A DNA stretch of 59,968 nucleotides, taken from Thermoprotei archaeon. GTDB lineage: Archaea; Thermoproteota; Thermoprotei; Thermoproteales; B15-G16. This document shows, piece by piece, positions 1 through 59,968 of the stretch; position 1 is the stretch's first letter; the number at the start of each line of letters is the position of its first letter. The notes beneath the pieces were generated by a model. The model saw nothing but the letters and a program-made list of their open reading frames with translations. It did no database searches and was not told where the DNA came from. The translations under genes were made by a program, and so were the position numbers. The stretch spans positions 1-59,968 of the forward strand of contig QMRC01000011.1 in assembly GCA_003649205.1 (NCBI GenBank). Reading direction: 5' to 3'.

Positions 1-101
1 GGTGAGAGTATGGACTGTGGTTCTCTTCAGCTTCTTGGAGTGCAAGGAAGCTACTACGTGAAGTATGTTGAGCAACCATGCCATACACAACCATCCCGTA
101 G

Positions 102-395
102 GTGGTAGTTATGTCAATTCTACGAGATATCTACACTATTCTGCTTACATTGCTGAAGAGTGAACGAGGAAACTGCATTTCAATTACTTCAAAGAAAGTC
201 TCCCTATATGCTTGTAAGCTCCGTCTAAACACTTCGAGAAGTGTATGGATACACACTAGGATTCTTCTAGAGGATGCTGCAAAGCTCTATGGCATTAATG
301 TTAGGATAGAACGTCGTAGATACTGCATAATCTTCTACATTGAGAAGGGGGAGCTAAGAAAGCTCCTAAATAAGCTTGAGGAGGTGTTGGGATGA
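102..395 (+). CDS. small hypothetical protein (mobile-element-like)
   Basis: 97 aa ORF overlapping the next gene (ATGA-type coupling); no recognisable motif. Confidence 0.55.
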   Translation: MVVMSILRDIYTILLTLLKSERGNCISITSKKVSLYACKLRLNTSRSVWIHTRILLEDAAKLYGINVRIERRRYCIIFYIEKGELRKLLNKLEEVLG

Positions 396-1495
396 AGAAG
401 TGGTATGATGATTTAATTGCAAGTAGGAACCACACGGTAATATTTGGTACTACTGGATCTGGTAAGAGTACTACCCTACAGTTCTTGATTAATGTACTTG
501 AAGAGCACTATGCTAGGTATGGGCTAAAGCCTATTGTTCTTGATTGGTGTGGAGAACACTACAGTAAGTACGGTATTAAGTATCCTGTAATTAGTTACGC
601 TGCTGTGAGGGAGTACTTACCAAGTGTTCTTGCAGCATCGGTTATTGGTTCAAGTGGTATTGCTACTGCTGCAGCTGTTAGAGATCTAATTTACGAAGTA
701 GATACTTTCAGCAGGTTAATTGAGTGCTTGCAGTTACATGCTAGTAGAGATATTGGTGCTAAGGCTGCTATTGATAGGCTTAAAGCGCTTATGTATGCTG
801 ATGTGTTAACGGATGTGGAGTTAGAGCCGGAGTACTACATTGGTGTTATCGATCTTAGTGTGATAAAGGATGTTGAAGCTCGTAGACTTACGATGGCATT
901 ACTACTTGCGGTAATCTACAACTTCATTATTGATAAGAAGCTAAGTAATGTTGCGGTGTTCATTGATGAGGCATTTACCCTATACAGGTACAATCTACAG
1001 ATTGTTATTGAAGCACTTCAAGCAGTGAGGAAATATAATGTGAAGTTGTTCCTAGTTTTTCAGAATATACCAGTGGATTACGCTGATGAGTTACTATCAC
1101 ATAACGTAATTCTTCATAGAATTCCAGAGCCAGCATATGTTGAGCTTCGGTACAGACGAGCGTTACCAGGTAATGCCCCTAAGTTGAAACCTGGTGAAGC
1201 TTATGTCTACATAGATGAGAGAGCAAAGTGGGTACACGTGAAGATACCTCCTACTGAGTTAAGGAAGGGTTCTGTAGACATTAAATCTACTGTACCTACC
1301 ATTAGGGTTAAAGCTGTTCCTAGCATAGTACCAGTACCTCAACAAGCTGCTACACAGTCAACTCCTCAGCAACCTTCTGTTAAGTTCATGACTGCAGATG
1401 AGGTGTTGAAGATGTTGAGGAAGCAAATTAAGAGAGGTGAGGAAGAGCTTGAGCAACCTATTCCAGGTGAGGATATTGAAGTTGAGGTTGAGTAG
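392..1495 (+). CDS. HerA/FtsK/VirB4-superfamily P-loop ATPase
   Basis: Walker A GTTGSGKS, 'VLDWCGEH', Walker B VFIDEA, 'VRKYNV...FQN'; low-complexity P/Q C-terminal tail. Confidence 0.8.
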   Translation: MKKWYDDLIASRNHTVIFGTTGSGKSTTLQFLINVLEEHYARYGLKPIVLDWCGEHYSKYGIKYPVISYAAVREYLPSVLAASVIGSSGIATAAAVRDLIYEVDTFSRLIECLQLHASRDIGAKAAIDRLKALMYADVLTDVELEPEYYIGVIDLSVIKDVEARRLTMALLLAVIYNFIIDKKLSNVAVFIDEAFTLYRYNLQIVIEALQAVRKYNVKLFLVFQNIPVDYADELLSHNVILHRIPEPAYVELRYRRALPGNAPKLKPGEAYVYIDERAKWVHVKIPPTELRKGSVDIKSTVPTIRVKAVPSIVPVPQQAATQSTPQQPSVKFMTADEVLKMLRKQIKRGEEELEQPIPGEDIEVEVE

Positions 1496-2871
1496 TGGTG
1501 TCGCTGGAGTTATTTCCATATCCTTCCCCGAGACAGGGACAGATAGAGATCTACGATGCTGTTACCAATCTCATATCTACTAACTACTCAACCTCTCTAG
1601 AGGATAGAACGATAATTATCGAAGCAGCGACAGGTATTGGAAAGACCAGTGCAATTATCTCAGCTTTACTTAGGGCGAAAGAACAGAGATTAATTGGAAG
1701 AGTTTGGTGGTTTGTATGGAGTCATGAGCACTACAGTGTTATTCAGCGTGAGATCGGCAGGATAAATGTAAGGTATGGGAGGAATTTCAAGGTCTTACAC
1801 ATCAAGGGAATGAAGCACTTATGCCCTGTGTACAATCAGATTAATGCACCAGAACCACTACGATATCAGTGGTGTAGGTACCTCTGTAACCTACCTAATT
1901 GCCAGTACAAGCTACAGTTCAAGCTAATTGACTTTGCTGATGTTATTGTGTTGCCACAGAGTTACTTGATAACGGACCTCACTAACTACATTGATGAGAG
2001 AGATGTTGTTGTCGTAGATGAGTGCCATAAACTACTTGAGACGTTCATACATGTACCGAGAAAAGAGATTGAAGCAGAGCTCAATGACTTACCAGAGCAT
2101 ATACTACTACGCAAGGGGTATAGCTATACGCTGTACTTGAGGGATCTACTACCTCTACTAGATGGGAGATACTGCATATCTACGGAGGATGAGTACATCT
2201 ACCTAATACACTTCAGGAGAATTCTTGAGAGAATTCCCTGTAAGATAGTCTTAGTCACAGCAACCTTGCCGAGAGTAATGAGGAACATAGGTTACGTATG
2301 TGAAATCGATGACTATCCCGATGAATTGCATAAAGACATTGTGATACTGAGTTGCTGGAAGTTACCGTATAGAGTACGTCTTAGAGAAATTAGTGCTATT
2401 GCTAATTTCTTGAAGCAATTAGTTACTACCGTGAGAAGCTACGGTAAGGAAATTGTCGTATTTACACCAAGTACAGAGTACGCTACTAACTTAGCTAAAG
2501 AAGTTAGTACAACAATCATTAGTGAGTTCACTAGGTACAGTCATGCAATTGATATTGATGCAGATGTAATTTGCGTAGTATCGCTAGGATTTTCACCACC
2601 TTTCGAACCAGAGGTCAAGCTATTTGTTCGTGCGTATGGTCGTAGAACGTACTTTGAAGTTGCATTCCATAGAACGGTACAGGTTATAGGACGAATGAGG
2701 AAGAGAGGTCTTGTAATCCTAGTTGATAAGCGATATACTGAGAGACAGTACATCTACTGTCCACGATGGTTTCGTGAAGTCTATAGGAATGCTTACGTAA
2801 CTTCAAAACCTGAGAAAGTTCTCGACATTGTTAGAGAGAAGCTAGGTAATGAAGTTCTCATTGAGATATAA
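1495..2871 (+). CDS. XPD/DinG-like SF2 helicase (compact, mobile-element type)
   Basis: Q motif PRQGQ, Walker A AATGIGKT, four Cys (LCP..WCRYLCNLPNC) for Fe-S, DECH, 'VTATLP', motif VI QVIGRMR, 'LVDKRY'. Confidence 0.85.
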   Translation: MVSLELFPYPSPRQGQIEIYDAVTNLISTNYSTSLEDRTIIIEAATGIGKTSAIISALLRAKEQRLIGRVWWFVWSHEHYSVIQREIGRINVRYGRNFKVLHIKGMKHLCPVYNQINAPEPLRYQWCRYLCNLPNCQYKLQFKLIDFADVIVLPQSYLITDLTNYIDERDVVVVDECHKLLETFIHVPRKEIEAELNDLPEHILLRKGYSYTLYLRDLLPLLDGRYCISTEDEYIYLIHFRRILERIPCKIVLVTATLPRVMRNIGYVCEIDDYPDELHKDIVILSCWKLPYRVRLREISAIANFLKQLVTTVRSYGKEIVVFTPSTEYATNLAKEVSTTIISEFTRYSHAIDIDADVICVVSLGFSPPFEPEVKLFVRAYGRRTYFEVAFHRTVQVIGRMRKRGLVILVDKRYTERQYIYCPRWFREVYRNAYVTSKPEKVLDIVREKLGNEVLIEI

Positions 2872-3074
2872 ATCCAGCATCCTTGAAACAATACTCCACC
2901 ACGCTCACCCCCAACCCCTCCCCCTCTACTTCCTCCTCCTTCCCATCTGTTAACTATTGAGGTAGGTTCATGCTTTCACTGCTTGAGAAGCATCCTGTGT
3001 TCCAGCTACCACTCCTAGATCTTTGAGAACCTTACTTAGGTCTTCTCCATAGTATTTGTGTTTCTGGTAATTGA

Positions 3075-3128
3075 GGTGTACTGTGTGGTGTACCAATTGG
3101 TGTACTATATGGTGTGTCATGTGGTGTA
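3075..3128. repeat. five GGTGT(A/G) motifs at an exact 12-bp period
   Basis: motif starts at 3075, 3087, 3099, 3111, 3123. Confidence 0.7.
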
Positions 3129-3304
3129 GAATTTCCTTCTTCACTTGTTTTGCTTTCTGCACTGTACTCTACACCATATTCTTTACAAATATAAAGAATT
3201 CATTTGCTATATATCCATAATTCATGTGAATAGCATTACTGAAGGTGTTTACTTGTGGAAAATCTTTTATATTCCTGTTGCTAATGTGTTGTTGGGGTTT
3301 GTGT

Positions 3305-3646
3305 ATGAGGGTTGTTCTCGATAGGAGGGATGTTTTGTATGCAATCTTTGTGCTTGCTAGAGAGACGAGAGGACGTGAAGTTACATTAACGACAAAGAGG
3401 GTACGTTCTGTACTCTCTAGATTCTACCCCCACATCATGAGGTATATCTCTTCTCAACAGATTGGATTTATCTTGTCTTACTTGGCTCATTTCGGTGTCT
3501 TGAGGATCATTAGGTGGAGGAATAATAAGCCAATATACGAGGTCAATCCTAAGATCATTGCTATTGCTAGGGCAAGTTCTACCTTTGAGGAGTTTCTTGA
3601 TGCTATCAATGACTTTATTGCGAGGAGGTGTATTGCTAATGAGTAG
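3305..3646 (+). CDS. winged-helix-like small DNA-binding protein
   Basis: helix-turn-helix then beta-wing pattern (SSQQIGFILSYLAHFGVLRIIRWRNNKPIYEV); ATG at 3305 chosen as start. Confidence 0.6.
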   Translation: MRVVLDRRDVLYAIFVLARETRGREVTLTTKRVRSVLSRFYPHIMRYISSQQIGFILSYLAHFGVLRIIRWRNNKPIYEVNPKIIAIARASSTFEEFLDAINDFIARRCIANE

Positions 3647-3776
3647 ATTTGAGTGTATTTTGCTGTATCTTGATCACAATGGTGAGTACAAGGTGCTCCA
3701 CTATAGCTACATTGAGCATACTCGTAGAGCCATCTTGAAGATTGTTGATTTATGTTTGTGAGCTTAGGTAAGTATT

Positions 3777-4001
3777 GTGGTTAATTGGTGTACATGTGAT
3801 GTTAAGGTTATGGTGAGGGATGGAGTAACAGGTTATCTAGTCATAGCTGAGGATGATGGTTGTCTCAATTTACTTCTCGATGAATTGAGTAGAGTACTGA
3901 CAAACTCACTAATTGTTAACATAGCTAAGCTAGAGACTACCTATAAATTGAGTAAGGACCTACAACTACTAACTAAATCAAGCACCACAACAATCCCCTA
4001 A
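3777..4001 (+). CDS. small hypothetical protein
   Basis: 74 aa ORF in the element gene string. Confidence 0.4.
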   Translation: MVNWCTCDVKVMVRDGVTGYLVIAEDDGCLNLLLDELSRVLTNSLIVNIAKLETTYKLSKDLQLLTKSSTTTIP

Positions 4002-4258
4002 ACCCCTATCCTCACTTCTTTTGAAATCGATAGGGAAGTGAATCAACTAGGTACCTAAAGTTGGTACCACACAAGCAACCACTAGATACCTAACCTAGGT
4101 ACCTTACTTCTTCGTGAAGTAGCTCATTCTAGTACCTCACACCCAACATGAGATATCTCAATAAAATACATCAAGATGCGTTATGTTATTTGTTGAAATA
4201 TTATCAATCAAGAGAACATGATACTTTTTGAATTAGTTGCTGAGATAGGTCAAGTGAG

Positions 4259-4459
4259 TTGATTAGGATGTTTCAGGAGAGTTATGTTGCGAGAGTACTT
4301 CACAATAGCTATCTGTGGGATTTAGTTATTGAGGAGATGGTCGTAGCTAGTAGGGAGGGTAGGTTGGAGGAATTTATTGAGCAGAGGTTAAGGGACTCGA
4401 AGTTATTACTCAAGGTGTTTGACTACGCTAAGAGGAGAGCTACCTTCTTGAGGAGGTAA
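4259..4459 (+). CDS. small hypothetical protein
   Basis: 66 aa ORF with natural amphipathic composition. Confidence 0.45.
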   Translation: MIRMFQESYVARVLHNSYLWDLVIEEMVVASREGRLEEFIEQRLRDSKLLLKVFDYAKRRATFLRR

Positions 4460-4460
4460 T

Positions 4461-5594
4461 CTACTTTAGCTTTCTTCCACATCTCCTACACCTCTTCTCC
4501 TGAGGTAGATTGAGGGCACCACATCTACTACACTTAACAGCTCCAAGAGCTAGTGCCTTCTCCTCTAGTCTCCTGAGTTCTCTAGTCATGCTACTTATCT
4601 CCCTGCTGTAGTACTCAACTAGCTTGCTGTACATTTCATGACTTAGCTCGCCTCCCATGTACTTCTCACGAGCTTTCTTGAGGTAGCTCTCGTACTCACG
4701 TACCTTGTTCTCAAGATTTGCAATTTCCTGAATGAGATTGCTCAGTTCACCTAGTTGTCCTAGCGGCACGGGTTTTGCTGTAGGTACTACGATCCCTGTT
4801 GGAGGTGAGGTCACAGCCTTTACCCTTTTACGTGTTTTACTCCTCACTGCTAGAGCTAGTGCTACTGTAGCGCCCGTAAGCACAACAATCAGCATTGCTA
4901 TGGTTAGAGGTAAGGGAAGTATTGTAAACTTCTTGATTCCTGGTGGTAGAACTGGTTTCTGCTCTACAGTCTCAAGTTCTCTAGGTACTATCTCCCGTAG
5001 ACTTACAGGTGGTGTACCTATTTCCTTCCTTAGTATCAGTGGGAAGAAACGGTCTCCCCGCTCACTTGGTGTAATATCTTCAGGATCTATATTCCTGACC
5101 GGTAACTCTATAGTCCATATGAAGTTGACTCTATTTCCTCTCGTACTTAGAGCACAGGTACCTGCTTCGTAAGGTTGTCTATCCAGTCTGATTACGCTTT
5201 TCTCAATGTAACAGTCGTAGAGGAATACCCTCACCTTAACCCCTTGAGCTTCTCTTCTAAGGGCGACGAATTTCAGTATCTTAACATCATCTCCACTATC
5301 TGGCATTCTATCCCGATTACTGTCGAATATCACAATTATGTTAACTTCGTCAACTCCCTTAGGTAACTCTACGTATCCTCTAATGATGAATTTCTTGAGG
5401 TACACCTTATTCCTCATTGCGAAGTAGGAATGGAACTCAATTCTGTAGCCAGGACCTGAGAGAATAGCTTGCTTGTACGGTACTACGGAGTAACATGATT
5501 CAGCTACTAGTATTGTAATTAAGATAAAAGCGAGCAGTACTGTGTAGATAACTGACTTCTCGACCCTAAGAGTCACAGTATGAACCTCAATCAC
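4461..5594 (-). CDS. membrane protein with extracellular domain, coiled coil and C-terminal zinc ribbon
   Basis: N-terminal hydrophobic segment, second TM (LPLTIAMLIVVLTGATVALALAV), coiled coil, CxxC-x10-CxxC. Confidence 0.75.
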   Translation of the reverse strand: MIEVHTVTLRVEKSVIYTVLLAFILITILVAESCYSVVPYKQAILSGPGYRIEFHSYFAMRNKVYLKKFIIRGYVELPKGVDEVNIIVIFDSNRDRMPDSGDDVKILKFVALRREAQGVKVRVFLYDCYIEKSVIRLDRQPYEAGTCALSTRGNRVNFIWTIELPVRNIDPEDITPSERGDRFFPLILRKEIGTPPVSLREIVPRELETVEQKPVLPPGIKKFTILPLPLTIAMLIVVLTGATVALALAVRSKTRKRVKAVTSPPTGIVVPTAKPVPLGQLGELSNLIQEIANLENKVREYESYLKKAREKYMGGELSHEMYSKLVEYYSREISSMTRELRRLEEKALALGAVKCSRCGALNLPQEKRCRRCGRKLK

Positions 5595-5615
5595 GAGTTC
5601 TACAACACAAGGTCT

Positions 5616-6386
5616 TTATCGGTTAGTACATTTAGATCTCACCCTAGGGCTAATGTACATGACCTCTACCCTCTCTAATGGGCTCACTATTACAGTAGCA
5701 ATCGTCCTAGCTTTCAATGACTTCAGTGTCTTCGTAGTCTCTGTACTTACTTGCTTCAGGTAGGTCGAGAGAGAGGTAAGCACTAACCTCCTTGCTACTC
5801 TCAAGGCCTCAAGTACGAACTTAATGTACATACTTCCCGAGTAGAGATCACCATGTCTTAGTTTCCTCGATATTGGTAGGTATGGTGGGTTCATGACAAC
5901 TACATCAATGGACTTCGCTCTCAGTACTGATGCCACATCGCATAGAACTACATCACCAAGTACACTGTACCTATGTAAATTCCTCTTAGCTACTCTACAG
6001 GCTACCCTACTGATGTCGGTAGCTACCACGTACTGACAGTACCTACTCAGTACTAGAGCTAGAGCACCAGTACCGGTACCTACATCGAGACCTAGCTTAA
6101 CTCCCTTGACTCTACCAAGTACGTACTCAATTACCTTAGCGAGAAGTGAAGTACTTACAGTACCTACAGGTGAGAACACCCCATACTCTATTTCGAGTAT
6201 GTAATCTCTCCACTTAATACTCCTCCGTACTTTCCAGAGTACTCTATGGTAAATCTCGAGTAGTACATAAGTGAGGAGACTTAGAACCTTAATTAGTGAG
6301 CTACTCATCGTTAGATGTCCTTGTCGGCAGCCCTCATCACTTTTCAGTACCCGATTTCTAAGTACTCTCATGAGATACGAGATCAC
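5616..6386 (-). CDS. HemK/PrmC-like SAM-dependent methyltransferase
   Basis: LDVGTGTG motif I, ATDIS, NPPY motif IV; true start probably near 6308. Confidence 0.8.
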   Translation of the reverse strand: MISYLMRVLRNRVLKSDEGCRQGHLTMSSSLIKVLSLLTYVLLEIYHRVLWKVRRSIKWRDYILEIEYGVFSPVGTVSTSLLAKVIEYVLGRVKGVKLGLDVGTGTGALALVLSRYCQYVVATDISRVACRVAKRNLHRYSVLGDVVLCDVASVLRAKSIDVVVMNPPYLPISRKLRHGDLYSGSMYIKFVLEALRVARRLVLTSLSTYLKQVSTETTKTLKSLKARTIATVIVSPLERVEVMYISPRVRSKCTNR

Positions 6387-6446
6387 TAACCTACTTCCTC
6401 AGCTATTATCTAGCGTGCTTTCAGTAAAAAGTATTCTCAGGGTAAG

Positions 6447-7364
6447 CTACTTTGGTAAGGTCTTCACACTCAGATCCTCCAATACCTTCCTTATTTTCTC
6501 CTCGACTTCAGGTGGTTCTGGTGTTAGTGGTGGTCTCACGTATGGTTTTACTGGTGTACCGAGTACCTTGAGTGCTGTCTTCACTGCTGTTGGGTATGTC
6601 GATGCTATGTCGTAGATCTGCACCAGCTTGAGGAGTTTTACAAACATCGTATAAGCTCTCTCCAAATTACCTTCAGCCCAAGCTCTATAGAGTGCTACAT
6701 GAATCTGTGGTACTACATTAGCTAAAGCTACTATACCTCCATCACCTCCCATCATTAACGTGTAAAGCAGATGATCGTCGAGACCTGTGAGTACCGAGAA
6801 GTCCTTCCTAACTGACTTGGCTTCCTGTATGAGCTTCCTCATGTAAGTCACACTATCGTACGTTACCTTAGCACCAACAACGTTACTGTACTCCTTCGCT
6901 AACTCAACGTAGAGGCTAATCGGTACGTTAATACCTGTTGTAGCTGGTATGTTGTAGATCATGAGTGGTAGATCGACCTTCTCAGCAATCTTACTGAAGT
7001 GTAGCCTCAACTTCTCGTAACTTACCTTAAAGAAGTACGGTGGTGTAGCTATAACACCATCAACACCTAGGTCCCTCATTTTCCTACCAAGTTCAATACA
7101 GTGATCAGTACAGTTAGCACTGATACCTGGTATTACCTTAACCTTACCTCTAACCTCCTCCAAAACAACTTTCACTAGCTCAATACATTCCTCAGGCTTC
7201 AGGTGTACGAACTCACCAGTTGTAGAACATGGGAATACACCGTGAACACCGTGCTCAGCTAAGTACCTAACGAGCCACCTAACCGCATCGAAGTCTATGC
7301 TTAAATCCTCATTAAATGGAGTTATCAACGGTACTATCACACCGTAGAACATAGGTTTAGACAT
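6447..7364 (-). CDS. dihydrodipicolinate synthase / KDG-aldolase family protein
   Basis: ITPF, STTGE, PPYFF, IYNIP, Schiff-base Lys in VVGAKVT, DGGI. Confidence 0.9.
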   Translation of the reverse strand: MSKPMFYGVIVPLITPFNEDLSIDFDAVRWLVRYLAEHGVHGVFPCSTTGEFVHLKPEECIELVKVVLEEVRGKVKVIPGISANCTDHCIELGRKMRDLGVDGVIATPPYFFKVSYEKLRLHFSKIAEKVDLPLMIYNIPATTGINVPISLYVELAKEYSNVVGAKVTYDSVTYMRKLIQEAKSVRKDFSVLTGLDDHLLYTLMMGGDGGIVALANVVPQIHVALYRAWAEGNLERAYTMFVKLLKLVQIYDIASTYPTAVKTALKVLGTPVKPYVRPPLTPEPPEVEEKIRKVLEDLSVKTLPK

Positions 7365-7405
7365 CCGCCATCCCTCAATCCATGGGGTAGAGAATGTCGA
7401 ATTTG

Positions 7406-8998
7406 TTAATTTAGGTGCCCTCGCTTAACCTCAATACCCTTAACCTCTCGTTCATACACAATCTCACCACCAGTAATAGTCATCAATACCTCAGTACTCT
7501 TCAACTCACGAAGATCACTCAACCTAGATACGTCACGACTTAGAACAATCATGTCAGCGAAGTACCCTACATCAATATTCCCTACAGGTACCCTGTAGAC
7601 AGATTCGCCACTAATCGTGTAGAGCTTCAGTGCAGTAACTACGTCAAGAACCTCATCACTTGAAACCTCAAACAACCTCAAACCTTCATACCTTCCACGA
7701 GAAACAGCAGCGTAGATACCTAGTAGTGGGTTCTGCAACTCTACAGGGGCATCAGATGAAGCAACTAGAGGTGCACCTGTACTGAGTAAACTCCGTAGCG
7801 CATACACCCAACGAGATCTAGCAGTACCTAACCTATCAACTATCCAGAAGTCACTCAATATGAACTGTGGCTGAACACAGAGCACCGGTCTAAGTTCAGC
7901 AATTGCATTGAGTAAGTCAGGTGGGGTAAGAGAAACATGCTCAATTCTGTGCCTAAGCTCAGTTCTAGAGGCTACGACACCTACCCTACGATAGGTATCG
8001 ATGACACACCCAATAGCCTTATCACCAATAGCGTGAGTAGCTATCTGCCAACCACAGGAACTAAACCTCTTAACCAACTCCTCAAACTCGCTCAAGTCCA
8101 TGTACATCGTACCGTAGTCACTAGGTGAGTCACTGTACGGCTCTCTCAAGAGAGCTGTCCTAGCACCAAATGAACCATCTAGAAGAAACTTAACACCGTA
8201 AACCCTAACTCGATCAGTACCCCAGAGAGGAGGTAATTCAAGTTCAGTGAGCTTAGCAGCGGCATCAGGTTCTAAGTACACGAACACCCTAGTCGGCAAC
8301 TTACTCACCACATCACTTAGGAATAGAGCAGAGAGCGTAGGTAAGTCAACAGACATGTAGGCACACGCAGTAACACCGTACCTCAGGAACTCACGTACAG
8401 CAGAGCTAAGTTCCTCAGCAATCTGATCCACACCTAGCTGCGAAGCTATGAACTTACGTACATAGTCAACAGCACATTCACGAACAGTGCCAGTACCCAC
8501 ATCAACGTAGCTAGGAAACTTCTCGTGAACTCTAGTAAGCTCAAGACCTCTCCTATTCAAAACAGCAACATGACCACAGACCCTAATCAAACAAACAGGG
8601 ACATCAGGAAACACCTCATCAAGAACATCCCTAGTAATGAACTCACCAAGAACCTCCTGATCCCATCCAAAACCGACAACCCAACCACCATACCTACCAC
8701 ACCTAGACAACCTAGACAAAACCTCAGAAACAGACCTACAACCCCTAAGACAACACCACCTACCAACCCTAGCAACCTCAGCTAAGTGACAATGAGAATC
8801 AACAAAACCAGGAACAATGAGGTACCTATCATCAACACGAACAACAACAGTACCACTACCAATTAAATCACGAAAATCGCTAGGTGAAGGAGATAGAACT
8901 ACGATTTTACCAAATTTACAACCAATACAACCCTCCTCAACAACAACCTCACCACCAACAAACCTAAGAAACCTACCAACAACAACAAGATCCAACAT
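7406..8998 (-). CDS. amidohydrolase-3 (YtcJ-like) metal-dependent hydrolase
   Basis: PGFVDSHCH, KFLLDGSFGARTA, HAIGD, RIEH, SSDAP, ADMIVL. Confidence 0.9.
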   Translation of the reverse strand: MLDLVVVGRFLRFVGGEVVVEEGCIGCKFGKIVVLSPSPSDFRDLIGSGTVVVRVDDRYLIVPGFVDSHCHLAEVARVGRWCCLRGCRSVSEVLSRLSRCGRYGGWVVGFGWDQEVLGEFITRDVLDEVFPDVPVCLIRVCGHVAVLNRRGLELTRVHEKFPSYVDVGTGTVRECAVDYVRKFIASQLGVDQIAEELSSAVREFLRYGVTACAYMSVDLPTLSALFLSDVVSKLPTRVFVYLEPDAAAKLTELELPPLWGTDRVRVYGVKFLLDGSFGARTALLREPYSDSPSDYGTMYMDLSEFEELVKRFSSCGWQIATHAIGDKAIGCVIDTYRRVGVVASRTELRHRIEHVSLTPPDLLNAIAELRPVLCVQPQFILSDFWIVDRLGTARSRWVYALRSLLSTGAPLVASSDAPVELQNPLLGIYAAVSRGRYEGLRLFEVSSDEVLDVVTALKLYTISGESVYRVPVGNIDVGYFADMIVLSRDVSRLSDLRELKSTEVLMTITGGEIVYEREVKGIEVKRGHLN

Positions 8999-9365
8999 CA
9001 CAAAAATTAAAGCAAAACACCATAATATCAATCAACACAAAGAAACCTCATCGAAAAGCAAGGAAGCAAATGCTAAACAAAGAACCTCATTAACAAACAC
9101 TCAGAAACTACATGAAAAACACATCACTTAGACGCGATGTTGAACTATAGCTAGCATTAGCTTACAACCCTAAACCATCACATTTGGTAAATATCTTTAA
9201 ATATTTTACAAACAGTAAGCAGTATATTTATAGACAGCACATTCTACCACACGAGGTAATTAATGATGCAGTAGGCAAAATGTAACAAATCAAGTAAAGT
9301 ATAAAACAGAGAACATGATAGTTATAAGCACGACAATAGCGAAATACGTGTTAGGTGGATACTTT

Positions 9366-10814
9366 ATGGTATCCAAAGTAGTAGCTTATATAGCTATAGC
9401 CGTAATAATAACAGCAATTGTCGTGGGTGTTGCCGTCTACTACCTAGTACCGAGACCAGCCCCACCAGCAGCACCGCCACCAGCTAAACCACCAGCAAAG
9501 CCAGCTCCACCAGCTAAGGAGTTAATAATCTACCACTGGTGGACAGCTGGTGGTGAGAGAGAGGCTATAGATGCAGTGTTCAAGATATTCAAGGAGAAGA
9601 TACCTGGTGTTAAGATTAGTGAGAACCCAATTGCTGGTGGTGCTGGTGCAGTAATGAAGCCAGTGATCTGGCAGTTGTTAGCAGCTGGTACACCACCAGA
9701 TACATTCCAGGTACACGCTGGTGGTGAGCTGAAAGAGTACGTTGATGCTGGTTATCTAGAACCTGTTGATGACGTATGGTCTGAGCTAGGTCTAGAGAAG
9801 GTAATACCAGGTACATTGCAGGCAATGTGCAAGTTCGGTGGACACTACTATGCAGTACCAATTAACGTACACAGAAGCAATGTACTATGGTATAACCCGA
9901 CAGTATTCAAGAAGCTAGGTATTATAGAGAAGTTCGGTGATCCAAGGACATGGGATCTCGAAACGCTACTAAAGGTTTGCAAGTACATTAAGGAGAATGC
10001 ACCGAAGGTACTAGGTAAGACAGTTTACCCAATTGCAGTAGCAACAAGACATAAGTGGCCACTAACACACCTCTTCGAGGTACTACTAGCACTTCACGGT
10101 GGTCCTGAAATCTACGTAAAGTTCTGGACAGGTAAGTTCAAGTACAAGGATCCAAAGGATCCAGTATGGAAAGCTGTTAGAGATGTACTGAGAGCAATCG
10201 GTATCATGGCTAAGGAAGGTTACTTCAACCCAGATCACCCAGAGCTAACGTGGGATCAGGCAGCAGCTAAGGTAATGAAGGGAGAGTGTGCAATGTACAT
10301 ACACGGTGACTGGGTTGCTGGTTACTACATGGCTGTAAAGGCTAAGTACGGTGAAGAGTGGAGTGCTGCACCATTCCCCAAGAAGATATTCGTCTGTCTA
10401 TCAGACTGCTTCAACCTACCAAAGAAGGCACCACACAGAGATATAGCTATTGAGTGGTTGCGAGTTGTCGGCTCTAAGGAAGCTCAGGAGAAGTTCAACG
10501 TTATCAAGGGTTCAATACCTGCTAGAGTTGATGTAAAGCCAAAGTACCCAGATCCATATAGACCAGAGACAGCTGAGGACTGGGTTAAGTCAACACTAGT
10601 ACCAAGTGCTGTACACGGTGGTCTATCAAAGGAAGCATTTGTAACTGCAATGCATGACATACTCACATACATGATATCATCGATCGAGATGGGTACTGAC
10701 GTAGATAAAGCTGTTGACTATGCAGTAACGCAGATTGCTGTAGCAATTGAGAGGACAGGTCTCGTTGACTTCTGGAAGGGATATACAATTGATTACTTCA
10801 TAACGAAGAGATAA
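9366..10814 (+). CDS. carbohydrate (glucose-type) ABC transporter substrate-binding protein
   Basis: N-terminal TM anchor, Pro-rich linker, IYHWWTAGGE, PPDTFQVHAG, NVHRSN, HGDW, KGSIPAR. Confidence 0.9.
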   Translation: MVSKVVAYIAIAVIITAIVVGVAVYYLVPRPAPPAAPPPAKPPAKPAPPAKELIIYHWWTAGGEREAIDAVFKIFKEKIPGVKISENPIAGGAGAVMKPVIWQLLAAGTPPDTFQVHAGGELKEYVDAGYLEPVDDVWSELGLEKVIPGTLQAMCKFGGHYYAVPINVHRSNVLWYNPTVFKKLGIIEKFGDPRTWDLETLLKVCKYIKENAPKVLGKTVYPIAVATRHKWPLTHLFEVLLALHGGPEIYVKFWTGKFKYKDPKDPVWKAVRDVLRAIGIMAKEGYFNPDHPELTWDQAAAKVMKGECAMYIHGDWVAGYYMAVKAKYGEEWSAAPFPKKIFVCLSDCFNLPKKAPHRDIAIEWLRVVGSKEAQEKFNVIKGSIPARVDVKPKYPDPYRPETAEDWVKSTLVPSAVHGGLSKEAFVTAMHDILTYMISSIEMGTDVDKAVDYAVTQIAVAIERTGLVDFWKGYTIDYFITKR

Positions 10815-10842
10815 AATAGAGTCAGAATAGCAAGAATGTGGT

Positions 10843-11718
10843 GTGAGTAGTATGAAGCTTTCGAAAATCAGGTATTTTTTGATATTCATGGGACCTATCC
10901 TCACAATTACCATCATATTTTACTTCATGATTGGTTGGTGTATCTACATATCGATGACTGATTGGAGAAGTGCTCGTGTATCTATGAAATTTGTTGGTCT
11001 AAGGAATTATTTTGATGTGGTTCAGTCAAGAGAGTTCTACGTATCGCTTATAAACAACATTCAATGGATCGCTCTCTTCATGTTACCCACAACCTTTCTA
11101 GGTCTCGTAATTGCCTACCTCATCATACTCACAGGTAAGGAAACCATATTTAGGACGATATTCCTGCTACCTACAGCTATTTCAATGGTGGTTGCTGGTA
11201 CTCTATGGGTTTGGATGTACGCTACAAACGGTGGTATAAATACTCTACTGAGGATGATAGGTCTGGGTTCACTAGCTAGACCATGGCTCTCTGATCCCAG
11301 GACTGCACTCTACGCACTTATCTTCGTAACCGTTTGGCAGTACCTTGGTTTCTCCATAATTGTGTTTGAGGCAGCTATCAAGGGTATTGATAGAACGCTC
11401 ATTGAAGCGGCGGTTGTTGATGGCGCATCAGGTTTTCAGGTATTTAGGTACGTGATACTACCACAGGTTAGACATGGTTTCCTCATAGCTGTACCACTAC
11501 TAGGTCTCTCAGCACTGAAGGTATTTGATGTTGTGTTCGTAGCTACTAGAGGTGGTCCCGGTATCTCAACTTACGTCCTAGCTTACTACATGTGGGTTAA
11601 GGCCTTCTGGTGGAGATTCATGGCTGATGGTGCGGCCATTGCCGTTATTCTACTTCTGCTCTCACTAGTACTCGTGATACCGTATGCAACCTACGCGCTT
11701 AGGAGGTGGTTTGGATGA
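10843..11718 (+). CDS. carbohydrate ABC transporter permease
   Basis: six TM helices, FVGLRNY, EAA loop EAAVVDGA. Confidence 0.9.
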   Translation: MSSMKLSKIRYFLIFMGPILTITIIFYFMIGWCIYISMTDWRSARVSMKFVGLRNYFDVVQSREFYVSLINNIQWIALFMLPTTFLGLVIAYLIILTGKETIFRTIFLLPTAISMVVAGTLWVWMYATNGGINTLLRMIGLGSLARPWLSDPRTALYALIFVTVWQYLGFSIIVFEAAIKGIDRTLIEAAVVDGASGFQVFRYVILPQVRHGFLIAVPLLGLSALKVFDVVFVATRGGPGISTYVLAYYMWVKAFWWRFMADGAAIAVILLLLSLVLVIPYATYALRRWFG

Positions 11719-12545
11719 GGCTTAGTATTAAGATGGCGATCGCGTACTTAGTACTGGTACTCATGAGTATCTTTTGGCTACTACCATTCTACATAGCGCT
11801 AGTGACATCACTCAAGACGCATAGAGAAACCTACGTGACGAACGTCCTTCAACCACCATCGCACATATACTTAGGTGCTTGGATAGAGGCTTGGAATAGG
11901 GTGTCAAGAGCCTTCTTTAACAGCATAGTAGTGTCGATATCGTCTACACTGCTATGTGTCCTAATTGGCTCACTCGGCGGTTACTACCTAGCTAGGTTCA
12001 GGTTTAGAGGAGCTAATGCACTCTTCTTCATGATTGCCGTTGGTGCGTTCATACCGTACTACGTACTCCTAATACCAATGACCAGGTTACTAGCTTCAAT
12101 AGGTCTCTTCGGAACGCTACCTGGATTAATCATAGCATACGTAATTCTCTTCAGTCCCTGGGCAGCGTTGATATCTTCAGCCTTCTTCCTAGCAATACCA
12201 AGGGACTTCGAGGAAGCCGCCTACGTAGATGGTGCATCACCACTTCAAGCGTTCTTCAGGGTTGTCCTACCTATAGCTCTACCTGGTATAGTGTCGACGA
12301 CGATAATCGTATTCATGAATATTTGGAATGAGTTTCTCTTTGCTGTATCACTGATAACAGATCCAACATATAGAACTATTCAACCAGAGATAGCTAATTT
12401 AAGAGGAACAACAACAGTTGCGTGGAATACCCTCATGGCGGGTTCACTGATTGGAGTACTACCACCAACGATAATCTGTCTCTTCCTCGGTAGGTACTTC
12501 ATAAGAGGGCTTCTAGCGGGTACACTAAGAGGAGCAGCTAGGTAG
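11715..12545 (+). CDS. carbohydrate ABC transporter permease
   Basis: EEAAYVDGA, WNEFLFA. Confidence 0.9.
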   Translation: MRLSIKMAIAYLVLVLMSIFWLLPFYIALVTSLKTHRETYVTNVLQPPSHIYLGAWIEAWNRVSRAFFNSIVVSISSTLLCVLIGSLGGYYLARFRFRGANALFFMIAVGAFIPYYVLLIPMTRLLASIGLFGTLPGLIIAYVILFSPWAALISSAFFLAIPRDFEEAAYVDGASPLQAFFRVVLPIALPGIVSTTIIVFMNIWNEFLFAVSLITDPTYRTIQPEIANLRGTTTVAWNTLMAGSLIGVLPPTIICLFLGRYFIRGLLAGTLRGAAR

Positions 12546-12706
12546 GTGTTCCGCGGCGTCTCGTGAACCACCCTCATCCACTCCATGAGGGAGCGTTGGG
12601 TGGCTCCACTAGTGGGCTCACCCCTAAAACATTTAATCTTAGCTTCGTTTTCCTGACGTTGCTTCCTGGATCGTTGTTTATATACCAGTTCGTTAATTCA
12701 TAAGTT

Positions 12707-12759
12707 GGTTGATGAATCCTTTAAGTCCTGAGTGATGATGATTCACCCCTTGCTGATTC
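12707..12759 (+). ncRNA. C/D-box sRNA, probable double guide for 16S rRNA
   Basis: C TTGATGA 12709, D' CTGA 12728, C' GTGATGA 12732, D CTGA 12753; guides TCCTTTAAGT and TTCACCCCTTG complement conserved 16S ACTTAAAGGA and CAAGGGGTGAA; TTTATATA box about 25 bp upstream. Confidence 0.85.
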
Positions 12760-12777
12760 CCTAATTCATAGAGGGGT

Positions 12778-12832
12778 ACTCAGTGGTGTAGCGTACATCA
12801 CCTATCAGACCGGTCCACCTACTATCATCGTA
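12778..12832 (-). ncRNA. probable C/D-box sRNA (possible tRNA guide)
   Basis: minus strand CGATGA..CTGA..GTGATGT..ACGCTACACCA-CTGA; TTTTTAA box about 30 bp upstream. Confidence 0.55.
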
Positions 12833-12877
12833 CCCTACGAGGTGATTCAGGTTGGGGATTAAAAAGTGCTCACGTAT

Positions 12878-13162
12878 TTACTGCTTCTTGTACACTATGT
12901 ATCTCCTAACCCTTTGACGGATCTCGACCTCAAATCCAGCAATTTCACCGGATTTAGCTAGGTCTCTAAGTACTTCAGGTAGGATATCCGATACCAGCTG
13001 TGATGTTACTTTAGTAGCTTTGAGGGATTTACGTAGTCTCTTAACTAATTTGTTGCAGGATAGGTACAGTACTTTACCACGACTAGTTCTCAACTCCTTA
13101 AGTACTGTAGCTAATACAGCTCTGTATATACCGCATTCAGAGCCGGTATCTACATTCTTCAT
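12878..13162 (-). CDS. small basic winged-helix-like protein
   Basis: 94 aa, helical with C-terminal beta hairpin (FEVEIRQRVRRYIVY). Confidence 0.55.
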   Translation of the reverse strand: MKNVDTGSECGIYRAVLATVLKELRTSRGKVLYLSCNKLVKRLRKSLKATKVTSQLVSDILPEVLRDLAKSGEIAGFEVEIRQRVRRYIVYKKQ

Positions 13163-13376
13163 GTTGTCACCAACTAGGTTACTAAGCGATGATCTTCAAA
13201 TATGTTTTGATAAATGTAAATGATATACTTTCTATTGATCTTGGTTAACAGTGTGTGTACGTCATGTATTCTTTACATAGTTGAGTAGTTGCTAGGTCTT
13301 GGTAGGTATGTACGTTACGTATATGTGATTACTTATTTCACCGTGTTTACTATGTTTAATCCCTAGGTGGTTTACT

Positions 13377-13718
13377 GTGGGTGGGAGAGGTGGTTTTATC
13401 AGGGTTGATGCCAGAACGTATGAGCTGTTAAAGAGGTTAGCTGCTGAGGAGGGTAAATTTATGTGTGAAATCGTGAGGGATGCACTTGATCTCTACATTG
13501 AGCGTAGGAAGTTGATTAGTGAGCTCTTATGTGTTTTAGCTGAGGTTAAGAGTACTCTAGGTCATTTAGTTGAGAGAGTTGATGAGTTATCTAGGGACGT
13601 TGATGATGTGCGTGCTGTACTTAGAGACCTTGTTACGGTCTTGTGTGAACGTGATGAGAATAAGTGCATCAGGTACTTACCGCAGTTATCACCTAATGTA
13701 GAACGTAAGGTAGATTAA
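13377..13718 (+). CDS. ribbon-helix-helix (CopG-like) protein with coiled coil
   Basis: FIRVDARTYELLKRLAAEEGKFMCEIVRDALDLY RHH pattern. Confidence 0.75.
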   Translation: MGGRGGFIRVDARTYELLKRLAAEEGKFMCEIVRDALDLYIERRKLISELLCVLAEVKSTLGHLVERVDELSRDVDDVRAVLRDLVTVLCERDENKCIRYLPQLSPNVERKVD

Positions 13719-13742
13719 TTGGTTTTGCTTTGGGGAACTTAG

Positions 13743-14897
13743 GTGTTTGATGTGAGGACTCAGTACTATGCCCTTACCATTATTGCTCTCGTAATTTCTA
13801 TAATTGTGTTGATTTTCTCTATCGCTATGTGGATTCACATTGGTTATCTCTATAGGGCTCTCGGTACTGAGGTTATTGAGTTGAAGAGCAGAGTTTCTGA
13901 TTTTGAACGTGCTTTACGTGAAGTGAGGAGTGAGGTTCTGGACTTGAGGAGTAATGTTACTGCGGTAAGTCATAGGCTCTCTGTACTTAGGAATGATCTA
14001 GAGTTTCTTGCTAGTAACGTATCTTCTCTAAGTACTTCAATCTCTAATGTAGAAGCTAAGTTGCTGAACGTTTCTGTAGTTGTCTCGAGAGTTAGTCGAG
14101 CAGTGAAATTGGTTGAGAAAATTGGTGAGGATATTGACAATCTACTTAGGTTACTAGATAACATAAATGATACCCTGAGTAAGATTTCTGAGACTTTGTA
14201 TGGTAGGGCATATGGTGAGTACACTATCTTTAAGTATGAACCTAGTGAAGTGGTTAAGGAGTTTGTCAGCAAGGTCGTTGAGGGTCGTGATATCGAGCTT
14301 GATCTACAGATGCTCTGTACCAAGATTAGTGAGGAGATTAGCTATAGGAGAGATCCCTCAGTTAGTGGGTATATTAAGCCAAGTACCTACGTAGTAATTA
14401 ATGGTCTTCGCTTCTACTTCTGGAAGTTCATTGAGAACGGTAGGGAGACATTTAGAACACCAACTGAGACCTTGAAGCTCGGTTACGGAGATTGCGACGA
14501 TCACGCAAACCTCTATCTAATATGTGTTGATTATTACCTAACTAAGCGTGGTGTTGATCATAGATTTGCTAGTGTTGGATTGAAGATCATAGATACGAGG
14601 GGGAGAGTTCTCGGTCACATGATTTGTGTTGGTTGGTGTAAGTTAGGTAACGTAACTAAGTGGTTCATAGTTGATCCCACGATAGGTGTGTTCATGTCCA
14701 GTACAGACTATTGGTCTTTAGTCAATAAATTTAAGGAATTCGTCAAGAAGGAGTTAAGAGTCGATTCAGTGCCTATATTTGATCTGTACCCAGTGTACGT
14801 ACTCACTACGTGTAGTAGTAAGTACATTAAGTCACAGTACGATGATGCGTGGAGGGAACTCGAGAGATTACTTACATGGGGAACTCCTCCTCCCTAG
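13743..14897 (+). CDS. membrane-anchored coiled-coil protein with transglutaminase-like domain
   Basis: N-terminal TM, heptad repeats, TPTETLKLGYGDCDDHA (Cys), GHM (His), IVDPT (Asp). Confidence 0.8.
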   Translation: MFDVRTQYYALTIIALVISIIVLIFSIAMWIHIGYLYRALGTEVIELKSRVSDFERALREVRSEVLDLRSNVTAVSHRLSVLRNDLEFLASNVSSLSTSISNVEAKLLNVSVVVSRVSRAVKLVEKIGEDIDNLLRLLDNINDTLSKISETLYGRAYGEYTIFKYEPSEVVKEFVSKVVEGRDIELDLQMLCTKISEEISYRRDPSVSGYIKPSTYVVINGLRFYFWKFIENGRETFRTPTETLKLGYGDCDDHANLYLICVDYYLTKRGVDHRFASVGLKIIDTRGRVLGHMICVGWCKLGNVTKWFIVDPTIGVFMSSTDYWSLVNKFKEFVKKELRVDSVPIFDLYPVYVLTTCSSKYIKSQYDDAWRELERLLTWGTPPP

Positions 14898-14978
14898 AGC
14901 TAGGATGATCCAGTACCTCCACGTACATCACTATGACTTAGTCAAAAATCAAATAAGGTACCTACCACGATTACAGGT

Positions 14979-15992
14979 ATGGGTGATGGTGTGAAGACTC
15001 TTCTCTTAACAGCGAGAGAGGTAAGGGAGTTAATATCCATGGAGGATGTCATTAAGGTTGTTGAGGAGGCATTTAGAGAGAAGGGATTGAAGAGGGTACA
15101 GATGCCACCTAAGGTGTACCTATTCTTTAGGAAGTACGGTGGTGACTTAAGAGCTATGCCAGCTTACCTAGAGACTATGGACGCAGCTGGTGTCAAGGTA
15201 GTTAATGTACATCCCAACAATCCAGATAAGTATGGCCTACCGACAGTCATGGCTACGATAGTGCTTATTGATCCGAGAACCGGGTTTCCACTAGCTATAA
15301 TGGATGGGACCTACATAACTAATCTGAGGACCGGTGCTGCAGGTGCCATAGCTAGTAAGTACCTAGCTAGAGGAGACTCGAAGGTATTGGGTATAATTGG
15401 TGCTGGTAGGCAAGGTAGAGCACTTCTCAAGGCACACTTAGTCGCTATGAAGAATTTGGAGAGAGTTCTCGTGTATGACATTAAGAGGGAAGCTATTGAG
15501 AGGTTTGTTAAGGAGTTTAGGAGTGAGTTAGGTAGTGTAGAGATTGTGGTCTGTAACTCGGCAAGGGAAGTAGTTGAGAACTCAGATATCGTATGTACTG
15601 CTACACCCTCTACAAAGCCGATAGTCATGAGGGAGTGGGTACGGAGAGGTACTCACTTCAACTGTATTGGCGCTGATGCACCTGGTAAGCAGGAGCTTGA
15701 TCCTGAGATACTGAAGATGGCTAAGGTGGTTGTCGATGATATTGAGCAAGCGCTTCACAGTGGTGAACTAAATGTGCCCTATAGGCTAGGTATTGTTGGG
15801 AGAGAGGTAGTGTACGCGGAGTTGGGTGAGGTAGTTGCTGGTTTGAAACCCGGTCGAGTATCGAGATATGAAGTTACTGTATTCACGTCAACTGGCTTAG
15901 CTATTCAAGACGTTGCTGTAGCTAAGTTAGTGTATGAGAGAGCACGTGAGAGAGGACTAGGTACGGAAGTAAGCTTGGTACTTCATGACTAG
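14979..15992 (+). CDS. ala: alanine dehydrogenase (ornithine cyclodeaminase/mu-crystallin family)
   Basis: MPPKVYL, RAMPAY, GVKVVNVHPNN, LRTGAAG, GIIGAGRQG, GADAPGKQE, STGLAIQD. Confidence 0.9.
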   Translation: MGDGVKTLLLTAREVRELISMEDVIKVVEEAFREKGLKRVQMPPKVYLFFRKYGGDLRAMPAYLETMDAAGVKVVNVHPNNPDKYGLPTVMATIVLIDPRTGFPLAIMDGTYITNLRTGAAGAIASKYLARGDSKVLGIIGAGRQGRALLKAHLVAMKNLERVLVYDIKREAIERFVKEFRSELGSVEIVVCNSAREVVENSDIVCTATPSTKPIVMREWVRRGTHFNCIGADAPGKQELDPEILKMAKVVVDDIEQALHSGELNVPYRLGIVGREVVYAELGEVVAGLKPGRVSRYEVTVFTSTGLAIQDVAVAKLVYERARERGLGTEVSLVLHD

Positions 15993-16687
15993 GGGGAGAT
16001 ACCTAGAGAGAGGATCTTAGGTATCAGCAGCACAATAGTAGATGTTATAGGTATAAGCATGTTATCATCAATTGGACCAAGTTCAAATCTCTCAGCAAGA
16101 GTCGCTACTACAGCAGCTAAAACCCCTACTGAACCAGCGTAGAGAAAACCAAGGGGAATCGATACTGTAGCCATAGCAATGTTACCAATCCAATGCTTAG
16201 TCCTTCTCCTAAATACTGCGTTCCTAACAATACCTGTAACTGCATCACCAAAGGATATGAAAAGTAGAGGTAGAATTGCTGGGTAGGGGGAACCTAGTAC
16301 ATACCAGAGAATGAAGAGAAATAGACCCCAAGCAATGCAGAAGTTTACTTCATACATGTTGTCAGGTACTTGAAACCAGTACATTAACTTACCTGTTCTG
16401 TGCGGTATGTAGTTCAGGATAGCAAGTACGAGAGCAGAGACTAGCGGTATTAGAGGGGATGAGAAGAGGTGAGGTACGAGAATAGCAACTACACCACCTG
16501 CACACATGTGAATTACCTTCCTACAGTAGTACACAGCAACGTTATGCGGTGTTGATCTTCTCCTCATACGATCATAGAGGAGCCTAGTACCGTACACTAC
16601 AGCAATTACGTAGATAAATAGTATACAACCCGTAATGACTTCATTTATGGGATCTCTAGGAAGAAGAGTATGAGTGAGAGAGAACAT
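15989..16687 (-). CDS. dolichol/phytol kinase-like membrane protein
   Basis: RKVIHM, SFGDAVTGIV, TKHWIG, IDDN; multi-TM. Confidence 0.8.
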   Translation of the reverse strand: MFSLTHTLLPRDPINEVITGCILFIYVIAVVYGTRLLYDRMRRRSTPHNVAVYYCRKVIHMCAGGVVAILVPHLFSSPLIPLVSALVLAILNYIPHRTGKLMYWFQVPDNMYEVNFCIAWGLFLFILWYVLGSPYPAILPLLFISFGDAVTGIVRNAVFRRRTKHWIGNIAMATVSIPLGFLYAGSVGVLAAVVATLAERFELGPIDDNMLIPITSTIVLLIPKILSLGISP

Positions 16688-16820
16688 AGCGGAAGAACCC
16701 TCAACCTTTACAATACATTTGCGGAATATATAAGTTCAACATGAGTACGGTACATGCTCGTCAATAGACGGTGCGTAATGGAGTAAGGTAAGTGAACCCC
16801 CTCAGCAGTAACTACCTCTG

Positions 16821-16873
16821 AAGTGATGAGATTGGCCGCTGCAGAGAAGTGAAGAGAACCTCGTCTCCTGACA
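16821..16873 (+). ncRNA. C/D-box sRNA
   Basis: C GTGATGA 16823, 12-nt guide, D' CAGA, C' GTGAAGA, 12-nt guide, D CTGA 16868; canonical spacing. Confidence 0.75.
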
Positions 16874-17842
16874 TCACTCAAGTACTAGAACTCTAGCACC
16901 TCTAGAAGGTCTTGTAACTACGTACTCAGCCTCAACACCAACCTCTCTAAATCCCTCACACATAGCTTCCCCAACTACCTCTGGATTAACTTTATTCAGG
17001 TTAACTACAGCAAGCATTGTTGGTCCAGCACCACTAATAGCTACACCAGATGCACCTGCTTCAAGTGCTCGCTTCCTAACATTGTGGTAACCTGGAATCA
17101 ACTTAGCTCTAGCTGGCTCAACTACAGCATCGTCCATACCCCTACCTATGAGATCTACGTTCTTGAGAGCAAAGCCAAGTGCTACGTACACTGCATGACC
17201 TACGTTATGCACTAGCTTACTTAGCTCGATGGACTTAGGTAGTACTTCCCTAGCGAACTTAGTCTTCTCCTTAGGTACAGGTATCTTCGGTATAGCGAGG
17301 ACAATACCTAGGTTCGATGGTGGTTCAAGAGATATCACATCTAGAGGTCTATAACTTCGAATAACTGTGAAGCCACCGAGTATTGAGGGAGCAACGTTAT
17401 CAGCATGTGGATGACCAGCAGCCACAGCCTCACCTCTAGCAGCGTACTCTACAAGCTTTACTGGAGGTAGATCTAGCTGTAGAAGTTTTGCTACTGCGAC
17501 GACAGCAGCTGCAGCACTTGAACCACTACTACCCAAACCACATCTCGGTCTAACACCCTTCCATAACTTAAGCCTTAGACCAACGTCTATACCCAATTCC
17601 CGTAGTACCTCACTAACAGCGACCGCTGCAGTATTCCTACTAGCATCTGCAGGAACCTCCGATGCGTAAGGTCCATCGACTTGAACCTCAATTACACCAC
17701 CTGAATCAGAAATTACCTCGAGCTCTACTCTGTCATATGCTACATCCAGCGCCAAACCAAAGACATCAAATCCAGGACCTAGATTAGCTGTTGTTGCTGG
17801 AGCTTCAACCACACATCTCCTAAACCTAGCTCGCGCACACAT
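16874..17842 (-). CDS. thrB: homoserine kinase
   Basis: PATTANLGPGFD, GHMP motif PRCGLGSSGSS, HADNVAP, ISGAGPT. Confidence 0.95.
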   Translation of the reverse strand: MCARARFRRCVVEAPATTANLGPGFDVFGLALDVAYDRVELEVISDSGGVIEVQVDGPYASEVPADASRNTAAVAVSEVLRELGIDVGLRLKLWKGVRPRCGLGSSGSSAAAAVVAVAKLLQLDLPPVKLVEYAARGEAVAAGHPHADNVAPSILGGFTVIRSYRPLDVISLEPPSNLGIVLAIPKIPVPKEKTKFAREVLPKSIELSKLVHNVGHAVYVALGFALKNVDLIGRGMDDAVVEPARAKLIPGYHNVRKRALEAGASGVAISGAGPTMLAVVNLNKVNPEVVGEAMCEGFREVGVEAEYVVTRPSRGARVLVLE

Positions 17843-17846
17843 AAAA

Positions 17847-18506
17847 TCACTCCTCAACAATAGCGAAAGCCCTAACTGGAGACGCAGTACCACCAACGAT
17901 TTTTAGAGGTACACCAAAGAACTTACACCTCCTACCACAGAGAACCTCGAGATTCACCAAATTCTCGTACACAACAACTCCATTACTCAGCAGTATCTTA
18001 TGCACTGGAAACTCTATAGATTCTGGATGATCTATACTAGGTGCATCAATACCAACAGCCTTAACACCGAGCTCAACTAAGTATTTAGCGCAATCAGCAT
18101 CAGGAGCAGGATGTGAAGTCAAGTACTCTGGAGACCCAACTCTCCTAGACCAACCAGTACAGAAGAGAACAATCCAGTCTCTAAGTGATGTAATACCGTA
18201 CCTCTTCAATAGCTCTTCAACATCTCTCTTAGTGATGTACTCCTTAACACCCTTATACCTCACATCGAGTACAATACAGTCACCGAAGAACTTACCCAGA
18301 TCAAGCTTCTCAATTGTTGCTCCACCATGTATGAAGTGTGCTGGTGCATCAACGTGAGTACCCGTATGCTCAACCATTAGGAGTAAGTTCGATGAGAAGC
18401 CATGTAATTCCAATCTCGTCCATGAGCGAATAGTCGGTGGTACGTAGAGTGGGAAGACTTGCATCCCATCACGAATCTCGAGCGTTAAATCAACTACCTT
18501 AACCAT
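17847..18506 (-). CDS. cyclase family / kynurenine formamidase-like metal hydrolase
   Basis: HTGTHVDAPAH, GIDAPSID, H..L, ENL, ASPVRA. Confidence 0.9.
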   Translation of the reverse strand: MVKVVDLTLEIRDGMQVFPLYVPPTIRSWTRLELHGFSSNLLLMVEHTGTHVDAPAHFIHGGATIEKLDLGKFFGDCIVLDVRYKGVKEYITKRDVEELLKRYGITSLRDWIVLFCTGWSRRVGSPEYLTSHPAPDADCAKYLVELGVKAVGIDAPSIDHPESIEFPVHKILLSNGVVVYENLVNLEVLCGRRCKFFGVPLKIVGGTASPVRAFAIVEE

Positions 18507-18727
18507 GAATACACCCCCTAGCTAGCTATGACCAACGATAACAATTATTAAAACTCTCTCTCAATAGAGCGATTACTATCAGTAATCAGACACGTAGACC
18601 AGGGGTAGTGACTTCATGGGGTAGCTCACAGCAATAGCATGAGTACACTAACTGTTTACTGTAGTCAATAGAAAGTGTACTCAAAACTAAATCAATTAAA
18701 TACTTCATTAAGCTTCATTCCAGTGAG

Positions 18728-19621
18728 GTGTTGAAATTGCGTGCCCGAGATAGGTTACTTCTAATGCTCTCTACCATACTATCGACATTGCTAGTCATCT
18801 CATGTGTTGTAGCATACGTACTGGGTGTAGAGGTTAGCTACTGGAGGATTGTAACTATTCTAGGTGATGAGGTATTTTACGTAGGTGTTCTACCACTGAT
18901 CTACCACGGTATCGACAGGGTGTTAGGTATTGAGCTCATGGTACTCATATCGACAACTGTGTGGTTGGGGGGTACATTGAAGAATGTACTAAAGTTACCG
19001 AGACCACCAAGAGCACAGTGGTTAGTCGAAGCATCTGGATATGCCTTTCCTAGTGGTCATGCCTTAGGGTCAACTACGTTCTGGGGTTACGTAGCTTTGA
19101 GATGTAGGTCACTAGTACCTCTAGCTATAGTGCTCATATCTCTCATCTCCTACTCCAGAATCGTACTGAGAGTACACTATCTGAGAGATGTAGTTGGTGG
19201 TGTAGCTATTGGAGCTACAGTACTAATCCTCGCAACGGTACTGAAGAAGTTCATTGAGAGACAGGTAGAGATTAGGAAGCTAGTGATCACACTACTCTCA
19301 GCATTGATACTCCTAACAATATCATACATCTTGGGTACGCTAGACAACATAGCATACACAGCCACTGGTGTACTAATTGGCGGAGCTACAGGACACATAC
19401 TACTCCAGAAAACAGTTAACACACGTAAACTCAGTAACGTAGAGAGAATCACTGGTTCAGTACTAGGTCTCCTAGTTGGATACATAGGTTACAAACTCTC
19501 CAACTACCTACCAGAGAACTACCTACTACTACCACACTACACAGCAGTAACCTTCACAATGATCTACGGAGTAGGGTACGTAGCCAGTAAATTGACGAAG
19601 TATCTGGAGATCAGCCGATAG
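18728..19621 (+). CDS. PAP2-family membrane phosphatase
   Basis: K..LPRP, FPSGHA, SRIVLRVHYLRDV. Confidence 0.9.
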   Translation: MLKLRARDRLLLMLSTILSTLLVISCVVAYVLGVEVSYWRIVTILGDEVFYVGVLPLIYHGIDRVLGIELMVLISTTVWLGGTLKNVLKLPRPPRAQWLVEASGYAFPSGHALGSTTFWGYVALRCRSLVPLAIVLISLISYSRIVLRVHYLRDVVGGVAIGATVLILATVLKKFIERQVEIRKLVITLLSALILLTISYILGTLDNIAYTATGVLIGGATGHILLQKTVNTRKLSNVERITGSVLGLLVGYIGYKLSNYLPENYLLLPHYTAVTFTMIYGVGYVASKLTKYLEISR

Positions 19622-19858
19622 ACGTATCCTCATACATCGGGAAACCCCAGGATTCATCACCAAGAGAGAGAATAACAAGGTCACTTTACAACCTTAGCTG
19701 AAGAAGTCACCCAAAGAAGGGAAAAACCTAGTAGAGACTATGTAGAGAGTAGCAACAATCAATGTCTTGAGGTAATTGATGAGGTATGTAGGTAAAGGAA
19801 TATTCCGCCACAACACCAACCTCACCTAGCTAGGTACAAATTCGAGTCATTCACTTCC

Positions 19859-21044
19859 ATGTCCTGGAGAGAGACACTACACCTCAAGTCTTCAGAACGA
19901 AATTGGTGGATCCTGGTAGTGAGTACTTCTGTTGCTGCTTATCCCGGTGCCTTACTCACCTTAGCCTACACATTCTACTTCGTTGAAGAGAGTCCGAGTT
20001 ACTTAGTTCTCTCACTTGGTCTAGTTCTACCTACAGCCTTCAGTGCTCTCTCAAAGTTTTGGGGGGTTCCTAGCTGATTACTACAGCATTAGAAAGAAGT
20101 TCATTCTGGTTGGTTGGTTCTCCTCAACCCTAGTACTCCTCGTACCCATACTCCACCTCGAGATCAGTACCATGCTACTAGCTACCATACTCGGCACTGC
20201 ACTGTGGAGCATTGGTGCACCTGCACTAGTAGCTGAGGTCATGAGACGTAGATCACCTGGTTTCAGATTTGGTATCTGGTGGAGCTTAGCTGATGTGATG
20301 TACCTACTAGGCTCACTATCTGCTGGATTTCTCTACAAAGTGCTTGGACTAAGGATAGTCTTGCTACTGTGTCTCCTGTGGTACCTAGTCAATGGTTTCG
20401 TGATTGCAGTATCTTACAGGACTGAGGTAGAGGTTCCCAGATCTAGACCTAGCTCACTGATTACAGAACTACTTGAGGACATGAGGACCAGCTTTCTCAG
20501 GAAGGAATGTGCTTTACTCAATACCTGTACGTTAATTGCTTGGTTCTCAATATGGTCTATCGAGGGTCTAGCTAGAGCTAAGGTACTGGATGTAGTTGGA
20601 AGTGAGGTATTTTACAGCTACCTAACTGCTCTCGCTGTACTAACCGAGCTAGTGCTCGCACCTGTAATTGAGAGAATGATCGATAGGTACAGTCCATGGG
20701 TGGGGGTCACACTTGGTATCTTACTTCACATAGTTAGTGGAGTACTCATAGCACTCTCAAGAAATATCTACGTAATAGCTGTAGCTTGGGTCATACCCTT
20801 TGGTTACATACTCTCCTGCTCTCTATACGTAATGTACAGTAAGTTCATGAAGTACCTAGCAGATGCTGTAGGGACATGCAAGACATTCATGTACGTAGTA
20901 GCTGTACCAGCAACATTTGCAGCATCAATAGCAGACTACATCGGGAGAGACTACGCAGTACTTTCACTAACGTTAGTAGCAGCTCTATCCTGTGTACCTC
21001 TGTACCTCCTCAAGAGAATTGGAGAGACAAGAGAAATCACGTAA
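19859..21044 (+). pseudogene. MFS transporter split by a +1 frameshift in a G6 run
   Basis: ORFs 19859-20077 and 20043-21044 join as ...SKFWGFLADYYSIRK (MFS motif A) if G6 at 20061-20066 is read as G5. Confidence 0.75.
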
Positions 21045-21054
21045 TTACTTCAAG

Positions 21055-21315
21055 CTAAGACTTGCACACTTCCACCGAGTACACAATTTCCTTCACCCTA
21101 CCATTCTCAACCACGAACCTAATCCTACCACACCTCTCAAGAACACTAATCAACTCCCTACACAACTCAACCAATCTAACACAATCCTCAACACTCCTCC
21201 TAGAACCACAACCAAACCTACTAACTTCACCCCTACTCGACAGCACTCTAGACAGGACACAAGCCAGTTCACGAATAGCTCTATCCCTCAACTCACAGTA
21301 CGTAAGCTCAACCAT
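21055..21315 (-). CDS. small hypothetical protein coupled to the nucleotidyltransferase
   Basis: 86 aa, overlaps the stop of the upstream NTase gene. Confidence 0.5.
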   Translation of the reverse strand: MVELTYCELRDRAIRELACVLSRVLSSRGEVSRFGCGSRRSVEDCVRLVELCRELISVLERCGRIRFVVENGRVKEIVYSVEVCKS

Positions 21316-21946
21316 ACCCTAAAACCCTCAAAGCCTCAAACAACTTATCCTCAACACCCTCAACCCTACACCTCTCGACGAGGTACTCCCTATCAATTCT
21401 ATCCCAGTAAACACCAAGCAAAATCAATACCTTATCCCTATCCCCAAGAGACCTCCAGTACTTCCAAGCACATAGGTAAGTCACAATAAGTTCTTCAGGG
21501 GGCTCAATGTAGACACGATAATCATCAACACGCAGAGCAATGGGATCTCTAGGCTTTCGATAGCTAGAACCAACCACATCAATACCCTTCCGAGCCAATG
21601 CACTTAGACGAAGAACAAACACCCTACCAGATCTCGCATGTGAAAGCAACTCCAGGAACCTCTTAACTACATCGATACCAGGACCCTCAACCACGATATC
21701 GACATCAAGAGTCCTATAGGTAGACTGAGTAAGAACCTCAACAGCAAAACCACCAACAATAACGATCCTACCCAACCCCCTACCCTCTAACTCACTTGAA
21801 AGCCAAGCAATGAAGTAGAGAAAGCGATCAGTATCACTAGGAATACGCTCAAGAACAGGAACCACTTCAGACGAGAACTTAGAGACCAAGCACCTAGCTA
21901 GCTCCACCTCACCCACAGACACAACACCAGAGAGCAAGAACCACAC
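21308..21946 (-). CDS. DNA pol-beta superfamily nucleotidyltransferase (DUF6036/AbiEii-like)
   Basis: IVGGFAV, RTLDVDIVV, PEELIV. Confidence 0.75.
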   Translation of the reverse strand: MWFLLSGVVSVGEVELARCLVSKFSSEVVPVLERIPSDTDRFLYFIAWLSSELEGRGLGRIVIVGGFAVEVLTQSTYRTLDVDIVVEGPGIDVVKRFLELLSHARSGRVFVLRLSALARKGIDVVGSSYRKPRDPIALRVDDYRVYIEPPEELIVTYLCAWKYWRSLGDRDKVLILLGVYWDRIDREYLVERCRVEGVEDKLFEALRVLGYG

Positions 21947-21980
21947 TCAAGTACATATACCTTGAGGTACCTACAAAAAA

Positions 21981-22706
21981 CTACCTCTTCCAGCAGTGAA
22001 ACACCCTAACAGGAGCATCAGGAAAAGACACAGTCTCCACCTCAAGACCAAGCTCCCTCAACGTCTTATAAACCCTATCAACAACACGAGGACTCCTACC
22101 ACCAAACACAGACATCGTACCACCCCTCCTCAAGAGAGAAACCAACTTCTCAAGAAAATCAGGAGTGTAGAGATACCACGACTTCTCAGGATTAACACCA
22201 CCATCATGAATAATGTGATCAAACCTAAAACCAGCCCTCAAGAGTACAGGAACAACATCTCTAGCATCACCTAGAACAACCTTAACCACAGGACTCCAGA
22301 GAGCACACTGAAAGTAGGGAATAGGATTATCGTAGAGAGCAATGGCAAGCACCTCAGCACACACATCAACAGTAACGTAGAGAGAAACCTCACGACAAGA
22401 CAAAACACAGTAACAAGTCCTACCAACACCAGTACCAACCTCGAAAACCCTACCAAACCTCCTCACAACCTCAGGCCAAGCAACAACACAACCACAGACA
22501 ACAATCCTACCAAAATCCCAATCAAGGCCACGATCCCTATCACCAACACCACCAGTAACCTCCTCAACAAACCTCAACCTCTCAAACCAACCCCACCTAG
22601 AAACAACACCACAGTAAACCTCCCAACAATACCCCCTAACCAAACGATCAACATCATCAACCAAACCACGCAACAACAACGACCTAATTCTATCCCATAA
22701 ATGCAC
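21981..22706 (-). CDS. class I SAM-dependent methyltransferase
   Basis: VFEVGTGVG, TVDV, VLGDA, FDHIIHD, LRRGG. Confidence 0.8.
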   Translation of the reverse strand: MHLWDRIRSLLLRGLVDDVDRLVRGYCWEVYCGVVSRWGWFERLRFVEEVTGGVGDRDRGLDWDFGRIVVCGCVVAWPEVVRRFGRVFEVGTGVGRTCYCVLSCREVSLYVTVDVCAEVLAIALYDNPIPYFQCALWSPVVKVVLGDARDVVPVLLRAGFRFDHIIHDGGVNPEKSWYLYTPDFLEKLVSLLRRGGTMSVFGGRSPRVVDRVYKTLRELGLEVETVSFPDAPVRVFHCWKR

Positions 22707-22761
22707 AAGAGACCCCCAGAAAAAGACAAGTGAGAAAAAGAGGTATGTACGTAACGCCACA

Positions 22762-23480
22762 TCAGAGACCAAGTACAAACAGAGCAATTAAACCCTGAAC
22801 AAGACCAATAACACCACCAAGCAAGAGACCGGAAAACTCAATAAACCTAAGCTCCTTACCAGCAACCCTTCACATCAAAGCCTCTACATCCCTAGACGAC
22901 AAACACTCAACCTTCTCACGAACGAGAGAATCCAAGTCAATAGAGGAAGCAACACACCTAGCAACCTCACGAAAGTCAATACACCTCACAACCTCATCAA
23001 CGACATCATCCAAAACCCTAGATAGAGCACCACGAATAGCATCAACAATAGAATCCTCAAGAGACTTAGCAAAAGCCCTAATAGGAGTATCTAGAGCAGG
23101 AAACAACGAAGCTACAGACGAAGTAAGGACATCACGAGTAGACGAGTAGATACTGTGAGCAAGAGAACCACGAAACCTCCTCTCAACAGCATCGAGAACA
23201 GCACGCTTAAGATACTCCCTACCAACACCACGAGAGAGAACACCAGCAAAAGCCTCCCTAAGCAACCTCTCAACATCCTCAACAGAAACGTAATCCCTAA
23301 CAGCACCCAAAACCCTCTCAGCAACCTCCCTCCTACGAGCAGGAATAAGACCCTGAAACCTAAACCAACCAAAACCAATAGGCCTCTCAGGATAAAACAA
23401 CAACTTAACAGCAACAACATTAGTAACATAACCAATAACAGCACCAACCAAAGCATAGACCAACACAAGAAACCAACCAC
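22762..23480 (-). pseudogene. DUF445-family membrane protein with in-frame TGA
   Basis: N-terminal GAVIGYVTNVVAVKLLFYP...QGLIP; after TGA at 22870-22872 the frame continues RVAGKELRFIEFSGLLLGGVIGLVQ (family C-terminal motif) to a stop at 22762; start approximate. Confidence 0.75.
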
Positions 23481-23652
23481 CCAACACCACAGAAAACACC
23501 CCACAAACAAGAAACAAAATCAATAATAAGAAACACGATAGAGAACACAGGTGAGCACGTGAATAGAGCAATACGGCGAAACAGAAAACTGAGAGTAATC
23601 ATCAAGGAAGTACCGAGAGTATTAAGGTGGAGAAGAATGAGGTTGAAAATAC

Positions 23653-24012
23653 ATGGGACTTAGAGTACCAGTAACCATAAGGTACAGGGAAAAGAGCGTA
23701 CAAACACAAGCACTACTCAATACAGGATTCGAAACAGACGAACCAGTAATAGTCATACCACTCACAGTAGCAATAGAGCTAGGACTGAAACCAAGAGAGA
23801 AGAGAATGTACTACGGACCAGGAGCACTAATAGGAGAAGCATACCTCTCAAACAAAGTCACAATAGAAGTAGCTAGAGAAAACGAAGTAAGAACAGTACA
23901 GGCATATGCACTAATAGACCCACACGAAGTAGAGGTAGTACTATCCGACAAAACCATAGCAGAACTAGGCATAGTAATCGACCTAAGAAGAAACACATGG
24001 TGGTTCACATAG
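23653..24012 (+). CDS. retropepsin-like (clan AA) protein, Asn in place of catalytic Asp
   Basis: ALLNTGF, IPLTVAIELG, EVVLSDKTIAELGIVID. Confidence 0.7.
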   Translation: MGLRVPVTIRYREKSVQTQALLNTGFETDEPVIVIPLTVAIELGLKPREKRMYYGPGALIGEAYLSNKVTIEVARENEVRTVQAYALIDPHEVEVVLSDKTIAELGIVIDLRRNTWWFT

Positions 24013-24094
24013 AACACAAGTACACACAACAGAAAACAAACCATACACAACCCATTTAACCAACAACCAAACCAAGAAAGAACAGGGAGAACCA

Positions 24095-24523
24095 GTGAGT
24101 GAAGGAATAGGGTGGAAACTAATTGAAGAACTACAACGAGACCCCAAACTAAGGAAAGCATTAGCAGAAACCCTCACATACGAAATACCTGAGATCCTAC
24201 TCAAAGACAAAAGAGTTAGACTAACCATCGTGAGATCACTAATACGAGAAGTAGCAACCAAAGAAGACATAGAGAAGACTAGAGAACACGTTGAAAGAGT
24301 TAGACAAGAACTAAGACAAGAAATAGCAAGAGTAAGGCAAGAACTAGCACAGAAAATAGAAGCATTAGAAAAAGAATTCAGAAGTAAATTCGAAGACCTA
24401 AGCAATAGAGTAGCTAGACTAGAGGGACAAGTAGCACTCCTCATCAAGGTATTCATTGCATTCAACGTACCAATACTAATTGGAATCATCGGGATACTAC
24501 TTAAGATGATACTAGCACCCTAA
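24095..24523 (+). CDS. coiled-coil protein with C-terminal TM (paralog family, copy 1)
   Basis: VATKEDIE motif, heptad repeats, hydrophobic C-terminus. Confidence 0.75.
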   Translation: MSEGIGWKLIEELQRDPKLRKALAETLTYEIPEILLKDKRVRLTIVRSLIREVATKEDIEKTREHVERVRQELRQEIARVRQELAQKIEALEKEFRSKFEDLSNRVARLEGQVALLIKVFIAFNVPILIGIIGILLKMILAP

Positions 24524-24546
24524 GAAGTAGACACCACACCCACTAC

Positions 24547-24963
24547 TCACTCCATCCAGTACATAGGCTCAACACTCAACCTCTGCTTCTCCTCATCAAC
24601 AAACTTCCAAACCCCCTGTCTCGGCTTGACAATCTGTATATTGAGAGCTTCAATTAGCGAATCACTAAGCAAAACCTCATACTCACCCGGCACCATAACC
24701 GCCCTCGCCCTAACCCAATCCGTCACCCTATCCCCAGCCTCCACACGAACCTGAACATAACCCAGTACGTACGTAGTGACCTCCGTACCGACCACACTAT
24801 AGCGTTCACTCCTAAGACCCTCAAGCGAAAAACCCAACCTCCTAGCTAGAGCTAATGGTATGTGAATCTCAGGCTCTGAAGTCTCATAACCACTATTAAG
24901 CAACGCCGCGGTCACCACATACCTATCTCTGTACTTAATACCTACCCTCACACGAACCCCCAT
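24547..24963 (-). CDS. retropepsin-like (clan AA) protein, Asn variant
   Basis: ALLNSGY, IPLALARRLG, EVLLSDSLIEALNIQIV. Confidence 0.7.
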   Translation of the reverse strand: MGVRVRVGIKYRDRYVVTAALLNSGYETSEPEIHIPLALARRLGFSLEGLRSERYSVVGTEVTTYVLGYVQVRVEAGDRVTDWVRARAVMVPGEYEVLLSDSLIEALNIQIVKPRQGVWKFVDEEKQRLSVEPMYWME

Positions 24964-24976
24964 GAACAACCCTCCT

Positions 24977-25046
24977 AAACTTCCCAAATCTCTTACCAAG
25001 CCTCAATCTAACTAGGTACATAGGTACAAACTTCCCAAATCTCTTA
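24977..25046. repeat. 19-bp direct repeat AAACTTCCCAAATCTCTTA
   Basis: copies at 24977-24995 and 25028-25046, with tandem TAGGTACA between. Confidence 0.75.
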
Positions 25047-25189
25047 GTAGCACTCACCACCACCCACCACACCTAGTTACGCCACAACCATGAATATACC
25101 TTACGCCAACACATAAACACTCAAGAAAAACAGAGAACATACACAACCCATTTTAATCAACACACAGCACAGACAACCAGGGAACAACA

Positions 25190-25672
25190 GTGAACGAAGA
25201 AATCGGATGGAAACTACTCAAAGAACTACAACAAAACCCAAAACTAAGAAGAGAATTCGCAGAAATATTCACACACGAAATACCAGCAATACTACTCCAA
25301 GACAAGAGAGTAAGAGTAGCAATACTAAGAGCAATAGTGAGAGAAGCAGCAACCAAAGAAGACATAGAAAAAGTTGGAGAAACCATAGAGAAAACTAGGG
25401 AACACGTTGAAAAAGTTAGACAAGAACTAAAACAAGAAATATTGAGAGTTAGACAAGAGCTAAGTCAAGAAATATCGAAAATCAGACAAGAACTAGTAAA
25501 AGAGATAAAAGCACTAGACGAAAAATACACACATAGAATCGAGGAGCTAAATCAAAGAGTAGCCAAATTAGAAGGACAATTCAGCCTCTTCGTAAAGCTC
25601 TTCATAGCATTCAACGTACCACTACTCACAGCAGTCATAGGAATCCTACTCAAAATGATATTCATGCCTTAG
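25190..25672 (+). CDS. coiled-coil protein with C-terminal TM (paralog family, copy 2)
   Basis: clearly paralogous to 24095-24523 (IGWKL..ELQ..PKLR, ATKEDIE, FIAFNVP); upstream CATACACAACCCATTT also duplicated. Confidence 0.8.
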   Translation: MNEEIGWKLLKELQQNPKLRREFAEIFTHEIPAILLQDKRVRVAILRAIVREAATKEDIEKVGETIEKTREHVEKVRQELKQEILRVRQELSQEISKIRQELVKEIKALDEKYTHRIEELNQRVAKLEGQFSLFVKLFIAFNVPLLTAVIGILLKMIFMP

Positions 25673-25738
25673 CAATCAGCAAAGGAAAACGAAAATTTAT
25701 AGCTTAAATGCAAGAATTGGAAGATAGGTAGATCCACT

Positions 25739-25939
25739 ATGAGTGAAGAGATACTGAAGATAAAGGGATGTCTAGTAAATAAAGAGAAATTTGTAGTAAT
25801 CGAAGTTAATTCAGAAAATGACCTCATAAAGCTAGCAAAGAAACTAAATGTACCAATCATAGAATGCGACAAAGAAAACTACACAGCAGTAGTAGATACG
25901 AGAGGAATAATCTATATACACAAGAAAGGCAGCAAGTAG
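25739..25939 (+). CDS. small hypothetical protein
   Basis: 66 aa, natural composition. Confidence 0.5.
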   Translation: MSEEILKIKGCLVNKEKFVVIEVNSENDLIKLAKKLNVPIIECDKENYTAVVDTRGIIYIHKKGSK

Positions 25940-25955
25940 CCTAAGTTCTAAAGAA

Positions 25956-26255
25956 ATGCCATGCAGAAGAAATAGAATTCACGAAAAAGTAATAAGGGTA
26001 ACCTATGCAGAAAGAAATGTCAATGCCTATGCACTAGTGATAGTACGTTATAAACGCAAATTCCTCAGAGAGGAAGTACTGAGTATAGACATACACTACC
26101 ACCTCGAAGAGTGCCCTCCCGAAATAAGAAATCAAGTATTTACCTACCTATCCACAGAAGTCAATAAGCAACTCAACAGAATGTACGGTAAACGAAAGAT
26201 CAAGATAGAACCACACATCCACATACACATTCCCACAACACCCACATTAACCTAA
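25956..26255 (+). CDS. small hypothetical protein
   Basis: 99 aa. Confidence 0.5.
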   Translation: MPCRRNRIHEKVIRVTYAERNVNAYALVIVRYKRKFLREEVLSIDIHYHLEECPPEIRNQVFTYLSTEVNKQLNRMYGKRKIKIEPHIHIHIPTTPTLT

Positions 26256-26282
26256 TTCCCTACACAAACAGCATCAGCAACA

Positions 26283-26606
26283 TCACCTACCCAACACCTC
26301 ATCAACCCACTCAAGGTACCTACCGAAACCAGCAACAACAGGAACAGCAATAACCTCAGGAACCTCATAACCATGAACACTCCTAATAGCTTCAATCAAC
26401 TCACGAACCCTATCCAACCTAGTCTTAATAACGAGAAGAACCTCACTAGCCACCTCAACCCCACCACCCCACCAAAACAACGAACGAACACCAGAAACAA
26501 CAGAGACACAAGCAGCCAGCTTACGTTCAAGGACATACCTAGCAACTCTCTCACCCTCCTCAACAGAACCACAAGTCACAAAAACAACAACCCAAACACC
26601 ACGCAC
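26283..26606 (-). CDS. cutA: divalent-cation tolerance protein CutA
   Basis: VFVTCGS, KLAACVS, SLFWW, EVLLVIKT, HGYEVPEVI, YLEW. Confidence 0.9.
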   Translation of the reverse strand: MRGVWVVVFVTCGSVEEGERVARYVLERKLAACVSVVSGVRSLFWWGGGVEVASEVLLVIKTRLDRVRELIEAIRSVHGYEVPEVIAVPVVAGFGRYLEWVDEVLGR

Positions 26607-27034
26607 ACAAACCACCGAAAGAAAACAAGACACAAAGCACAAAAACATAACCCACAAATAGAGAACGACCAATGATGAAGCGGTGGGCTTACGAGACCAC
26701 AAGATGACAAACACTGGGAGGACTGAGGGAGCCACCACAACGCAAGACACAAGAGACTCAGTAAGTTCATACCCAGGTACCTAGTTAGGTCGAGACTAGG
26801 CAAGAGATCCGGGGAAGATCGGGAGGGTAACCCATAGGAGTACGCATAAAGACGAGTATCAAGTACAGGGATAAGTACATAACAACAGCACTCCTCAACA
26901 GCAACTGCGAAACACCTGAATCCAAAACACATACACTCGCTAGCCACCAGGCCTACCACTCGAAGAAGAACCCAAGAGCGAACGATACAGCGTCGTCAGA
27001 ACAGAAATCACCACACATACCAAAGTCGAAGTCC

Positions 27035-27166
27035 GAAGTACTACTCAGCGAATCCCTAATCGAAGCACTTAACATACAGATCATCAGACCAAAACAAGGA
27101 ATGAGTATGGAAATTCACAAACAAAGGAAAAGCACAGAACAAGCAAAAACCCAACGTACTGGTAGA
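27035..27166 (+). pseudogene. remnant third copy of the retropepsin-like gene
   Basis: EVLLSESLIEALNIQIIRPKQG then frameshifted VWKF; near-identical to the C-terminus of 24547-24963. Confidence 0.7.
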
Positions 27167-27330
27167 TAGGCGTCACTAGGCACTCTACGCACTTAGTAAT
27201 GCACCTGGCTTAACAAGTACGTTAGCCATAGGGTTAGGATGCCTGATAAGTTAGTTTATGGTACCGATATCCCTCATACTATCTAGTGAAAAGAGCAATA
27301 ACCATAGTAAGTTTCGGAATACTACGTACG

Positions 27331-28482
27331 TTAGTGTCGCGCTACTGCAAATGCTGTACCAAAACCTATCTCCTTACCTCTCTCACCCAAATTTACTAGA
27401 CTTTCTACCTCAATTTCCTTACTAGACTCTGCATACACCACTGATCCAGGACACAATAGTGCATAGACAGGTTTCCTCACGTTTCTAGATAATGAGTACC
27501 CAATAGTTTGCACAGCTATCCTACCAATAACTGTTATCCTCCTTAAATCAGCACCTATCAATTTACTCAGCTCCTTTCTGATAATAGCAATTATGTTGAA
27601 GTTTGGCCTTGCACTGTACAACGCCGGTGAGAGTACATAGATAGCTACCTTCTTTCCACGAATTCTGTCACCACAAAGCTCTCTTACCCTAGCTCTAAGC
27701 TTAGTAGCAGCATCTCCCTCATAAACGTTCATTAATGTGATACGTCTATCTCCACCAAGTCCGACAGCTACACCATTACCAGTGAGCTTTCTTAACACTT
27801 CAACGAATTTACCAGTCAAATCCTCTACATCTATGCAGAATGCAAGTTCCTCAACATGAACAGGAGTTATCTCCTCACCATGTACCTTAAGCAGTGCTGC
27901 ATGTTCAACATACTCGGCGGTATAAATCATGCCATATTCAACCCTTCTCTCAATGTCTACTAGTTTGATGCCCGTCATAGGGTATTTCTTAGCAATGTAC
28001 AGTGTAATTTCTTTGCTCAACTCACGTAACCTTTTAACTACTGCAAAGATTGTTTCCTCAGCAAGTGCTTGCCTAAGAGCACTAATTACTTCATCAATGT
28101 ATGCTAAGGAGTCATTCAGGTCACTTACCGAGTAGGGTATCAATACTGATTCTCCAACAGCCCCTTCAGCCTCTCCTCTGCTAATCTTAGCAAGCACATA
28201 TGGTCCATAGAACCTCACTTTCTCCTTCTCGACACCTTCAGCAACTTTACTAATGCAATCAAAGTATTCATCGACCCAGTTGACCGTAATTGGCTTATAA
28301 CTTAGTGACTTACTTTCAAGGAATGTTGTAACGATAGCCCCAATAATGGTTGTTGGAAGTGGTATAAGCATTGATTTTGCTCTAACCTGAGGACCAGTAG
28401 CCGCTGGCGAAAATGGCTGTGGACCTCTGAAGAGTAGTGGTTCAACGTAGCTAAACCCTACTCGAGCATACACAGCTGTCAT
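27331..28482 (-). CDS. cmr3: type III-B Cmr3 (Cas5 group)
   Basis: EPLLFRGP..F, PLPTTIIGA, GPY, TGIKL, LGGDRR, PGSV, GFG. Confidence 0.9.
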   Translation of the reverse strand: MTAVYARVGFSYVEPLLFRGPQPFSPAATGPQVRAKSMLIPLPTTIIGAIVTTFLESKSLSYKPITVNWVDEYFDCISKVAEGVEKEKVRFYGPYVLAKISRGEAEGAVGESVLIPYSVSDLNDSLAYIDEVISALRQALAEETIFAVVKRLRELSKEITLYIAKKYPMTGIKLVDIERRVEYGMIYTAEYVEHAALLKVHGEEITPVHVEELAFCIDVEDLTGKFVEVLRKLTGNGVAVGLGGDRRITLMNVYEGDAATKLRARVRELCGDRIRGKKVAIYVLSPALYSARPNFNIIAIIRKELSKLIGADLRRITVIGRIAVQTIGYSLSRNVRKPVYALLCPGSVVYAESSKEIEVESLVNLGERGKEIGFGTAFAVARH

Positions 28483-28486
28483 ATAG

Positions 28487-31400
28487 CTAGCTCACCTCAG
28501 CACTCATGGTAGATGTAACAGCAAGACATAGGTTAAATAAACCATCGGTCAAGCACTTTGCAGTACCAAGTACTTGTTGTGCTCTAGCACTTAACTCAAC
28601 AATCACTTTTGCAGCATATGCTAACTTATTGGTTACAAGATCCCTAAATGCTTCAGGTCCTCTTACTTCGATAAGATTGCTTAGGAACTTAATTGCTAAG
28701 TCTCTATCCTGAATCATGATCTCCATAATCGGTGTAGCAGTAGTTCTCTCTACGAACCTCTCTAAGCTTTCGTACTTCTCCAATATCCTGTAGAACGTTC
28801 TTCGTGACAATGTTTGCTCAAGAAGCGTGAACTTAACCAACTCATTAGCGTACCTAGTGAGTGCTGTTATATGCTCCAACGAAGGTTCCTTCTCCGGGTT
28901 ATTGGGTAGTATAGCTACTCTCAATCTACCCCTAGAGCTATAAGCTACAATCGTTACATCCTTCTCGTACATTGCTCTTGCCTCTCCTATCATGGTAGTA
29001 GCCTTTATACCATCCTTAGTTTCAAGCAGTGTTACAACATCCTCTATGGCAGCATATAATGGGTACATATAATGCGTATAGTACGCACAATAGCTTCTAC
29101 CAGCCAGCCCAAGAGCTGGAGCAATCGGCACATATGGTCTTTCGCCAACAACTATACAGTGGAAGAATGGTACCTTGTCTCTCTTCTCAATGCCGACATT
29201 GAACCCATCTTCAGGTACTTCCAGCATATAGCCTCGAATTGTGAATTTTACTGAAGCACCGATGCTATAAGCAGCTCTCGTCTCGTAAATCATATCTAGC
29301 ACATAATCTATCGGTATAGCAGCAAAATAATCATCACCGCCAGCATACACCACAAATCCTCTAAATGGTATACTTACTTCAACACTCCTGTACTTGACAC
29401 GAGTTCCCCGATACGTTGCTATTATATCTACTAGAGATTGCACCATTAATGCCCTACTTACCGACGTATGCCATGCAGGAGCTGTGGGTATTAATCCTTC
29501 TTTAGCTAGCTTGTCAAGGTACTCCTTTACACATCTAACATGTTCTAATAGATCTTCATGTCTTGCAGGTACCTTTACGTCCTCGATCCTTTCCTTCACT
29601 TTTCCTAGCTCTTCAAGTAAAACATTTACCGCATTCTCTAAATCACCCTGTGCCAAGTAATTAACTACTTCGGCCGCTCTACCTTCACATAGAGCTGCTA
29701 AGTACCTTATTAACCATTCACACTTTAATTTCGGATGTAAAGCCTTAGATATATTGCCCTGCAATAGCTTACCCATATAATCCCCATCTGCCTTGACGAG
29801 AGCTAAGTACCTTGTTGGGAATTTCAACCTGTCAATCTTAGTAACATCAACGTAGAAATTGCGTAAGTCACGCAGATGTGGAGTCTTTGGTTCAATGAAG
29901 TCATCATTTATGCTTGAAGCTTTCCACATCCACACTAATGGCAAAGCTAATCTTTTGTCCGCTTTAACTATTTCATCAACATAATACCTTAGCCAAGTAC
30001 CCCTCAATTTACCAACCCACTCATCAAGTCCTTCCACCAGCTTTGGATATCCTACACAGCTTTCGAGCCTACTTACAAGATCCTTAAGCCTCTCCCTACT
30101 CTTCATAGCTTCCCTCACCATCTTAATGTATATGGCTAGGAATTTCAGATTAGCAATGTCAGAAATCGATGGAACTTCAAAGAACTGTTCTCCAACCTCC
30201 CTACCTAGTAAGCGTCCAACTACGTGCTTTGTACCCTCACGTGTCGATAGCAATCTCTTAATTAGACAATATCCACAAAGCCTCTCACCATCGCTAAAAT
30301 ATGGCTCAAGATCAGTTCCTCTGATAGTAACTATTGGTGGCAACTTACCGCACACACTACAGCTCTCACGTAGCAATTCACCAACCGTACTAGCTGATGT
30401 TCCTATTGAAGTGTAAACCTTCTCATACCTATCTGTTAAGTTCGTTCCAGCTGCTGCATCAAGCTTAGTAGACCAATACATCTCCTGCAGCTTGAATATG
30501 AGTGAAAGCAGTAGATGGTATAGCTCAAAGTCTAGTAATACTAGCTCCCTGCCCCTTATGTCCAACTCCTTAAACCAAGGCAGCAGTTCCCTTAGCACCT
30601 TACTTAAGGCTTCAGGCTTTATCTCCTCCTCACCCGCATCAGGTATAATAGATCTAAATTGCCTAACAATCCAACACCTTGTGTACACAGTAAAGCCACG
30701 TTCTCTAAGTGCCTTAAGTGGGCATAACTCTCGCCTTGGACACCTTATGCATGAATCTTCGAATCTTTCAAGCTCAAAATACAGCACAGTTAACCTTAGG
30801 GGTAACGGTGGAGCTATAGTATAGCCGAGTTCATGTACCGTAGTTGTGAACATGTCTTTTAACGAACCTTCAGAGGTCTTCCCCAAAGTCTTCAACAGCG
30901 ATCGCAAGCTACTTTCGAGTCCCTTCAATGCCTCTACACGTGACCTACTTAACTCGTCTAGTGCATTTGCAGCACAATCACATAGAGCACTCCATATCTT
31001 GCTATACATGCTCGGAATCATGAGTAGGTTATGTAATGCATTTTGCTCACTAGGTAGTACAAGAGTAATTGTTGTTGGTACAACAGCATACATCGGGTAG
31101 TTAGCTACTTTGAATTTTCCTGTTAGGTCAGAGTATATGTACCCATACCAAATAGCTAACTCTGGAAGCCAGGATTTGAATCCAGGTAGTTTGCTCAAGA
31201 ACTCGTACACAGTTTCTCCATCTATGTTAGCTGTTAAGAATGTATGTAAGTAGAATGGATTATTTCTCGGACTAGGCATCAGCAGTACATCTGGTCCGTA
31301 CAATAGTACGAAATCCTCAACTAGCTTCCATGAAAGTACCGATGATAGCCAACTCGCAATGTAGAAGTCGCGTAGCTTACGAGAAGCCTGTATGAATTTT

Positions 31401-32053
31401 TGAACACCAGCTAGATCTAGGAGCCCGAGGTATCCAGCTATTTTGTCCTCTTCTTTAACTAAGTTTATCATCGTAGACGTAGCATATACGTGATCAAATA
31501 CAGAGTGTGTAGGTACCCTAGTATCTGCAGGACCTATTGGTAGACTGGCTCTCCACCAAGCAAACTCGTACAGTGTGTACAGCATGTAGTAGCGAGCCTT
31601 AGGATCGCCTAGTGACTTGAGTATATCGCTTAGGAACCTAACAAAGCTGTCCTTTATGACTCTTGGCTCGGGCTCGAGGGGAGGTATATACCTACCAACA
31701 ACGTCCACCGAAGTCTCGCACACACGTACTGCAAAGGGATTTTTCAATTCAACTCCCTTAAATTCAAATATTCCTGGAACTACACCAAGAATGTCTAGAA
31801 GCCATCTATCAAATGAAGCTGCTAAGCCATCAGCTAATCTAACTGCCCAGCCATATGTGAAATCTTGCTCTAGACCTAAATCCTTAGCTAGTTCGTAGGC
31901 TTCTTCTTCATGTCTCTTCTTGCCATACACACTGAATCCCTTAGCTATTACCCAAGGCTTCCATGGGGGATCATGCAATATAGCAGTGATCTTTCTACGC
32001 CAGAATGTACCATCTACCTCAGGCTTCTTTAACATTACTTCACCATCAATCAC
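28487..32053 (-). CDS. cas10: type III-B Cas10/Cmr2 with HD and Palm domains
   Basis: LHDPPWK (HD), PADTRVP, GVQKFIQASRKLRD, CSVCG..LCGYC, KADGDYMG, YAGGDD. Confidence 0.95.
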   Translation of the reverse strand: MIDGEVMLKKPEVDGTFWRRKITAILHDPPWKPWVIAKGFSVYGKKRHEEEAYELAKDLGLEQDFTYGWAVRLADGLAASFDRWLLDILGVVPGIFEFKGVELKNPFAVRVCETSVDVVGRYIPPLEPEPRVIKDSFVRFLSDILKSLGDPKARYYMLYTLYEFAWWRASLPIGPADTRVPTHSVFDHVYATSTMINLVKEEDKIAGYLGLLDLAGVQKFIQASRKLRDFYIASWLSSVLSWKLVEDFVLLYGPDVLLMPSPRNNPFYLHTFLTANIDGETVYEFLSKLPGFKSWLPELAIWYGYIYSDLTGKFKVANYPMYAVVPTTITLVLPSEQNALHNLLMIPSMYSKIWSALCDCAANALDELSRSRVEALKGLESSLRSLLKTLGKTSEGSLKDMFTTTVHELGYTIAPPLPLRLTVLYFELERFEDSCIRCPRRELCPLKALRERGFTVYTRCWIVRQFRSIIPDAGEEEIKPEALSKVLRELLPWFKELDIRGRELVLLDFELYHLLLSLIFKLQEMYWSTKLDAAAGTNLTDRYEKVYTSIGTSASTVGELLRESCSVCGKLPPIVTIRGTDLEPYFSDGERLCGYCLIKRLLSTREGTKHVVGRLLGREVGEQFFEVPSISDIANLKFLAIYIKMVREAMKSRERLKDLVSRLESCVGYPKLVEGLDEWVGKLRGTWLRYYVDEIVKADKRLALPLVWMWKASSINDDFIEPKTPHLRDLRNFYVDVTKIDRLKFPTRYLALVKADGDYMGKLLQGNISKALHPKLKCEWLIRYLAALCEGRAAEVVNYLAQGDLENAVNVLLEELGKVKERIEDVKVPARHEDLLEHVRCVKEYLDKLAKEGLIPTAPAWHTSVSRALMVQSLVDIIATYRGTRVKYRSVEVSIPFRGFVVYAGGDDYFAAIPIDYVLDMIYETRAAYSIGASVKFTIRGYMLEVPEDGFNVGIEKRDKVPFFHCIVVGERPYVPIAPALGLAGRSYCAYYTHYMYPLYAAIEDVVTLLETKDGIKATTMIGEARAMYEKDVTIVAYSSRGRLRVAILPNNPEKEPSLEHITALTRYANELVKFTLLEQTLSRRTFYRILEKYESLERFVERTTATPIMEIMIQDRDLAIKFLSNLIEVRGPEAFRDLVTNKLAYAAKVIVELSARAQQVLGTAKCLTDGLFNLCLAVTSTMSAEVS

Positions 32054-32937
32054 GCCATATCACCTACCAATAGCTTTACCTCACTAACTTCAAATTTCCC
32101 GTAACCAACTGATGTACGTGCACCTAAACCCAACTTACCAACCAACATAAGTGCTTTAATAATCTCCTTAGCAATGTCTTGAATCGAATAATCCTTCCCT
32201 GTCACTCTCTTCACCTCTAGTTTGAGGAATGGCGTAAGCGCTATGAATCCTCTGAAAACTATACCATCGGCAAGTGATACGTATACAACAGGATTAGGCC
32301 TCACCTTGCTCTCATCCAATTCGTCCTCTGTGTAATGTGGCGTAACTACATCTGGTAGCAGCACTCTGCCATACTCATTCTTAGTATTCACGAGATAGAA
32401 ATCCAGAAACAATACTGAAGTAGCTACAGATCTCTCATGACCCGGCTCTGGGCCAAATACTACCTCCTCTAATCGCTTTAGATCATCTGCAGCAATAACC
32501 CTCCAGCCATGTCTAATAGCTCCCTTAATGCTTGAACCAGGTATGTAGGGTACATTAAGTAATGGATCAAATGCAAGACCTATTTCGAATGCTGATCTGG
32601 CAAATGTAGCTCCAACACCGACTATTGCTCTACTTTTGAATTCCAATTTAACGTCAATCACGGTACAATCAAGTACCTTTAAAGCTTGAAGCACCTTGTC
32701 TAGGTAATTATTGACTATCTTGAATAGCTGCATACTGGAGTATGCTTTTAATAGTTTCTCAGCAAGTCTACGTTTTAGCACATTGTACTTCTCTTCGGCA
32801 CCCTGTACCTTAAGCTTCCATAGCTCACTACTCCAATGTGCTATCCATGTCCATAGATTGTGTTCAGTGCATGTAATGCGCTCTCGCTCAATAATCCTTC
32901 CTCCACCTAATCTCCCTCCAATCCTTTCATCCTTCAT
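32050..32937 (-). CDS. cmr6: type III-B Cmr6
   Basis: PYIPGSSIKGA, DVVTPHY, PNPV, GLGARTSVGYG. Confidence 0.9.
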   Translation of the reverse strand: MKDERIGGRLGGGRIIERERITCTEHNLWTWIAHWSSELWKLKVQGAEEKYNVLKRRLAEKLLKAYSSMQLFKIVNNYLDKVLQALKVLDCTVIDVKLEFKSRAIVGVGATFARSAFEIGLAFDPLLNVPYIPGSSIKGAIRHGWRVIAADDLKRLEEVVFGPEPGHERSVATSVLFLDFYLVNTKNEYGRVLLPDVVTPHYTEDELDESKVRPNPVVYVSLADGIVFRGFIALTPFLKLEVKRVTGKDYSIQDIAKEIIKALMLVGKLGLGARTSVGYGKFEVSEVKLLVGDMA

Positions 32938-32941
32938 ATCA

Positions 32942-34687
32942 TCACCTTAGTGCCTCTAATACAAACTCAAATGCTACCTCAAAGCACGTACGAATGAGGT
33001 CTAGTACATTAGCTGGAGGTTTCAATTCTTCGCATTTTCCTCGTCTAATCAGTCGTATAATTGATAACTCCCTCACAGGCGATAAACCACGTGTATCGCT
33101 AACCCAGACAAGCTCGCTTACTGGCCAATCCATAGAGATGGATCCCCATACAAGTACGAGTGCTCTATTAGTACGTGAATCATAGTTTAGTACACGCATG
33201 AATAGTGGACTAGGTCTACGTAAATTCATTCCAGGACTGTAGCCTGTGCCTCTTTGCTCTCTTGGTAAACCTAGAATCCAAGTATGCCATTTGCCATCTG
33301 CTACCTTAGGTGATCGACCACACAACTTCTTCCATGTAACCTTCATTGTTGCTTCGCCTATCTTCCTAAGTAAATGTGATAGCCCTGTTGTCTCCACTGA
33401 AATAACACGAATTCTCGTTATTTCTCTATCAAGTGTCAATGCGAAGTACCTAGGACATTTAGTGTAAAGTTCTCTTTTGAGCTTATCAAAGTCAATGCCT
33501 CTGCTTTTGCCAAACCGTTTAAGTGCGTTCTCTGCCTCCACTATAGCCGTCTCTATTAGCTTCCAGAGCTTATTTTCGGCTATCTCATGGTTCATCTTAT
33601 CAATTGGCTCGATGACCTCTTTCACTACTTTACGAATTTCATCGTATGGTATATAGCTTCTGTCTAAAAGTAATTTTAATGAACAGAAACCTCTTCGTGT
33701 ACATTGCCCATATCCGTATAGCAGTGCACTAAGTATTGCGGAGTATACCATTAGATAATCGAAGGACTTAATTGCGTCTAGTAGCACTCCAATTGATGGT
33801 AGACTTATACCCGCCTCCTTTAATGCCTCATAGTATCTTCTAGCATATTCTTCAAGAACCTCGTAGTTTAACCTTGTGATCTTTAGGTGGAGTTTACCCT
33901 GCTCTATTGACGATATCTTTTCATACATTATTTTGCGTATAGTCTCGGTAATGTTTTCGTACTTGATTTTCTCACATAGCGATGCAAGTACTAATACTAA
34001 CCTTTGTACTTCCTGTACCGATATCCGTCTTATTCTTTCCAATTGCTCCTTTATCTGCTTAAGCTCACTATGGATTTCGTATGTTAGCCCAAATTCGTAC
34101 CAGTAGTCAAGTAGCATGTCGACTATTCGTCGAATTCTCTGAATTGCCTGACGAAGCTTTTGTGTGTTTATACCTCCCCCAGACTTTAGCCACTCTATGT
34201 CCTTCAGGGTGCTTCTTTCACGTGTTATTAGCAAAGCTAAACGAGGTATTTCCTTAAAGCTTTCGATCTCATCCTCTTCAATGTATTTTTCCGGTATTAC
34301 CCTTGCATCGATGCTATATACTGAGCTTACTAGCTTTCCAGTTACTGGTACTTTGCCTCCCAGACATAGAACAAGTAGCTCCTTTACTAGCTTCTGGACC
34401 TTTTCATTACTAATGTCAACTCCGGCATGAATGGTTGCACCTAAGAGGAGGTGCTTCAGTGTATATCTTAGGACCCCTTTCACGCTTTTGCTCACGTACT
34501 GTTCAGACCAGGGATGCTCGGGACTGCCAATCACGTGTACTTCAAGAGGAGTTGCCTTATAGCTACCGATCCTCAGGGGCGTGATTATCTCAAATGTTAA
34601 CTCGCATACAGTCTTCAGACTTGTCTCCGCTAATTTACCTACCTCAGCTCTTATTGAGTCTATGTTAAGAGATACTTCCTGAACCAT
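32942..34687 (-). CDS. cmr1: type III-B Cmr1 (long form)
   Basis: ITPLRIGSY, KSVKGVLRY, GYGQCTRRGFCS, LGLPR, RRPSPL. Confidence 0.85.
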   Translation of the reverse strand: MVQEVSLNIDSIRAEVGKLAETSLKTVCELTFEIITPLRIGSYKATPLEVHVIGSPEHPWSEQYVSKSVKGVLRYTLKHLLLGATIHAGVDISNEKVQKLVKELLVLCLGGKVPVTGKLVSSVYSIDARVIPEKYIEEDEIESFKEIPRLALLITRERSTLKDIEWLKSGGGINTQKLRQAIQRIRRIVDMLLDYWYEFGLTYEIHSELKQIKEQLERIRRISVQEVQRLVLVLASLCEKIKYENITETIRKIMYEKISSIEQGKLHLKITRLNYEVLEEYARRYYEALKEAGISLPSIGVLLDAIKSFDYLMVYSAILSALLYGYGQCTRRGFCSLKLLLDRSYIPYDEIRKVVKEVIEPIDKMNHEIAENKLWKLIETAIVEAENALKRFGKSRGIDFDKLKRELYTKCPRYFALTLDREITRIRVISVETTGLSHLLRKIGEATMKVTWKKLCGRSPKVADGKWHTWILGLPREQRGTGYSPGMNLRRPSPLFMRVLNYDSRTNRALVLVWGSISMDWPVSELVWVSDTRGLSPVRELSIIRLIRRGKCEELKPPANVLDLIRTCFEVAFEFVLEALR

Positions 34688-34690
34688 GGT

Positions 34691-35254
34691 CTACCCACCG
34701 TACTTGGCATCTGTTAGTTCTTTGAGCACATTGTACATAGGTCTAAGGAAGTACATTACCAGAGCTAGCTCTGTTGTCGATAGCTCGGATATCTTCTCGA
34801 GTAGGTTCTCAACAGTTAAAGTACCCATACGTGGTACAGGACAATGTTGTGCTAGCCATTGCACAGTTGCGTAGAGAAATGCAGCATATCCAACGGCTTC
34901 ATCAAACTTTCCCTGTAACACACTTTTGACTTCTTCTATAGTTATCTTTCCATCCAGATACCCTGCTATAATGTCACATATACTGCATTCTACGCATCCT
35001 TGTCTATATTCTCTAACTTCTTTACCTAGCTTTTTGGCTATTTCTACTGGTACTCTAACTTTATCAGAGGCCTTGGCATATGCAAATGCTAAGGTAGCTA
35101 CAATACCTACATCCTCCATTAATTGTGGCAGCGTTCTGCATCGCGTACGGAATTTTTCACCATAATCCCGCTTATACTTGGCTAATTCATCAAATCGGCT
35201 TATTATTTCAAGGCAATGCTTTAAAGCGTCCTGCGATAACCTACGTATGGGCAT
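34691..35254 (-). CDS. cmr5: type III-B small subunit Cmr5
   Basis: FRTRCRTLPQLMEDVGIVATLAFAYAK, helical; position in the cmr operon. Confidence 0.85.
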   Translation of the reverse strand: MPIRRLSQDALKHCLEIISRFDELAKYKRDYGEKFRTRCRTLPQLMEDVGIVATLAFAYAKASDKVRVPVEIAKKLGKEVREYRQGCVECSICDIIAGYLDGKITIEEVKSVLQGKFDEAVGYAAFLYATVQWLAQHCPVPRMGTLTVENLLEKISELSTTELALVMYFLRPMYNVLKELTDAKYGG

Positions 35255-35260
35255 GCCTTG

Positions 35261-36286
35261 CTACACCCCAAGGAGCTTCACTATGCCACGACCTATCGTC
35301 TCATGACCTCCTAGGATTAGGTAGCCGCCTTCCTTCAGCTTTAGTTTCTCTGTAATGTACTCTTTGATCTCCTTCTCTCCTGGTTCTTTACCGGTTAGCT
35401 TCCTAAACTCTTCTGCCACATCTGCCTTTCTCACCATTGAGTATAGGAAAACTGTTACAAATATCGTATACTCTGGAACATTTTCCTCAAGCCAAGGACC
35501 TTCGTCAACTACCTTAATAGCCGGCTTGAGACGGACACGTGCTTGACGGATAATACTTCGCTCAATAATTTCACGACCAATTGTATCGGGAACTACTGCA
35601 AGACCAACTTCTGTCAATGTGCATTGCTTTGGTAGGTTATTTAGAAATGTATCCACTTCCTTTAGAGACCTTACCTTGAGCTTGAATTCTTCATTTAACA
35701 CAATTTCATTACCTATAGCTGTCTTTTGAAGGGCATTCGAGGTAACTATTGCAGTGTCTTCACTTAACTCTTGAGTAGTCTTTTCCAGCAATGCTTTAGC
35801 TATGTCGTAGTATCTCTTTGCGTCCTCACTACCATAGATGTCAAAATATAGCTTTGTATATGTTTTGAAATATCTTAGTAGTTGTGGTGTTGTAATATAT
35901 ATCCACACACCTCGCAGAGACCTAGCTGGAATTGCTAGCAACTTTCCCTCAAGTATGGCGATTGCACCTGTGAACATTTCTGTAACTCCACGTACTTCAG
36001 GAGGCGGACCAAAGAGAGCTTTAATTATAGGATTTCTGTTTGCTTCATTAATTGCCTCGTCTAACTTCTTACCATCTTTAATCAGCTTAGGTACTAATTC
36101 TGACACAAACCTTGCTCTCAATGGCCCCTTTAGACTCGATGGTGGTATCACTGGGTATCCAAACGCATCCCTCTGTATGGGTAGGTCAACTACACCTATT
36201 GCCCTTCCTGTACCCACGTGCACCGGTGTAATTGCCTCTATAAATACAAGAGAGGCTTCACGATACGTACCAGCGACCAAGCTCAA
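35261..36286 (-). CDS. cmr4: type III-B Cmr4 backbone RNase
   Basis: TPVHVGTG..VVDLPIQRD (catalytic Asp), PSSLKG, LGGHETIGRG. Confidence 0.95.
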   Translation of the reverse strand: MSLVAGTYREASLVFIEAITPVHVGTGRAIGVVDLPIQRDAFGYPVIPPSSLKGPLRARFVSELVPKLIKDGKKLDEAINEANRNPIIKALFGPPPEVRGVTEMFTGAIAILEGKLLAIPARSLRGVWIYITTPQLLRYFKTYTKLYFDIYGSEDAKRYYDIAKALLEKTTQELSEDTAIVTSNALQKTAIGNEIVLNEEFKLKVRSLKEVDTFLNNLPKQCTLTEVGLAVVPDTIGREIIERSIIRQARVRLKPAIKVVDEGPWLEENVPEYTIFVTVFLYSMVRKADVAEEFRKLTGKEPGEKEIKEYITEKLKLKEGGYLILGGHETIGRGIVKLLGV

Positions 36287-36423
36287 GCAAAATCCCTCTC
36301 TGCCCTCAATGAGTATTGCTATTTAAGGTATTTTAGAAAAACTGTCTGGAAATGCTTGAGGAACGACGATATTGGCCTCTTGGTATCTCTGAAACGGTAT
36401 GACCATTAACTGGAACACGGCTA

Positions 36424-37095
36424 CTAGAGCCATATTAGTTGCATATCCTCCTCTCTCAGATATATCACAGGCGAGTAATATACGTACCGAAGCGTGCTAT
36501 AGAGTGCTATTCCTGCCGGTCTTGGGCCAGAAGTACAGTCACCAATTACAATGTACTCGTTCGAGTACTTCTCCACAAGGTTTGAAACGAGCTTAGCTAC
36601 GTGCTCAGTATCGTAGAGTGATTGTGCATCAAGTAAGAAAAGTTCAAAATTTGAAAGCTCTGTGGAGTTCCAGCTCTCGGTAGCTTCCTTACTTGTTAAG
36701 ATAATTGCCTTAGCGACGTATATATCACTCTCCTTGAGCCTCCTTATTGCAACTTTAGGTTCAGGTTCACTATGCCATAGCTTCCTACCTAGCAACCCTA
36801 TGTATAGGTATGGCTCCCTCAACTTAGCCATGTAGCCAAATGGTGTTAGGTACCTCAATCTGTACACGCCTTGACCAAGATACTCGATTAGCTCTAGGTC
36901 CTGAAGCTCTCGAAGATATCTCCATAAGCTGGTTCTCGGCACCTTAGCTACAGTAGAGAGTTTCGAAAATGAGGCCACTCTACCTAACCTAGCTAACGTC
37001 ACCAGCACGTGAAGCAACTTCCTCCTCTTTCTCTCCTGTACTTGAGTAAAGAGGTATTGTAAAATATCTCGTAGTTTCGACATAGTTAGCAACAC
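36424..37095 (-). CDS. HTH + CARF-like protein (putative cOA-responsive regulator)
   Basis: N-terminal wHTH (VPRTSLWRYLRELQDLELIE), C-terminal Rossmann with YIGLLG and GDCTSGPRP. Confidence 0.7.
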   Translation of the reverse strand: MLLTMSKLRDILQYLFTQVQERKRRKLLHVLVTLARLGRVASFSKLSTVAKVPRTSLWRYLRELQDLELIEYLGQGVYRLRYLTPFGYMAKLREPYLYIGLLGRKLWHSEPEPKVAIRRLKESDIYVAKAIILTSKEATESWNSTELSNFELFLLDAQSLYDTEHVAKLVSNLVEKYSNEYIVIGDCTSGPRPAGIALYSTLRYVYYSPVIYLREEDMQLIWL

Positions 37096-37468
37096 TATTC
37101 TCGATAATCACTGAGCTATTCTTCACAGTAACTGCTTAGTAGATATGTAGTTGCATTTTTGTTGGGTTTCTTTCTGTGATGGTCAGTGCAGTTGTGATTA
37201 TCAAGTGATAGAGGTTACCTCTCAATACTGAGTGCTTTAGCATTAGTGTGTTCTCATTCAAATCCGTGAAGGATTTTGGTATATTGGTTATGTACGTAAC
37301 TTAGGTACGTACCAGTGTTTAGTTTTCTCCATTAATCTAAGGTTTAAATTTATGTTAGTTTTGTATTAGCTATTGTTATCATGAAACTATTCTTAAGTAT
37401 GTGCTAGCTACTATGATCTTAGTAAGACTATTACATGTTTTCTAGGGTAATTTAGTTATGGTGTTGGT

Positions 37469-38197
37469 ATGCCTTTGAGGGTGCTGATTACTCCTTTGGG
37501 TCTTGCTCCTGGCGCTGTAACTACAGTTCTAGATGGTTTAAGGGATAAGCTTAAGATCAAGGTTGATGGGGTGTACATCGTTACTACTAGCTATGGTGAT
37601 ATCGTAAGTAAGGTAGTACCGTTTCTAAAGGAGGAACTATATCGATGCTATGGTATTACCGATATCATCGACAAGTACATTAGCGGTACAGACATAAGGT
37701 CTCTAAATGACTTCATTGAGTACATGAGGATTTGTGCAGGTATACTGAAGGAGCAGAGAGCAGCTGGCAATGAGGTTTATATTTCAACTGCGGGCGGTAG
37801 AGGACCTATGGGTGCTGCACTTACTGTACTTGGCTATATCTTCAGTGATATCGTGAAGTTAATAGTTCATGCGGTAGTCCCTGAAGAAATTGAGAAACAA
37901 GGCTCAATCAAAGTACTTGAGACGCTATCTGAGGAAAAGCGTAGAGAAATTCTTCACCCTAGCAACTACGAGTTAGTTACCCTACCTGTATTACCACTTA
38001 AGTGGACTCTAGACGATATCCTCACCACGCTTGAGATTAAGTCAACAACAAATATTGAGGATATTAAGCGTAGGCTACCCCATATATCCAATGTCGTCGA
38101 AGATTGCATTAGACATGGATTATTGAAGAAGCTTGATGATAGGTATGAGAGAACTACCGTAGGTGAAGCACTGTATAGAGCACTTAAAGCTCCTTAA
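37469..38197 (+). CDS. CARF protein (Csx14/NE0113 ring-nuclease-like) with C-terminal wHTH
   Basis: ITPLGLAPGAVT, DIRS, ISTAGGRGPM, LVTLP. Confidence 0.75.
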   Translation: MPLRVLITPLGLAPGAVTTVLDGLRDKLKIKVDGVYIVTTSYGDIVSKVVPFLKEELYRCYGITDIIDKYISGTDIRSLNDFIEYMRICAGILKEQRAAGNEVYISTAGGRGPMGAALTVLGYIFSDIVKLIVHAVVPEEIEKQGSIKVLETLSEEKRREILHPSNYELVTLPVLPLKWTLDDILTTLEIKSTTNIEDIKRRLPHISNVVEDCIRHGLLKKLDDRYERTTVGEALYRALKAP

Positions 38198-38214
38198 AAC
38201 TACTCTGACTAACC

Positions 38215-38418
38215 TTAGGTCAACACCTTAATCGCAATCTTACCATCTGACGATACATGAACTATGTACACGCGCTCTTCAGGTATTACTAAGTACTTCC
38301 TTCTCCTAATTCTCACTTCCTTTGCTTCACATGGTTTCCAGGTATCAGTTCTCACCTCTACTACCCTGTGAATAGTTACTCTACGGTAGGAAACCTCAAT
38401 ATCCGGACTCACGTTCAT
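38215..38418 (-). CDS. small hypothetical protein coupled to the CARF gene
   Basis: 67 aa; starts immediately after the stop of 38419-39387. Confidence 0.5.
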   Translation of the reverse strand: MNVSPDIEVSYRRVTIHRVVEVRTDTWKPCEAKEVRIRRRKYLVIPEERVYIVHVSSDGKIAIKVLT

Positions 38419-39387
38419 TCACTCAACCTCATAGATGTCAACAGTTTTCTCATCTCTCTTCACAATCATGAGTTGACGACCCTTAACCTCTACCTCATAC
38501 ACGTAACCTGTGATTAAGTTCCTAGGATCTATCTGCACAGTATCGTCCACAACCTTAATACCTTCCACGAACTTCTTCTTCAGTAAGTACTTAATCCAAG
38601 GTCTAATCGTGTAGCTCTCAGATTCACCTCTCTCACGAACAATACCTCTCGCCTTAAGTTCTTTAGGTAGCTCACTTGCTGGTACTACATCTCTAGTACC
38701 GAAGATACACAGTATCTTCTTTGCCAGCTCTGGATCTAGACAGAGCTTCAGTACAGGTAGTGTCACGACCTTTCTGAAGGTTTCATGTATGTAGTACACG
38801 AGATCAACGTCGTAGAGTGTAGCTAGTACGTAGAGAAATGATGATTCAGGCTTAAAACCACCTGTTAGGTTTAGAGCTACATTAAACCCCTCTTCCTTAG
38901 CCCTCGTAATCAACCTACTCGCTGTATCCATCAATTGCGCCAACGCTTCATCAAAGTACTCAGGACCCCAACCCCAACGACCAATCACATGCACCTCACA
39001 CGGAGTACCCAACTGCTCCCTAATCACCTTACGCAAGATCTCTCCAGAAAACCTACCCAAACCCGTGGCTGTAACCAGTAGGTGAATCCTACTAGCTCTC
39101 AACGTAGGATCCTCCTCAATGAGACCAACGTAGGCATTAAGCTCAGCAGAAATCCTCAAATTACTCCTCAACCTCTCAAGCACAACATCCTGAAGCTTCC
39201 TAAGACGAGCCTCAACAAGCCTCTCCTCCTCAGACCCAGGCACAACCTTAAGCGCACTATCAACAACCTCAATAAACTCCCTCTCAACATCACTCAACAC
39301 AGCACCACTAACTCTCCTCTCCTTAAGCTCCCTACAAACATTCAACACATGAGCAACACCAACAGTAAAGACATGAACCCAAGACAT
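38419..39387 (-). CDS. APE2256/SSO1393-family CARF protein (Crn1-type ring-nuclease-like)
   Basis: FTVG, SAELNA, LNLTGGFKPE, YYIHETF..VVTLP; start at ATG 39387. Confidence 0.85.
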   Translation of the reverse strand: MSWVHVFTVGVAHVLNVCRELKERRVSGAVLSDVEREFIEVVDSALKVVPGSEEERLVEARLRKLQDVVLERLRSNLRISAELNAYVGLIEEDPTLRASRIHLLVTATGLGRFSGEILRKVIREQLGTPCEVHVIGRWGWGPEYFDEALAQLMDTASRLITRAKEEGFNVALNLTGGFKPESSFLYVLATLYDVDLVYYIHETFRKVVTLPVLKLCLDPELAKKILCIFGTRDVVPASELPKELKARGIVRERGESESYTIRPWIKYLLKKKFVEGIKVVDDTVQIDPRNLITGYVYEVEVKGRQLMIVKRDEKTVDIYEVE

Positions 39388-39600
39388 CGAAACCCCCAAA
39401 GTACACCACACACCCCACATACATAGATTACTCAGAAAACAACCACCATACAGACACAACACCTCACCAAAACCAACAGAACAACTTCAAGACACAGAAA
39501 CCAGAGACCACAACTAAAAGAGAACCAAACTCAAAGCACAAGTAAACCAAACTCACCAAAACCCACCCCTAATACAACCACCAAGTTCAAACCAACAACC

Positions 39601-42600
39601 CCTCTAATACTTGTTTCAAGTGATCACATAGTTGATAAGGTTAAGAGAGGTGATAAGGTCTTTCAATGTTTGTTTCTGCTCCCTGGGCGTACATTGAGTA
39701 CTTCGGCTTCGGTTACCACACTTTCAATGTTTGTTTCACCGAGCTGATGTGTCAGTGGATTAAGGAAAATCTGTGAGATTTTTCTCTTTCAATGTTTGTT
39801 TCGATGCTGCAGCTGTTCGTGGAGACGGAGATGTTCGGTACAGTGGCTTTCAATGTTTGTTTCGCACGTGTACTTCCACATCACTCAGGAGTACATACTC
39901 GACCCACACAGTCTTTCAATGTTTGTTTCTCTACGTGAACCCACCTTAATCTTCTCCTTTTTCTCACTCATTCGGGGCTTTCAATGTTTGTTTCTGTAAA
40001 GGACCTAATACACACTTTCAGCCAACACAGCAGGAGGCTTTCAATGTTTGTTTCGATAGTAGCAATGCTGAGAGAAGGCTACAGTCCAAGCACAATCTTT
40101 CAATGTTTGTTTCGGCTCGTACTAGAGTACCTCATGTATGAGGGAACAGGAACAACACTCTTTCAATGTTTGTTTCTAGGCCACCCATTTGATGACCTAG
40201 AGAAGCTAGTTAGAGAATTCCTGCTTTCAATGTTTGTTTCGGAACAAACAAAGTTCTATGATGGAATTTCCGAGGAAATCAAGCTTTCAATGTTTGTTTC
40301 GGTAGAAGGTGATGGCTTTGTCAATACGTGAATCTAAAGTCACTTTCAATGTTTGTTTCTACGTATGCCCACGTTGTTTAGCAGAGCTCCAGTACGCAGG
40401 TCTTTCAATGTTTGTTTCACTAGGAGAATTAGGTACTGGGTCTTCAGGGCCATTGGCTGGATACCTTTCAATGTTTGTTTCTTTGCTTTACGGAAAAGTA
40501 TACACTGCAATAAAAGGACATATGATAATCTTTCCAGCTTTCAATGTTTGTTTCCCTGTTACAAAGACACTCAGAGAACATTTGAAGTTACCTCTTTCAA
40601 TGTTTGTTTCACTACAATGGCTGTGAGCCGCAGAGGACGTACATTGAACTTTCAATGTTTGCTTTCAATGTTTGTTTCGTTGCACGCGTTAATAAACAAG
40701 TGCCTTCTTGAGTTGTGCTTTCAATGTTTGTTTCGAGAGGTCTCTCAATACTTGTTGGTCTTCACAGGGATTATCGCTTTCAATGTTTGTTTCGGATTCT
40801 AGGATTAGGTTATATAACATGGACTGTGTTATCTTTCAATGTTTGTTTCAAGCAAATCAATGAGTTGCTGAGTGAGCTTAGGGAGCTCTTTCAATGTTTG
40901 TTTCCAGAGGAGAAAAAAGAGAAGAAAAAGAAAGTAATTGACCTTCACTTTCAATGTTTGTTTCAGCTCATAAAGTTCTTGTGTGGTTGCTAACTAAGGT
41001 AACTCCCTTTCAATGTTTGTTTCACTTCATTGCCCTAGTGAGGTTGTTCATGGAATTGCAATGGCTCTTTCAATGTTTGTTTCAACATGAAGTTGCGATT
41101 TTGAGAGATGGAAAGGTTATAGATCCTTTCAATGTTTGTTTCCAAGCTAAAGAATTAGTCAAAGAAAAAGAGCTAACAGTGATCTTCACTTTCAATGTTT
41201 GTTTCATTTGGGCGACCAACTGATTTACATTGTTCCTGAGAGACCCTTTCAATGTTTGTTTCGAGAAACTCAGACTTAGTAGGCTCGTAGTGGCTCACAC
41301 TTTCACCCTTTCAATGTTTGTTTCAAAAGAAAGGGATGCAAATAATAATTCACACCGAAATTGATTGCGGCTTTCAATGTTTGTTTCACAGGAAGTTATA
41401 CATTGCCGAAAGAGGGCATATGTTGATTCTTTCAATGTTTGTTTCAGGAACTGGGTGCTATTCGAGTGATGTCTGCTAGGCTCAAACTACCTGTTCTTTC
41501 AATGTTTGTTTCTCAGTAAGTACGGTAGAGGTGTACAGTGTACACCATTAATCATCTTTCAATGTTTGTTTCACGCAGTTCTGAGGCTACTGAGAGACCT
41601 AATGAAGTACGTCTTTCAATGTTTGTTTCACTAGCGTTTTTAACTGACAAGATAGTAAAGCTAGAAGACAAAGTCTTTCAATGTTTGTTTCTAAACTACC
41701 TACGAAAACTTTTCTCGTGAAGAAAATAGCTTTCAATGTTTGTTTCCAGTAGTTGATAAGTTGCGTAGAGTAACAACAGAATTACTAACTTTCAATGTTT
41801 GTTTCACAGGCTTGTTGAGGAATATAGAGGTGAGGTGTACGAGTTCTTTCAATGTTTGTTTCGACTTATCTCTAACCTGTCTATCTCTGTGTCTGTTAGT
41901 CCTCTTTCCTTCTTTCAATGTTTGTTTCGGTGCTTTCATTGCTGGTGTGGGTAGGGAGTACCTATTCCTCTTTCAATGTTTGTTTCACCCAAGTGAGTTT
42001 ACTGATGCAGTGAGGAAGCTAGCTGTGGTCTTTCAATGTTTGTTTCGTACAGGATCCTAAAGCGTTACGAAAGTGACCAGGAGTTTACTTTCAATGTTTG
42101 TTTCTAGGGACTTGATAGCGATTACGACACTTGCGCTACTGTTAATCCTTTCAATGTTTGTTTCGATATACTGTTAGCGACACGATGTTTGCTATGTTCC
42201 TCAAAATGTGCTTTCAATGTTTGTTTCAAGGAAGCTACGCTACAAGGCATTAAGTCACAGGTAGATACTTTCAATGTTTGTTTCGAACAGCAGGTTAAGC
42301 TACTCGAAGAACTCAGGAGAAGAGACTTTCAATGTTTGTTTCAGAAGTACCCAGAGAGAGAGGAGGAAGAAAAAGAGTCCTCATGGTACTTTCAATGTTT
42401 GTTTCAAATATCCAACAACAAGAGACGAGGAAGAACAGGAAGGGCTCTTTCAATGTTTGTTTCAACCAATGAGGGTTACAGTGGTTTACGAGTACGGGTG
42501 CAGTAACCTTTCAATGTTTGTTTCCAGAAGTACCGAGCAGACATCATAGTACCTGTACTACCACTATCAACTTTCAATGTTTGTTTCAAGTCTCATAAGA

Positions 42601-43540
42601 GTACGAAACGAATTGTCCTCAAAATTCGTCTTTCAATGTTTGTTTCGAGAAAATTGTAGTTCTGCTCACTTCACTACTTCTTACCTTAACTTTCAATGTT
42701 TGTTTCACGGAAGCTCTAGCTGATGTCCCTGTTGCAGTGTATCAAGACGGTACTTTCAATGTTTGTTTCTTTGCTTTACGAGAGGTGAGTAGACGTGAGG
42801 TACAGGGAATTACTTTCTTCACTCATGCTTTCAATGTTTGTTTCAAGAGATAGAGAGGGAACTAAAGAACATCGAAGACATGACCTTACCAAGCTTTCAA
42901 TGTTTGTTTCAATTCATCATAGGTGTCGAAATCTACAAACGTAACTTGTACTTTCAATGTTTGTTTCCATGAGTTGCTTCACCTAGTGTTTGCAGAGAAA
43001 CAGAAACGTCTTTCAATGTTTGTTTCGCGTGAACTCCTAGCTAAGTGTCTAGAAGAATTGAAAGCTAACTTTCAATGTTTGTTTCACGAGCTTTTTTCAT
43101 ACATCTCTAACCTCATTTCCAAGTCTCGTTCTCCTTTCAATGTTTGTTTCTTGAACCAGCCAAGGAATTTCGAATAATAGAATATACGAATTTGGTACCT
43201 TTCAATGTTTGTTTCATTCAGTTCTACGTACTCAGCACAGAGCAAGTAATCAGAATCTTTCAATGTTTGTTTCGGGTAGACAGTAATGGTGGAACAGACA
43301 TTGATTACGCTATTAGGGTCTTTCAATGTTTGTTTCGTCGGTACGGTTCCTGTCGTGATTACTCACGTATATGTCCTCGATGTGGTTCTTTCAATGTTTG
43401 TTTCACTCGACAACGGTACGGAAATCAAAGAGCTGAACTATGAGGTAAAGGGTAACTTTCAATGTTTGTTTCTTTGCTTTAAGCAATACAAATAGCAACA
43501 ACATACAGAGACACTTAAATACACTTTCAATGTTTGTTTC
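39601..43540 (-). CRISPR. CRISPR array, 17-bp repeat CTTTCAATGTTTGTTTC (crRNA sense GAAACAAACATTGAAAG), about 64 exact repeats
   Basis: exact repeats counted by eye from 39660 to 43524-43540; unique spacers mostly 38-51 nt; degenerate terminal repeat CCTCTAATACTTGTTTC at 39601; ATTGAAAG 3' end on the minus strand. Confidence 0.95.
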
Positions 43541-43760
43541 TTTGCTTTTGTTCATGACTGGTTCCTGTGTCTATGTTGTTTAACTGGTTAATTTTTGTTG
43601 CTTTTTGTTGTTTTGCTGATGTTATTCATTTGCTCTTTATCAAATGTGCTTCTGCCCAGTATGTCCTATATTTAAACCTTACCTATTGTCCCTGTGATGG
43701 TTCGGGTATATAAGGTTAACTCTATTTTGTGTGTTGCTTTCTGTGTCTTGGGTAAGTTTC
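43541..43760 (-). promoter_or_regulatory. CRISPR leader
   Basis: non-coding AT-rich stretch next to the intact end of the array, opposite the degenerate repeat; minus-strand TTTAAATA (about 43670) and TTATATA (about 43708) boxes. Confidence 0.7.
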
Positions 43761-43773
43761 TTTACTGTGTTGT

Positions 43774-44265
43774 GTGTTGTTTTCTTTGGTGTTTTGTGTG
43801 GTTGAGTTGTCTGCTGATTTCATTGTTGGGTTGTTTGAGAGGGATGTTAGGGCTCGTCGTAGGTTGGTTGAGCTTCTTGTTTCTGAACCTGAGATTAGGT
43901 TAGCTATTGTTAATGCTGTTCTTAGGGAGGTTGCTCTGAAGTCTGATATTGAGGGTTTGGGAGGGGAACTTCGTGAGGAGTTGGAGAAATTGAGGAGAGA
44001 GTTTAGGGAGGAGTTTAAGGGGGTTAGGAGGGAATTTCGTGAGGGGCTTGAGAAGGTGAGGCTTGAGCTTAGGGATTACGTTAATTTGAGGATTGGTGAG
44101 GTTGGGGATTACTTGGTTAAGTACATTGATGGTAGGGTTGCTGATCTTCATAGGAGAATTGATGATCTTGGTAGGTGGTTGAGGGCTACGTTAGTTGCTG
44201 TATTGCTAACCCTTATCTCTACAGTGCTCTCACCACTTGTGCTGAAGATCCTCGGTATTCTATGA
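43774..44265 (+). CDS. coiled-coil protein with C-terminal TM (paralog family, distant copy 3)
   Basis: IRLAIVNAVLREVALKSDIE matches VRVAILRAIVREAATKEDIE of 25190-25672; true start probably near 43798. Confidence 0.7.
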   Translation: MLFSLVFCVVELSADFIVGLFERDVRARRRLVELLVSEPEIRLAIVNAVLREVALKSDIEGLGGELREELEKLRREFREEFKGVRREFREGLEKVRLELRDYVNLRIGEVGDYLVKYIDGRVADLHRRIDDLGRWLRATLVAVLLTLISTVLSPLVLKILGIL

Positions 44266-44281
44266 GCTCTAGCACATTTCT

Positions 44282-45064
44282 TCACTGAAGTAATTGCTTG
44301 AGAGGTTTCTCAAGTTCACTAGCTATGTACTTCCTATACCTATGGATTAGTTTAAAGAGTCTTACAGGTCCTTGCTCAGCTGCTACCTTTAGTAGAGATC
44401 TCTTTGCTTCTTTCCTTAGGTGTTTTAGGGGTACTTGCTGACCTGCTATGGCTCTCTCTATTGCTTTACTAGCTTCCTCTGTTAGCTTCTCAATGTATTT
44501 TCTCAAGTCGCTCTTTACTACTTGTGCCTTTTTCAGTGCTTCCAATATCCTGTACTCTATTGTGTGTGGTATTGTGTGGAGTATTAGCTGTATCTTGGTT
44601 CTCTTACTTTCTCCTTGTCTTTCACGTGGGTTGTACCTAATACCTAGCTCATTTAGTAGTTTCTCGAGACCTAGCTCTCTATCAAGTACGTCCATTTCAT
44701 CGATTAGGAGGTGTAGTTTTGTAGGTTTCAAATTGTGTGGTAGTTCCTTAATCATGCTGGTGTGACACCAGGTGTAGGGTCTTCCCACGTACATGCCTCT
44801 CTCTATAGCTATTACGTAGTCCTTCGCGATGGTGAGTACTCTAGTTGCTCCACCGTAAGCCTCCATGTAGATTGGATCTCTGTCTCTAGCCTCTACGAGC
44901 ACTCCGTGACATAGAATTCCGTGTCGGAGCTTACCCTCACTTATGTAAGCTATTCTCACGGTGTTTTATTTGCTGTGTTTCGGATCTACTATGCTTTCTT
45001 CTAGTGTGTAGAGTGTTAGTAGGTCTTCTACTAGGACTATCTTCGTTATTTCTCCTATCCTCAT
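44282..45064 (-). pseudogene. ATPase-partner protein (possible TOPRIM-like) with in-frame TAA
   Basis: RBS GGTGAG + ATG 45064 gives MRIGEITKIVLVED...KHSK*NTVRIAY, in frame with ORF 44282-44959; stop at 44966-44968. Confidence 0.6.
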
Positions 45065-45090
45065 GTACTCTCACCTTGTCTCATCCTTGA

Positions 45091-46111
45091 CTAGGCAAAT
45101 TGTCTTAGATCGGCTTGTACTGTGTATACTAGCTCTGTAGCTTCGTGTATAGGTACGGTATCTACAATTACCTCGCTGTTTCTTCTACATACCCTATGTA
45201 CTGCACCTGGTAGGTTCTCTTGCTCAGTCACCCCCAGTAGCTTATTCAGTAGCTCTATGCTATGTGTTGTGATGATTAGCTGTCTACTTCCTCCCTTTAA
45301 CCAATTTGTTAGTCTGCTCAGTATCTTGTCTTGTAGTGCTGGGTGGGTGTGGTTTTCTGGTTCTTCGAGTATTACTATGTCTTGTGCTGATGCTACTGCT
45401 ATCTCCACTCCTACTAGTACCTTGTATCCATCACCGAGGAGTGAGATTGGTACGGGTTTCCTCGCCCCTCTTCTGTATGCCATTAATTTTGGTTCTCCCT
45501 TCCTCACCTCAAGCTCTATTCTCTCAATGTACTTACCTGTATCTTCCTCTAGGTACTCATTGATTATCTTCGACGTTCCCAAGCTAATACTTCTATTGTA
45601 TAGTTGCTCCAATCTACTTCCTAGTGCTACGGTCTCCCAGCTTGAAATCATTAGGCTTGATGTAGCTACTTCACCTCGTGACCTAGTCAACTTCTTTATT
45701 CTAAAGCTTATTTCTTCTCCATGTTCTCTTCTCACTACTTCGTACTCACAGGTATTGGAATTGAGTTTTGTTCTTACCTTCACCTTACCTTCTTCTCTGC
45801 GTAACCTGACTTCGGTGATCTTACCTTCGCTTAGCTTCGCTACTAATCTACATGTCTGTGCTCCTACATGTATTAGGTACTCGTGTGCATCGTAGTATAG
45901 TGGTCTTCTCCTGTGTATTAGGTAGTGGAGGACGTTATCGCCTAGTGCTGATTTTAGGCTATTTGCTGTTGCTGCTAGGTATAGTGCTTCCGCTATGGAT
46001 GATTTTTCCTGTACTGTTTGGTCCTACTATGATGTTTATTCCTGGTTCGAGTTTTAGTGCTAGGTCTCTTATCCCTCTGAAGTTCTCAATACTGAGTTCC
46101 TTAACGTACAT
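45091..46111 (-). pseudogene. ABC/AAA (AAA_15/AAA_21-type) ATPase frameshifted in Walker A
   Basis: MYVKELSIENFRGIR...VGPNSTGK; removing one base from T5 at 46003-46007 restores GKSSIAEAL; downstream LGDG, ILEEPENHTHP, IITTHS. Confidence 0.85.
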
Positions 46112-46158
46112 TTGCTTTCACCTATGTCTCTGCTCATTACTATCCTCTGCTTTCTCCT

Positions 46159-47214
46159 CTATTTTGCCTTTGCTGTTTCCTCCTGTAGTCTCTTGATTAG
46201 TACGTAGAGGTTGTGTAGTGTTAGGTCTCTTGTGTTTTGTCTTAGTGTTTCTGGTGTGTGTCTTCTACATATTGGGCATTTGCAGGGTAGTTTCTCTAGT
46301 TGTGTTAGCTTGACTCTTCGGTAGGTTTGTGGTGTGTAGTATAGTCTCTTTGCTGCGCATATTATGAATGTCTTTGCGTCCATAGTATTTACTCCTGCTC
46401 TGAGTAGTACTGGTATTGTTGTTGGTCCTGTTGTTCCTAGGACGTGTATGAGCTTGTCTTCACCGTAGTTTGACCTCAGTGTTTTTGTTATTGTTGTGAG
46501 TAGTTTTCTTAGTCGTTCTCTACTATGGACTATTGGTACTAGTGATCCTATGGTGTATCCAGGTACGTCACCTACATCCATACCTGCTACCTGTCTCAGC
46601 TCTTGTCTTAGGTACTTTAGGTAGAGTTCCAGTGTTTCTCTATTGACTGCGTGTACTGGTGCTAGGATCACCATGTACTTGTCTCTCTTCCTGTGGTAGG
46701 CTTGTGCTGTGTTCCTTGCTGTTGCTCTCAATCTCTTCTCTATCTCAGCTAGGTGTGTTATTGGGTTGTCGTGTAGTTCTCTTGAGAGGGGGTAGTCTAG
46801 TGGTATTGCTAGGTCTGCTCTAATTGCTTCCTGCGTTCTCAGGATTAGTTCCTGTGGTGTCTCATCTTCTAGCTTGAGGTCTATTGGTGGGTCTGGTACT
46901 TGTCTTCTCTTTGATGCTAGTTTCCTATGGGTGTCCTGTATGAGTAAGTATCCTCCTGAATCTGCTAGTACTATGAGCTTCTCGTATCTCCAGTACCTGT
47001 GTAGTCCCCCTACTCTAGCTATTTCCTGAAGTAGGTTTGGTCTCTTGAGTATGAAGTACGTATTCACCATTACTGTCTCGATTCTTGGGTAGTCTGGGTA
47101 CTTGAGGTGTATTTCCCAGTATGGTGGTGTGTTTCCTCCTGCTCCTATGTTGTGTACTGGGAAGATTGCTGGTGTCTCTAGTACTGAGTACCTCGTCCTC
47201 AATCTCAATCTCAT
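46159..47214 (-). CDS. tRNA-guanine transglycosylase (TGT/DpdA) family protein
   Basis: PAIFPV, MVNTY, ADSGGY, LDYP, IGSLVP, IHVLG, TMDA, CKCPIC..HN zinc site; no PUA domain. Confidence 0.85.
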   Translation of the reverse strand: MRLRLRTRYSVLETPAIFPVHNIGAGGNTPPYWEIHLKYPDYPRIETVMVNTYFILKRPNLLQEIARVGGLHRYWRYEKLIVLADSGGYLLIQDTHRKLASKRRQVPDPPIDLKLEDETPQELILRTQEAIRADLAIPLDYPLSRELHDNPITHLAEIEKRLRATARNTAQAYHRKRDKYMVILAPVHAVNRETLELYLKYLRQELRQVAGMDVGDVPGYTIGSLVPIVHSRERLRKLLTTITKTLRSNYGEDKLIHVLGTTGPTTIPVLLRAGVNTMDAKTFIICAAKRLYYTPQTYRRVKLTQLEKLPCKCPICRRHTPETLRQNTRDLTLHNLYVLIKRLQEETAKAK

Positions 47215-47285
47215 TCACTAGTATTGTGCTCTACGTGGGATAAAACAGTCAGCTATGGTTGAGTACGTTTATAGGTTGAGATCTC

Positions 47286-47636
47286 ATGTCTATACTTGGT
47301 GGATTTATCTTGAGTGAGGAACGTAAGAGTTGGAGGAATAGGTACGTTAGGTTTTTGGGTAAGGAGTGGAGATTACCCATACTCATAGAATTCCTCATTG
47401 GTATCTTCCTGTTCATACTTGGTATCATGATCTTCCTTCTGTTTAGTCCTGAAGTACTTGATATCGTTGGTATGCTCATATCTATGGTTGGTATTCTAAT
47501 TTCCCTAAATAGTGCTACCAGAGGTGATGTTGATGAGGTACATAGGACTTTACTCAGAGTTGAGGAGAGATTGAGAGCTATTGAGGATTTATTGAAGGAG
47601 TTAATTGAGGAGGTTCATAGGTTGAGGAGATCTTAG
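47286..47636 (+). CDS. small two-TM membrane protein with coiled-coil tail
   Basis: two hydrophobic helices then heptad repeats. Confidence 0.6.
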   Translation: MSILGGFILSEERKSWRNRYVRFLGKEWRLPILIEFLIGIFLFILGIMIFLLFSPEVLDIVGMLISMVGILISLNSATRGDVDEVHRTLLRVEERLRAIEDLLKELIEEVHRLRRS

Positions 47637-47694
47637 GTACTTCACCTTGTTTTGTGGGTAAAGTAAATTACTTGGTCTTTGATACTTTGTTTGA

Positions 47695-48045
47695 ATGGTG
47701 ATTACTGTGAGTAGGTACCTCGAAGTTCTCAAGAAGGTTGCTGAGCTGTATAGGGGTGGTAAGTTCGATGTTGTTGCTGCTTATGCTGGTAGGTGGGCTA
47801 TTGAGGAGCTTCTCAATGACTTTAGGACTTATCTCGAGGGTCATGCACTGAGTTCTAGTACTGTTAGGTCTTATGTCTGTCTTCTCCGTACATACCTCAT
47901 TGGTAGGGATGTAGGTGCTGGTAGTGAGTCTAAGCTTCGTACTGCTCTAGCTACACTCAATGAGTTTCTCCGTAGTAAGGGTATTGAGAATCCTAGTGAT
48001 TTAGTGGAGACTGTTGCTGATGCTCTAGCAGATTACTTTGCGTAG
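47695..48045 (+). CDS. protein resembling a tyrosine-integrase N-terminal SAM-like domain
   Basis: FRTYLEGHALSSSTVRSYVCLLRTYL...ALATLNEFL; no catalytic domain. Confidence 0.55.
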   Translation: MVITVSRYLEVLKKVAELYRGGKFDVVAAYAGRWAIEELLNDFRTYLEGHALSSSTVRSYVCLLRTYLIGRDVGAGSESKLRTALATLNEFLRSKGIENPSDLVETVADALADYFA

Positions 48046-48816
48046 CTAGGTTACGAGTCTCTTAATCCACTTCCTCAATGTTAATTCACCTGTTTTTGTA
48101 TCTCTTACCAGTACTCCTCTCTGCTCCAGCATCTCTATGTACTTATCACTTAGTTGTTCCCACTTACCTAGTTCTGGTACTAACTGTATTGGTACTGTAG
48201 GTAGCTCGATTACCTCCTTCATGAGTTCGTGTATGTAGTAGACCTTGTCTATTCCTGCTAGACAGGCATAGAGGTAGAGCACTGCTGTTTCTGGTTTGAA
48301 TCCACCTGTTGCATTGAGTAGTACTCTGTAGCCTGCTCTCCTCAGTTGAGGGATGGCTGTGGTTAGTATGTCTAGTAGGTTGTGAATACCCTCCTCGAAG
48401 TCTATACCTAGTTTCTGAACTCTAGTAGCTTCGACATACGGTATGTTCCTTATCTGTCTTAGGTAGTGCTCCAGTATCTTTGCACAGAAGTAGCATGTTC
48501 CGCTATCTGTTGTGATTAGGAGTACGTACTCTACCCTACCTTTTGCTAGGTAGTTCCACATTGCATTTAGCTCTGCGCTGTACTTTCTGGGGTTTTGTGT
48601 GAGTACTTCATATGCTCTCTTGAATTCTGTTGTTCCTGGTGATGCCTTGTTACCTGCTTCTACGTCATCTGGTGAGTTGGGTAGTGATCGTGACCATCGT
48701 ACATATGGTTCACCTAGTTCCTGAGCTATGTTCCTTACAATGCTCGTACCTACTGTAACTACGTGTGCTTCAGCACCTACTCTACTAGCTCTAGGAGGTA
48801 TGTGGGGATATGCCAA
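48046..48816 (-). CDS. APE2256/SSO1393-family CARF protein (ring-nuclease-like), second copy
   Basis: VTVGTSI, SAELNA, TTDS, LNATGGFKPE, YYIHE..VIELP. Confidence 0.85.
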   Translation of the reverse strand: MAYPHIPPRASRVGAEAHVVTVGTSIVRNIAQELGEPYVRWSRSLPNSPDDVEAGNKASPGTTEFKRAYEVLTQNPRKYSAELNAMWNYLAKGRVEYVLLITTDSGTCYFCAKILEHYLRQIRNIPYVEATRVQKLGIDFEEGIHNLLDILTTAIPQLRRAGYRVLLNATGGFKPETAVLYLYACLAGIDKVYYIHELMKEVIELPTVPIQLVPELGKWEQLSDKYIEMLEQRGVLVRDTKTGELTLRKWIKRLVT

Positions 48817-48878
48817 GGTTCTTCACCCACTACTTAAGTTACTGTGTGTTTCTTGTCAGTGAACCCAATGCTGGTGCT

Positions 48879-49946
48879 TCATTGTCGCTTAGTTTCCTGA
48901 GATGTGAATTCTCTTCGAATGGTCTTGGATAACTTTATCCAGTTCAGGAGTTTGGTGTCTGGTGTAAGCAGTAGCATGGATGGTTCTTCATATGTTTCCT
49001 TTGGTTGAGGTAGTACGTACGTTGTTAGGTCTTTCCTCACTACTTCACCTACTTTGATCTTCGTGATTAGGTAGGTGTAGGTTAGTGCTGTTAGTAACCA
49101 CGATAATGCTCTGTATGTCGTAGTGTGTGTCTTACCCAGTACTTGATCTGGTTTGGGGTACCTTATGAGTGCTACGTGTATGCCGTACGTACTTGCTACC
49201 TGTGCTAGCTTGGTATCTGCCGTTATGAGGTATGGTTCAAGTACTAGTGCATTCTTCCTAATGTACTCTCCACAGCTCCGTACTATAACTACATCGCTAC
49301 TACACTCCTTATCCTCAATTGAAGGGATCTCTATGTGTGGTGTACAGCTTCTCTGTAATTGAATTTCGTAGAGTGCAAGCTGTGCTCTTCTACCTTCCAG
49401 TCCTGGTACTCCCTGAAGTATTGTCATTACCTTGGTAGGTAATCCAGATATTGTCTGTTGTATAGTGCTTAATTCCCTACCTACTCTAGATCTCGTGACT
49501 GCGTTTGCTATCTCTTCAAGTGCTTTACTGCAGATTCCTGTTAGTGTGTATCTCCAGGTATCTGTAGGTAGTTCCTGAAGGAGCTTGTGTACAGTACCTG
49601 TGTAGTACGCTGATGTATCGAAGTAGAGAATGGGTTTTCTGATGCTTTTTCCACTGTACTTCAGTACTTCATCTCTCAACGATTGTACTGCTGTATCGCT
49701 CACTATACCTGAGTACAGTAGACAGCACCTAGCTACATCTCTACTACGTTGACTTAACCAAGTTGGTTCTCCACGTAGATTCTCAATGTAGATCCTTGGA
49801 ACGTCAGTACTTAGGTCAATTGTCGCTAGGTCTATCCAGTAACCTCTATCTGGTATGGAGAGTATGAGTTCGCTACAATTCCTACGTGTGTAGTATGTTA
49901 GTACTGCTACTAGGTCACTAGTCGTTACGGTTGTTTCATTGAACAT
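48879..49946 (-). CDS. PIN-domain-like protein
   Basis: LYFDTSAY, ALEEI, SSDVVIV, LITADTKLAQVA. Confidence 0.7.
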   Translation of the reverse strand: MFNETTVTTSDLVAVLTYYTRRNCSELILSIPDRGYWIDLATIDLSTDVPRIYIENLRGEPTWLSQRSRDVARCCLLYSGIVSDTAVQSLRDEVLKYSGKSIRKPILYFDTSAYYTGTVHKLLQELPTDTWRYTLTGICSKALEEIANAVTRSRVGRELSTIQQTISGLPTKVMTILQGVPGLEGRRAQLALYEIQLQRSCTPHIEIPSIEDKECSSDVVIVRSCGEYIRKNALVLEPYLITADTKLAQVASTYGIHVALIRYPKPDQVLGKTHTTTYRALSWLLTALTYTYLITKIKVGEVVRKDLTTYVLPQPKETYEEPSMLLLTPDTKLLNWIKLSKTIRREFTSQETKRQ

Positions 49947-49948
49947 GG

Positions 49949-51805
49949 TTAGGATAGTAGCTCAATCTTCACTCTAAGTGGTATCTTTCTGTTTGGTGCT
50001 GCTAGTCCTGATATCAGTGCTTCACCAATGTCTAGGTCAGGTAGCATCTCTACGTCTTGCCTAATGACAGACTCACAGCTTCTCTGTATCTGTTCTTGAT
50101 CGTAGAAGTTCGTTACTCTGAGCGCTACTATTGTGCTGCATTGTGATAGTACAGTCATGTCTACTCTAGCTGGTCTCTGAGATATTATACAGAGTCCAAG
50201 TCCGTACTTCCTACCTTCAGTAGCTATCTTCCTCAAGATAGGTAGTGTCGTGCTCTCTCTAGCCTCTTCACCTGCTGGAGCATACCTATGAGCTTCCTCA
50301 ATGATGAGAAGCAGTAGGTCACCTTGTTCAGGTCTGTGTACCTCATCGAGATCTGGAAGTTCAGTACCTAAGCTCTTACTCAGCTCCTTGATGTAGTGTG
50401 TTGGCTTTGTTACACAGACTGTGAAGATCTTGTTTAGTAGGTGCGTGATAACTGGTTCAGGGTCTTGAAGTACTCTATGGAGGTCTATGCAGGTTACTGA
50501 TCTCGGCTCTAGTATCCTCAGTATGAGTGCTGTCTCTATGGTGTGTCGGTAGTAGGTTGATACGTAGGTGCTCTCTATGATTCTAAGGTCACGAGCAACA
50601 GAAGCTATTGACTGTGGGTGGTAACCTAGCTTCCTAAGTTCATTAAATACATCTCCCGACCCTAGTAGGAGCTGTGTTATCATCGATACATCATAGCAGT
50701 TCTCACCGAGGATCTGCTGCATACCAGACTCGAGATACTGCGTAGCTATGTCCTTAACTATGTCACTGAAGTAAGCTGATACACCCCTCCTAATAGCTAG
50801 TAATGTGCTAAGTGGTAGTAGTCTGGGTAGGTATAGGTTCATGAGGAGTACCCTACTACCTAGGATCTCCTTAACGAAATCTACCTCACTTGATAGTACA
50901 GCTGGGTTCTTAACATCAATCACCGCAATCTCTTCGAGAGGTACCTTAACTTGCTCGCTCAACTGCTCACTCAATGCCTTCAGCTCACTCTCTGAGGCAT
51001 ATGGTACTAGCACAGTTATCTTGAGATCACTACGACCTAGATCACTCCACAATTTAGATATTAGCGGTGTTGTACCACTCTCAACTAGTCCAAGACCTGT
51101 GTACTGACCCATGGGATCTAGTACCAGTACCTTACCCCTACTGTAGCTCTTGATGAAGCCATAGATCAGTCTCTTAGCTGTCTCCGTCTTACCAGCACCT
51201 GTCTGCGCTAGTATAGCTACGTGGTAGCACAATTTCTTAGGTACGAGGTAAACCTTGACATTTCTCTCATACGATAGGGTCCCCATGTAGATACCACACT
51301 TCATGTACTCATCTCCAAGTGACTCTGTGTGAATTACCTTCTCGAGAATCTCTGGACTCGGTCTAAGGACTAGAGATGTTGGTTGTGGTGGTATGTCTAC
51401 ACTGACTAGTTTCCACCTACAATCTTCTTCCTTCCTCAGTACACCTAGTAGCTGCAGCGTAGCTGTATAGGACTGTAGTTGCCTAGCTATCTGACTACCG
51501 GGTACCTGCTCAATTACCTTCCTAATTATCTCCGTTATGGCTTGAAGCTCTGTACGCTCCCTAGCTAACTGAACTAATTCAGATACTGAGGGTTGAACAG
51601 GAGATTGATATGGTCTTAAGTTAATTACCCTACAGAGGTAGTGCCTACTAACTGTCCTATCCTCAATGAAGAGGAGAGCACCTAGACCAACAACCTCACC
51701 AAACCCCATGTATAGCTGAGCGTAGACTGTTCTATGATCTCGTACTCTAGAGACAATACCGATACCAATACCTAACTCAGTACTCTGAGACATACCCAAA
51801 GACAT
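49949..51805 (-). CDS. herA: HerA-like ATPase/helicase
   Basis: N-terminal HAS-like barrel, HVAILAQTGAGKT, LDPMGQY, LIIEEAH, EGRKYG, SQRP. Confidence 0.9.
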   Translation of the reverse strand: MSLGMSQSTELGIGIGIVSRVRDHRTVYAQLYMGFGEVVGLGALLFIEDRTVSRHYLCRVINLRPYQSPVQPSVSELVQLARERTELQAITEIIRKVIEQVPGSQIARQLQSYTATLQLLGVLRKEEDCRWKLVSVDIPPQPTSLVLRPSPEILEKVIHTESLGDEYMKCGIYMGTLSYERNVKVYLVPKKLCYHVAILAQTGAGKTETAKRLIYGFIKSYSRGKVLVLDPMGQYTGLGLVESGTTPLISKLWSDLGRSDLKITVLVPYASESELKALSEQLSEQVKVPLEEIAVIDVKNPAVLSSEVDFVKEILGSRVLLMNLYLPRLLPLSTLLAIRRGVSAYFSDIVKDIATQYLESGMQQILGENCYDVSMITQLLLGSGDVFNELRKLGYHPQSIASVARDLRIIESTYVSTYYRHTIETALILRILEPRSVTCIDLHRVLQDPEPVITHLLNKIFTVCVTKPTHYIKELSKSLGTELPDLDEVHRPEQGDLLLLIIEEAHRYAPAGEEARESTTLPILRKIATEGRKYGLGLCIISQRPARVDMTVLSQCSTIVALRVTNFYDQEQIQRSCESVIRQDVEMLPDLDIGEALISGLAAPNRKIPLRVKIELLS

Positions 51806-53372
51806 ACCTCCTAGCTGTGAAATATCTGTGTACTAATGTAAGTGGTATTACCCTAAGTCTGAGGTACCTCTCGAGTACGTTAATGAACTCCCTCTCACTA
51901 GGTCTAATCCAGGAGTAGTAGTCAGCCATTAGTATGGGTGCAGGATACCCATGTACATTCACCTTGGATAGTGCAAGCACGTACCTAAGCGCTCTCTCTA
52001 GTTCGTCTTTCCTCAACTCTAGGTAGGCTGGGTACTCAACCCTTATGGGTGCTCTAATGGTTAGTAGTGACAGTGCTTTTCTAAGGGTACCTGGTTGGGC
52101 ATGTACTTCTCCTAGGATCTTGCTCTTGATGTAGTCTAGTGATTTAATCTCATCTAGGAATAGGTACGTGAACCTAATGTCGTATGGTCCTGCAAGTCCT
52201 CTATCCACGCTGTACACTATGTTACGTAGCTCTGTAGTGTAGTAACCGTAGTCTAGAGCTATCCTCGATAGTGAGTATGCTGTGTTTGGTAGCTTATCTA
52301 CATGAAACTCAACCAACTTACTACGCTTGAATCGAGGTGCTGATGACTCAGGTATTCCGTCTATGAGCAAGCCCTCCGTCGCCATCATGGTTAGTAGCTC
52401 CGCATCGGATATCCGTAGTTTAGTTCTGTGCTCTCTCACGTACTCCATAGCTACCCTAGTAGCGACGTAGTGCTCATCCACCGTAGCTCCTCGATAGGCC
52501 TCTATTAGCTGATTAAGCGTATCAAGCACGTAGACCGCGTGCTCAGTAATAGGTTCCTCATAGTACCTAACAACAGCATCCTCAAGCATGTTGCTAGCTC
52601 TCCTCACATCTCGTTGTAGCTCACGTACTAGTGACAGAACGGAGTACCTAATGAATAACCTACTCCTCCTAATATCTTCGAGAACCCCCATTGGGAATAC
52701 ACAGCTATCTCTACCTAATTCGAGGAGCTCATGTAGTATTGCTACGATTATCCTGGACGATACGTACCTTCTCCTACCTCCCTCCTCACTAGGCCTCACT
52801 GCACTGTAGTCATCCCTTACCTTTCTAAGGAACTCTACCACATCATCTTCATTCCAGCCAGCAACCATGAGTATCCTACGTAGAAGATCCTCAGGTATGT
52901 CGTAGGTACTCCTATCGTACTGAACTAACTGATGTACTAGTGGTCCATGTCTCAACACGAGAATCGGTCCAGTGAAGTATTTAGCAAGTCTCTCCTCTCT
53001 AGCTACCTTGAGCATTGTCGCTACTTCGAGTAAGTACCTGGCAGCTTCGTGAAATTCCTCCTGGGAGTAGAGTAGAATTGCTACAGGACCTATCCTGTCA
53101 CTCCATGGAATTCTGATCTCTTCACGAACTTCCCCACCAAGGACCTTCCTGCTGTAGATAGCTATCTTTGTTGCAGATACGTACTTCTCCTTTGAGAATA
53201 CGTACCCAGCATCAATAGCGTAGACGCCAGGAACCTCTTCACCGTGAAGCACCTTGAGTAAGGTATCTAGGTTAGTGAGGAGTTTGCTGAATCTCTCTAT
53301 AAGGTGTCGAGACCATGCTAGGACTGTGTACAGTACTGGGTCTAGTACTATGGGTTGTGGAAGAGAACTCAC
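51777..53372 (-). CDS. nurA: NurA-like nuclease (divergent)
   Basis: YAIDAG, LRHGPL, PIRVEYP, HGYPAPILMAD; overlaps the herA start. Confidence 0.75.
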   Translation of the reverse strand: MSSLPQPIVLDPVLYTVLAWSRHLIERFSKLLTNLDTLLKVLHGEEVPGVYAIDAGYVFSKEKYVSATKIAIYSRKVLGGEVREEIRIPWSDRIGPVAILLYSQEEFHEAARYLLEVATMLKVAREERLAKYFTGPILVLRHGPLVHQLVQYDRSTYDIPEDLLRRILMVAGWNEDDVVEFLRKVRDDYSAVRPSEEGGRRRYVSSRIIVAILHELLELGRDSCVFPMGVLEDIRRSRLFIRYSVLSLVRELQRDVRRASNMLEDAVVRYYEEPITEHAVYVLDTLNQLIEAYRGATVDEHYVATRVAMEYVREHRTKLRISDAELLTMMATEGLLIDGIPESSAPRFKRSKLVEFHVDKLPNTAYSLSRIALDYGYYTTELRNIVYSVDRGLAGPYDIRFTYLFLDEIKSLDYIKSKILGEVHAQPGTLRKALSLLTIRAPIRVEYPAYLELRKDELERALRYVLALSKVNVHGYPAPILMADYYSWIRPSEREFINVLERYLRLRVIPLTLVHRYFTARRYVFGYVSEY

Positions 53373-53460
53373 GTATGCAACCTCCAGCTCGATCTAGATA
53401 CCGAGGAACTACCTAATGTAATCTACTCCCTTCCCCAGACAATCTACCTGTGATATAGTT

Positions 53461-54519
53461 TTACTCACACCTAACTACGTAGGATATGTGTGGTTCACTA
53501 ACGGGTAGAGTGAGTACGTACTTACCGCATCCAGCAGCTGCTAACTGACCAACACCCATGTACTGACCAAGTATCAGTAACTGAAGAGCTAGCATACTAA
53601 TGCTTTTTCTCCAGAAGGATTGCTGCACCTCGTACACGAAGTAACCCCTAATGAATGTTCCGAGAACCCTCCTCTCATCACTAGCAATCATGTACTTACG
53701 TAGAACAACCTTACTCCTATGTGCGTATACCAACTTCGCATTAGCCCTAACAGCATCCCTAAGCTCTCTAGCTTCAAGCACTGAGAGTACTTGACCAACC
53801 CTGTGAAATGCAGCTAATTGACTATACCTCCTAGCTAAATTCATCACAATGGCGTGTAGTGGCGGCTCAGTTACTACCTGACGATTGTGCACTACCATGG
53901 TTGGTGTCGTGAAGTTCAGGACTATGTACCTAGGCCTTAACTCCCTAAGAGCAATTGCCTTCTTCTCAACTCTCCTCAGTAAATCATCACTTAGCACGGT
54001 AGTGGGTATTGGTTCCCTGATGATACCAGCATCGTCCCTATAGACTACCTGTACTGAACCCGTAAAGGGGTCAATTCTGAGAATTCTTGAGATAAAGAAC
54101 CTCCTCCTCTCACCATACCTAGCATCCATACCTAGACCCAACATACCACACTTCAGTAGTGATAGTATGATCACTGGCTCACATCTAAGCTCAATCAAGT
54201 ACCTAGGTGCTAGCAAGTAGAAGCCAAATACTATCTCACGACCACGGATGATAGCTGGTTCAACTGAGTAAGGTCTCGATACACCAGCTCTTGCACCTCT
54301 CTTAGCGAAATCAACATCATAGTCACAGCTCCTACTCTCGAAGAAGTGGTAGTAGATGCACCTCCCTCTCATGCAGCAACCACTGCAGTTTCGAGAACCA
54401 GTAACACAGCACACACTACGTAGAGCAGAACCAATCATCCCTCTAGTAGCAAATCCAGTGAATCCCCTCGGTCTAGTGTAGTCTCTAGCTAGAACACCAT
54501 GTACGAGGTACAGAAGCAT
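53461..54519 (-). CDS. cas6: Cas6 endoribonuclease (Cys-rich type)
   Basis: GFATRGMIG, CC..C..C...C.Y cluster, FTTPT, G-loop GVGQLAAAGCGKY. Confidence 0.85.
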   Translation of the reverse strand: MLLYLVHGVLARDYTRPRGFTGFATRGMIGSALRSVCCVTGSRNCSGCCMRGRCIYYHFFESRSCDYDVDFAKRGARAGVSRPYSVEPAIIRGREIVFGFYLLAPRYLIELRCEPVIILSLLKCGMLGLGMDARYGERRRFFISRILRIDPFTGSVQVVYRDDAGIIREPIPTTVLSDDLLRRVEKKAIALRELRPRYIVLNFTTPTMVVHNRQVVTEPPLHAIVMNLARRYSQLAAFHRVGQVLSVLEARELRDAVRANAKLVYAHRSKVVLRKYMIASDERRVLGTFIRGYFVYEVQQSFWRKSISMLALQLLILGQYMGVGQLAAAGCGKYVLTLPVSEPHISYVVRCE

Positions 54520-54563
54520 CTAACATAGTTCACGGTGAGAAAACCTATGTAAGTTAGTGCTAC

Positions 54564-55247
54564 GTGGAGTTCGGTGATGGTGATGGTGTGAGGCTTGGTT
54601 TACTCCCCGTTACAGTGTACGCTAGGGATCTCGTTGATTACCTCATATGCCCTCACCGCATATACTTAAGGAGGTACCTGTACCTACGTGGAGTAGTTAC
54701 GGAGTACATGAGTGTTGGTGGTGAGGTACATAAGCTCCTGTACATGTACCTTCAGGGACGTGACGTTGGGAGGGAGCTGGTTAGGTACGGGATTGATGTG
54801 GGTAAGTTACGTGAGGTCTATAGTGAGCTTAGGAAGTTAGGTGATGTGGAGTGTGAGGTCGAGGTAGGGTATGGGCCGCTTGCTGGTTCCATAGATTTGC
54901 TCGCTGGTGGGGTCCCTGTAGAGGTTAAGTACAGTACGAGACCTAGGTTCGGTGATGTGGTGCAGCTTGCATTCTACGTACTCTTACTGGAGCTCTCGAA
55001 GGGAAGGAACATATCTCGAGGTTACTTACTGTACCTCCCCTCCTGTAATCTCATTGAGATCAAGGTTGAGAGTTGGTTAAAGAGACTTGTTCTCGAGTTT
55101 TGTAAGGAGGTTCAACTCATTAAGTTAGGTCTCGTAGATTCTAGTCCTCGGTCGAGAAGAGCTTGCAAGGGGTGTGAGCTAGGTATGTACTGTAAATTCC
55201 GTGGTGAGGGGGGTGCCGAAGAGAGGTCTCTGGCTTCTCGTAGGTAG
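54564..55247 (+). CDS. cas4: Cas4 exonuclease
   Basis: YLICP, GGEVH, GSIDL, VEVK, QLAFY, CKGC.....C. Confidence 0.9.
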   Translation: MEFGDGDGVRLGLLPVTVYARDLVDYLICPHRIYLRRYLYLRGVVTEYMSVGGEVHKLLYMYLQGRDVGRELVRYGIDVGKLREVYSELRKLGDVECEVEVGYGPLAGSIDLLAGGVPVEVKYSTRPRFGDVVQLAFYVLLLELSKGRNISRGYLLYLPSCNLIEIKVESWLKRLVLEFCKEVQLIKLGLVDSSPRSRRACKGCELGMYCKFRGEGGAEERSLASRR

Positions 55248-56133
55248 GTACAGGGTAGGTGCTGAGAGTGAGCACCTCTACGTTCAGGAGCTTGATACCG
55301 GTAAGCTAGTGTATAGGAATGTTGCTCCTAGATTGTTGAGTAGTGTCTTGAGTACTGACCAAAGTCTCTTCACATCATCTGCTATCTGTCTACTAACGAG
55401 ATTTGAAGTACCATTGGTAGTTCTCTCTCGTGACCTTACTCAAGTTCTCTACTACGTTTACTGTGATGTATCTCCAGGGCTCTACAGCGAGATACTACTC
55501 AATCAGTACCAAGCTCAGGTAACCGACCTCATGCTTACGCTTCAGAAAAATCTACTAACTACAGCACTCAATTCCATAGCTAAAGCACTCGCCATCTACG
55601 GTACACGCCTAACTAGGCTTCTCCCAGTAATTCGAGCGTATAGAGCGCAGGTGGAGTGTAGTGAATTAAGTGAGGTACCTGAGCTAGATCAGGAATTCCT
55701 CAGTACCTTCCTTGAGTACGTGGCTAGAGAGCTAGATCTAGAACCTAACTACGTGAGTGATCTACATCAGAAACTACGTACCATTGCCTGTGGTGAAGTA
55801 CTTGCTGAAGTAGTTAAGGTAGGTCTTCAACCAGACATTGGATTAAGAACTGAACCGCTGGCCCTACTTGACGTACTTAAACCACTTACCTATATACCGA
55901 CACTTAAGACAGTACTTGATGTGTATGTAGTGAGTGGTGAGGTACCTAACCTACGTAATGTAGTCAAGAAGCTCTATGAAAACATATACTGTACACGTTA
56001 CAGGTGTAGTGATCAGGTAAGTAACTACGTGTGGTTCTTGAAGCAGTACCTAAGGAAATTACGTGAGTGGTTTAAAGAACTAACATCAGAGGTACCTACT
56101 CTAGAGCTGTATCCAGTGCTAGAGAAACCATAG
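55201..56133 (+). CDS. cas1: divergent Cas1 homolog, probably catalytically impaired
   Basis: N-terminal beta domain (FTSSAICLLTRFEVPLVV), NQY, GLQPDIGLRT matching GLDPxxGFLH without His, LALLDVLKP; follows cas4. Confidence 0.7.
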   Translation: MVRGVPKRGLWLLVGRYRVGAESEHLYVQELDTGKLVYRNVAPRLLSSVLSTDQSLFTSSAICLLTRFEVPLVVLSRDLTQVLYYVYCDVSPGLYSEILLNQYQAQVTDLMLTLQKNLLTTALNSIAKALAIYGTRLTRLLPVIRAYRAQVECSELSEVPELDQEFLSTFLEYVARELDLEPNYVSDLHQKLRTIACGEVLAEVVKVGLQPDIGLRTEPLALLDVLKPLTYIPTLKTVLDVYVVSGEVPNLRNVVKKLYENIYCTRYRCSDQVSNYVWFLKQYLRKLREWFKELTSEVPTLELYPVLEKP

Positions 56134-57297
56134 TTTCCTCGATTCAATAGCTACATCACCTAGACCTAACTTCGCAAATGTAGTTACCCTATGCGGGTAC
56201 AGGACAGTATTTGGTAGCTTAGTCCTGAGGATACAGGTACCCCAGTGAAGCTGAGCTAACCAATAGACATCTCTGGAGAGTGCTACAACATCAACATCCT
56301 CCCAAGACCAAGGCTCAACAACCTCCACAACAACAGGTCTCGGAGTAGCACCAAGGTGAGTAACCTCAGCATCGGGAATACCTAGAGTAGCAACAACAAC
56401 CCTACTACTACCCAGCCTAATCCAGGTACCTCTCCAAGGTTGCTGAGTTCTACCACCCATGAGGTTCAGCAACCTAATGGGTACAGACTTCATGACAGAA
56501 ACCATGACATACCTATCAATACCGAGATCACGAAGAACCTTCCTCAAACTATGAACCTCAGTAAAGTGGTATGGACCATCCCTATGAATGACAACTAAAC
56601 CACCACGGTACCTATCCTGGAGTACTTCAGCAACTAGATCGCCAACTTCAGGAGCAATCCTCTCAAGCGATGACCTCCTACAGAACCACTCAGTACAACC
56701 ACTAGACCTATCGTAGACGACAGTAGACACAACACCACCACCCACATCAAAACCGATGTAGAGATCACCGTAGAGACCACTGCGAACAGCCCAAGGAATA
56801 CCACCACACTTAGCAAAGACACCAACAGCAACATTAGCCAATACAACACCTCTAGACCTCAGGTACTTAACCGTGCTGTGAGTAACCATTTGACTGGGAA
56901 TACCATGACTAGCAATAACCTGCTTGAGGGGTATGTATGGATCGTCAGAGAACTGAACAGTGAATTCATCAGGGACGGTACACAGCACGAGATCAACATC
57001 GTGGATAGACCTAGCTAACTCAATAGCCTCACCATATGAGCTAAACTCAAGAACATCGAGAACTGTAACCTCACAACGAAACCACTTATCCAAACCACCG
57101 AAGACACCAACACCCTCAATTAAGTTCCTGAGAAACTCCCTAAACTCAGACCTCAAATCCCTATAAACCATACACAACATTGTTAAGCTAGGTAAGGACC
57201 TAAATGGACCATAACCAAGTTTGAATGCTTGCAGCGGATCTAGAGCGGTACCACTAGAGAACTCGAGTACAGGTCTAGAGAATATACCCCACCTCAT
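56119..57297 (-). CDS. ago: short prokaryotic Argonaute (MID + PIWI), about 392 aa
   Basis: MID PYIPLK..PSQMV..AKCGGIPW; PIWI YIGFDVG, IHRDG, K, P.RG, TPRP, LHW, KLPNTVLYPH; C-terminal LWFL; start at ATG 57297. Confidence 0.9.
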   Translation of the reverse strand: MRWGIFSRPVLEFSSGTALDPLQAFKLGYGPFRSLPSLTMLCMVYRDLRSEFREFLRNLIEGVGVFGGLDKWFRCEVTVLDVLEFSSYGEAIELARSIHDVDLVLCTVPDEFTVQFSDDPYIPLKQVIASHGIPSQMVTHSTVKYLRSRGVVLANVAVGVFAKCGGIPWAVRSGLYGDLYIGFDVGGGVVSTVVYDRSSGCTEWFCRRSSLERIAPEVGDLVAEVLQDRYRGGLVVIHRDGPYHFTEVHSLRKVLRDLGIDRYVMVSVMKSVPIRLLNLMGGRTQQPWRGTWIRLGSSRVVVATLGIPDAEVTHLGATPRPVVVEVVEPWSWEDVDVVALSRDVYWLAQLHWGTCILRTKLPNTVLYPHRVTTFAKLGLGDVAIESRKLWFL

Positions 57298-57352
57298 CAA
57301 GTAAGTAACTACGTGAGGTATCGATATCAGTAACCACACAGGTACACACTCT

Positions 57353-58009
57353 GTGAGTAGACTTAGATACGAAGTACTTAGGTACCTTCTGAGTAGGGAC
57401 AGAGCTACGTTAAGTGACCTACTCGGAGTATTTGGTCCACCGATAGTGGATGTTCTTGAGAAGCTGAAGAGGGAAGGGTACGTAGTAATTGAAGGTAATA
57501 CCGTTAAGTTGAGGGAATTAGCTAGGGAGGTTCTCACAGCACAGATACTTAAAGGACCAAAGCTAGTTCTCATTCCAAGAAACACCGAGAGCGCCACAGG
57601 AGGACCTACACTAGGTAGCTTCGCTGTGAAATTACCATCGAGAAACTACCGTGGAGTACCAAGGATGGAGATTACGGTACTACATCTAAGCTACGTAACT
57701 ACTGAGCAGTTGCTGGAGCTAGCTATCGACATCAGAAAGGTGTACAGTACCTTCCCGAACTGCGTGAGAGAACTTCAGCACCTAACTACACTCGTGAGGT
57801 ACGTGAAAGCACATAGAAATGAACTTATTAGGTCAATAGCACGTGAAATCGAGGCATTTATAGCATCAGTACGGTCATACCTCAGTAGGTGGAACTCACT
57901 AAAACCAGAGACCAGGGAGGAAGCTATCAAGTACGTGAGGAGCTACGGTGAGAAGCTGAGTAAGTTGATTACAGAGCTCTCGATAGTTGGTTCTAAGAGC
58001 GGTAATTAA
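57353..58009 (+). CDS. wHTH-containing protein divergent from ago
   Basis: ATLSDLL...VLEKLKREGYVVIEGNTVKL wHTH, then unknown helical domain. Confidence 0.65.
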   Translation: MSRLRYEVLRYLLSRDRATLSDLLGVFGPPIVDVLEKLKREGYVVIEGNTVKLRELAREVLTAQILKGPKLVLIPRNTESATGGPTLGSFAVKLPSRNYRGVPRMEITVLHLSYVTTEQLLELAIDIRKVYSTFPNCVRELQHLTTLVRYVKAHRNELIRSIAREIEAFIASVRSYLSRWNSLKPETREEAIKYVRSYGEKLSKLITELSIVGSKSGN

Positions 58010-59043
58010 CTAGAGGTTAACCAGTTCTTCAAGCTACGGCTCAACTTAATCCACCTACTCAAATAATCACTAGATCCAGTCTTCACAATGATACTCAATG
58101 GAGGGTCACTACAGCAATCTAAGCTCCTAGATATCGGTCCAGGAACCATCACAAACTCAAGATCTCTCGAACGAACCTTAATAGCTGATAAGAGGTACGT
58201 CAGTACAGTGAGTACAGTACCTACAGACTTGAAGCCTATATCGACCTCAGATGGTATCTGCTTTGGAGTAACGAGCTGAATAGGAAGACCGAGTAGATCA
58301 CTAGCAGAAGCAACGTCTTCCCTCGATGTTATTAGGATCGGTGTCACTCCTATACCGAACTGTGCTCTAATAGCTCTAGACAGTCTAAAGTAGAGACTAA
58401 ATACACCAATACCAACACCAATACCCAACGTGACCTCAGTAATGGGTAGTACCTTAGATGCATTGAGTAGATCGTGAAGTCCCAGAATAGTACGAGCTAA
58501 CTCGACATCTATTAAGTACTCACTAACCCTAAGACCAAGAGACTTAATGAAGTTCACCTGCAACTCATCAGGTAGAGGATTGTGTTCGTGAAGCAGCCTC
58601 ACTAGGTTCTCCTTAACATGATCAGGAATAGCAAAGTACGTAGTCTGTATCCTAGCTCTAAAGCTATGAGCTACAGAGAGCCAGTACCTAGCAAGAGAGT
58701 GACAGCAACCATACCACAGAGCTGTCTCATCAAACACTACAATAGGTAACCTCGAACCAGGTAGTGCGTATAGAGACTCGAGAAACTTAGCAAAGGAGTA
58801 CTTCAAGTCAGCAAAAGCAATATCCTCACCACTAAAGTGAAGACTCCACCACACAGCAACATCAAGTGGTAGTGAGCACCAAGACCAAGTACCTCCTCGA
58901 CTTCTCACTAACCTAAGTCTCTGTCCACTAAGTGAAATACGTAGTATAGACTCATCACCACATGAAATCTCAAACTCATCACTAACACTAAGCAAGTACG
59001 TAACTACAGGTAGTAAGTCACTAGACCTAATTCGTATTATCAT
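58006..59043 (-). CDS. degenerate PIN-like protein, paralog of 48879-49946
   Basis: VVFDETAL, ILITSREDVA; C-terminus LSRWIKLSRSLK vs LLNWIKLSKTIR. Confidence 0.6.
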   Translation of the reverse strand: MIIRIRSSDLLPVVTYLLSVSDEFEISCGDESILRISLSGQRLRLVRSRGGTWSWCSLPLDVAVWWSLHFSGEDIAFADLKYSFAKFLESLYALPGSRLPIVVFDETALWYGCCHSLARYWLSVAHSFRARIQTTYFAIPDHVKENLVRLLHEHNPLPDELQVNFIKSLGLRVSEYLIDVELARTILGLHDLLNASKVLPITEVTLGIGVGIGVFSLYFRLSRAIRAQFGIGVTPILITSREDVASASDLLGLPIQLVTPKQIPSEVDIGFKSVGTVLTVLTYLLSAIKVRSRDLEFVMVPGPISRSLDCCSDPPLSIIVKTGSSDYLSRWIKLSRSLKNWLTSS

Positions 59044-59531
59044 ACCTTCCTCTCGAGAATAACTATGTTTGAGTAGTACTTAGGAATATCAGTGAAAGGT
59101 AGGTTCTCAAACTCACGACTTCTAAGCGATAGATATGTCACGTACTTAGCATCGATATCGGTAGCTAACTTGTAGAGAGCTATGGACATGGGCTTAGTAC
59201 CAGCAGTAACATCAACAACACGAACTAGATCTCCATACCTCTCTACAACCCTCTTACGGAGCTTACTCCAGATATCGTAGATATCAAATGGATCGACCTC
59301 AACATAATCAACTTCAGGAACTTCCCTACCAAAGTACGTAGCAACCTCACGGAGACAACGCCCAATAGAGTCAATGAACCTAATAGTGTTGGAACTAGCT
59401 CCAAGCAAGACATACTTGATACGTAACCTACGTAACTCATCATGCATGAGGTAGTGAGCATACACATTAACAACAACAATAGGTGTAGCACCAACACAAG
59501 TAATTAACACAGCATTTGAATCCGAACTCAT
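59040..59531 (-). CDS. stand-alone CARF protein
   Basis: LITCVGATP, VDVTAGTKPMS, VTYL. Confidence 0.8.
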   Translation of the reverse strand: MSSDSNAVLITCVGATPIVVVNVYAHYLMHDELRRLRIKYVLLGASSNTIRFIDSIGRCLREVATYFGREVPEVDYVEVDPFDIYDIWSKLRKRVVERYGDLVRVVDVTAGTKPMSIALYKLATDIDAKYVTYLSLRSREFENLPFTDIPKYYSNIVILERKV

Positions 59532-59818
59532 AGGACGAACTCCCTCTCCAAAGACTCCCTTTCACCGTAATCCTCATGACAAATAACCATAGATCTACTA
59601 GAGCAAGAACTACACAGAGGGATAACCAGTACGTGAACCCTGTACATGCTAGACAAGACCTTCAACCTAAGTACTAATTCACTAAGTCTACCTGGAGGTA
59701 TATCAAGCTCAAAGACACTGTACTGAACCTCACAACCACCAAAATCACGAAGAAGTTCCCTCAACCTAACTCTACACTCCTCAGAATCCGTATCGTAGCA
59801 GACAATAACCCTAACCAT
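59528..59818 (-). CDS. cas2: Cas2
   Basis: VIVCYDT, LRDFG..VQYSVFE, IPLCSSC. Confidence 0.9.
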   Translation of the reverse strand: MVRVIVCYDTDSEECRVRLRELLRDFGGCEVQYSVFELDIPPGRLSELVLRLKVLSSMYRVHVLVIPLCSSCSSRSMVICHEDYGERESLEREFVL

Positions 59819-59968
59819 ACAGGAGATATCTAGAGACCGAACCTTGATATATCTTTAAGTAAATCTCAGTAGCGATGGTTAGGTACTACAGGATAAGGAA
59901 GGTAGGTAAAACACTAACTATCGAGGTAGACCTAGCTACATTGAGAAAGTACTTACCGAGAGAACGAA

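Follow-up and report, generated by a model that had tools for sequence, protein, structure and literature searches.

In an archaeal CRISPR array assigned to Thermoprotei, and in two further arrays, one of them on an unrelated metagenome contig, we found that a small fraction of the repeat units carry an additional segment of exactly eight nucleotides that is a recurrent copy of the array's own leader and is not derived from the spacer that it precedes. Among the 151 internal units of the three arrays, 142 are 17 nucleotides long and nine are 25 nucleotides long, the extra 8 nt being leader sequence. We consider it very probable that new spacers are usually inserted with a duplication of 17 bp, and that about 6% of the integrations duplicate 25 bp through a leader-side cut displaced by 8 bp.

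Arrays with 17-nucleotide repeats and their cas genes

The array, A1, lies in a window of 59,968 nt (the whole stretch of DNA that was analyzed, contig QMRC01000011.1), where it occupies positions 39660–43540 on the minus strand. It consists of 64 repeats and 63 spacers, with the leader on the right. All 64 repeats are exact copies of the 17-nt sequence CTTTCAATGTTTGTTTC, which reads GAAACAAACATTGAAAG in the crRNA sense (minus strand), and the spacers between them are all different and 38–58 nt in length (median 43). A1 thus shows the identical direct repeats interspaced with unique spacers typical of CRISPR arrays, but its repeat falls short of the usual length of 21–37 bp given in the part of Haft 2005 compared here. 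The positions flanking the repeats contain at most 0.2 bit of information, and no Rfam family was matched by the 17-nt-repeat array. The spacers point to mobile elements, with full-length matches of 88–100% identity to contigs C17, C20, C26 and C8, virus-like contigs of the same assembly. The source genome is a metagenome-assembled bin, estimated to be 93.8% complete with 4.2% contamination.

The A1 leader (43541–43700, minus strand) was aligned with the flank of A2, a sister array on contig C4, the two showing 83% column identity. It starts with TTTGCTTT (43541–43548) and contains a conserved block, CATGACTGGTTCCTGTGT, at 43553–70, corresponding to positions −13 to −30, as well as a TATA-like box at 43665–43678, the promoter reading of which was made by eye. 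The A2 leader starts with TTTGCCGT; within the first eight nucleotides, the two leaders have in common only TTTGC (5/8) and the last T, and differ at two of the eight positions. The position of the leader at one end and the polarized growth of A1 are indicated by the conservation of the right flank in both arrays and by the spacer matches, as leader-near spacers match their targets at 100% and trailer-end spacers at 88–98%. According to a Logan contig of sequencing run X1, the leader end varies within the population.

Pfam matches in the window identified type III-B (Cmr) effectors at 27331–36286 on the minus strand (Cmr3, Cas10/Cmr2, RAMPs and Cmr5), a Cas6 of 352 aa at 53461–54519 on the minus strand, where the family match covers the C-terminal part only, and a Cas4 at 54564–55247 on the plus strand. 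A relaxed Pfam scan of the unnamed neighboring ORFs gave nothing usable. Cas2 is located at the window end (59528–59818, minus strand), and its presumed partner is a Cas1 outside the window, at G000:C4:122313–123275, that adjoins the A2 leader; the 17-nt arrays are thus accompanied by cas genes that include those for adaptation. The genome contains a second adaptation module, Cas1–Cas2 at C1:267629–268878, and the C4 Cas1, which has aligned catalytic motifs, shares 26% identity with the other Cas1 of the genome. Judged from the sequences, the C4 Cas1 and the window's Cas2 and Cas4 are a separate adaptation set that belongs to the 17-nt arrays. This Cas1 is an outlier, its nearest relatives being 28–32% identical; in three of the six loci of these relatives the adjacent arrays have 30-nt and 35-nt repeats, and at the other three there is no array within the DNA examined. 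In sequence comparisons with the PDB, it was best matched by structures of archaeal Cas1, among them 4wj0, and these are nearer than the casposase entry 6opm.

Contig C1 also carries two canonical arrays with a 25-nt repeat, GAATCTTGATTAGAAGAATTGAAAG, and a median spacer length of 45 nt. Both this repeat and the 17-nt repeat end in the 8-nt ATTGAAAG, which we take to be the crRNA handle; as read from the sequence, the 17-nt repeat has a handle like that of type I-A. The 17-nt arrays lack the 24–25-nt repeat and the 5'-CCN PAM that would go with it. Protospacer matches were retained at E ≤ 0.01 and at least 55% spacer coverage; the low-stringency search of the own genome mostly returned noise, and of the 32 retained rows we regarded as protospacers only matches that reached 82% identity or more along most of the spacer length. 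The dinucleotide CC was present at −3/−2 in none of the ten protospacers of the 17-nt arrays, seven of which have C at −2, and in all five protospacers of the 25-nt arrays (CCA in 4/4 and CCC in one weaker match).

Leader-derived octamers within the arrays

In A1, TTTGCTTTACG comes directly after the internal repeats at 40465 and 42753, TTTGCTTTAAG after the internal repeat at 43456 and TTTGCTTTTGT after the terminal repeat at 43524; the apparent spacers of the three internal units are, in this order, 56, 58 and 51 nt long. The original prediction had started from these same repeats, common segments and lengths, all of which were reproduced on recounting, but the unit of 25–27 nt that it derived from them has to be shortened to 25 nt: the common part is exactly eight nucleotides, and the ACG and AAG beyond it belong to the spacers. 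The common part is TTTGCTTT, identical to the first eight nucleotides of the A1 leader. The long-form units, all on the minus strand, therefore consist of repeat 14 and the octamer at 40482–40489 (unit 40465–40489, leaving a true spacer of 48 nt at 40490–40537), repeat 52 and the octamer at 42770–42777 (unit 42753–42777, true spacer of 50 nt at 42778–42827), and repeat 63 and the octamer at 43473–43480 (unit 43456–43480), which flanks the newest spacer. The leader-adjacent repeat 64 and the leader's own octamer together span 43524–43548 (minus strand), the 25-bp segment that would be duplicated in long-form events.

The pattern recurs independently in A2 and in the metagenome contig L035. A2 contains 73 repeats, and four of its 72 internal units begin with TTTGCCGT; the same octamer begins two of the 16 units on L035, the spacers of which are entirely different from those of A1 and A2. 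With the three among 63 units in A1, this gives nine long-form units out of 151 (~6%).

The added segment was exactly 8 nt in all nine cases, and its offset was always 0. The octamers are array-specific, and no A1 or A2 unit carries the octamer of the other array at offset 0. In a comparison of unit starts with the own leader, covering A1 and A2 only (the L035 octamer was compared with the A2 leader), no unit had a leader prefix of 4–7 nt, and the remaining 128 internal units matched over at most 3 nt. Identity of the long-form units to the leader ends at 8 nt, extending to 9 nt in two of the seven A1 and A2 cases by a chance A. The probability of a spacer beginning with the A1 octamer by chance is ~1.3e-5, compared with the observed 3/63. 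The spacer-side border was intact in all 137 repeats of A1 and A2, and 7 of their 135 internal units (9/151 when L035 is included) have the leader-side site shifted by 8 bp. The true spacers of the long forms are 38–55 nt in length and did not differ in this respect from normal-form spacers (Mann–Whitney p = 0.28, 9 vs. 140 spacers).

Protospacers running on through the octamer had been named in the original prediction as the observation that would speak for an origin in the spacer. The newest A1 spacer (43481–43523, minus strand, 43 nt), which is flanked by a long-form unit, matches C17:9063–9105 in 43 of 43 positions, and the match ends exactly at the octamer boundary; the eight bases preceding the matched segment in the target are unlike TTTGCTTT. 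C17 is a virus-like contig co-assembled with the source genome. Virus-derived Logan contigs from runs X1 and X2, which come from different studies, align to 43481–43523 only, have unlike sequence on both sides and so give the same boundary. A further Logan contig from run X1, assembled independently, covers 43227–43510 and with it the junction of repeat, octamer and spacer. A second line of evidence comes from sibling spacers. Both ends of the long-form spacer at 40490–40537 (A1#14) coincide with those of the normal-form spacer A2#28, to which it is identical at 40 of 48 positions and which represents a variant of the same protospacer. A third sibling, A1#29, has the leader-distal end in common. 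Both siblings follow directly on a plain 17-nt repeat, begin at the same base as A1#14 and lack the octamer. Because the match to C17 ends at the octamer and the siblings are without it, TTTGCTTT is a copy of the leader and not spacer sequence. Among the nine long-form spacers, one has a mapped protospacer and another one has siblings, and for the remaining seven the assignment is by octamer identity alone.

For the spacer at 42778–42827, a search of the contigs of the same genome gave no reliable protospacer, only a partial match of 75%. The whole A1 array had no blastn match in a phage collection. The single match in IMG/VR to the degenerate motif of the three sibling spacers had flanks unlike the spacers and was judged to be due to chance. 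IMG/VR contained no relatives of the largest protein of C17, and thus provided no further protospacers for the remaining long-form spacers.

A probable displacement of the leader-side cut and competing explanations

The simplest source of the TTTGCTTT copy is a second leader-side attack site. In most integrations, the integrase would make staggered cuts 17 bp apart, at the leader–repeat and the repeat–spacer junctions, and the 17-bp repeat would be duplicated. In about 6% of them, the leader-side cut would lie deeper in the leader, by exactly 8 bp, and the spacer-side cut would stay unmoved; gap repair would then duplicate 25 bp, comprising eight leader bases and the repeat, and the leader would be restored. 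On the side facing the leader, the older repeat copy would keep the eight leader bases, which there resemble the start of a long spacer. Of the two leader-side attack sites 8–10 nt apart that had been predicted for this array, the second site is thereby retained and the spacing narrows to a single value, 8 in nine of nine cases. The altered ruler in adaptation that was proposed along with them is plausible.

In the crRNA sense, the −8 site reads GAACA|AAAGC in A1 and GGTCT|ACGGC in A2, with no common sequence, and its position is therefore likely to depend on distance rather than on sequence. The exact same offset of 8 bp at unlike sequences in the two arrays fits a ruler, and we infer such a mechanism; either the repeat or the conserved leader block at −13 to −30 could serve as its reference point. 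In the neighboring crRNA, the extra eight bases would become part of the 3' tail and leave the 17-nt repeat and the ATTGAAAG handle unaffected. To judge by this placement in the predicted transcript, variant units should therefore be harmless and selectively neutral, which would explain their persistence.

Given that the octamer is a leader copy, the −8 events are probably made by the arrays' own divergent Cas1–Cas2. A more specific version, which we put forward only tentatively, is that this Cas1–Cas2 uses the spacer-side border as its anchor and places the leader-side cut with a two-state ruler of either 17 or 25 bp. Under this reading, a spacing of 17 bp looks too short for an integrase holding a spacer of ~43 bp to engage the two sites simultaneously, so that integration may be a sequential process or require the DNA to be strongly distorted. 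If that were true, the 25-bp events would record the relaxed geometry of the integrase complex.

The long-form units could also stem from cross-talk, with the C1 Cas1–Cas2 occasionally inserting spacers into the 17-nt arrays, anchored on the common ATTGAAAG end and measuring its native 25 bp, which would reach 8 bp into the leader. The long unit has exactly the length of the C1 repeat and both repeats have this end, but the two types of array have unrelated leaders. A −8 site defined by distance rather than sequence would suit a foreign ruler, yet no reciprocal effect was seen, with a shortened repeat in none of the 52 units of the 25-nt arrays. While spacer lengths do not separate the classes (the C1 median of 45 nt lies within the 38–55 nt of the long forms), the PAMs do: GCA, found at the only long-form protospacer that was mapped, agrees with the 17-nt class and not with the consistent CC of the 25-nt arrays. 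Furthermore, the identical boundaries of the long-form A1#14 and the normal-form A2#28 suggest the same processing machinery. The PAM and spacer-boundary data disfavor cross-talk, and we regard it as unlikely.

Considerably less probable still is the idea, close to the original prediction's account of how the 17-mer arose, that a 25–27-nt repeat is ancestral and that the integrase keeps the 25-bp geometry, the 17-bp mode having been acquired secondarily. Its 27-nt version is refuted by the assignment of ACG and AAG to the spacers. A length of 25 nt is the usual size of repeats ending in ATTGAAAG, and the 24–25 nt of type I-A are the shortest among type I in the part of Crawley 2018 compared, but the searches described below revealed no array whose regular repeat is the long form, and the Cas1 proteins most closely related to this one adjoin, at three of six loci, the arrays with 30- and 35-nt repeats described above. 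The A1 and A2 leaders do have TTTGC in common beside the repeat; nevertheless, the octamers differ between the arrays and always copy the present-day leader (TTTGCTTT in A1, TTTGCCGT in A2 and L035), and they therefore carry no information about an ancestor. The other arrays with a long repeat that the original prediction called for did not turn up: there were no matches to the same or a longer repeat among the genome contigs searched, a single match among the metagenome contigs, which had the same 17-nt form, and no occurrence of the repeat in the family's only other genome, which is 71% complete. The 14 loci hit by a relaxed pattern for the repeat tail all belong to bacteria, as judged from their titles, and none is a long-form array.

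Finally, an octamer that is derived from the spacer or the PAM, from recombination with the leader junction or from an assembly artifact would account for its constant position at the spacer end and for the affected spacers looking long, but is hardly credible given the protospacer and sibling boundaries, the array-specific octamers, an identity to the leader that ends at 8 nt where recombination would carry more, and the recurrence on L035 and in the independent X1 contig across the junction.

Comparison with known integration systems

The displaced leader-side cut that we favor can be set against systems in which the size of the repeat duplication has been traced to anchor distances, the type I-B system of Haloarcula hispanica (Wang 2016, PMC4872114) and the type I-E system of Escherichia coli (Goren 2016, PMC5039180). 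In the parts of these papers compared, it is the spacer-side site that shifts, by 1–3 bp in engineered mutants, against a fixed leader-side site. As in those systems, aberrant duplications have discrete sizes when a cut site moves. Our arrays do not follow the pattern of a fixed leader-side and a measured spacer-side site, however: in these natural wild-type arrays, the fixed site is the one on the spacer side, and in ~6% of the units the leader-side site is moved by exactly 8 bp. Within the same parts of the two papers, the proposed leader-side displacement is without precedent in H. hispanica I-B and E. coli I-E.

For Pyrococcus furiosus Cas1–Cas2, the compared part of Grainy 2019 (PMC6698737) describes paired opposite-strand sites 30 bp apart and the importance of an A-rich mid-repeat block and of G as the first repeat base. 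The arrays studied here resemble that system in being archaeal, in the ATTGAAAG-type repeat end and in the set distance between the sites, but the distance is 17 and rarely 25 bp in place of 30 bp, and the −8 site begins with A in both arrays. Type I-A/III-B crenarchaeal arrays are similar in the ATTGAAAG end of the repeat and the nearby Cmr module and Cas6; in contrast to them, the regular repeat of 17 nt is 7–8 nt below the shortest class in the compared part of Crawley 2018, the protospacers show no CC PAM (0/10) and the Cas1 is an outlier. The family 1 casposase, as described in the compared part of Wang 2021 (PMC8464041), produces a target-site duplication of 13 bp and has a ruler motif. 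The short staggered integration is alike, with 17 bp falling between 13 bp and normal CRISPR repeats, whereas our loci have a bona fide Cas1 with Cas2, a spacer array and a leader, and the Cas1 is nearer to CRISPR structures than to 6opm.

In the portions of the literature compared, the 17-bp repeat is far shorter than any repeat class. A literature search, with a coverage that lies outside subscription journals, found no report of natural 17-nt or unusually short repeats, of this repeat string or of natural leader-derived repeat extensions.

How the integrase chooses its cut site, and with it the repeat length, has been established for only a handful of model systems, by means of engineered mutants. 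Arrays A1, A2 and L035 preserve the traces of more than 150 natural integrations, with the leader-side cut apparently at one or the other of two exact positions 8 bp apart. The two leaders with different −8 sequences form a natural substrate pair and, together with the very divergent cognate Cas1–Cas2–Cas4, could be used to test what anchors the ruler and what the minimum length of a functional repeat is. Standard array finders, which expect repeats of at least ~23 nt, may miss such loci or miscall their spacers.

A1 also contains a 13-nt partial repeat (40649–40661) that directly abuts full repeat 17, the two spanning 40649–40678 on the minus strand. This looks like a duplication of the repeat without a spacer, at an offset of +4.

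The 17-nt arrays and their leader

The window is contig C11 of a metagenome bin (2.07 Mb, 31 contigs, 93.8% complete) and contains a CRISPR array, A1 (39660–43540), with 64 exact copies of the repeat CTTTCAATGTTTGTTTC and 63 spacers of 38 to 58 nt (median 43). The genome contains a second array of this kind, the sister array A2, in which the 17-mer occurs in 73 exact copies (contig C4, 116612–121111). The repeat is also present 17 times on L035, a metagenome contig of 1,079 nt, whose spacers differ entirely from those of the other two arrays. Positions flanking the 17-mer hold at most 0.2 bit of information across 135 units, and the duplicated unit is therefore truly 17 nt. All 137 repeats of A1 and A2 are identical, trailer ends included; such ends usually carry degenerate repeats. 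Read on the minus strand, the A1 repeat is GAAACAAACATTGAAAG, with the 3' end ATTGAAAG, which in archaeal type I-A and III-B systems is the 8-nt handle of the crRNA; a comparison with Rfam gave no matching family. A type III-B Cmr module, CARF proteins, Cas6, Cas4 and Cas2 are all encoded inside the window. A HerA-like ATPase gene and two unnamed large ORFs adjoin Cas6 (48879–53372, minus strand), and a Piwi-domain (prokaryotic Argonaute-like) gene lies between cas4 and cas2 (56119–57597, minus strand).

The right flank of A1 is the leader, since it can be aligned with the A2 flank (83% column identity) and the identity of spacers to their targets is highest nearby, at 100% in comparison with 88–98% at the far ends. 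Common to both flanks are a TATA-like box (43665–43678 in the window) and the block CATGACTGGTTCCTGTGT (43553–43570). In one record (number 7) of the Logan sequencing run X1, the leader and the first repeat (43524) are joined to a spacer other than that of the window; the population is therefore heterogeneous at the leader end and varies in its newest spacers.

Leader-derived octamers behind the repeat

As the original prediction had read from the sequence, the repeats at 40465, 42753 and 43456 and the leader-adjacent repeat at 43524 are each followed directly by TTTGCTTT, and the three apparent spacers behind it measure 56, 58 and 51 nt. The A2 leader is homologous to that of A1, yet begins with TTTGCCGT; four of the 72 internal units of A2 begin with this octamer and none with TTTGCTTT. 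With two of the 16 internal units of L035 also starting with TTTGCCGT, a leader octamer is found in 9 of 151 internal units (∼6%) over the three arrays, at offset 0 every time, while its chance probability is ∼1e-5 per spacer. In A1 and A2, the octamer is that of the array's own leader in every case; both L035 long forms (repeat plus octamer) carry the A2 octamer, the L035 leader itself lying off the contig. Identity to the leader spans 8 nt in five of the A1 and A2 long forms and 9 nt in two, where the ninth nucleotide happens to be A, the base with which spacers most often begin; the remaining units of these arrays match the leader over 3 nt at most.

Targets and sibling spacers show that the octamer is not spacer sequence. 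The newest A1 spacer, 51 nt in appearance, matches contig C17 of the same assembly at 43/43 positions from its ninth base on, and the eight preceding bases of the target are unlike TTTGCTTT. In two sequencing runs, each from a different study, independent Logan contigs likewise align only to 43481–43523, beyond which they carry the same flanking viral sequence. Two siblings of the spacer behind the octamer at 40482 stem from variants of its protospacer, and each is preceded by a plain 17-nt repeat: A2 spacer 28 (48 nt, 40/48 identical) is equal at both ends and A1 spacer 29 (41 nt) at the leader-distal end. The original prediction, which would have failed on a protospacer match running through the octamer, holds here, as the match halts at it. 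Of the proposed 25–27 nt for the long unit, 25 nt is exact and 27 nt is not, since the following ACG or AAG are spacer bases.

Proposed integration mechanism and candidate integrases

The long forms would arise if the leader-side nick fell 8 bp upstream and the spacer-side nick stayed unmoved: gap repair would then duplicate 25 bp, restore the leader and leave eight bases on the older repeat copy. The arrangement so predicted is the one observed, although the mechanistic steps are deduced from the pattern. On the spacer side, the border is undisturbed in every one of the 137 A1 and A2 repeats. In crRNA sense, the –8 junctions, GAACA|AAAGC in A1 and GGTCT|ACGGC in A2, have nothing in common, which argues that the site is probably set by distance. 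The extra 8 nt would become part of the neighbouring crRNA, in its 3' tail, and are presumably harmless.

The genome has two Cas1 genes. The first, with a Cas2, adjoins two ordinary arrays on contig C1 (269684–271821 and 281171–282804), whose 25-nt repeat, GAATCTTGATTAGAAGAATTGAAAG, also ends in ATTGAAAG. The second (C4:122313–123275; minus strand of record L032, 1345–2310) adjoins the A2 leader; an ORF of 385 aa that belongs to no known family lies directly upstream. This second Cas1 shares 26% identity with the first, and its catalytic motifs can be aligned with those of archaeal Cas1 structures. By sequence comparison it is an outlier: in a search of 5.8 billion proteins (17 matches at E ≤ 1e-10), the best non-self matches reached 37–38% identity over less than half of the protein, and among 401 genomes of the phylum, 23, its own counted, had a match at E ≤ 1e-18, the best at 31%. 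Protospacers of the C1 arrays carry 5'-CCA in four of four cases, plus CCC in one weaker match, whereas none of 10 protospacers of the 17-nt arrays has CC at –3/–2; the genome thus houses two adaptation systems that differ in their PAM choice.

The 25-nt integrase might occasionally act on the 17-nt arrays and measure its native 25 bp, the length of the long form. We consider this improbable: there is no reciprocal effect (17-nt units in the 25-nt arrays, 0/52), the mapped long-form protospacer has GCA rather than CCA or CCC, and long-form and normal-form sibling spacers have identical boundaries. The lack of a CC PAM and the equal boundaries, seen in a small sample of one protospacer and one sibling set, point to the long forms being made by the 17-nt arrays' own machinery.

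The original prediction had also offered 25–27 nt as the full or ancestral repeat. Nothing in the results shows that 25 nt came first; the octamers are copies of the leaders as they are today and vary from array to array. Arrays that regularly use the long form as their repeat were not found in the family (one other genome, 71% complete), in genome_contigs, in metagenome_contigs, where L035 alone matched, or by a relaxed tail pattern (14 loci, bacterial). Among six loci examined around the nearest Cas1 relatives, three have arrays, with repeats of 35, 30 and 30 nt, and the DNA examined at the other three contained none. Two other routes to the long forms fail: growth from the other end could account for the last unit only, and recombination with the leader should bring more than 8 nt.

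Two further sites touch on the position of the leader-side cut. At window 40649–40678, a 13-nt partial repeat, CTTTCAATGTTTG, abuts full repeat 17, and the apparent 51-nt spacer before that repeat thus consists of 38 nt and this fragment; a spacerless repeat duplication in which the leader-side cut fell 4 bp into the repeat would fit. In A2 (C4:120084–120119, record L054), only TT, the first two leader bases, separates two full repeats, which fits a spacerless duplication with the cut at –2.

Known systems and targeted elements

The Haloarcula hispanica I-B and Escherichia coli I-E systems (PMC4872114, PMC5039180) have a fixed leader-side and a measured spacer-side site, the reverse of the pattern here, and the paired sites of Pyrococcus furiosus (PMC6698737) differ from it in lying 30 bp apart. 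The shortest type I repeats are given as the 24–25 nt of type I-A (Crawley 2018), repeats are reported to range from 21 to 37 bp (Haft 2005) and a family 1 casposase duplicates 13 bp (PMC8464041); the 17-bp repeat falls between the casposase and these CRISPR sizes. The literature searched, mostly outside subscription journals, gave no report of this repeat string, of natural 17-nt CRISPR repeats or of natural leader-derived repeat extensions. The outline is that of ordinary CRISPR adaptation; unusual are the short repeat, the outlier Cas1 and the proposed natural two-position leader-side cut.

Contig C17 (records L052/L053) looks like a virus: it encodes a glycosyltransferase and a coiled-coil protein of 1,087 aa, and its other ORFs are unknown. 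Spacers of L035 and of both types of array match it. Some protospacer sites were sampled more than once, from virus variants that had diverged (A1 spacers 14 and 29 with A2 spacer 28; A1 spacer 10 with A2 spacer 60): these spacers (window 40241, 40490 and 41388; C4 spacers 28 and 60) have the leader-distal end in common, and the other end may differ by 7 nt. Several spacers match the 84-kb contig C8 (e.g., 82426, 82285, 68028 and 48112), and contigs C20 and C27 belong with C17 and C8 in this set. An integrated element may reside in C8, in which case the matches there would amount to self-targeting.

Stray repeats occur on three contigs, and their flanks gave no target matches. C15 has a mini-array of two 17-nt repeats and a 31-nt spacer (41937–42001), and a copy with one mismatch lies at the start of C30 (13–29). 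The 4.4-kb contig C26, which also contains the protospacer of window spacer 22, has a solitary repeat (75–91) just downstream of the TATA-like TTTAAATA. These repeats may be element-borne repeat units.

Follow-up and report, generated by a model that had tools for sequence, protein, structure and literature searches.

The window, the whole stretch of 59,968 nt that was analysed, holds a genuine CRISPR array in the minus-strand reading GAAACAAACATTGAAAG, here called array A, whose repeat is only 17 bp long. The array and its borders are laid out as follows.

39660-43540, minus strand: CRISPR array A, 64 exact 17-bp repeats (GAAACAAACATTGAAAG in crRNA sense) and 63 unique spacers
39601-39617, minus strand: degenerate terminal (trailer) repeat, 12/17 identical to the repeat
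40649-40661, minus strand: 13-nt partial repeat, an aberrant unit without spacer that abuts the full repeat at 40662
43541-43773, minus strand: leader of array A, 35.2% GC (window 42.9%)

The 17-mer CTTTCAATGTTTGTTTC was matched 65 times at up to two mismatches, on the plus strand only, with 64 exact copies and one copy with two mismatches at 40649, while dinucleotide shuffling gave a mean of 0.02 matches and reached 65 in 0/100 shuffles. None of the 14 positions before or the 14 positions after the 17-mer carries more than 0.17 bits of information, and 17 bp is thus the true conserved unit of the array. The 63 spacers span 38–58 nt when parsed naively (median 43) and 38–51 nt after removal of an 8-nt extension described below, and the last of them, in front of the degenerate terminal repeat, is 42 nt long. 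An earlier note made from the sequence had described about 64 identical 17-mers between freely varying bases, unique spacers of mostly 38–51 nt, a degenerate trailer repeat and an AT-rich leader, and the values given here confirm that description, refined by the 8-nt extension, the partial repeat at 40649 and the existence of a second array. The 17-nt repeat RNA is unstructured (MFE 0), the repeat length falls outside the catalogued range (CRISPRdb, at least 23 nt), and the region 39300-44000 had no match in Rfam.

Within and next to the leader, four kinds of element can be distinguished.

43553-43570, minus strand: conserved leader motif
43635-43703, minus strand: conserved leader block, containing the TATA-like TTTAAATA at 43665-43678
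43541-43548, minus strand: leader end of 8 nt, in crRNA sense AAAGCAAA, which extends the first repeat to a 25-nt form
40482-40489, 42770-42777 and 43473-43480, minus strand: internal copies of the leader-end 8 nt, inside array A

About 175 nt of this leader are homologous (78%) to the leader of a second array on another contig of the assembly, C4, and the leader promoter is predicted to lie in the TATA-like block. The 8-nt extension equals the last 8 leader nucleotides and is found in three units of array A (plus strand TTTGCTTT at 40482, 42770 and 43473); the counts for the 17-bp arrays are 3/63, 4/72 and 2/16 internal units (9/151 in total, about 6%), scattered along the arrays. The copied leader end is exactly 8 nt long and lengthens the repeat that it accompanies to 25 bp, and the spacer-side boundary of the repeat is constant in all 154 repeats examined. 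Such copying of leader-end nucleotides, seen in 9/151 units, suggests that the integrase can cut in two registers.

The assembly consists of 31 contigs and looks binned, and the end of the window coincides with the end of C4.

59846-59968, no strand assigned: contig-end overlap, in which the final 123 nt of the window and the final 123 nt of C4 are exact reverse complements of each other

The overlapping sequence is unique in the genome, in which seven contig-end pairs overlap by exactly 123 nt. It connects the window to a run of C4 features comprising a gene for a 385-aa orphan protein, Cas1, a second Cas2, a gene for a 271-aa orphan protein, a leader and the sister array B. Array B contains 73 exact copies of the 17-mer and one aberrant unit in which two repeats stand 2 nt apart, and all 137 repeats of the two arrays are identical. 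On the strength of this 123-nt graph overlap, arrays A and B appear to flank a single island of about 19.65 kb with both leaders facing inward. Encoded on the island are Cas4, a Cas6-family protein, Cas2 in two copies and a Cas1 of very divergent sequence. Genes of the cas type adjoin the arrays, with the Cmr module, Cas4, the Cas6-family gene and Cas2 in the window and Cas1 across the 123-nt link; those of the window are listed here with the CARF genes.

27331-36286, minus strand: Type III-B Cmr module, on the outer side of array A
35261-36286, minus strand: Cmr4, above the NCBIfam cut-off
34691-35254, minus strand: Cmr5, above the NCBIfam cut-off
32942-34687, minus strand: 581-aa protein without family assignment, between Cmr5 and Cmr6
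32050-32937, minus strand: Cmr6, above the NCBIfam cut-off
28487-32053, minus strand: Cas10/Cmr2, above the NCBIfam cut-off, GGDD motif at residue 905
27331-28482, minus strand: Cmr3, 77 bits, below the NCBIfam cut-off of 100 and above the Pfam cut-off
37469-38197, plus strand: CARF/ring-nuclease-like gene, in the interval that separates the Cmr module from the trailer of array A
38419-39462, minus strand: CARF/ring-nuclease-like gene, in that same interval
48046-48816, minus strand: CARF/ring-nuclease-like gene, inside the island between the arrays
53461-54519, minus strand: Cas6-family gene, candidate processing enzyme for the 17-nt repeat (PF10040, 41.4 bits, cut-off 25)
54564-55247, plus strand: Cas4 (TIGR00372, 68.1 bits, cut-off 65)
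59040-59531, minus strand: CARF-domain gene, at the window end
59594-59812, minus strand: Cas2, at the window end

By its predicted products, Cas10/Cmr2 with the GGDD motif, Cmr3, Cmr4, Cmr5 and Cmr6, the module at 27331-36286 classifies as Type III-B; no Cmr1 was identified within it. Three candidate Cas6-family genes are present in the genome, at 53461-54519 of the window, at C4:15643-16455 and at about 272.5k of contig C1. A word search found no relatives of the protein encoded at 53461-54519, and its single-sequence structure model was unusable (pLDDT 31). The Cas1 of C4 belongs to PF01867 (176 bits), has PDB relatives that include 4wj0 and 7ei1, and can be aligned with the Cas1 of C1 so that conserved E, H and D positions match (E...YLH...SLxLD), positions that we take to be the catalytic residues. 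It is 26% identical to that type I-A Cas1 of C1, and its nearest relative among 1.84 billion representative proteins is 36% identical. Distant Cas1 relatives in the class, 27–37% identical, adjoin repeats of about 35 bp and are too remote to say anything on ancestry. Cas1 and Cas2 of C4 are separated from the array B leader by about 0.9–1.2 kb, an interval that includes one orphan ORF. The proteins of 385 and 271 aa encoded next to Cas1 and Cas2 had no family, no significant PDB relative (best E 0.3) and no usable atlas match, and for the 385-aa protein no sequence relatives were found.

The spacers give the most direct measure of where the repeat ends. None of the 201 spacers of all arrays is duplicated, and 12 of them match the array-masked assembly at E≤1e-5, against 0/201 reversed and 0/1005 shuffled controls. 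Nine of the matching spacers belong to the 17-bp arrays and hit contigs C17, C20, C8 and C26, which are part of this binned assembly. The mobile nature of the four contigs is only partly supported; C17 resembles a virus or plasmid. The spacers of the 17-bp arrays are foreign-derived and stem from mobile elements on co-assembled contigs. Six of them align with their protospacers from end to end (41/41, 42/43, 41/42, 39/40, 47/47 and 46/52), and the leader-proximal spacer of array A matches in 43/43 positions and then diverges exactly at the 8-nt AAAGCAAA. These six matches, flush with the 17-mer, show that the repeat is truly 17 bp and no decayed 25-mer. A conventional 25-mer of 8 + 17 nt, decayed or freely varying over its first 8 nt and with the 17-mer as its conserved part, would account for the leader-proximal copy and the 9/151 internal copies being exactly 25 nt, as in the I-A repeats of C1, and for a mean period of about 61, close to that of arrays with 24–25-nt repeats and short spacers. 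It is nevertheless very unlikely. The 8 nt upstream of the 17-mer are protospacer-derived in the six end-to-end matches, the upstream positions do not exceed the 0.17 bits given above, and the 25-nt copies are scattered with no clustering at the old end of the array. Parsing by 25 bp would also shorten the spacers by 8 nt, whereas parsing by 17 bp yields medians of 43, 44 and 44.5 nt in the 17-bp arrays, in line with 44.5 and 45 nt in the two 25-bp arrays of C1.

The earlier note had made protospacer matches a point on which its reading could fail. They were found on the co-assembled contigs and not in public virus collections: both arrays had no BLAST match among the INPHARED phage records, no spacer matched IMG/VR, and the 1087-aa protein of C17 had no relative in IMG/VR. 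The 17-mer itself occurred in IMG/VR as 21 single matches on unrelated phage contigs, which had no tblastx similarity and are ascribed to chance. Among seven protospacers within a long ORF, six are antisense to it (p about 0.06, one-sided, small sample), a bias in keeping with RNA targeting.

Whether these arrays could have been filled by the conventional system of the same genome deserves consideration, as contig C1 carries two type I-A arrays with the 25-bp repeat GAATCTTGATTAGAAGAATTGAAAG. Were the arrays real and devoid of adaptation machinery of their own, the C1 Cas1-Cas2-Csa1 might feed them in trans and mis-measure the repeat; both repeat families end in the ATTGAAAG tag, and the rare 25-bp duplications have the I-A repeat length. 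We consider this decidedly improbable. The upstream protospacer flank is CCA in 3/3 cases for the 25-bp arrays, whereas in the nine spacers of the 17-bp arrays, a small sample, it shows C at -2 (7/9), A/T at -1 (8/9) and G at -3 (6/9), with no CC. The leaders of the two systems are unrelated, a BLAST search of the array-masked assembly having found no counterpart of the 17-bp-array leaders at the C1 arrays, and a second Cas1 with aligned E, H and D positions lies with Cas2 close to the leader of array B. A narrower proposal would have the I-A integrase act in trans to produce only the 25-bp events; it is disfavoured by the single informative flank, GCA, which is that of the one spacer tied to such an event.

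Arrays with the same repeat were also met outside this genome. A metagenome contig (L033), the only one of 17-bp-repeat type among seven stretches returned by a metagenome scan, has 17 copies of the same repeat with all spacers different, and a sequencing run of another study (X2) has the leader and the 17-bp repeat between other spacers. The 17-bp arrays thus differ between populations. Logan contigs of a further run (X1) tile the whole of array A with 0 differences; that run is possibly the sample of origin and lends no independent support. The earlier note had raised the collapse of longer repeats during assembly, which the contigs exclude within the limits of what contigs can show. Misassembly is frequent in CRISPR arrays, and an assembly of 31 binned-looking contigs invites the suspicion that repeats were collapsed or reads chimerically joined, yet an artefact of this kind is extremely unlikely: 63 unique spacers between exact 17-mers cannot arise by collapse, the X1 contigs agree with array A in full, and X2 and L033 have the same repeat with other spacers. 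A 17-bp repeat, shorter than the usual assembly k-mers, should moreover cause no ambiguity in the graph.

The locus is apparently active. The view that the arrays are fossil, no longer expanding or expressed, draws on the observation that no RNA run among the public runs holds the locus and on the one aberrant unit in each array, the 13-nt partial repeat in A and the two repeats 2 nt apart in B. It is decidedly improbable, given that 137/137 repeats are identical, that the leader-proximal spacer of array A matches a co-assembled element in 43/43 positions, and that other populations have the same leader and repeat with different spacers. In addition, the array contigs of X1 have about half the depth of their flanks, contig depths being rough, which is what would be expected if spacer content varies within the population. 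We therefore favour, with a probability of roughly 80%, a working class-1 CRISPR locus with a truly 17-bp repeat, in which two arrays surround the island of about 19.65 kb with its own adaptation genes and a Cas6-family gene, the III-B Cmr genes lying outside array A. The earlier note had proposed a maintained array with a repeat made up of the 8-nt ATTGAAAG tag and 9 further nucleotides, and this is likewise supported by the cas neighbours, the leader common to two arrays, the flush protospacers and the independent metagenome contig.

In most respects the locus resembles crenarchaeal I-A/III-B arrays, exemplified by C1, with their unstructured repeats of 24–25 bp: the 3' end ATTGAAAG is the crRNA 5' tag and there is no stable hairpin, spacers measure about 40–50 nt, the leader is AT-rich with a TATA-like box, the last repeat is degenerate, Cmr and CARF genes are neighbours, and the targets lie on co-occurring mobile elements. 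It differs from the I-A arrays of C1 in a repeat shorter by 8 bp (17 against 25), another leader family, a flank with C at -2 instead of CCA, and a Cas1 of its own. Several Cas6-family genes and repeat families with a common 8-nt tag are shared with Sulfolobus solfataricus, for which PMC4041471 describes several Cas6 paralogues, several repeat families and one 8-nt tag; of these paralogues, Cas6-3 cuts without a hairpin and also processes a non-CRISPR RNA, and Cas6-1 recognises 11 nt upstream of its cut that form a 3-bp stem and a 5-nt loop. Unlike for Cas6-1, only 9 repeat nucleotides precede the inferred cut in the present repeat and no such stem can form, and recognition is therefore probably hairpin-independent or through the tag side.

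Repeat-length rulers of Cas1-Cas2 integrases reportedly exist also in E. coli I-E and S. thermophilus II-A (PMC5039180 and PMC6895254). These two, H. hispanica and P. furiosus duplicate 28–36 bp, whereas here 17 bp are duplicated and, unlike in the ruler systems, the leader side has a second, discrete register at a distance of exactly 8 bp. Exact duplication is explained by a fixed leader-side site and a second cut at a set distance in Haloarcula hispanica (PMC4872114) and Pyrococcus furiosus (PMC6698737), and in the former type I-B system a changed motif spacing led to off-size duplications of 29–33 bp, which the 17/25-bp alternation resembles.

The 17-bp repeat is shorter than any we found described in the literature searched, in which neither the 17-mer nor a comparable array was found, and the question of the earlier note whether such repeats had already been catalogued is answered in the negative for these papers. 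CRISPRdb has a lower limit of 23 nt; CRISPRDetect lists predicted repeats below it, and its paper (PMC4869251) gives the shortest verified repeat as longer than 20 nt and mentions 29 short-repeat predictions, all but one with fewer than about 5 repeats, as needing experimental support. Those predictions and the present arrays both fall below the 23-nt limit, but the present arrays comprise 64 + 73 repeats and are accompanied by cas genes and protospacers. The further suggestion that such arrays could be systematically missed was left unsupported by a restricted survey, since no comparable short-period ATTGAAAG array was present in 519 other genomes of the phylum (all 119 surveyed from the class, plus a phylum sample of 400). 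A sister genome (G001, 71% complete), uninformative in this respect, had neither the 17-mer nor any ATTGAAAG array assembled, and a scan of GTDB species genomes for two copies of AAACATTGAAAG 35–62 nt apart returned 13 stretches, all in bacterial records. Within this restricted survey, the results suggest that arrays with such short repeats are rare rather than widespread.

As to mechanism, the Cas1-Cas2 of the island may make its top-strand cut where the leader end (...CAAA) meets GAAAC and its bottom-strand cut directly after ATTGAAAG, and with each new spacer two such cuts would duplicate only 17 bp. A leader-side cut displaced upstream by exactly 8 nt, as in about 6% of events, would instead lead to the copying of a 25-bp unit. 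Transcription of the array is presumed to start from the conserved TATA-like leader block, a hairpin-independent Cas6 could then cut between GAAACAAAC and AUUGAAAG to leave the usual 8-nt 5' tag, and the main user of the crRNAs may be the Cmr complex, acting on mobile-element transcripts. Judging by the geometry of solved integrases, the two Cas1 active sites probably lie further apart than the 17-bp repeat can span. A possible explanation, held tentatively and at a little under even odds, is a lineage-specific, highly divergent Cas1-Cas2(-Cas4) integrase that has evolved a 17-bp target-site duplication, together with a Cas6 needing only 9 nt upstream of its cut. If so, the repeat would be much shorter than the inserted spacer of about 43 bp, integration would require either that the repeat, being AT-rich, melts or that two attacks follow one another with a change of register, the 25-bp alternative register would be the visible trace of such integration, and the tag plus 9 nt would be the natural minimum of a CRISPR repeat.

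Repeat length is usually seen as nearly fixed, at no less than 23 nt, and as set by integrase geometry and Cas6 recognition. Array finders with a floor of 23 nt can miss real immunity loci, and the 17-bp repeat offers a compact option for engineered arrays. With 137 copies and a discrete 25-bp outcome, the two arrays constitute a natural experiment on how Cas1-Cas2 measures a repeat and on how short a sequence suffices for Cas6 and the effectors, and the locus may show how little repeat is required for spacer insertion and guide-RNA processing.

The 17-mer CTTTCAATGTTTGTTTC, claimed earlier in about 64 identical copies, is present in exactly 64 at window positions 39660-43540 (array A), all on the plus strand, against a mean of 0.02 matches expected in shuffled sequence. 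One further match, the 65th (40649), covers just 13 nt of the repeat and directly abuts the next full copy. At each of 14 positions on both sides of the 17-mer the information does not exceed 0.17 bits, and the conserved unit is thus exactly 17 bp, with the bases outside it free to vary as the earlier note had it. The 63 spacers are all distinct, and no duplicate of any was found when the genome's arrays and L033, a metagenome contig, were pooled (201 spacers). On the minus strand the repeat reads GAAACAAACATTGAAAG, with the tag ATTGAAAG at its end, and in this sense an AT-rich flank lies upstream and a degenerate copy downstream. The leader flank (43541-43773) has 35% GC compared to 43% for the window. 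The unique spacers, AT-rich leader and degenerate trailer repeat of the earlier note all hold. The features around array A are:

39601-39617: degenerate terminal repeat, 12/17 identical, after a 42-nt last spacer
Leader side: CARF-like gene
Leader side: HerA helicase
53461-54519, leader side: Cas6-family gene (PF10040, 41 bits; cut-off 25)
54564-55247, leader side: Cas4
Leader side: CARF-domain gene
59594-59812, leader side: Cas2

Contig C1 of the same genome carries a canonical type I-A locus (Csa3, Csa1/Cas4, Cas1, Cas2, Cas6, Cas3'', Cas3', Cas5a, Cas7 and Csa5), with two arrays of 31 and 23 normal 25-bp repeats, which provided an internal yardstick for the short-repeat arrays. Parsed at 17 bp, the latter have median spacers of 43, 44 and 44.5 nt, compared to 44.5 and 45 nt in the 25-bp arrays. 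When the assembly was searched with its arrays masked, 12 of 201 spacers had a match on another contig (E≤1e-5), as against 0/201 reversed and 0/1005 shuffled controls. Six spacers of the 17-bp arrays align to their protospacers from first to last base (41/41, 42/43, 41/42, 39/40, 47/47 and 46/52), so that the target is the source of the bases immediately next to the 17-mer on either side. A 25-mer with a decayed 5' part is excluded by these flush protospacers and by spacer sizes equal to those of the 25-bp arrays. The earlier reading of a 17-bp repeat made up of the tag plus 9 nt is supported.

The repeat is also found outside this assembly. L033 (1079 nt) has 17 copies of the same 17-mer, spacers that all differ from those of the genome's arrays, and two ACGGCAAA extensions. 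Logan contigs of the public run X1 tile the entire array A with zero differences, at about half the depth of the flanks; X1 is perhaps the source sample and does not count as independent support. In run X2, from a separate study, the leader was found with a few differences, together with the repeat between other spacers. Pieces from X2 and a third run, X3, cover certain spacers only and resemble targeted elements. A longer repeat collapsed by assembly cannot explain the X1, X2 and L033 sequences, which are contigs rather than raw reads.

The 2.07 Mb genome, in 31 contigs, harbours a sister array (array B) on contig C4 with 73 exact copies of the same 17-mer; at unit 18 two full repeats are just 2 nt apart. 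The two leaders share about 175 nt at 78% identity. Common to both are an 18-nt motif located 12 nt upstream of the repeat and a TATA-like block, which in the window spans 43635-43703 and contains TTTAAATA (43665-43678). The array B leader is neighboured by a 271-aa orphan ORF, Cas2, the 321-aa Cas1 and another orphan ORF, of 385 aa, before the contig ends. Window and C4 end in the same 123 nt, in exact reverse complement, and this 123-mer is absent from the rest of the genome. Since exact 123-nt overlaps occur at seven contig-end pairs of the assembly, such pairs are taken as neighbours in the assembly graph, and by this overlap arrays A and B most likely bound a single island, about 19.65 kb long, into which both leaders face.

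Beside the trailer end of array A lie two CARF/ring-nuclease-like genes, together with a type III-B module that looks complete (Cmr4, Cmr5, a 581-aa protein without assignment, Cmr6, Cas10 with GGDD, and Cmr3). Between Cas4 and Cas2 in the island lies a 492-aa PIWI-domain protein (56119-57597, minus strand; PF02171, 39.7 bits) with a weak NCBIfam argonaute match; argonautes encoded inside cas1/cas2/cas4 clusters are known. A 163-aa coiled-coil-like ORF (43774-44265, plus strand) adjoins the array A leader and has DNA-level paralogues (about 71%) at C4:28108-28316 and at C1:272186-272473, the latter between the first I-A array and cas6; these may form a small array-linked gene family. Strand asymmetry is strong at 39200-39600 and 43541-44000: where a minus-strand gene precedes the array, the plus strand has next to no G or T, and where a plus-strand ORF follows the array, it is rich in G+T, so that sense strands look G+T-rich and C-poor.

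The first repeat is preceded by the 8 nt AAAGCAAA in array A and ACGGCAAA in array B, and these leader-end octamers recur before internal repeats (3/63 in array A, 4/72 in array B, 2/16 in L033), scattered along the arrays. The leader-proximal spacer of array A matches contig C17 over 43/43 nt and diverges exactly where AAAGCAAA starts; the extended units are thus 25-bp duplications, in which the repeat was copied along with 8 leader nt. On the spacer side the boundary is constant in all 154 repeats examined. The simplest account would be an integrase whose cut after ATTGAAAG is fixed and whose leader-side cut can fall in either of two registers, 8 bp from each other; the major register would duplicate 17 bp and the minor one (about 6%) 25 bp. 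This is consistent with the repeat 'rulers' described in PMC4872114 and PMC6698737, where altered motif spacing gives off-size duplications.

The 17-bp arrays appear to be served by an adaptation machinery distinct from the I-A module. Protospacers of I-A spacers have CCA upstream in 3/3 cases, while among nine of the 17-bp arrays CC was absent (0/9) and C was found at -2 in seven, A/T at -1 in eight and G at -3 in six; for the spacer linked to a 25-bp event the motif is GCA. No leader similarity was detected between the two array families. The Cas1 proteins of C4 and C1 align at conserved E, H and D positions with 26% identity overall. When 1.84 billion representative proteins were searched in full with HMMER, the nearest relative of the C4 Cas1 had 36% identity and only two proteins, itself included, reached E≤1e-30.

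The arrays are presumably transcribed and processed. The repeat RNA is unstructured (MFE 0), with 9 nt of repeat upstream of the inferred Cas6 cut. S. solfataricus Cas6-1 recognises a 3-bp stem and 5-nt loop (PMC4041471), for which these 9 nt are too short, whereas a hairpin-independent enzyme such as Cas6-3 would be compatible with them. Three Cas6-family genes were found, in the island, in the I-A locus and stand-alone on C4. The stand-alone gene (C4:15643-16455; L040:9644-10456; TIGR01877, 75 bits) has housekeeping genes around it (aCPSF1, CDP-archaeol synthase, proteasome, thermosome) and is some 100 kb away from array B. Protospacers in long ORFs were antisense in 6/7 cases, a small sample, as RNA-targeting by Cmr would require.

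Spacer targets were located on contigs C17, C20, C8 and C27. Besides many small ORFs, C17 (22.6 kb) has genes for a glycosyltransferase and for a tape-measure-like protein of 1087 aa. C20 and C8 share a 123-nt overlap at their left ends; C8 has two Cas4-like matches and an ORF (C8:81891-82502) targeted from both array families. Two spacer pairs (C4 #12/C11 #53 and C4 #46/C11 #42, C11 being the window) are similar but non-identical across the two arrays, as if drawn from the same gene of related elements.

Stray copies of the 17-mer also occur. A solitary one at C26:75-91 (L046), about 12 nt downstream of a TTTAAATA box, has neither the 8-nt extension nor a second repeat and is followed by a hairpin downstream; window spacer 42 has its protospacer on this same 4.4-kb contig (C26:803-844). 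The solitary copy could be a repeat unit on a mobile element, acting as decoy or mini-guide. A mini-array at C15:41937-42001 (L042) consists of an exact 17-mer, 31 nt without a match elsewhere in the assembly, and a 1-mismatch copy, amid GC-rich palindromes and without leader homology. Contig C21 (10.4 kb, 39% GC) has a 39-nt overlap between its own two ends and is perhaps a small circular element.

In the literature searched, the repeat was found on neither strand, and mentions of 17-bp or 17-nt CRISPR repeats were unrelated uses only. The CRISPRDetect paper (PMC4869251) gives the shortest verified repeat as >20 nt, and describes all but one of 29 predictions below 23 nt as tiny arrays. A scan across GTDB, with a single genome for each species, for the repeat's last 12 nt at array-like spacing gave stretches in bacterial records only, at the record level. 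A pattern of three ATTGAAAG tags at periods of 48-60 nt, which detects ATTGAAAG-tagged arrays only, had 40 matches in this genome, one each in 2/119 other genomes of the class, and 1-5 in 5/400 sampled genomes of the phylum, where the matches listed show 24-nt repeats. The 17-bp-repeat array is a real one; so far it is apparently unique, and it is informative about mechanism.

Follow-up and report, generated by a model that had tools for sequence, protein, structure and literature searches.

Prokaryotic Argonautes (pAgos) encoded between cas1 and cas2 have been described (PMC6299218, PMC5995195); they comprise the MpAgo-like (MID-OH) long-A proteins of Marinitoga and Thermotoga, and the pAgo of Methanopyrus kandleri (PMC6299218, PMC5995195, PMC3695527, PMC2743648). 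A "Cas1-Cas2-Cas6-pAgo-Cmr" scheme has been reported for the MID-OH group (PMC6299218). Like these proteins, as their reports describe them, the Argonaute considered here is embedded in a type III-B locus beside cas1, cas2, and cas6, and its link to adaptation is as putative as theirs. Unlike the MpAgo-like proteins, it is split in two genes, has a Y-K-Q-K 5'-phosphate pocket instead of MID-OH, occurs with a dead Cas1 paralog, two Cas2, Cas4, and HerA-NurA, and has an N-terminal half that is operonic with Cas1.

AfAgo is a truncated, catalytically inactive pAgo of the long-B type. fAfAgo consists of the Archaeoglobus fulgidus MID-PIWI protein and a separately encoded N-L1-L2 protein (PMC10954474) and, as described there, resembles the present Argonaute in being an archaeal protein of two polypeptides from separate genes. 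The clade studied here differs in keeping a DEDH tetrad, and its partner is N-L1-PAZ-L2 with an extra domain of ~100 aa. AfAgo is not known to lie in a CRISPR adaptation module, unlike the Ago here. The short pAgo systems (SPARTA, SPARSA, SPARDA, SiAgo-Aga1-Aga2) likewise have a MID-PIWI-only polypeptide and a separate partner with relationship to the N-terminal region of Ago. However, their partners carry effector domains (TIR, SIR2, DNase), whereas the partner here is a plain N-L1-PAZ-L2, and short pAgos are reported always to have active-site substitutions (PMC6299218), unlike the DEDH of this MID-PIWI.

ACE1 is a Cas4-family nuclease that works with its pAgo against invading DNA (PMC12094033), and as in that system an active long-A-type pAgo is here co-encoded with a Cas4-family nuclease. 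That report presents ACE1 systems as bacterial and single-chain and places them outside CRISPR loci (PMC12094033), whereas the Cas4 here is of the canonical adaptation type (TIGR00372) and lies among cas1 and cas2 genes. The HerA/NurA "type III coevolved" accessory pair corresponds to clusters 57/58 of Shah et al. (PMC6546367), which, like the pair here, lie beside crenarchaeal type III cassettes; the occurrence of nurA-herA near type III loci, stated as established in a first-pass annotation of this DNA, is on record. The word Argonaute is absent from that report, whereas in the loci studied here HerA-NurA adjoins Ago in 7-9 of 12 lineages and one HerA clade tracks Ago. The first-pass annotation did not recognize the whole combination as a described system. 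The combination does differ from each of its closest relatives, but the HerA/NurA type III pair and the cas1-cas2 pAgos were already known from the sources above.

Organization of the Locus

The window analyzed is a whole contig of 59,968 nucleotides from an uncultured heat-loving archaeon. Because this contig ends in an exact 123-bp overlap with another contig, C4, the gene string at 48046-59818 is incomplete, cut by the contig end. The string itself is present as first annotated, with all twelve open reading frames in place. Beyond the join, C4 carries, in order, the N-L1-PAZ-L2 half of the Ago, an intact Cas1, another Cas2, and another CRISPR array; the N-terminal half and the true Cas1 had been missed from the single contig. 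The features are as follows.

27331..36286 (-): type III-B (Cmr) effector module, consisting of Cmr3, Cmr2/Cas10, RAMP, a 581-aa protein, Cmr5, and RAMP
37469-38197 (+): CARF protein, Cas_NE0113 family
38419-39462 (-): CARF protein, Cas_APE2256 family
39660..43540 (-): CRISPR array 1, 64 copies, repeat of exactly 17 nt, spacers of 37-62 nt
48046..48816 (-): stand-alone CARF7-family protein (Pfam Cas_APE2256 PF09651, E 9e-38; PADLOC CARF7, E 7e-67)
48879..49946 (-): PIN-like protein, 355 aa (protein Atlas clusters)
49949..51805 (-): HerA-type hexameric ATPase/helicase (Walker A GAGKT, Walker B IIEEAH)
51777..53372 (-): divergent NurA-like nuclease, 531 aa (protein Atlas)
53461..54519 (-): Cas6, 352 aa (Pfam CRISPR_Cas6, E 2.5e-10; PADLOC Cas6, E 7e-29)
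54564..55247 (+): Cas4 (TIGR00372, E 8e-19, 68 bits against a cut-off of 65)
55201..56133 (+): Cas1b ("Cas1*"), Cas1 paralog without the catalytic Glu and His
56119..57294 (-): MID-PIWI subunit of the split pAgo (DEDH tetrad, YKQK pocket)
57353..58009 (+): 218-aa protein, putative winged-helix regulator (no family above threshold)
58006..59043 (-): PIN-like paralog, 345 aa (BLASTP 8e-6 to the 355-aa copy)
59040..59531 (-): stand-alone CARF protein, 163 aa (Pfam CARF_Card1, E 4.5e-8)
59528..59818 (-): Cas2 copy transcribed divergently from the N-half gene of Ago (Pfam Cas2, E 6e-11; position and tree)
59875..59968 (+): opening 94 nt of the Ago N-half gene (N-L1-PAZ-L2 subunit of 385 aa)

The Cmr module was assigned from Pfam Cas_Cmr3, Cmr2_N, Cas10 palm2, RAMPs, and Cas_Cmr5. 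Same-strand junctions measure -29, +2, -4, -4, and -47 bp (negative values are overlaps), with gaps of 62 and 88, and convergent gene ends overlap at -4 bp (218-aa protein/345-aa PIN-like paralog) and -15 bp (Cas1b/Ago); the description of the string as mostly translationally coupled therefore holds. This anatomy we hold with high confidence. That the string forms the central part of a type III-B CRISPR-Cas super-locus, with a split, slicer-competent pAgo built into the spacer-acquisition module, is a reading for and against which the chances are roughly balanced.

The Split Argonaute

The MID-PIWI reading frame matches Pfam Piwi (E 4.5e-10). A frame reaching 57597 was rejected as over-extended; homologs begin at the Met at 57294, giving 391 aa with MID-PIWI only. 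The apparent short Ago of the window is one half, MID-PIWI, of a split pAgo, whose N-L1-PAZ-L2 half lies across the contig join. The clade profile aligns best with the active long-A pAgos CbAgo (E 2e-40) and CpAgo (E 9e-38). D183 and D239 align to CbAgo D541 and D611, the Glu adjoins CbAgo E577 in the alignment, and the His is aligned to CbAgo D727; with its DEDH tetrad kept, the subunit is by sequence of the slicer-competent type. In the MID pocket Y120, K124, Q135, and K162 are invariant in the clade alignment, and this Y-K-Q-K we take to be the canonical 5'-phosphate-binding motif.

The N-half gene runs on in C4 (L006:18773-19930, minus strand) and overlaps the active Cas1 gene (L006:17811-18776) by 4 bp. 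Its product has PADLOC pAgo N-terminal matches (E 2e-7). For its AF2 model (pLDDT 84), the best 50 Foldseek matches listed are all Argonautes (E 2e-12), and comparison of residues 100-381 with residues 1-303 of KmAgo gave a VIA Z of 17.5. The 385-aa partner is thus predicted to fold as Ago N-L1-PAZ-L2. In L012/L021, L015, and G400 the genes for the two halves directly overlap each other; in the source genome (G000) the halves are 2.6 kb apart in separate transcription units. The clade is rare: nine proteins at E <= 1e-5 among 5.8 billion searched, including the window's own cluster and one that is just 23% identical, and two of the 62 genomes of the order.

Adaptation Genes

The Cas4 translation has the four-Cys cluster and the ExK and QxxxY motifs. 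Cas1b matches Cas1 only faintly by itself (PADLOC E 0.003) and the Cas1b profile of related loci at E 1.6e-6, and the Cas1b proteins of its relatives match the N-terminal part of Pfam Cas_Cas1 (E 6e-9 to 6e-6). In an alignment with active Cas1s, Cas1 retains E, H, and D..E, and in Cas1b E is missing and the His position is deleted; the "inactive Cas1" of the first-pass annotation is a Cas1 paralog family missing the catalytic Glu and His. The Cas1 across the join (Pfam E 1e-51) appears catalytically intact. Among 401 sampled Thermoproteota genomes, full-length Cas1b occurs in four of the six with the Ago clade versus 0/395 others (Fisher p 1.4e-8), and the four Cas1b genomes belong to four families.

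HerA and NurA

HerA has DUF87 and a HerA C-terminus, and matches the PADLOC models HerA (E 5e-47) and "HerA, type III coevolved" (E 6e-18). The NurA-like translation contains AIDAG, HGPL, and GYPxxxxMAD, presumably the NurA motifs. In the protein Atlas all 30 of 30 feature matches are NurA clusters, at 0.91, with a structural TM of 0.46/0.64 over 291 aa; the 531-aa protein has no Pfam or PDB-sequence match, and no relatives were detected in the order's 60 other genomes or in the remaining 400 of the 401 phylum genomes sampled. The source genome has several further HerA and NurA pairs. Ago-linked HerAs of L010, L013, L014, L017, and L020 form a well-supported clade, and those of the window, L021, and G400 fall outside it, the window's HerA not being its ortholog. 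Non-orthologous HerAs thus lie beside Ago, so that "HerA" is not one co-inherited gene.

Linkage across Lineages

In 12 lineages (dereplicated by Ago identity; 27-60% Ago identity), Ago lies among Cas1, Cas1b, Cas2, Cas4, and a HerA-NurA pair. The N-half is near Ago in 7/12, Cas1 in 6/12, Cas1b in 8/12, Cas2 in 9/12, Cas4 in 7/12, HerA in 9/12, and NurA-like in 7/12, and some adaptation gene adjoins Ago in 11/12; lineages missing a part mostly come from 1.9-7 kb contigs. The arrangement varies among nearly all lineages, yet the conserved genes are repeatedly operonic: N-half then Cas1 in four lineages, Cas1b then Cas2 in five, and Ago, then NurA-like, then HerA in two. None of these neighbors was detected at 70 other-pAgo loci of the same metagenome scan with HMMs built from this Ago clade, which distant Cas proteins near other pAgos would escape. 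Two complete-looking lineages (L010/G374 and L012/L021/G196) have Ago with HerA-NurA and no Cas1 or Cas1b near Ago, and Cas1b was not found anywhere in their genomes.

The first-pass annotation had named independent shuffling without conserved linkage as evidence against a composite system. The order is indeed shuffled, but the core set stays linked, and conserved linkage of that set is very probable. The recurrent core comprises the N-L1-PAZ-L2 (often operonic with Cas1) and MID-PIWI subunits, active Cas1, dead Cas1b, two Cas2, Cas4, and HerA-NurA. Since this gene set is found again in a dozen distant lineages of archaea, it suggests that two immune systems, Ago and CRISPR, work together.

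Proposed Mechanism and Alternatives

In the proposed scheme, HerA-NurA with Cas4 would resect free ends of invading or broken DNA. The 5'-phosphorylated single strands released would load the two-subunit Ago, which would slice complementary invader DNA. Ago- and resection-derived fragments could serve as prespacers for a heteromeric Cas1-Cas1b-Cas2 integrase, with Cas1b in the non-catalytic position of the Cas1 dimer, and captured prespacers would be inserted into the arrays flanking the locus. Cas6-processed crRNAs would then arm Cmr, whose cOA signal may act on the locus's CARF, CARF-PIN, and ring-nuclease proteins. As precedent, long-A pAgos work together with a Cas4-family enzyme (PMC12094033), and an Ago-Cas1/2 handover was proposed earlier, as a hypothesis (PMC5995195). 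We infer that resection products may feed Ago and/or Cas1-Cas2, and give this functional coupling an even chance.

It is possible, with a probability clearly below even, that the genes are co-located without cooperating, as independent defense modules (the split Ago, the HerA-NurA-PIN-CARF operon, the adaptation genes, and the CARF-PIN pair) that gather around type III loci and are co-inherited as neighbors. Because every part is individually CRISPR-associated, their co-occurrence could be transitive. The shuffled gene order fits this explanation, as do the non-orthologous HerAs beside Ago, the L010 and L012/L021 lineages without Cas1 and Cas1b, the reported status of HerA/NurA as a type III accessory pair independent of Ago (PMC6546367), and the G000-specific PIN-like proteins, 531-aa NurA, and putative winged-helix protein, which lack relatives in other Ago loci. 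However, mere proximity accounts poorly for the restriction of Cas1b to Ago-clade genomes (4/6 vs 0/395), for an N-half gene that overlaps or abuts Cas1 in four lineages and an Ago that abuts NurA-HerA in two, and for an association that holds down to 27-40% Ago identity over several archaeal classes.

Alternatively, Ago may be a second CRISPR effector with Cas6-processed crRNA or other CRISPR-derived guides and no adaptation role, which is improbable. Such guide loading was previously discussed for MpAgo-like pAgos, which are reported from III-B loci of this kind (PMC6299218); the first-ranked Foldseek match of the N-half model is MpAgo, and in L011/L017 and in L018 Cas6 is the immediate neighbor of Ago, whereas in G000 and L021 it is close by. 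Yet the Y-K-Q-K pocket fits a 5'-phosphate and Cas6 products bear 5'-OH, and the pocket of the MpAgo-like proteins is a distinct one, MID-OH (PMC6299218). Moreover, no MpAgo-length chain (~639 aa) is among the 58 PDB sequences matching the MID-PIWI profile at E <= 0.001, and the operonic couplings are with Cas1 and NurA-HerA, not Cmr genes. A mainly non-immune role of the split Ago, HerA-NurA, and Cas4 in DNA repair or replication-end processing beside CRISPR genes (for example, chromosome decatenation or break processing) is highly improbable: HerA-NurA are double-strand-break resection enzymes with several further pairs in the genome, and some long-A pAgos assist completion of replication, but the clade, with nine proteins and 2/62 order genomes, is far rarer than a housekeeping pattern would have it, and it was always found inside or beside cas genes, CARF genes, or arrays.

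Accessory Proteins and CRISPR Arrays

Of the parts first proposed as shared components, neither the PIN paralogs nor this NurA turned up in other genera. The PIN-like proteins have no detectable relatives in the order's 60 other genomes or in the remaining 400 of the 401 Thermoproteota genomes sampled. The 355-aa copy, which has no Pfam, NCBIfam, PADLOC, or PDB-sequence match, groups with archaeal ~340-aa "putative PIN" Atlas clusters (feature score 0.97, TM 0.76/0.81), in which just 14-24% of members carry PIN_4. Its ITAD aligns with ITSR in the 345-aa paralog, which suggests a possible loss of an acidic residue. The gene for the 163-aa CARF protein (PADLOC CARF_m1, E 4e-11; CARF_PIN, E 9e-6) overlaps that of the 345-aa paralog by 4 bp, and the two may form a split CARF-PIN effector. 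The CARF7-family protein scores 58.7 bits against the NCBIfam ring-nuclease model, under its cut-off of 600, and is a candidate ring nuclease or cOA sensor. The 218-aa protein, annotated at first as a wHTH, has no family match above threshold (best, TetR_C_24, E 0.0087) and was found elsewhere only in a same-genus contig, L009.

Repeats of <20 bp had also been expected as a shared trait; related loci carry repeats of ~30-35 nt, and the 17-nt repeats are confined to the source genus. The length of 17 nt in array 1 is delimited by information content, which drops to about 0 on either flank, and from the 3'-terminal ATTGAAAG tag on the minus strand we infer that this strand is transcribed. Six spacers, four of them from array 1, match co-binned contigs (C17 three times, C20, C26, and C8) with 88-100% identity over 41-52 nt; with spacers matching co-binned elements, the arrays are live.

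Anatomy of a CRISPR super-locus

The genome bin (G000) comprises 31 contigs and is 93.8% complete, and the window is the whole of its 59,968-bp contig C11. The terminal 123 bp of C11 (window 59846-59968) recur exactly, in reverse complement, at the 3' end of contig C4 (locus L006, 19837-19959); the two contigs are thus neighbours, and a CRISPR super-locus spans both. A 385-aa gene for the N-terminal half of an Argonaute (N-half) begins at window 59875 and runs on into C4, where it overlaps by 4 bp the gene of a Cas1 (Pfam E 1e-51). The join is supported by the divergent layout of Cas2 and N-half across it, which recurs in the related loci L014 and L015 and in genome G400. A near-identical contig (L009) is available from the same genus.

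From sequence, a first-pass annotation had proposed that window 48046-59818 holds a composite system, Cas6-NurA-HerA-PIN-CARF plus Cas4-Cas1*-Ago-wHTH-PIN*-CARF-Cas2. All twelve of its ORFs were recovered, and profile libraries matched the genes for CARF7, HerA, Cas6, Cas4, the Piwi protein, a small CARF protein and Cas2. The gene junctions are as tight as described, the same-strand gaps (-29, +2, -4, -4 and -47 bp) being mostly overlaps and the convergent gene ends overlapping by 4 and 15 bp. The Argonaute start had been placed too far upstream, at 57597 instead of 57294, and the wHTH gene may be what its putative label says.

Main features of the super-locus
window 39660-43540: CRISPR array 1
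window 48879-49946: PIN-like protein, 355 aa
window 51777-53372: NurA-like protein, 531 aa
window 55201-56133, plus strand: Cas1b (Cas1*), 310 aa
window 56119-57294, minus strand: MID-PIWI subunit of the Argonaute
window 58006-59043: PIN-like paralog, 345 aa
window 59040-59531: CARF protein (CARF163)
C4 (L006) 18773-19930, minus strand: N-half
C4 (L006) 17811-18776: Cas1
C4 (L006), after Cas1, convergent: second Cas2
C4 (L006), beyond the second Cas2: 271-aa gene, no family given
C4 116612-121111 (contig coordinates; part of L006): CRISPR array 2, 73 repeats
C4 (L006), beyond array 2: second Cas6

Further upstream, the window contains a Cmr (III-B) module, two further CARF genes and array 1; the related locus L017 also leads into a Cmr module, of identical gene order. 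Window 1-27000 was covered by an ORF listing. The stretch that separates array 1 from the CARF7 gene (window 43774-48045) holds what may be remnants of an inserted element:
window 45091-45783: AAA_21/AbiEii-type ATPase fragment
window 46159-47214: TGT-family transglycosylase (Pfam E 8e-28)
window 47695-48045: small ORF, weakly integrase SAM-like

An Argonaute in two chains

The MID-PIWI protein is 391 aa long. Among 5.8 billion protein clusters searched, nine match it at E <= 1e-5, one of them its own cluster and another only 23% identical, and within the order the clade occurs in 2 of 62 genomes, both of the genus of G000. The solved structures nearest to the clade profile are the active long-A nucleases CbAgo (E 2e-40) and CpAgo (E 9e-38). 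When the profile is aligned to CbAgo (6qzk), D183 and D239, invariant in all eight clade sequences, fall on D541 and D611; D727 is matched by the His in 'LYPHR', and the Glu of 'LERI/VEV' lies one column off E577. These positions thus correspond to a DEDH tetrad, and the protein is predicted to have the PIWI RNase H fold and DEDX tetrad of an active long-A prokaryotic Argonaute (pAgo). Y120, K124, Q135 and K162 are also invariant in the clade alignment, and we take them to be the MID pocket for a 5'-phosphate (Y/H/R-K-Q-K).

The single N-L1-PAZ-L2-MID-PIWI polypeptide of long-A pAgos is here divided between two genes, 2.6 kb apart across the join. In PADLOC, N-half matches long-pAgo models over their N-terminal part (E 2e-7). 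Its AF2 model (pLDDT 84, from an 8-row alignment) gave Argonautes as all 50 of the best matches listed by Foldseek, including MpAgo (2e-12) and CbAgo (7e-12), although its sequence profile found nothing in the PDB. Residues 100-385 of the model align to residues ~1-305 to ~1-340 of KmAgo, TtAgo, CbAgo and CpAgo (VIA-align, Z 15-17.5), the N-L1-PAZ-L2 portion of these proteins. The profile libraries gave no match of N-half to a TIR, SIR2 or nuclease family. The genes of the two halves are adjacent and overlapping in L012/L021, L015 and G400. Complex prediction for N-half with Cas1 scored 0.00 in both runs, which gives no verdict and has no bearing on binding either way.

Residues 1-99 of N-half (L006:18773-19930, minus strand) form an additional domain of ~100 aa outside the Argonaute-aligned part, modeled as beta-beta-alpha-alpha-beta-beta-alpha at pLDDT 58-84. 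In the genome copy of locus L013 (14785-16034) the N-half gene is split into ORFs of 194 and 154 aa, owing to recent decay or to an error of assembly; metagenome copies of the same lineage (L016, L027) have an intact N-half of about 416 aa. A second, more distant MID-PIWI group (~420-440 aa, 24% identical) was seen at L028 (994-3143) and L033 (7847-10322), with a weakly N-half-like gene directly upstream and no cas genes detected by HMMs built from the clade. Split Argonautes may be more widespread in metagenomes.

A probable Cas1 paralog that accompanies the Argonaute

The 310-aa protein labeled Cas1* in the first-pass annotation has no Pfam match, a weak N-terminal match to PADLOC Cas1 (E 0.003) and nothing meaningful among PDB sequences, and its AF2 model (pLDDT 41, 4-row alignment) was too poor to use. 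Related loci carry, upstream of a Cas2, a 259-289-aa protein (Cas1b) that matches Pfam Cas1 only in its N-terminal part (positions 2-142, E 6e-9 to 6e-6). A profile of three such relatives finds the window protein at E 1.6e-6, above its scores for real Cas1s, and a MAFFT alignment of Cas1b with Cas1 extends end to end. In the joint alignment, Cas1b proteins have D, V, A or R in the column of the catalytic Glu. Of the six Cas1b rows, the five that span the region of the 'YLH' His all lack that residue through a deletion, and the sixth (L019) is truncated. In the N-half-linked Cas1s, the Glu, the acids of 'LDxAE' and the His of 'YLH' are all retained. As judged from these residues, Cas1* is probably a member of a family of predicted dead Cas1 paralogs.

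The specificity of this association was assessed in 401 evenly sampled Thermoproteota genomes, six of which contain the Ago clade (cut-off E < 1e-90). Full-length Cas1b is present in four of the six, from four families, versus 0 of the 395 others (Fisher p 1.4e-8, for related genomes that are not fully independent). A Cas1b match in genome G255 (E 6e-17) was rejected; it scores better as an ordinary Cas1 and lies within a Cas4-Cas1-Cas2 operon. In the Cas2 tree two positional classes are weakly separated: in four lineages the copies next to N-half cluster in one clade (88/90), and the G000 copies lie on long branches.

Conserved linkage and its meaning

Clade loci were collected in three scans, of GTDB representative genomes (7 loci), of metagenomes (80 loci kept of 254 relatives, 9 of them clade members) and of the phylum sample. 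By Ago identity they form 12 lineages; one pair is 75% identical, and all other pairs share 27-60%. The lineages come from MAGs assigned to Thermoproteales, Thermoprotei, Thermoproteota, Nezhaarchaeota and Baldrarchaeota.

Genes found beside the Ago gene (lineages of 12; three of the poorer lineages are on contigs of 1.9-4.3 kb)
N-half: 7/12
Cas1: 6/12
Cas1b: 8/12
Cas2: 9/12
Cas4: 7/12
HerA: 9/12
NurA-like: 7/12
One or more adaptation genes: 11/12

Operonic arrangements are N-half to Cas1 in four lineages, Cas1b to Cas2 in five, N-half to Ago in three, and Ago to NurA-like to HerA in two. The Ago gene lies among cas1, cas2, cas6 and cmr in G000 and in its relatives L017, L013, L014 and G400. 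The co-occurrence that the first-pass annotation proposed to check stands for HerA, NurA-like and Cas1b; it does not extend to the PIN-like proteins, the NurA-like protein of the window or repeats shorter than 20 nt, which were not found beyond the genus of G000 in the genomes and loci covered.

That Ago, HerA-NurA and the adaptation genes are functionally coupled is our leading reading, at about even odds on the present evidence of anatomy and linkage. The main rival, that Ago and its neighbours are merely co-resident in a CRISPR island, seems somewhat improbable. In a rough control, none of 70 other pAgo loci from the metagenome scan, 21-30% identical to the query, had such neighbours at E <= 1e-4, as judged with HMMs that may miss distant Cas proteins because they were built from the Ago clade. 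On the other side, two lineages with ample sequence have Ago and HerA-NurA without Cas1 or Cas1b, which weakens the one-system reading, as does the published status of HerA/NurA as a type III accessory pair (PMC6546367).

The window HerA matches Pfam DUF87 (E 2.8e-14) and NCBIfam HerA models (E 5e-39, under their full-length cut-offs) and has the Walker A and Walker B motifs of a DUF87 P-loop ATPase. In the HerA tree, the Ago-linked HerAs of five lineages form a tight clade (100/99); the HerAs of the window, L021 and G400 are placed with other paralogs outside that clade, which argues against a single system. The 531-aa protein has no match in Pfam, NCBIfam, PADLOC or PDB sequences, and a genome-wide PF09376 search was silent at its gene. 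An Atlas feature search placed all 30 of its matches in NurA clusters (score 0.91), the structure search aligned it to NurA over 291 aa (TM 0.46/0.64), and hhalign linked it weakly (E 0.03) to the relatives' NurA-like family over a C-terminal GFP/GYP...AD stretch. It occurs in 2 of the 62 genomes of the order, both of the genus of G000.

The 355-aa protein likewise has no Pfam, NCBIfam, PADLOC or PDB-sequence match. Atlas places it among archaeal ~340-aa 'putative PIN' clusters (0.97, TM 0.76/0.81), of whose members only 14-24% carry PIN_4. The 345-aa protein is its paralog (BLASTP 8e-6), and the pair is found in 1 of the 401 Thermoproteota genomes, G000 itself. The NurA-like and PIN-like proteins of the window thus have no detectable relatives beyond the genus in the order and the phylum sample, a further point against one system. 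CARF163, whose CARF domain is supported by profile matches, and the 345-aa protein are a lead towards a candidate cOA-activated CARF-PIN effector, with the PIN assignment taken from the paralog and the catalytic residues judged by eye.

Elsewhere in G000 there are four or more additional HerA paralogs, along with three NurA genes that Pfam recognizes, and the C7 NurA-HerA pair is nearer to the Ago-linked HerA clade than the window HerA is. Further HerA/NurA genes:
C7 44653-47899
C1 333685-335367
C12 29413-31044
C2 186504-187997

If Ago, HerA-NurA and adaptation are coupled, HerA-NurA and Cas4 would resect the ends of invader DNA, the two-chain slicer Ago would be loaded with 5'-phosphorylated strands, and fragments would supply a Cas1-Cas1b-Cas2 integrase; the arrays would arm Cmr, whose cOA would act on the CARF, CARF-PIN and CARF7 proteins. 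A more specific version, Argonaute-primed CRISPR adaptation, in which Ago fed by HerA-NurA passes fragments straight to an asymmetric integrase, we consider unlikely. Here the two-subunit slicer would mark and cut invader DNA, HerA-NurA would be a dedicated resection machine, and the integrase would combine one active Cas1, the dead Cas1b and two different Cas2 proteins. Hand-over may use the additional N-terminal domain of N-half, whose gene overlaps cas1, and in the genus of G000 the same machinery would service 17-nt-repeat arrays. If true, Ago-primed adaptation would enable type III systems, which are PAM-less, to choose foreign DNA, as a functional analogue of priming.

Comparison with known Argonautes

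Short pAgos (SPARTA, SPARSA, SPARDA, SiAgo) have an inactivated PIWI and an APAZ partner that either carries an effector domain or is paired with one, whereas here the tetrad is intact in the alignment and the partner aligns over residues 100-385 to the N-L1-PAZ-L2 of long Agos. MpAgo-like pAgos share the genomic location among cas1, cas2, cas6 and cmr, but their MID-OH pocket, for 5'-hydroxyl RNA guides, is replaced here by the canonical YKQK residues. None of the 58 PDB sequences matched by the MID-PIWI profile at E <= 0.001 is a chain of MpAgo length (~639 aa). Between cas1 and cas2, pAgos are reported for M. kandleri and the MID-OH MpAgo group (PMC3695527, PMC2743648, PMC6299218, PMC5995195), and split AfAgo (PMC10954474) and Cas4-assisted long-A pAgos (PMC12094033) are already published. 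Searches of the accessible literature, subscription journals and supplements aside, turned up neither this Ago clade nor a Cas1b-type paralog. They likewise gave no account of a DEDH pAgo that is split and coupled to Cas1, of a dead Cas1 paralog specific to Ago carriers, or of operons that combine Ago with HerA-NurA.

Cooperation of pAgos with CRISPR adaptation has been a question ever since the M. kandleri locus was noticed (PMC2743648, PMC5995195), and is not known to have been put to the test. The clade is a sharper natural case than MpAgo, with an Ago half translationally coupled to Cas1, a predicted dead Cas1 paralog found only alongside Ago, and a putative resection machine attached. It predicts an active two-chain slicer, a heteromeric Cas1-Cas1b-Cas2 integrase, and spacer choice that depends on Ago and HerA-NurA.

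Arrays with a 17-nt repeat

Array 1 has 64 repeat copies and array 2 has 73, and in both the repeat is exactly 17 nt, with an information content of 2 bits at 17 positions and ~0 on either side. The spacers are unique and 37-62 nt long, and six of them match other contigs of the bin (C17 three times, C20, C26 and C8) at 88-100% over 41-52 nt, so the arrays hold real acquired spacers. With such repeats and spacers and adjacent cas genes these are CRISPR arrays, although 17 nt is below the usual repeat length of about 21-50 nt and is, to our knowledge, the shortest CRISPR repeat. No PAM could be read from the six protospacers.

The reverse complement of the repeat ends in ATTGAAAG, an 8-nt tag shared with an ordinary 25-nt repeat on contig C1 of G000. 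The repeats measure ~30-35 nt in arrays of related Ago loci, which makes the 17-nt repeat specific to the genus of G000; it was not found in the same-genus genome G001 (71% complete, 230 contigs), and the arrays are thus known from one assembly. Working arrays with 17-nt repeats challenge ideas on how Cas6 and the integrase measure the repeat. The two Cas6 paralogs, of 352 and 379 aa, are long proteins.

Follow-up and report, generated by a model that had tools for sequence, protein, structure and literature searches.

The window analysed here, a 59,968-nt contig (C11; positions 1 to 59,968 of QMRC01000011.1) of a Thermoprotei archaeon genome (GCA_003649205.1, G000 below), carries a CRISPR locus that includes a strongly diverged Cas1 paralogue without the full catalytic tetrad. 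We call it Cas1-X and its intact companion Cas1-A, names coined for the present analysis only. The stop-free Cas1-X reading frame (55,201..56,133, plus strand, 310 aa) probably has its translation start within 55,204-55,216. Its 5′ end overlaps the 3′ end of cas4 (54,564..55,247, plus strand, 227 aa; TIGR00372 at 68.1 bits against a cutoff of 65, PF01930 at 48.2 bits), which makes co-transcription of the two likely. On the minus strand lie cas6 (53,461..54,519, 352 aa; PF10040, 41.4 bits), 34-36% identical to the cas6 of the G084 and G439 modules described below, the MID-PIWI half of an Argonaute (56,119..57,597; PF02171 at 39.7 bits, PADLOC pAgo model PDLC02436 at 170.5 bits), a CARF-domain protein of 163 aa (59,040..59,531; PF23400, 33.7 bits) and a cas2 of 96 aa (59,528..59,818; PF09827 at 42.8 bits, TIGR01573 at 41.9 bits). 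The MID-PIWI frame is convergent with Cas1-X, the 3′ ends overlapping by 15 nt; since homology to its relatives starts near residue 99, we take the real gene to encode about 400 aa. The whole module contains two Cas2 genes, Cas4, Cas6, the CARF protein and a two-piece Argonaute.

The N-terminal half of the Argonaute begins at the right end of the window (59,875..59,968, plus strand, the first 31 codons) and continues on contig C4 as a 385-aa gene, the two parts being 100% identical by tblastn over residues 1-31. PADLOC pAgo models match the 385-aa protein through their N-terminal parts (E 1.9e-7 and 6.7e-7), and the ESM Atlas gave weak structural leads only (TM at most 0.41). C11 and C4 overlap at their ends by 123 identical nucleotides, which puts Cas1-A just beyond the window end, and a further contig reaches 3238 nt beyond that end; the join, made in a metagenome-assembled genome, is an overlap in the assembly graph and not closed sequence. 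The Argonaute gene overlaps the start of Cas1-A, a gene order read from locus L002, and by this arrangement appears to be co-transcribed with it. The earlier note on this DNA had raised the possibility of an active Cas1 outside the window, and had advised searching the genome for a second cas1; Cas1-A is that gene.

The type III-B effector genes (Cmr3, Cas10/Cmr2, Cmr6, Cmr5 and Cmr4; 27,331..36,286, minus strand, from NCBIfam models) are followed by a CRISPR array with 65 copies of a 17-nt repeat (39,660..43,540, minus strand; CTTTCAATGTTTGTTTC on the plus strand). We read the array from the minus strand, with its leader to the right of 43,540, because the reverse complement of the repeat ends in ATTGAAAG. 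A second array of the same repeat lies on C4, and the leaders of the two share 178 nt at 80% identity; the two 17-nt-repeat arrays flank the module beside the Cmr effector. TRF did not report the 17-nt-repeat array, and an Rfam scan of the window found nothing.

Curated profiles do not recognize Cas1-X: Pfam and NCBIfam each returned no family at E<=1, and hence no Cas1 profile of the PF01867/TIGR00287 type. An HMM of 29 Cas1 proteins from the same order gave 5.2 bits, and the PADLOC Cas1 models match marginally (15 bits, E 0.0027, and 13.5 bits). BLASTP against the two Cas1 proteins of G000 yielded nothing (best E 0.40 and 3.3), the sole phmmer match among PDB chains was the unrelated gp88 (E 1.1), and the profile of the Cas1-X clade had A. 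fulgidus Cas1 as its top PDB match, at an E of only 0.086. Among 1.84 billion representatives, phmmer matched Cas1-X just to itself and to P0002 (E 4.6e-5), with 36% identity to the latter across residues 7-129. P0002 in turn matches PF01867 at 43.5 bits, and when a four-member Cas1-X clade was compared by hhalign with the set of 29 Cas1 proteins, the match spanned 252 columns at probability 98.0 (E 2.1e-13). From these three results, common descent with Cas1 follows.

Structure agrees. The ESM Atlas has its own model of Cas1-X (pTM 0.85), for which the feature matches are all Cas1 (30/30) and whose TM to Cas1 clusters is 0.79-0.83, spanning 291-299 residues. Our AF2 model (pLDDT 77.4) has 4n06_B as its top Foldseek match (E 1.1e-8), and the 12 best chains in VIA-align all belong to Cas1 or casposase proteins (Z 10.7-21.2, highest for 7mi4_A; the next best chain reaches 5.7). 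The AF2 alignment consists mostly of canonical Cas1, so the Cas1 fold is partly built into that model, whereas the Atlas model is independent; a single-sequence AF2 model (pLDDT 38.5) was left out of the analysis. The models have the two-domain Cas1 fold, N-terminal beta and C-terminal helical. The beta-rich N-terminal domain (about residues 8-90; 55,222..55,470, plus strand), delimited by pLDDT, identity to P0002 and the predicted interface described below, is the best-conserved and best-modelled part, with blocks over residues 11-70 at pLDDT 92-96. The earlier view of 55,201-56,133 as Cas1-like thus holds under the profile-profile and Foldseek comparisons proposed for it, and Cas1-X is confirmed as a genuine, extremely diverged Cas1 homologue.

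The note had further held that the protein seems to have lost its active site, quoting three strings that are indeed present: PELDQEFLSTF (residues 160-170), GLRT (214-217) and LALLDVLK (220-227). We number the site by the C1 Cas1 of G000 (locus L001; E172, H236, D248, E251). The catalytic His column is a gap in Cas1-X, where a 5-residue deletion leaves GL-----RTEP in alignments A4, A6 and L-INS-i, bearing out the reading of GFLH as a His-less GLRT. This degenerate GxLH loop (G214-P219, GLRTEP; 55,840..55,857, plus strand) is modelled at pLDDT below 50 over residues 215-219, and the only His residues in the whole protein are H25 and H189. The DPVN..LNYGYG motif, said to be absent, is so: its positions hold N183, S186 and Q190. 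The supposed compression of LxxDLxE was mistaken, as LALLDVLK aligns to LTLDLME without gaps; by this alignment the Asp D248 is retained as D224, and the second acid E251 is replaced by K227 (the D224-V-L-K227 stretch, 55,870..55,881, plus strand). For the first catalytic Glu the column holds E161, D163 or E152 depending on the alignment, so its loss cannot be called. What stands of the lost active site is therefore the missing full set, with His and second acid gone; the Asp is kept and the Glu unplaceable. On these residues, Cas1-X most likely no longer catalyses integration.

We assembled a Cas1-X family of nine sequences, none with a full tetrad: the His is retained in 2/9 (G079 and G439), the Asp in 7/9 and the second acid in 1/9. 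The full tetrad is present in 6/6 Cas1-A and 28/28 canonical Cas1 proteins of the order. In our tree the X (support 100/99), A (98/95) and canonical (99/98) proteins each fall on one side of a single branch, and a smaller tree supports the X clade at 100/96; the position of the target inside that clade is unsure because of its long branch. An intact Cas1-A is encoded within 5 kb of Cas1-X in all six genomes with enough context (G000, G089, G085, G084, G079 and G439).

The earlier suggestion that an inactive subunit may pair with an active Cas1 found support in prediction. The Cas1-A/Cas1-X complex has a score of 0.86, and the best of three controls 0.02; 116 of 157 solved complexes attain this mark, as do 2 of 215 mismatched pairs, counts that hold only roughly here because custom alignments were used. 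The runs share at least 86% of contacts, with partner pLDDT of at least 84, and place the interface in the Cas1-X N-terminal domain (residues 51-67, 74 and 83-107). The score may reflect mere likeness to solved Cas1 homodimers, and the prediction does not separate an X-A heterodimer from an X homodimer.

The loss of key residues together with the intact Cas1 alongside makes Cas1-X probably a non-catalytic partner. We lean, by a little over even chances, to the reading that it is a fast-evolving Cas1 paralogue that has become a dedicated non-catalytic subunit, the partner of the co-encoded Cas1-A. It has lost the His and, in D-x-x-E, the second acid, at least two of four conserved active-site residues; the protein would dimerise with Cas1-A through its conserved N-terminal domain; the working and structural asymmetry of ordinary Cas1 dimers would be fixed here in two genes; and the module would serve both 17-nt-repeat arrays next to the Cmr effector.

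Like the canonical integrase (Cas1-Cas2 or Cas4-Cas1-Cas2), Cas1-X has the two-domain fold, sits in a CRISPR locus with cas2, cas4, cas6 and arrays, and has a predicted N-terminal dimer interface of the usual kind. It differs in falling under every curated profile cutoff, in having no catalytic His, a Lys for the second acid and no DPVN/LNYGYG motifs, and in sharing its locus with a separate, intact Cas1 gene where the canonical one stands alone. Cas1 dimers are reported to contain an active and an inactive subunit (10.1101/2022.05.30.494039), and contact of a non-catalytic Cas1 with the repeat has been described (PMC6895254). The role proposed for Cas1-X, holding its partner and contacting Cas4 or the repeat, would resemble that of the inactive protomer as these sources present it; in the solved integrases both protomers are one polypeptide, whereas here the role would fall to a separate degenerate gene. 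Group 1 of the Cas1-solo proteins is described as Cas1 homologues with the full active-site set in no member (PMC4046053; Krupovic et al., 2014). By that description, on which the comparison is made, Cas1-X is alike in its incomplete set, but it lies inside a CRISPR locus (cas4, cas2, cas6, Cmr, two arrays), and the group is defined by no CRISPR association. Nor is it a casposase, its tetrad being incomplete and the annotated neighbours including no polymerase gene.

Argonaute beside cas1, cas2, cas6 and Cmr genes is on record for MpAgo-type loci and Methanopyrus kandleri (PMC6299218; PMC2743648); relative to those accounts, the locus in G000 has its Argonaute in two genes and its Cas1 from two clades, of which one is degenerate. 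Our literature searches, with most subscription journals outside their coverage, returned no published locus with a split Argonaute and two Cas1 clades, and nothing relevant on natural 17-nt repeats or on CRISPR loci with a second or inactive Cas1. To our knowledge, described CRISPR integrases all use four copies of one Cas1, two of them working. If the roles are split into two genes, the locus offers a natural experiment on the part played by the non-catalytic protomer, as in prespacer holding, repeat contact or accessory docking, and the two-piece Argonaute nearby raises a testable idea on the origin of new spacers.

That idea is the core of an alternative with some plausibility, though we would not bet on it, in which Cas1-X and its Cas2 would mainly be an adaptor that links the two-piece Argonaute to the integrase, close to the Cas4/Ago adaptor suggested in the earlier note. 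DNA fragments that Argonaute makes or binds, and that Cas4 trims, would be captured or handed over as prespacers, a scheme compatible with the heterodimer model. In four of six loci (G000, G089, G085 and G084) a MID-PIWI gene is found no more than 2 kb from Cas1-X, the window's protein being 30-40% identical by tblastn to the neighbours of Cas1-X in the other three, and genes similar to the N-terminal half, which in G000 overlaps the Cas1-A start, occupy the same position in G089 and G085. Argonautes in CRISPR loci beside Cas1 and Cas2 have been published (PMC6299218), as has a Cas4-family nuclease that cooperates with Argonaute (PMC12094033). Against this, the G084 gene at the Argonaute-N position had no tblastn match, the contigs of G079 and G439 end before any Argonaute position, and adjacency within a defence island is weak evidence. 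A combined form, which we put forward only tentatively and rate as rather unlikely, has Cas1-X as an obligate pseudo-enzyme that would pair with Cas1-A and, with its own Cas2, dock the two-piece Argonaute, feeding Argonaute-derived DNA into the arrays. Were the docking true, Argonaute defence and CRISPR memory would be hard-wired together in several lineages of uncultured hyperthermophilic archaea.

It is improbable, in our estimate, that Cas1-X is still capable of metal-dependent cleavage or integration. Besides the retained D224, acids remain near the site (E152, E155, E158, E161, D163, E165 and E218), several on the helix of the catalytic Glu, so a rebuilt metal site is conceivable; two relatives keep both His and Asp; and family members stand in an operon with cas2 in L011, G089, G085, G084 and G439. 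Yet no tetrad position is common to all nine members, the loop between His and Asp is shortened in 9/9, and H189 is the lone His in the C-terminal domain of the target. In E. coli Cas1, moreover, alanine at any of four residues is reported to have abolished nuclease activity (PMC4046053). Cas1-X does not have all four (E141, H208, D218 and D221 in E. coli); the equivalence of the E. coli numbering to that of L001, by which D218 and D221 answer to D224 and K227, is drawn from the +3 spacing.

We think it very unlikely that Cas1-X is a relic in decay, free or nearly free of selection, a state that the earlier note had set as its own refuter. The terminal branch of the target is the longest in the family (2.67-3.01 changes per site; the medians are 0.78 and 0.13) and could mean relaxed constraint; Cas1-X has no curated profile match, and in G000 it has moved off its usual cas2 neighbour. 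Decay is countered by the 310 codons without a stop, for which local base composition gives a chance of about 5e-8, by the confident predicted fold and the operon-like cas4 overlap, and by the presence of the family in at least five taxonomic families of archaea. Over 8223 nt, two strains show 62 substitutions between them and not one indel, with the reading frame intact in both; within Cas1-X there are three synonymous changes and one nonsynonymous (P=0.046 under neutrality, on four substitutions only). In the sister clade the N-terminal 115 codons have 14 synonymous against 6 nonsynonymous codon differences.

The idea that Cas1-X is a ruler setting the unusual 17-nt repeat length, for which one can cite the shared leader of the two flanking arrays and the type II-A non-catalytic Cas1 described as touching the repeat near a ruler element (PMC6895254), is hardly tenable: 17-nt repeat arrays were found in G000 alone among 62 genomes of the order, and relatives with the same X and A module carry repeats of about 35 nt (45 and 15 copies in G089; 4 copies at a contig edge in G085), which leaves the tie drawn earlier to the 17-nt duplication, and the co-occurrence of the clade with short-repeat arrays, unsupported.

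Since relatives of Cas1 can diverge beyond the reach of all curated profiles, surveys built on such profiles will overlook them. Word-indexed searches, started from the target, from P0002 and from alignment A2 and covering near lengths only, found nothing beyond P0001-P0004, and a related-locus search gave a same-genus contig, two short metagenome contigs and nothing more. The single protein matched in 7 of 61 related genomes at E<=1, of which G000 and G001 are real (G001, of the same genus, has a 99% identical copy); the other five are short stretches with E of at least 0.0059. Profile A2 matched 13 of 120 genomes of the class, of which the four best new ones were inspected; the seven weaker matches score at most 32.5 bits. 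Profile A7 matched 73 of 401 genomes of the phylum, mostly through ordinary Cas1 at 28-55 bits; those opened were the top scorers and G308, whose 69.5-bit match belongs to an ordinary Csa1-Cas1-Cas2-Cas4 set. At 135 bits or more, A7 matches G089, G084, G000 and G439 only.

The ORF at window positions 55201–56133 (+) encodes a 310-residue Cas1 homologue, termed Cas1-X here together with its family. Its start overlaps the 3′ end of cas4 (54564–55247, +), and it converges on an Argonaute PIWI gene (56119–57597, −). To the left lie cas6 (53461–54519, −), a 531-aa ORF with no family match (51777–53372, −), and the HerA helicase gene that this ORF overlaps (49949–51805, −); to the right are a CARF gene (59040–59531, −) and cas2 (59528–59818, −). 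Left of these cas genes come the Cmr (type III-B) genes (27331–36286), CARF/ring-nuclease-like genes and a CRISPR array of 65 copies of a 17-nt repeat (39660–43540). The contig, C11, constitutes the whole window and is part of a 31-contig, 2.07-Mb assembly. A 581-aa ORF within the Cmr set (32942–34687, −) has no NCBIfam match, and the stretch separating the array from the cas genes includes a tRNA-guanine transglycosylase-like gene (46159–47214, −; TIGR00449, 85.7 bits). Two ORFs between the Argonaute and CARF genes, of 345 aa (58006–59043, −) and 218 aa (57353–58009, +), gave no significant family match in Pfam, NCBIfam or PADLOC.

Several lines of evidence agree that the 310-residue protein is a Cas1 homologue. 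It matched no Pfam or NCBIfam family at E≤1, scored just 5.2 bits against an HMM of 29 Cas1 proteins from the same order, and was at noise level in BLASTP against both Cas1 proteins of its own genome; PADLOC gave two marginal Cas1 matches (15 and 13.5 bits). Exhaustive phmmer search of 1.84 billion representatives found, besides the protein itself, a single match, the 273-aa metagenomic protein P0002 (E 4.6e-5), which in turn scores 43.5 bits on PF01867 (cutoff 22.3), linking the target to Cas1 transitively. Profile-profile comparison of its four-member clade with the 29 Cas1 proteins gave probability 98.0 (E 2.1e-13, 252 columns). The identical sequence is present in the ESM Atlas, which provides a model of its own (pTM 0.85); all 30 feature matches are to Cas1 clusters, and its structural neighbours are Cas1 (TM 0.79–0.83 over 291–299 residues). 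This evidence is independent of the Cas1 conclusion; an AF2 model (pLDDT 77.4, pTM 0.78) is not, because the alignment behind it is mostly canonical Cas1. Every PDB match listed by Foldseek for the AF2 model was Cas1 or casposase (best 4n06_B, E 1.1e-8), and an independent all-against-all aligner placed 12 Cas1/casposase chains at Z 10.7–21.2, the next chain at 5.7. The Cas1-like fold recognised in the earlier note, which had suggested such structure and profile comparisons, is thus borne out.

E172, H236, D248 and E251 (numbered by this genome's copy on contig C1) occur in each of the 29 Cas1 proteins from the order. From their spacing these would correspond to E141, H208, D218 and D221 of E. 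coli Cas1, where alanine at any one position abolishes nuclease activity (PMC4046053). The catalytic His column is a gap in the target, GYLHIDRSGRPS having shrunk to GLRTEP, and its only histidines are H25 and H189. K227 stands in place of E251, and the DPVN/LNYGYG positions read N183, S186 and Q190. D248 is kept as D224, in LALLDVLKPL, which aligns without gaps to LTLDLMEPL. The canonical EA..A..Y motif is absent, and the first catalytic Glu is not placeable, three alignments giving E161, D163 or E152. AF2 confidence is lowest exactly at residues 215–219. The active site was therefore described correctly in substance from the sequence, including the missing His and the missing DPxN..LNxGY motif; the exceptions are the supposed compression around the Asp, which in fact survives, and the loss of the first Glu, which is not established even though its motif is gone.

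Six-frame profile searches of genomes from the same class and phylum gave family members that protein-database searches missed. The profile of the four-member clade matched 13 of 120 class genomes; G089, G085, G079 and G084 were the top four newcomers, at 45.6–72.2 bits. Another profile (A7) matched 73 of 401 phylum genomes, mostly through ordinary Cas1 at 28–55 bits; only G089, G084, the host genome and G439 reached at least 135 bits. The family now holds nine sequences, metagenomic P0002–P0004 included. When 43 sequences are aligned with L-INS-i, none of the nine has the full catalytic tetrad and all have a shortened His-to-Asp loop; the Asp is retained in seven, the second acid in one and the His in two. 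The latter, from G079 (locus L050, 936–1721) and G439 (locus L065, 1495–2289), keep the Asp as well as the histidine of GxLH, so the active site has decayed unevenly within the family. In the maximum-likelihood tree single branches separate Cas1-X (100/99), an intact clade termed Cas1-A (98/95) and canonical Cas1 (99/98).

Cas1-A accompanies Cas1-X in every genome whose contig shows the neighbors. All six members have the four catalytic residues, and they share a (R/K)(T/S)RRPP(R/K)D motif. In G089, G085 and G439, Cas1-A is followed by cas2 and Cas1-X on the opposite strand, converging on it; in G084, Cas1-X and then cas2 converge on Cas1-A, and in G079 Cas1-X is immediately downstream of Cas1-A. 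HerA also adjoins the module in G089 and G085, as does a HerA C-terminal fragment in G084.

Profiles detect two cas1 genes in the host genome, on contigs C1 and C4, in keeping with the earlier suggestion that a genome search might find an active Cas1 outside the window. The one on C4 is a 321-aa Cas1-A with E144, H209, D221 and E224. At its right end the window (59846–59968, 123 nt) exactly matches the reverse-complemented final 123 nt of C4, the final 94 nt of the window (59875–59968, +) code for the 31 N-terminal residues of a 385-aa protein whose gene continues on C4, and a contig from one sequencing run, which may be the source of this DNA, spans 54500–59968 and 3238 nt more, so the locus most likely continues onto C4. 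The distance computed from the junction to the edge of the C4 array, 3224 nt, about matches that extension. Across the junction the order is most likely cas2 (−), the 385-aa gene (+), Cas1-A (+), a second cas2 (−), a leader and a second array; given this join, the start of Cas1-A lies about 1 kb outside the window and roughly 4.9 kb from where Cas1-X ends. The other end of C4 overlaps contig C15 in like manner.

Comparison of two strains over 8223 nt shows 62 substitutions and no indels; of the four substitutions within Cas1-X, three are synonymous and one (T120A) is nonsynonymous. With 24% synonymous sites, at least three synonymous changes in four has P=0.046 under neutrality, which points weakly to selection on Cas1-X. 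A second sequencing run carries the same variant, free of indels, and the N-terminal 115 codons in the sister clade show 14 synonymous and 6 nonsynonymous codon differences. Against selection stands the target branch, the longest by far at 2.67–3.01 changes per site.

Solved integrases have one active and one inactive protomer per Cas1 dimer, the inactive one contacting Cas4 or the repeat (10.1101/2022.05.30.494039; PMC6895254). On the simplest interpretation, such asymmetry within the dimer would have been divided between two genes: Cas1-A would be the cutting and joining subunit, and Cas1-X a structural subunit keeping the dimerising N-terminal domain, its best-conserved and best-modelled part. 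Prediction of the A/X heterodimer scored 0.86, versus 0.02 for the best of three controls, with at least 86% contact agreement among runs and partner pLDDT of at least 84. Of 157 solved complexes, 116 reached the mark, versus 2 of 215 mismatched pairs, counts that hold only roughly because our own alignments were used; since Cas1 dimers are already solved, the pass may come from likeness to them. We infer that Cas1-X has lost catalysis, forms a heterodimer with Cas1-A and has a role in adaptation. The inactive scaffold pairing with an active Cas1, as proposed in the earlier note, gains from the constant neighbor and the predicted complex, the pairing itself remaining putative. Cas1-solo group 1 is a published set of Cas1 homologues that lack a complete active site; unlike Cas1-X, its members are reported to lie outside CRISPR loci, and only in Methanomicrobiales (PMC4046053). 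A literature search of incomplete coverage, which does not prove absence, turned up no publication describing an intact and a degenerate Cas1 encoded together.

Argonaute is split into two genes, one beside each Cas1, since the 492-aa ORF adjacent to Cas1-X matches the MID-PIWI parts of Argonaute models (PADLOC; PDLC02436, 170.5 bits) and the 385-aa protein the N-terminal parts of two (E 1.9e-7 and 6.7e-7). The MID-PIWI half is 30–40% identical to genes adjacent to Cas1-X in G084, G089 and G085, and G089 and G085 carry genes similar to the N-terminal half (E 1.3e-9 and 2.0e-8) upstream of their Cas1-A; the corresponding position in G084 is taken by a 422-aa ORF with no tblastn match. This comparison covers the host genome, G089, G085 and G084, the G079 and G439 contigs being too short. 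In the host, the gene for the N-terminal half runs into the start of Cas1-A. Argonautes within CRISPR loci are already in print (PMC6299218; PMC2743648).

The second array (C4, 116612–121111) has 73 copies of the same 17-nt repeat, CTTTCAATGTTTGTTTC; in both arrays periods are 55–72 nt and spacers about 38–55 nt, and columns flanking the repeat show no conservation. Over 178 nt the leaders of both arrays share 80% identity. When reverse-complemented, the repeat ends in ATTGAAAG, an ending also seen in the ordinary 25-nt repeat on C1. Arrays of the 17-nt repeat were found only in the host among 62 genomes of the order, and our literature search found no paper on natural 17-nt CRISPR repeats. 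A dead Cas1 had been offered as a possible explanation of the 17-nt duplication, with co-occurrence of its clade and short-repeat arrays as a check; the same two-Cas1 module accompanies ~35-nt repeats in G089 and G085, so Cas1-X as such is not the explanation. Each array has one spot with two repeats 13–19 nt apart, start to start (window 40646–40685; C4 120084–120119), which could reflect a repeat duplicated only in part or a spacer with almost no sequence.
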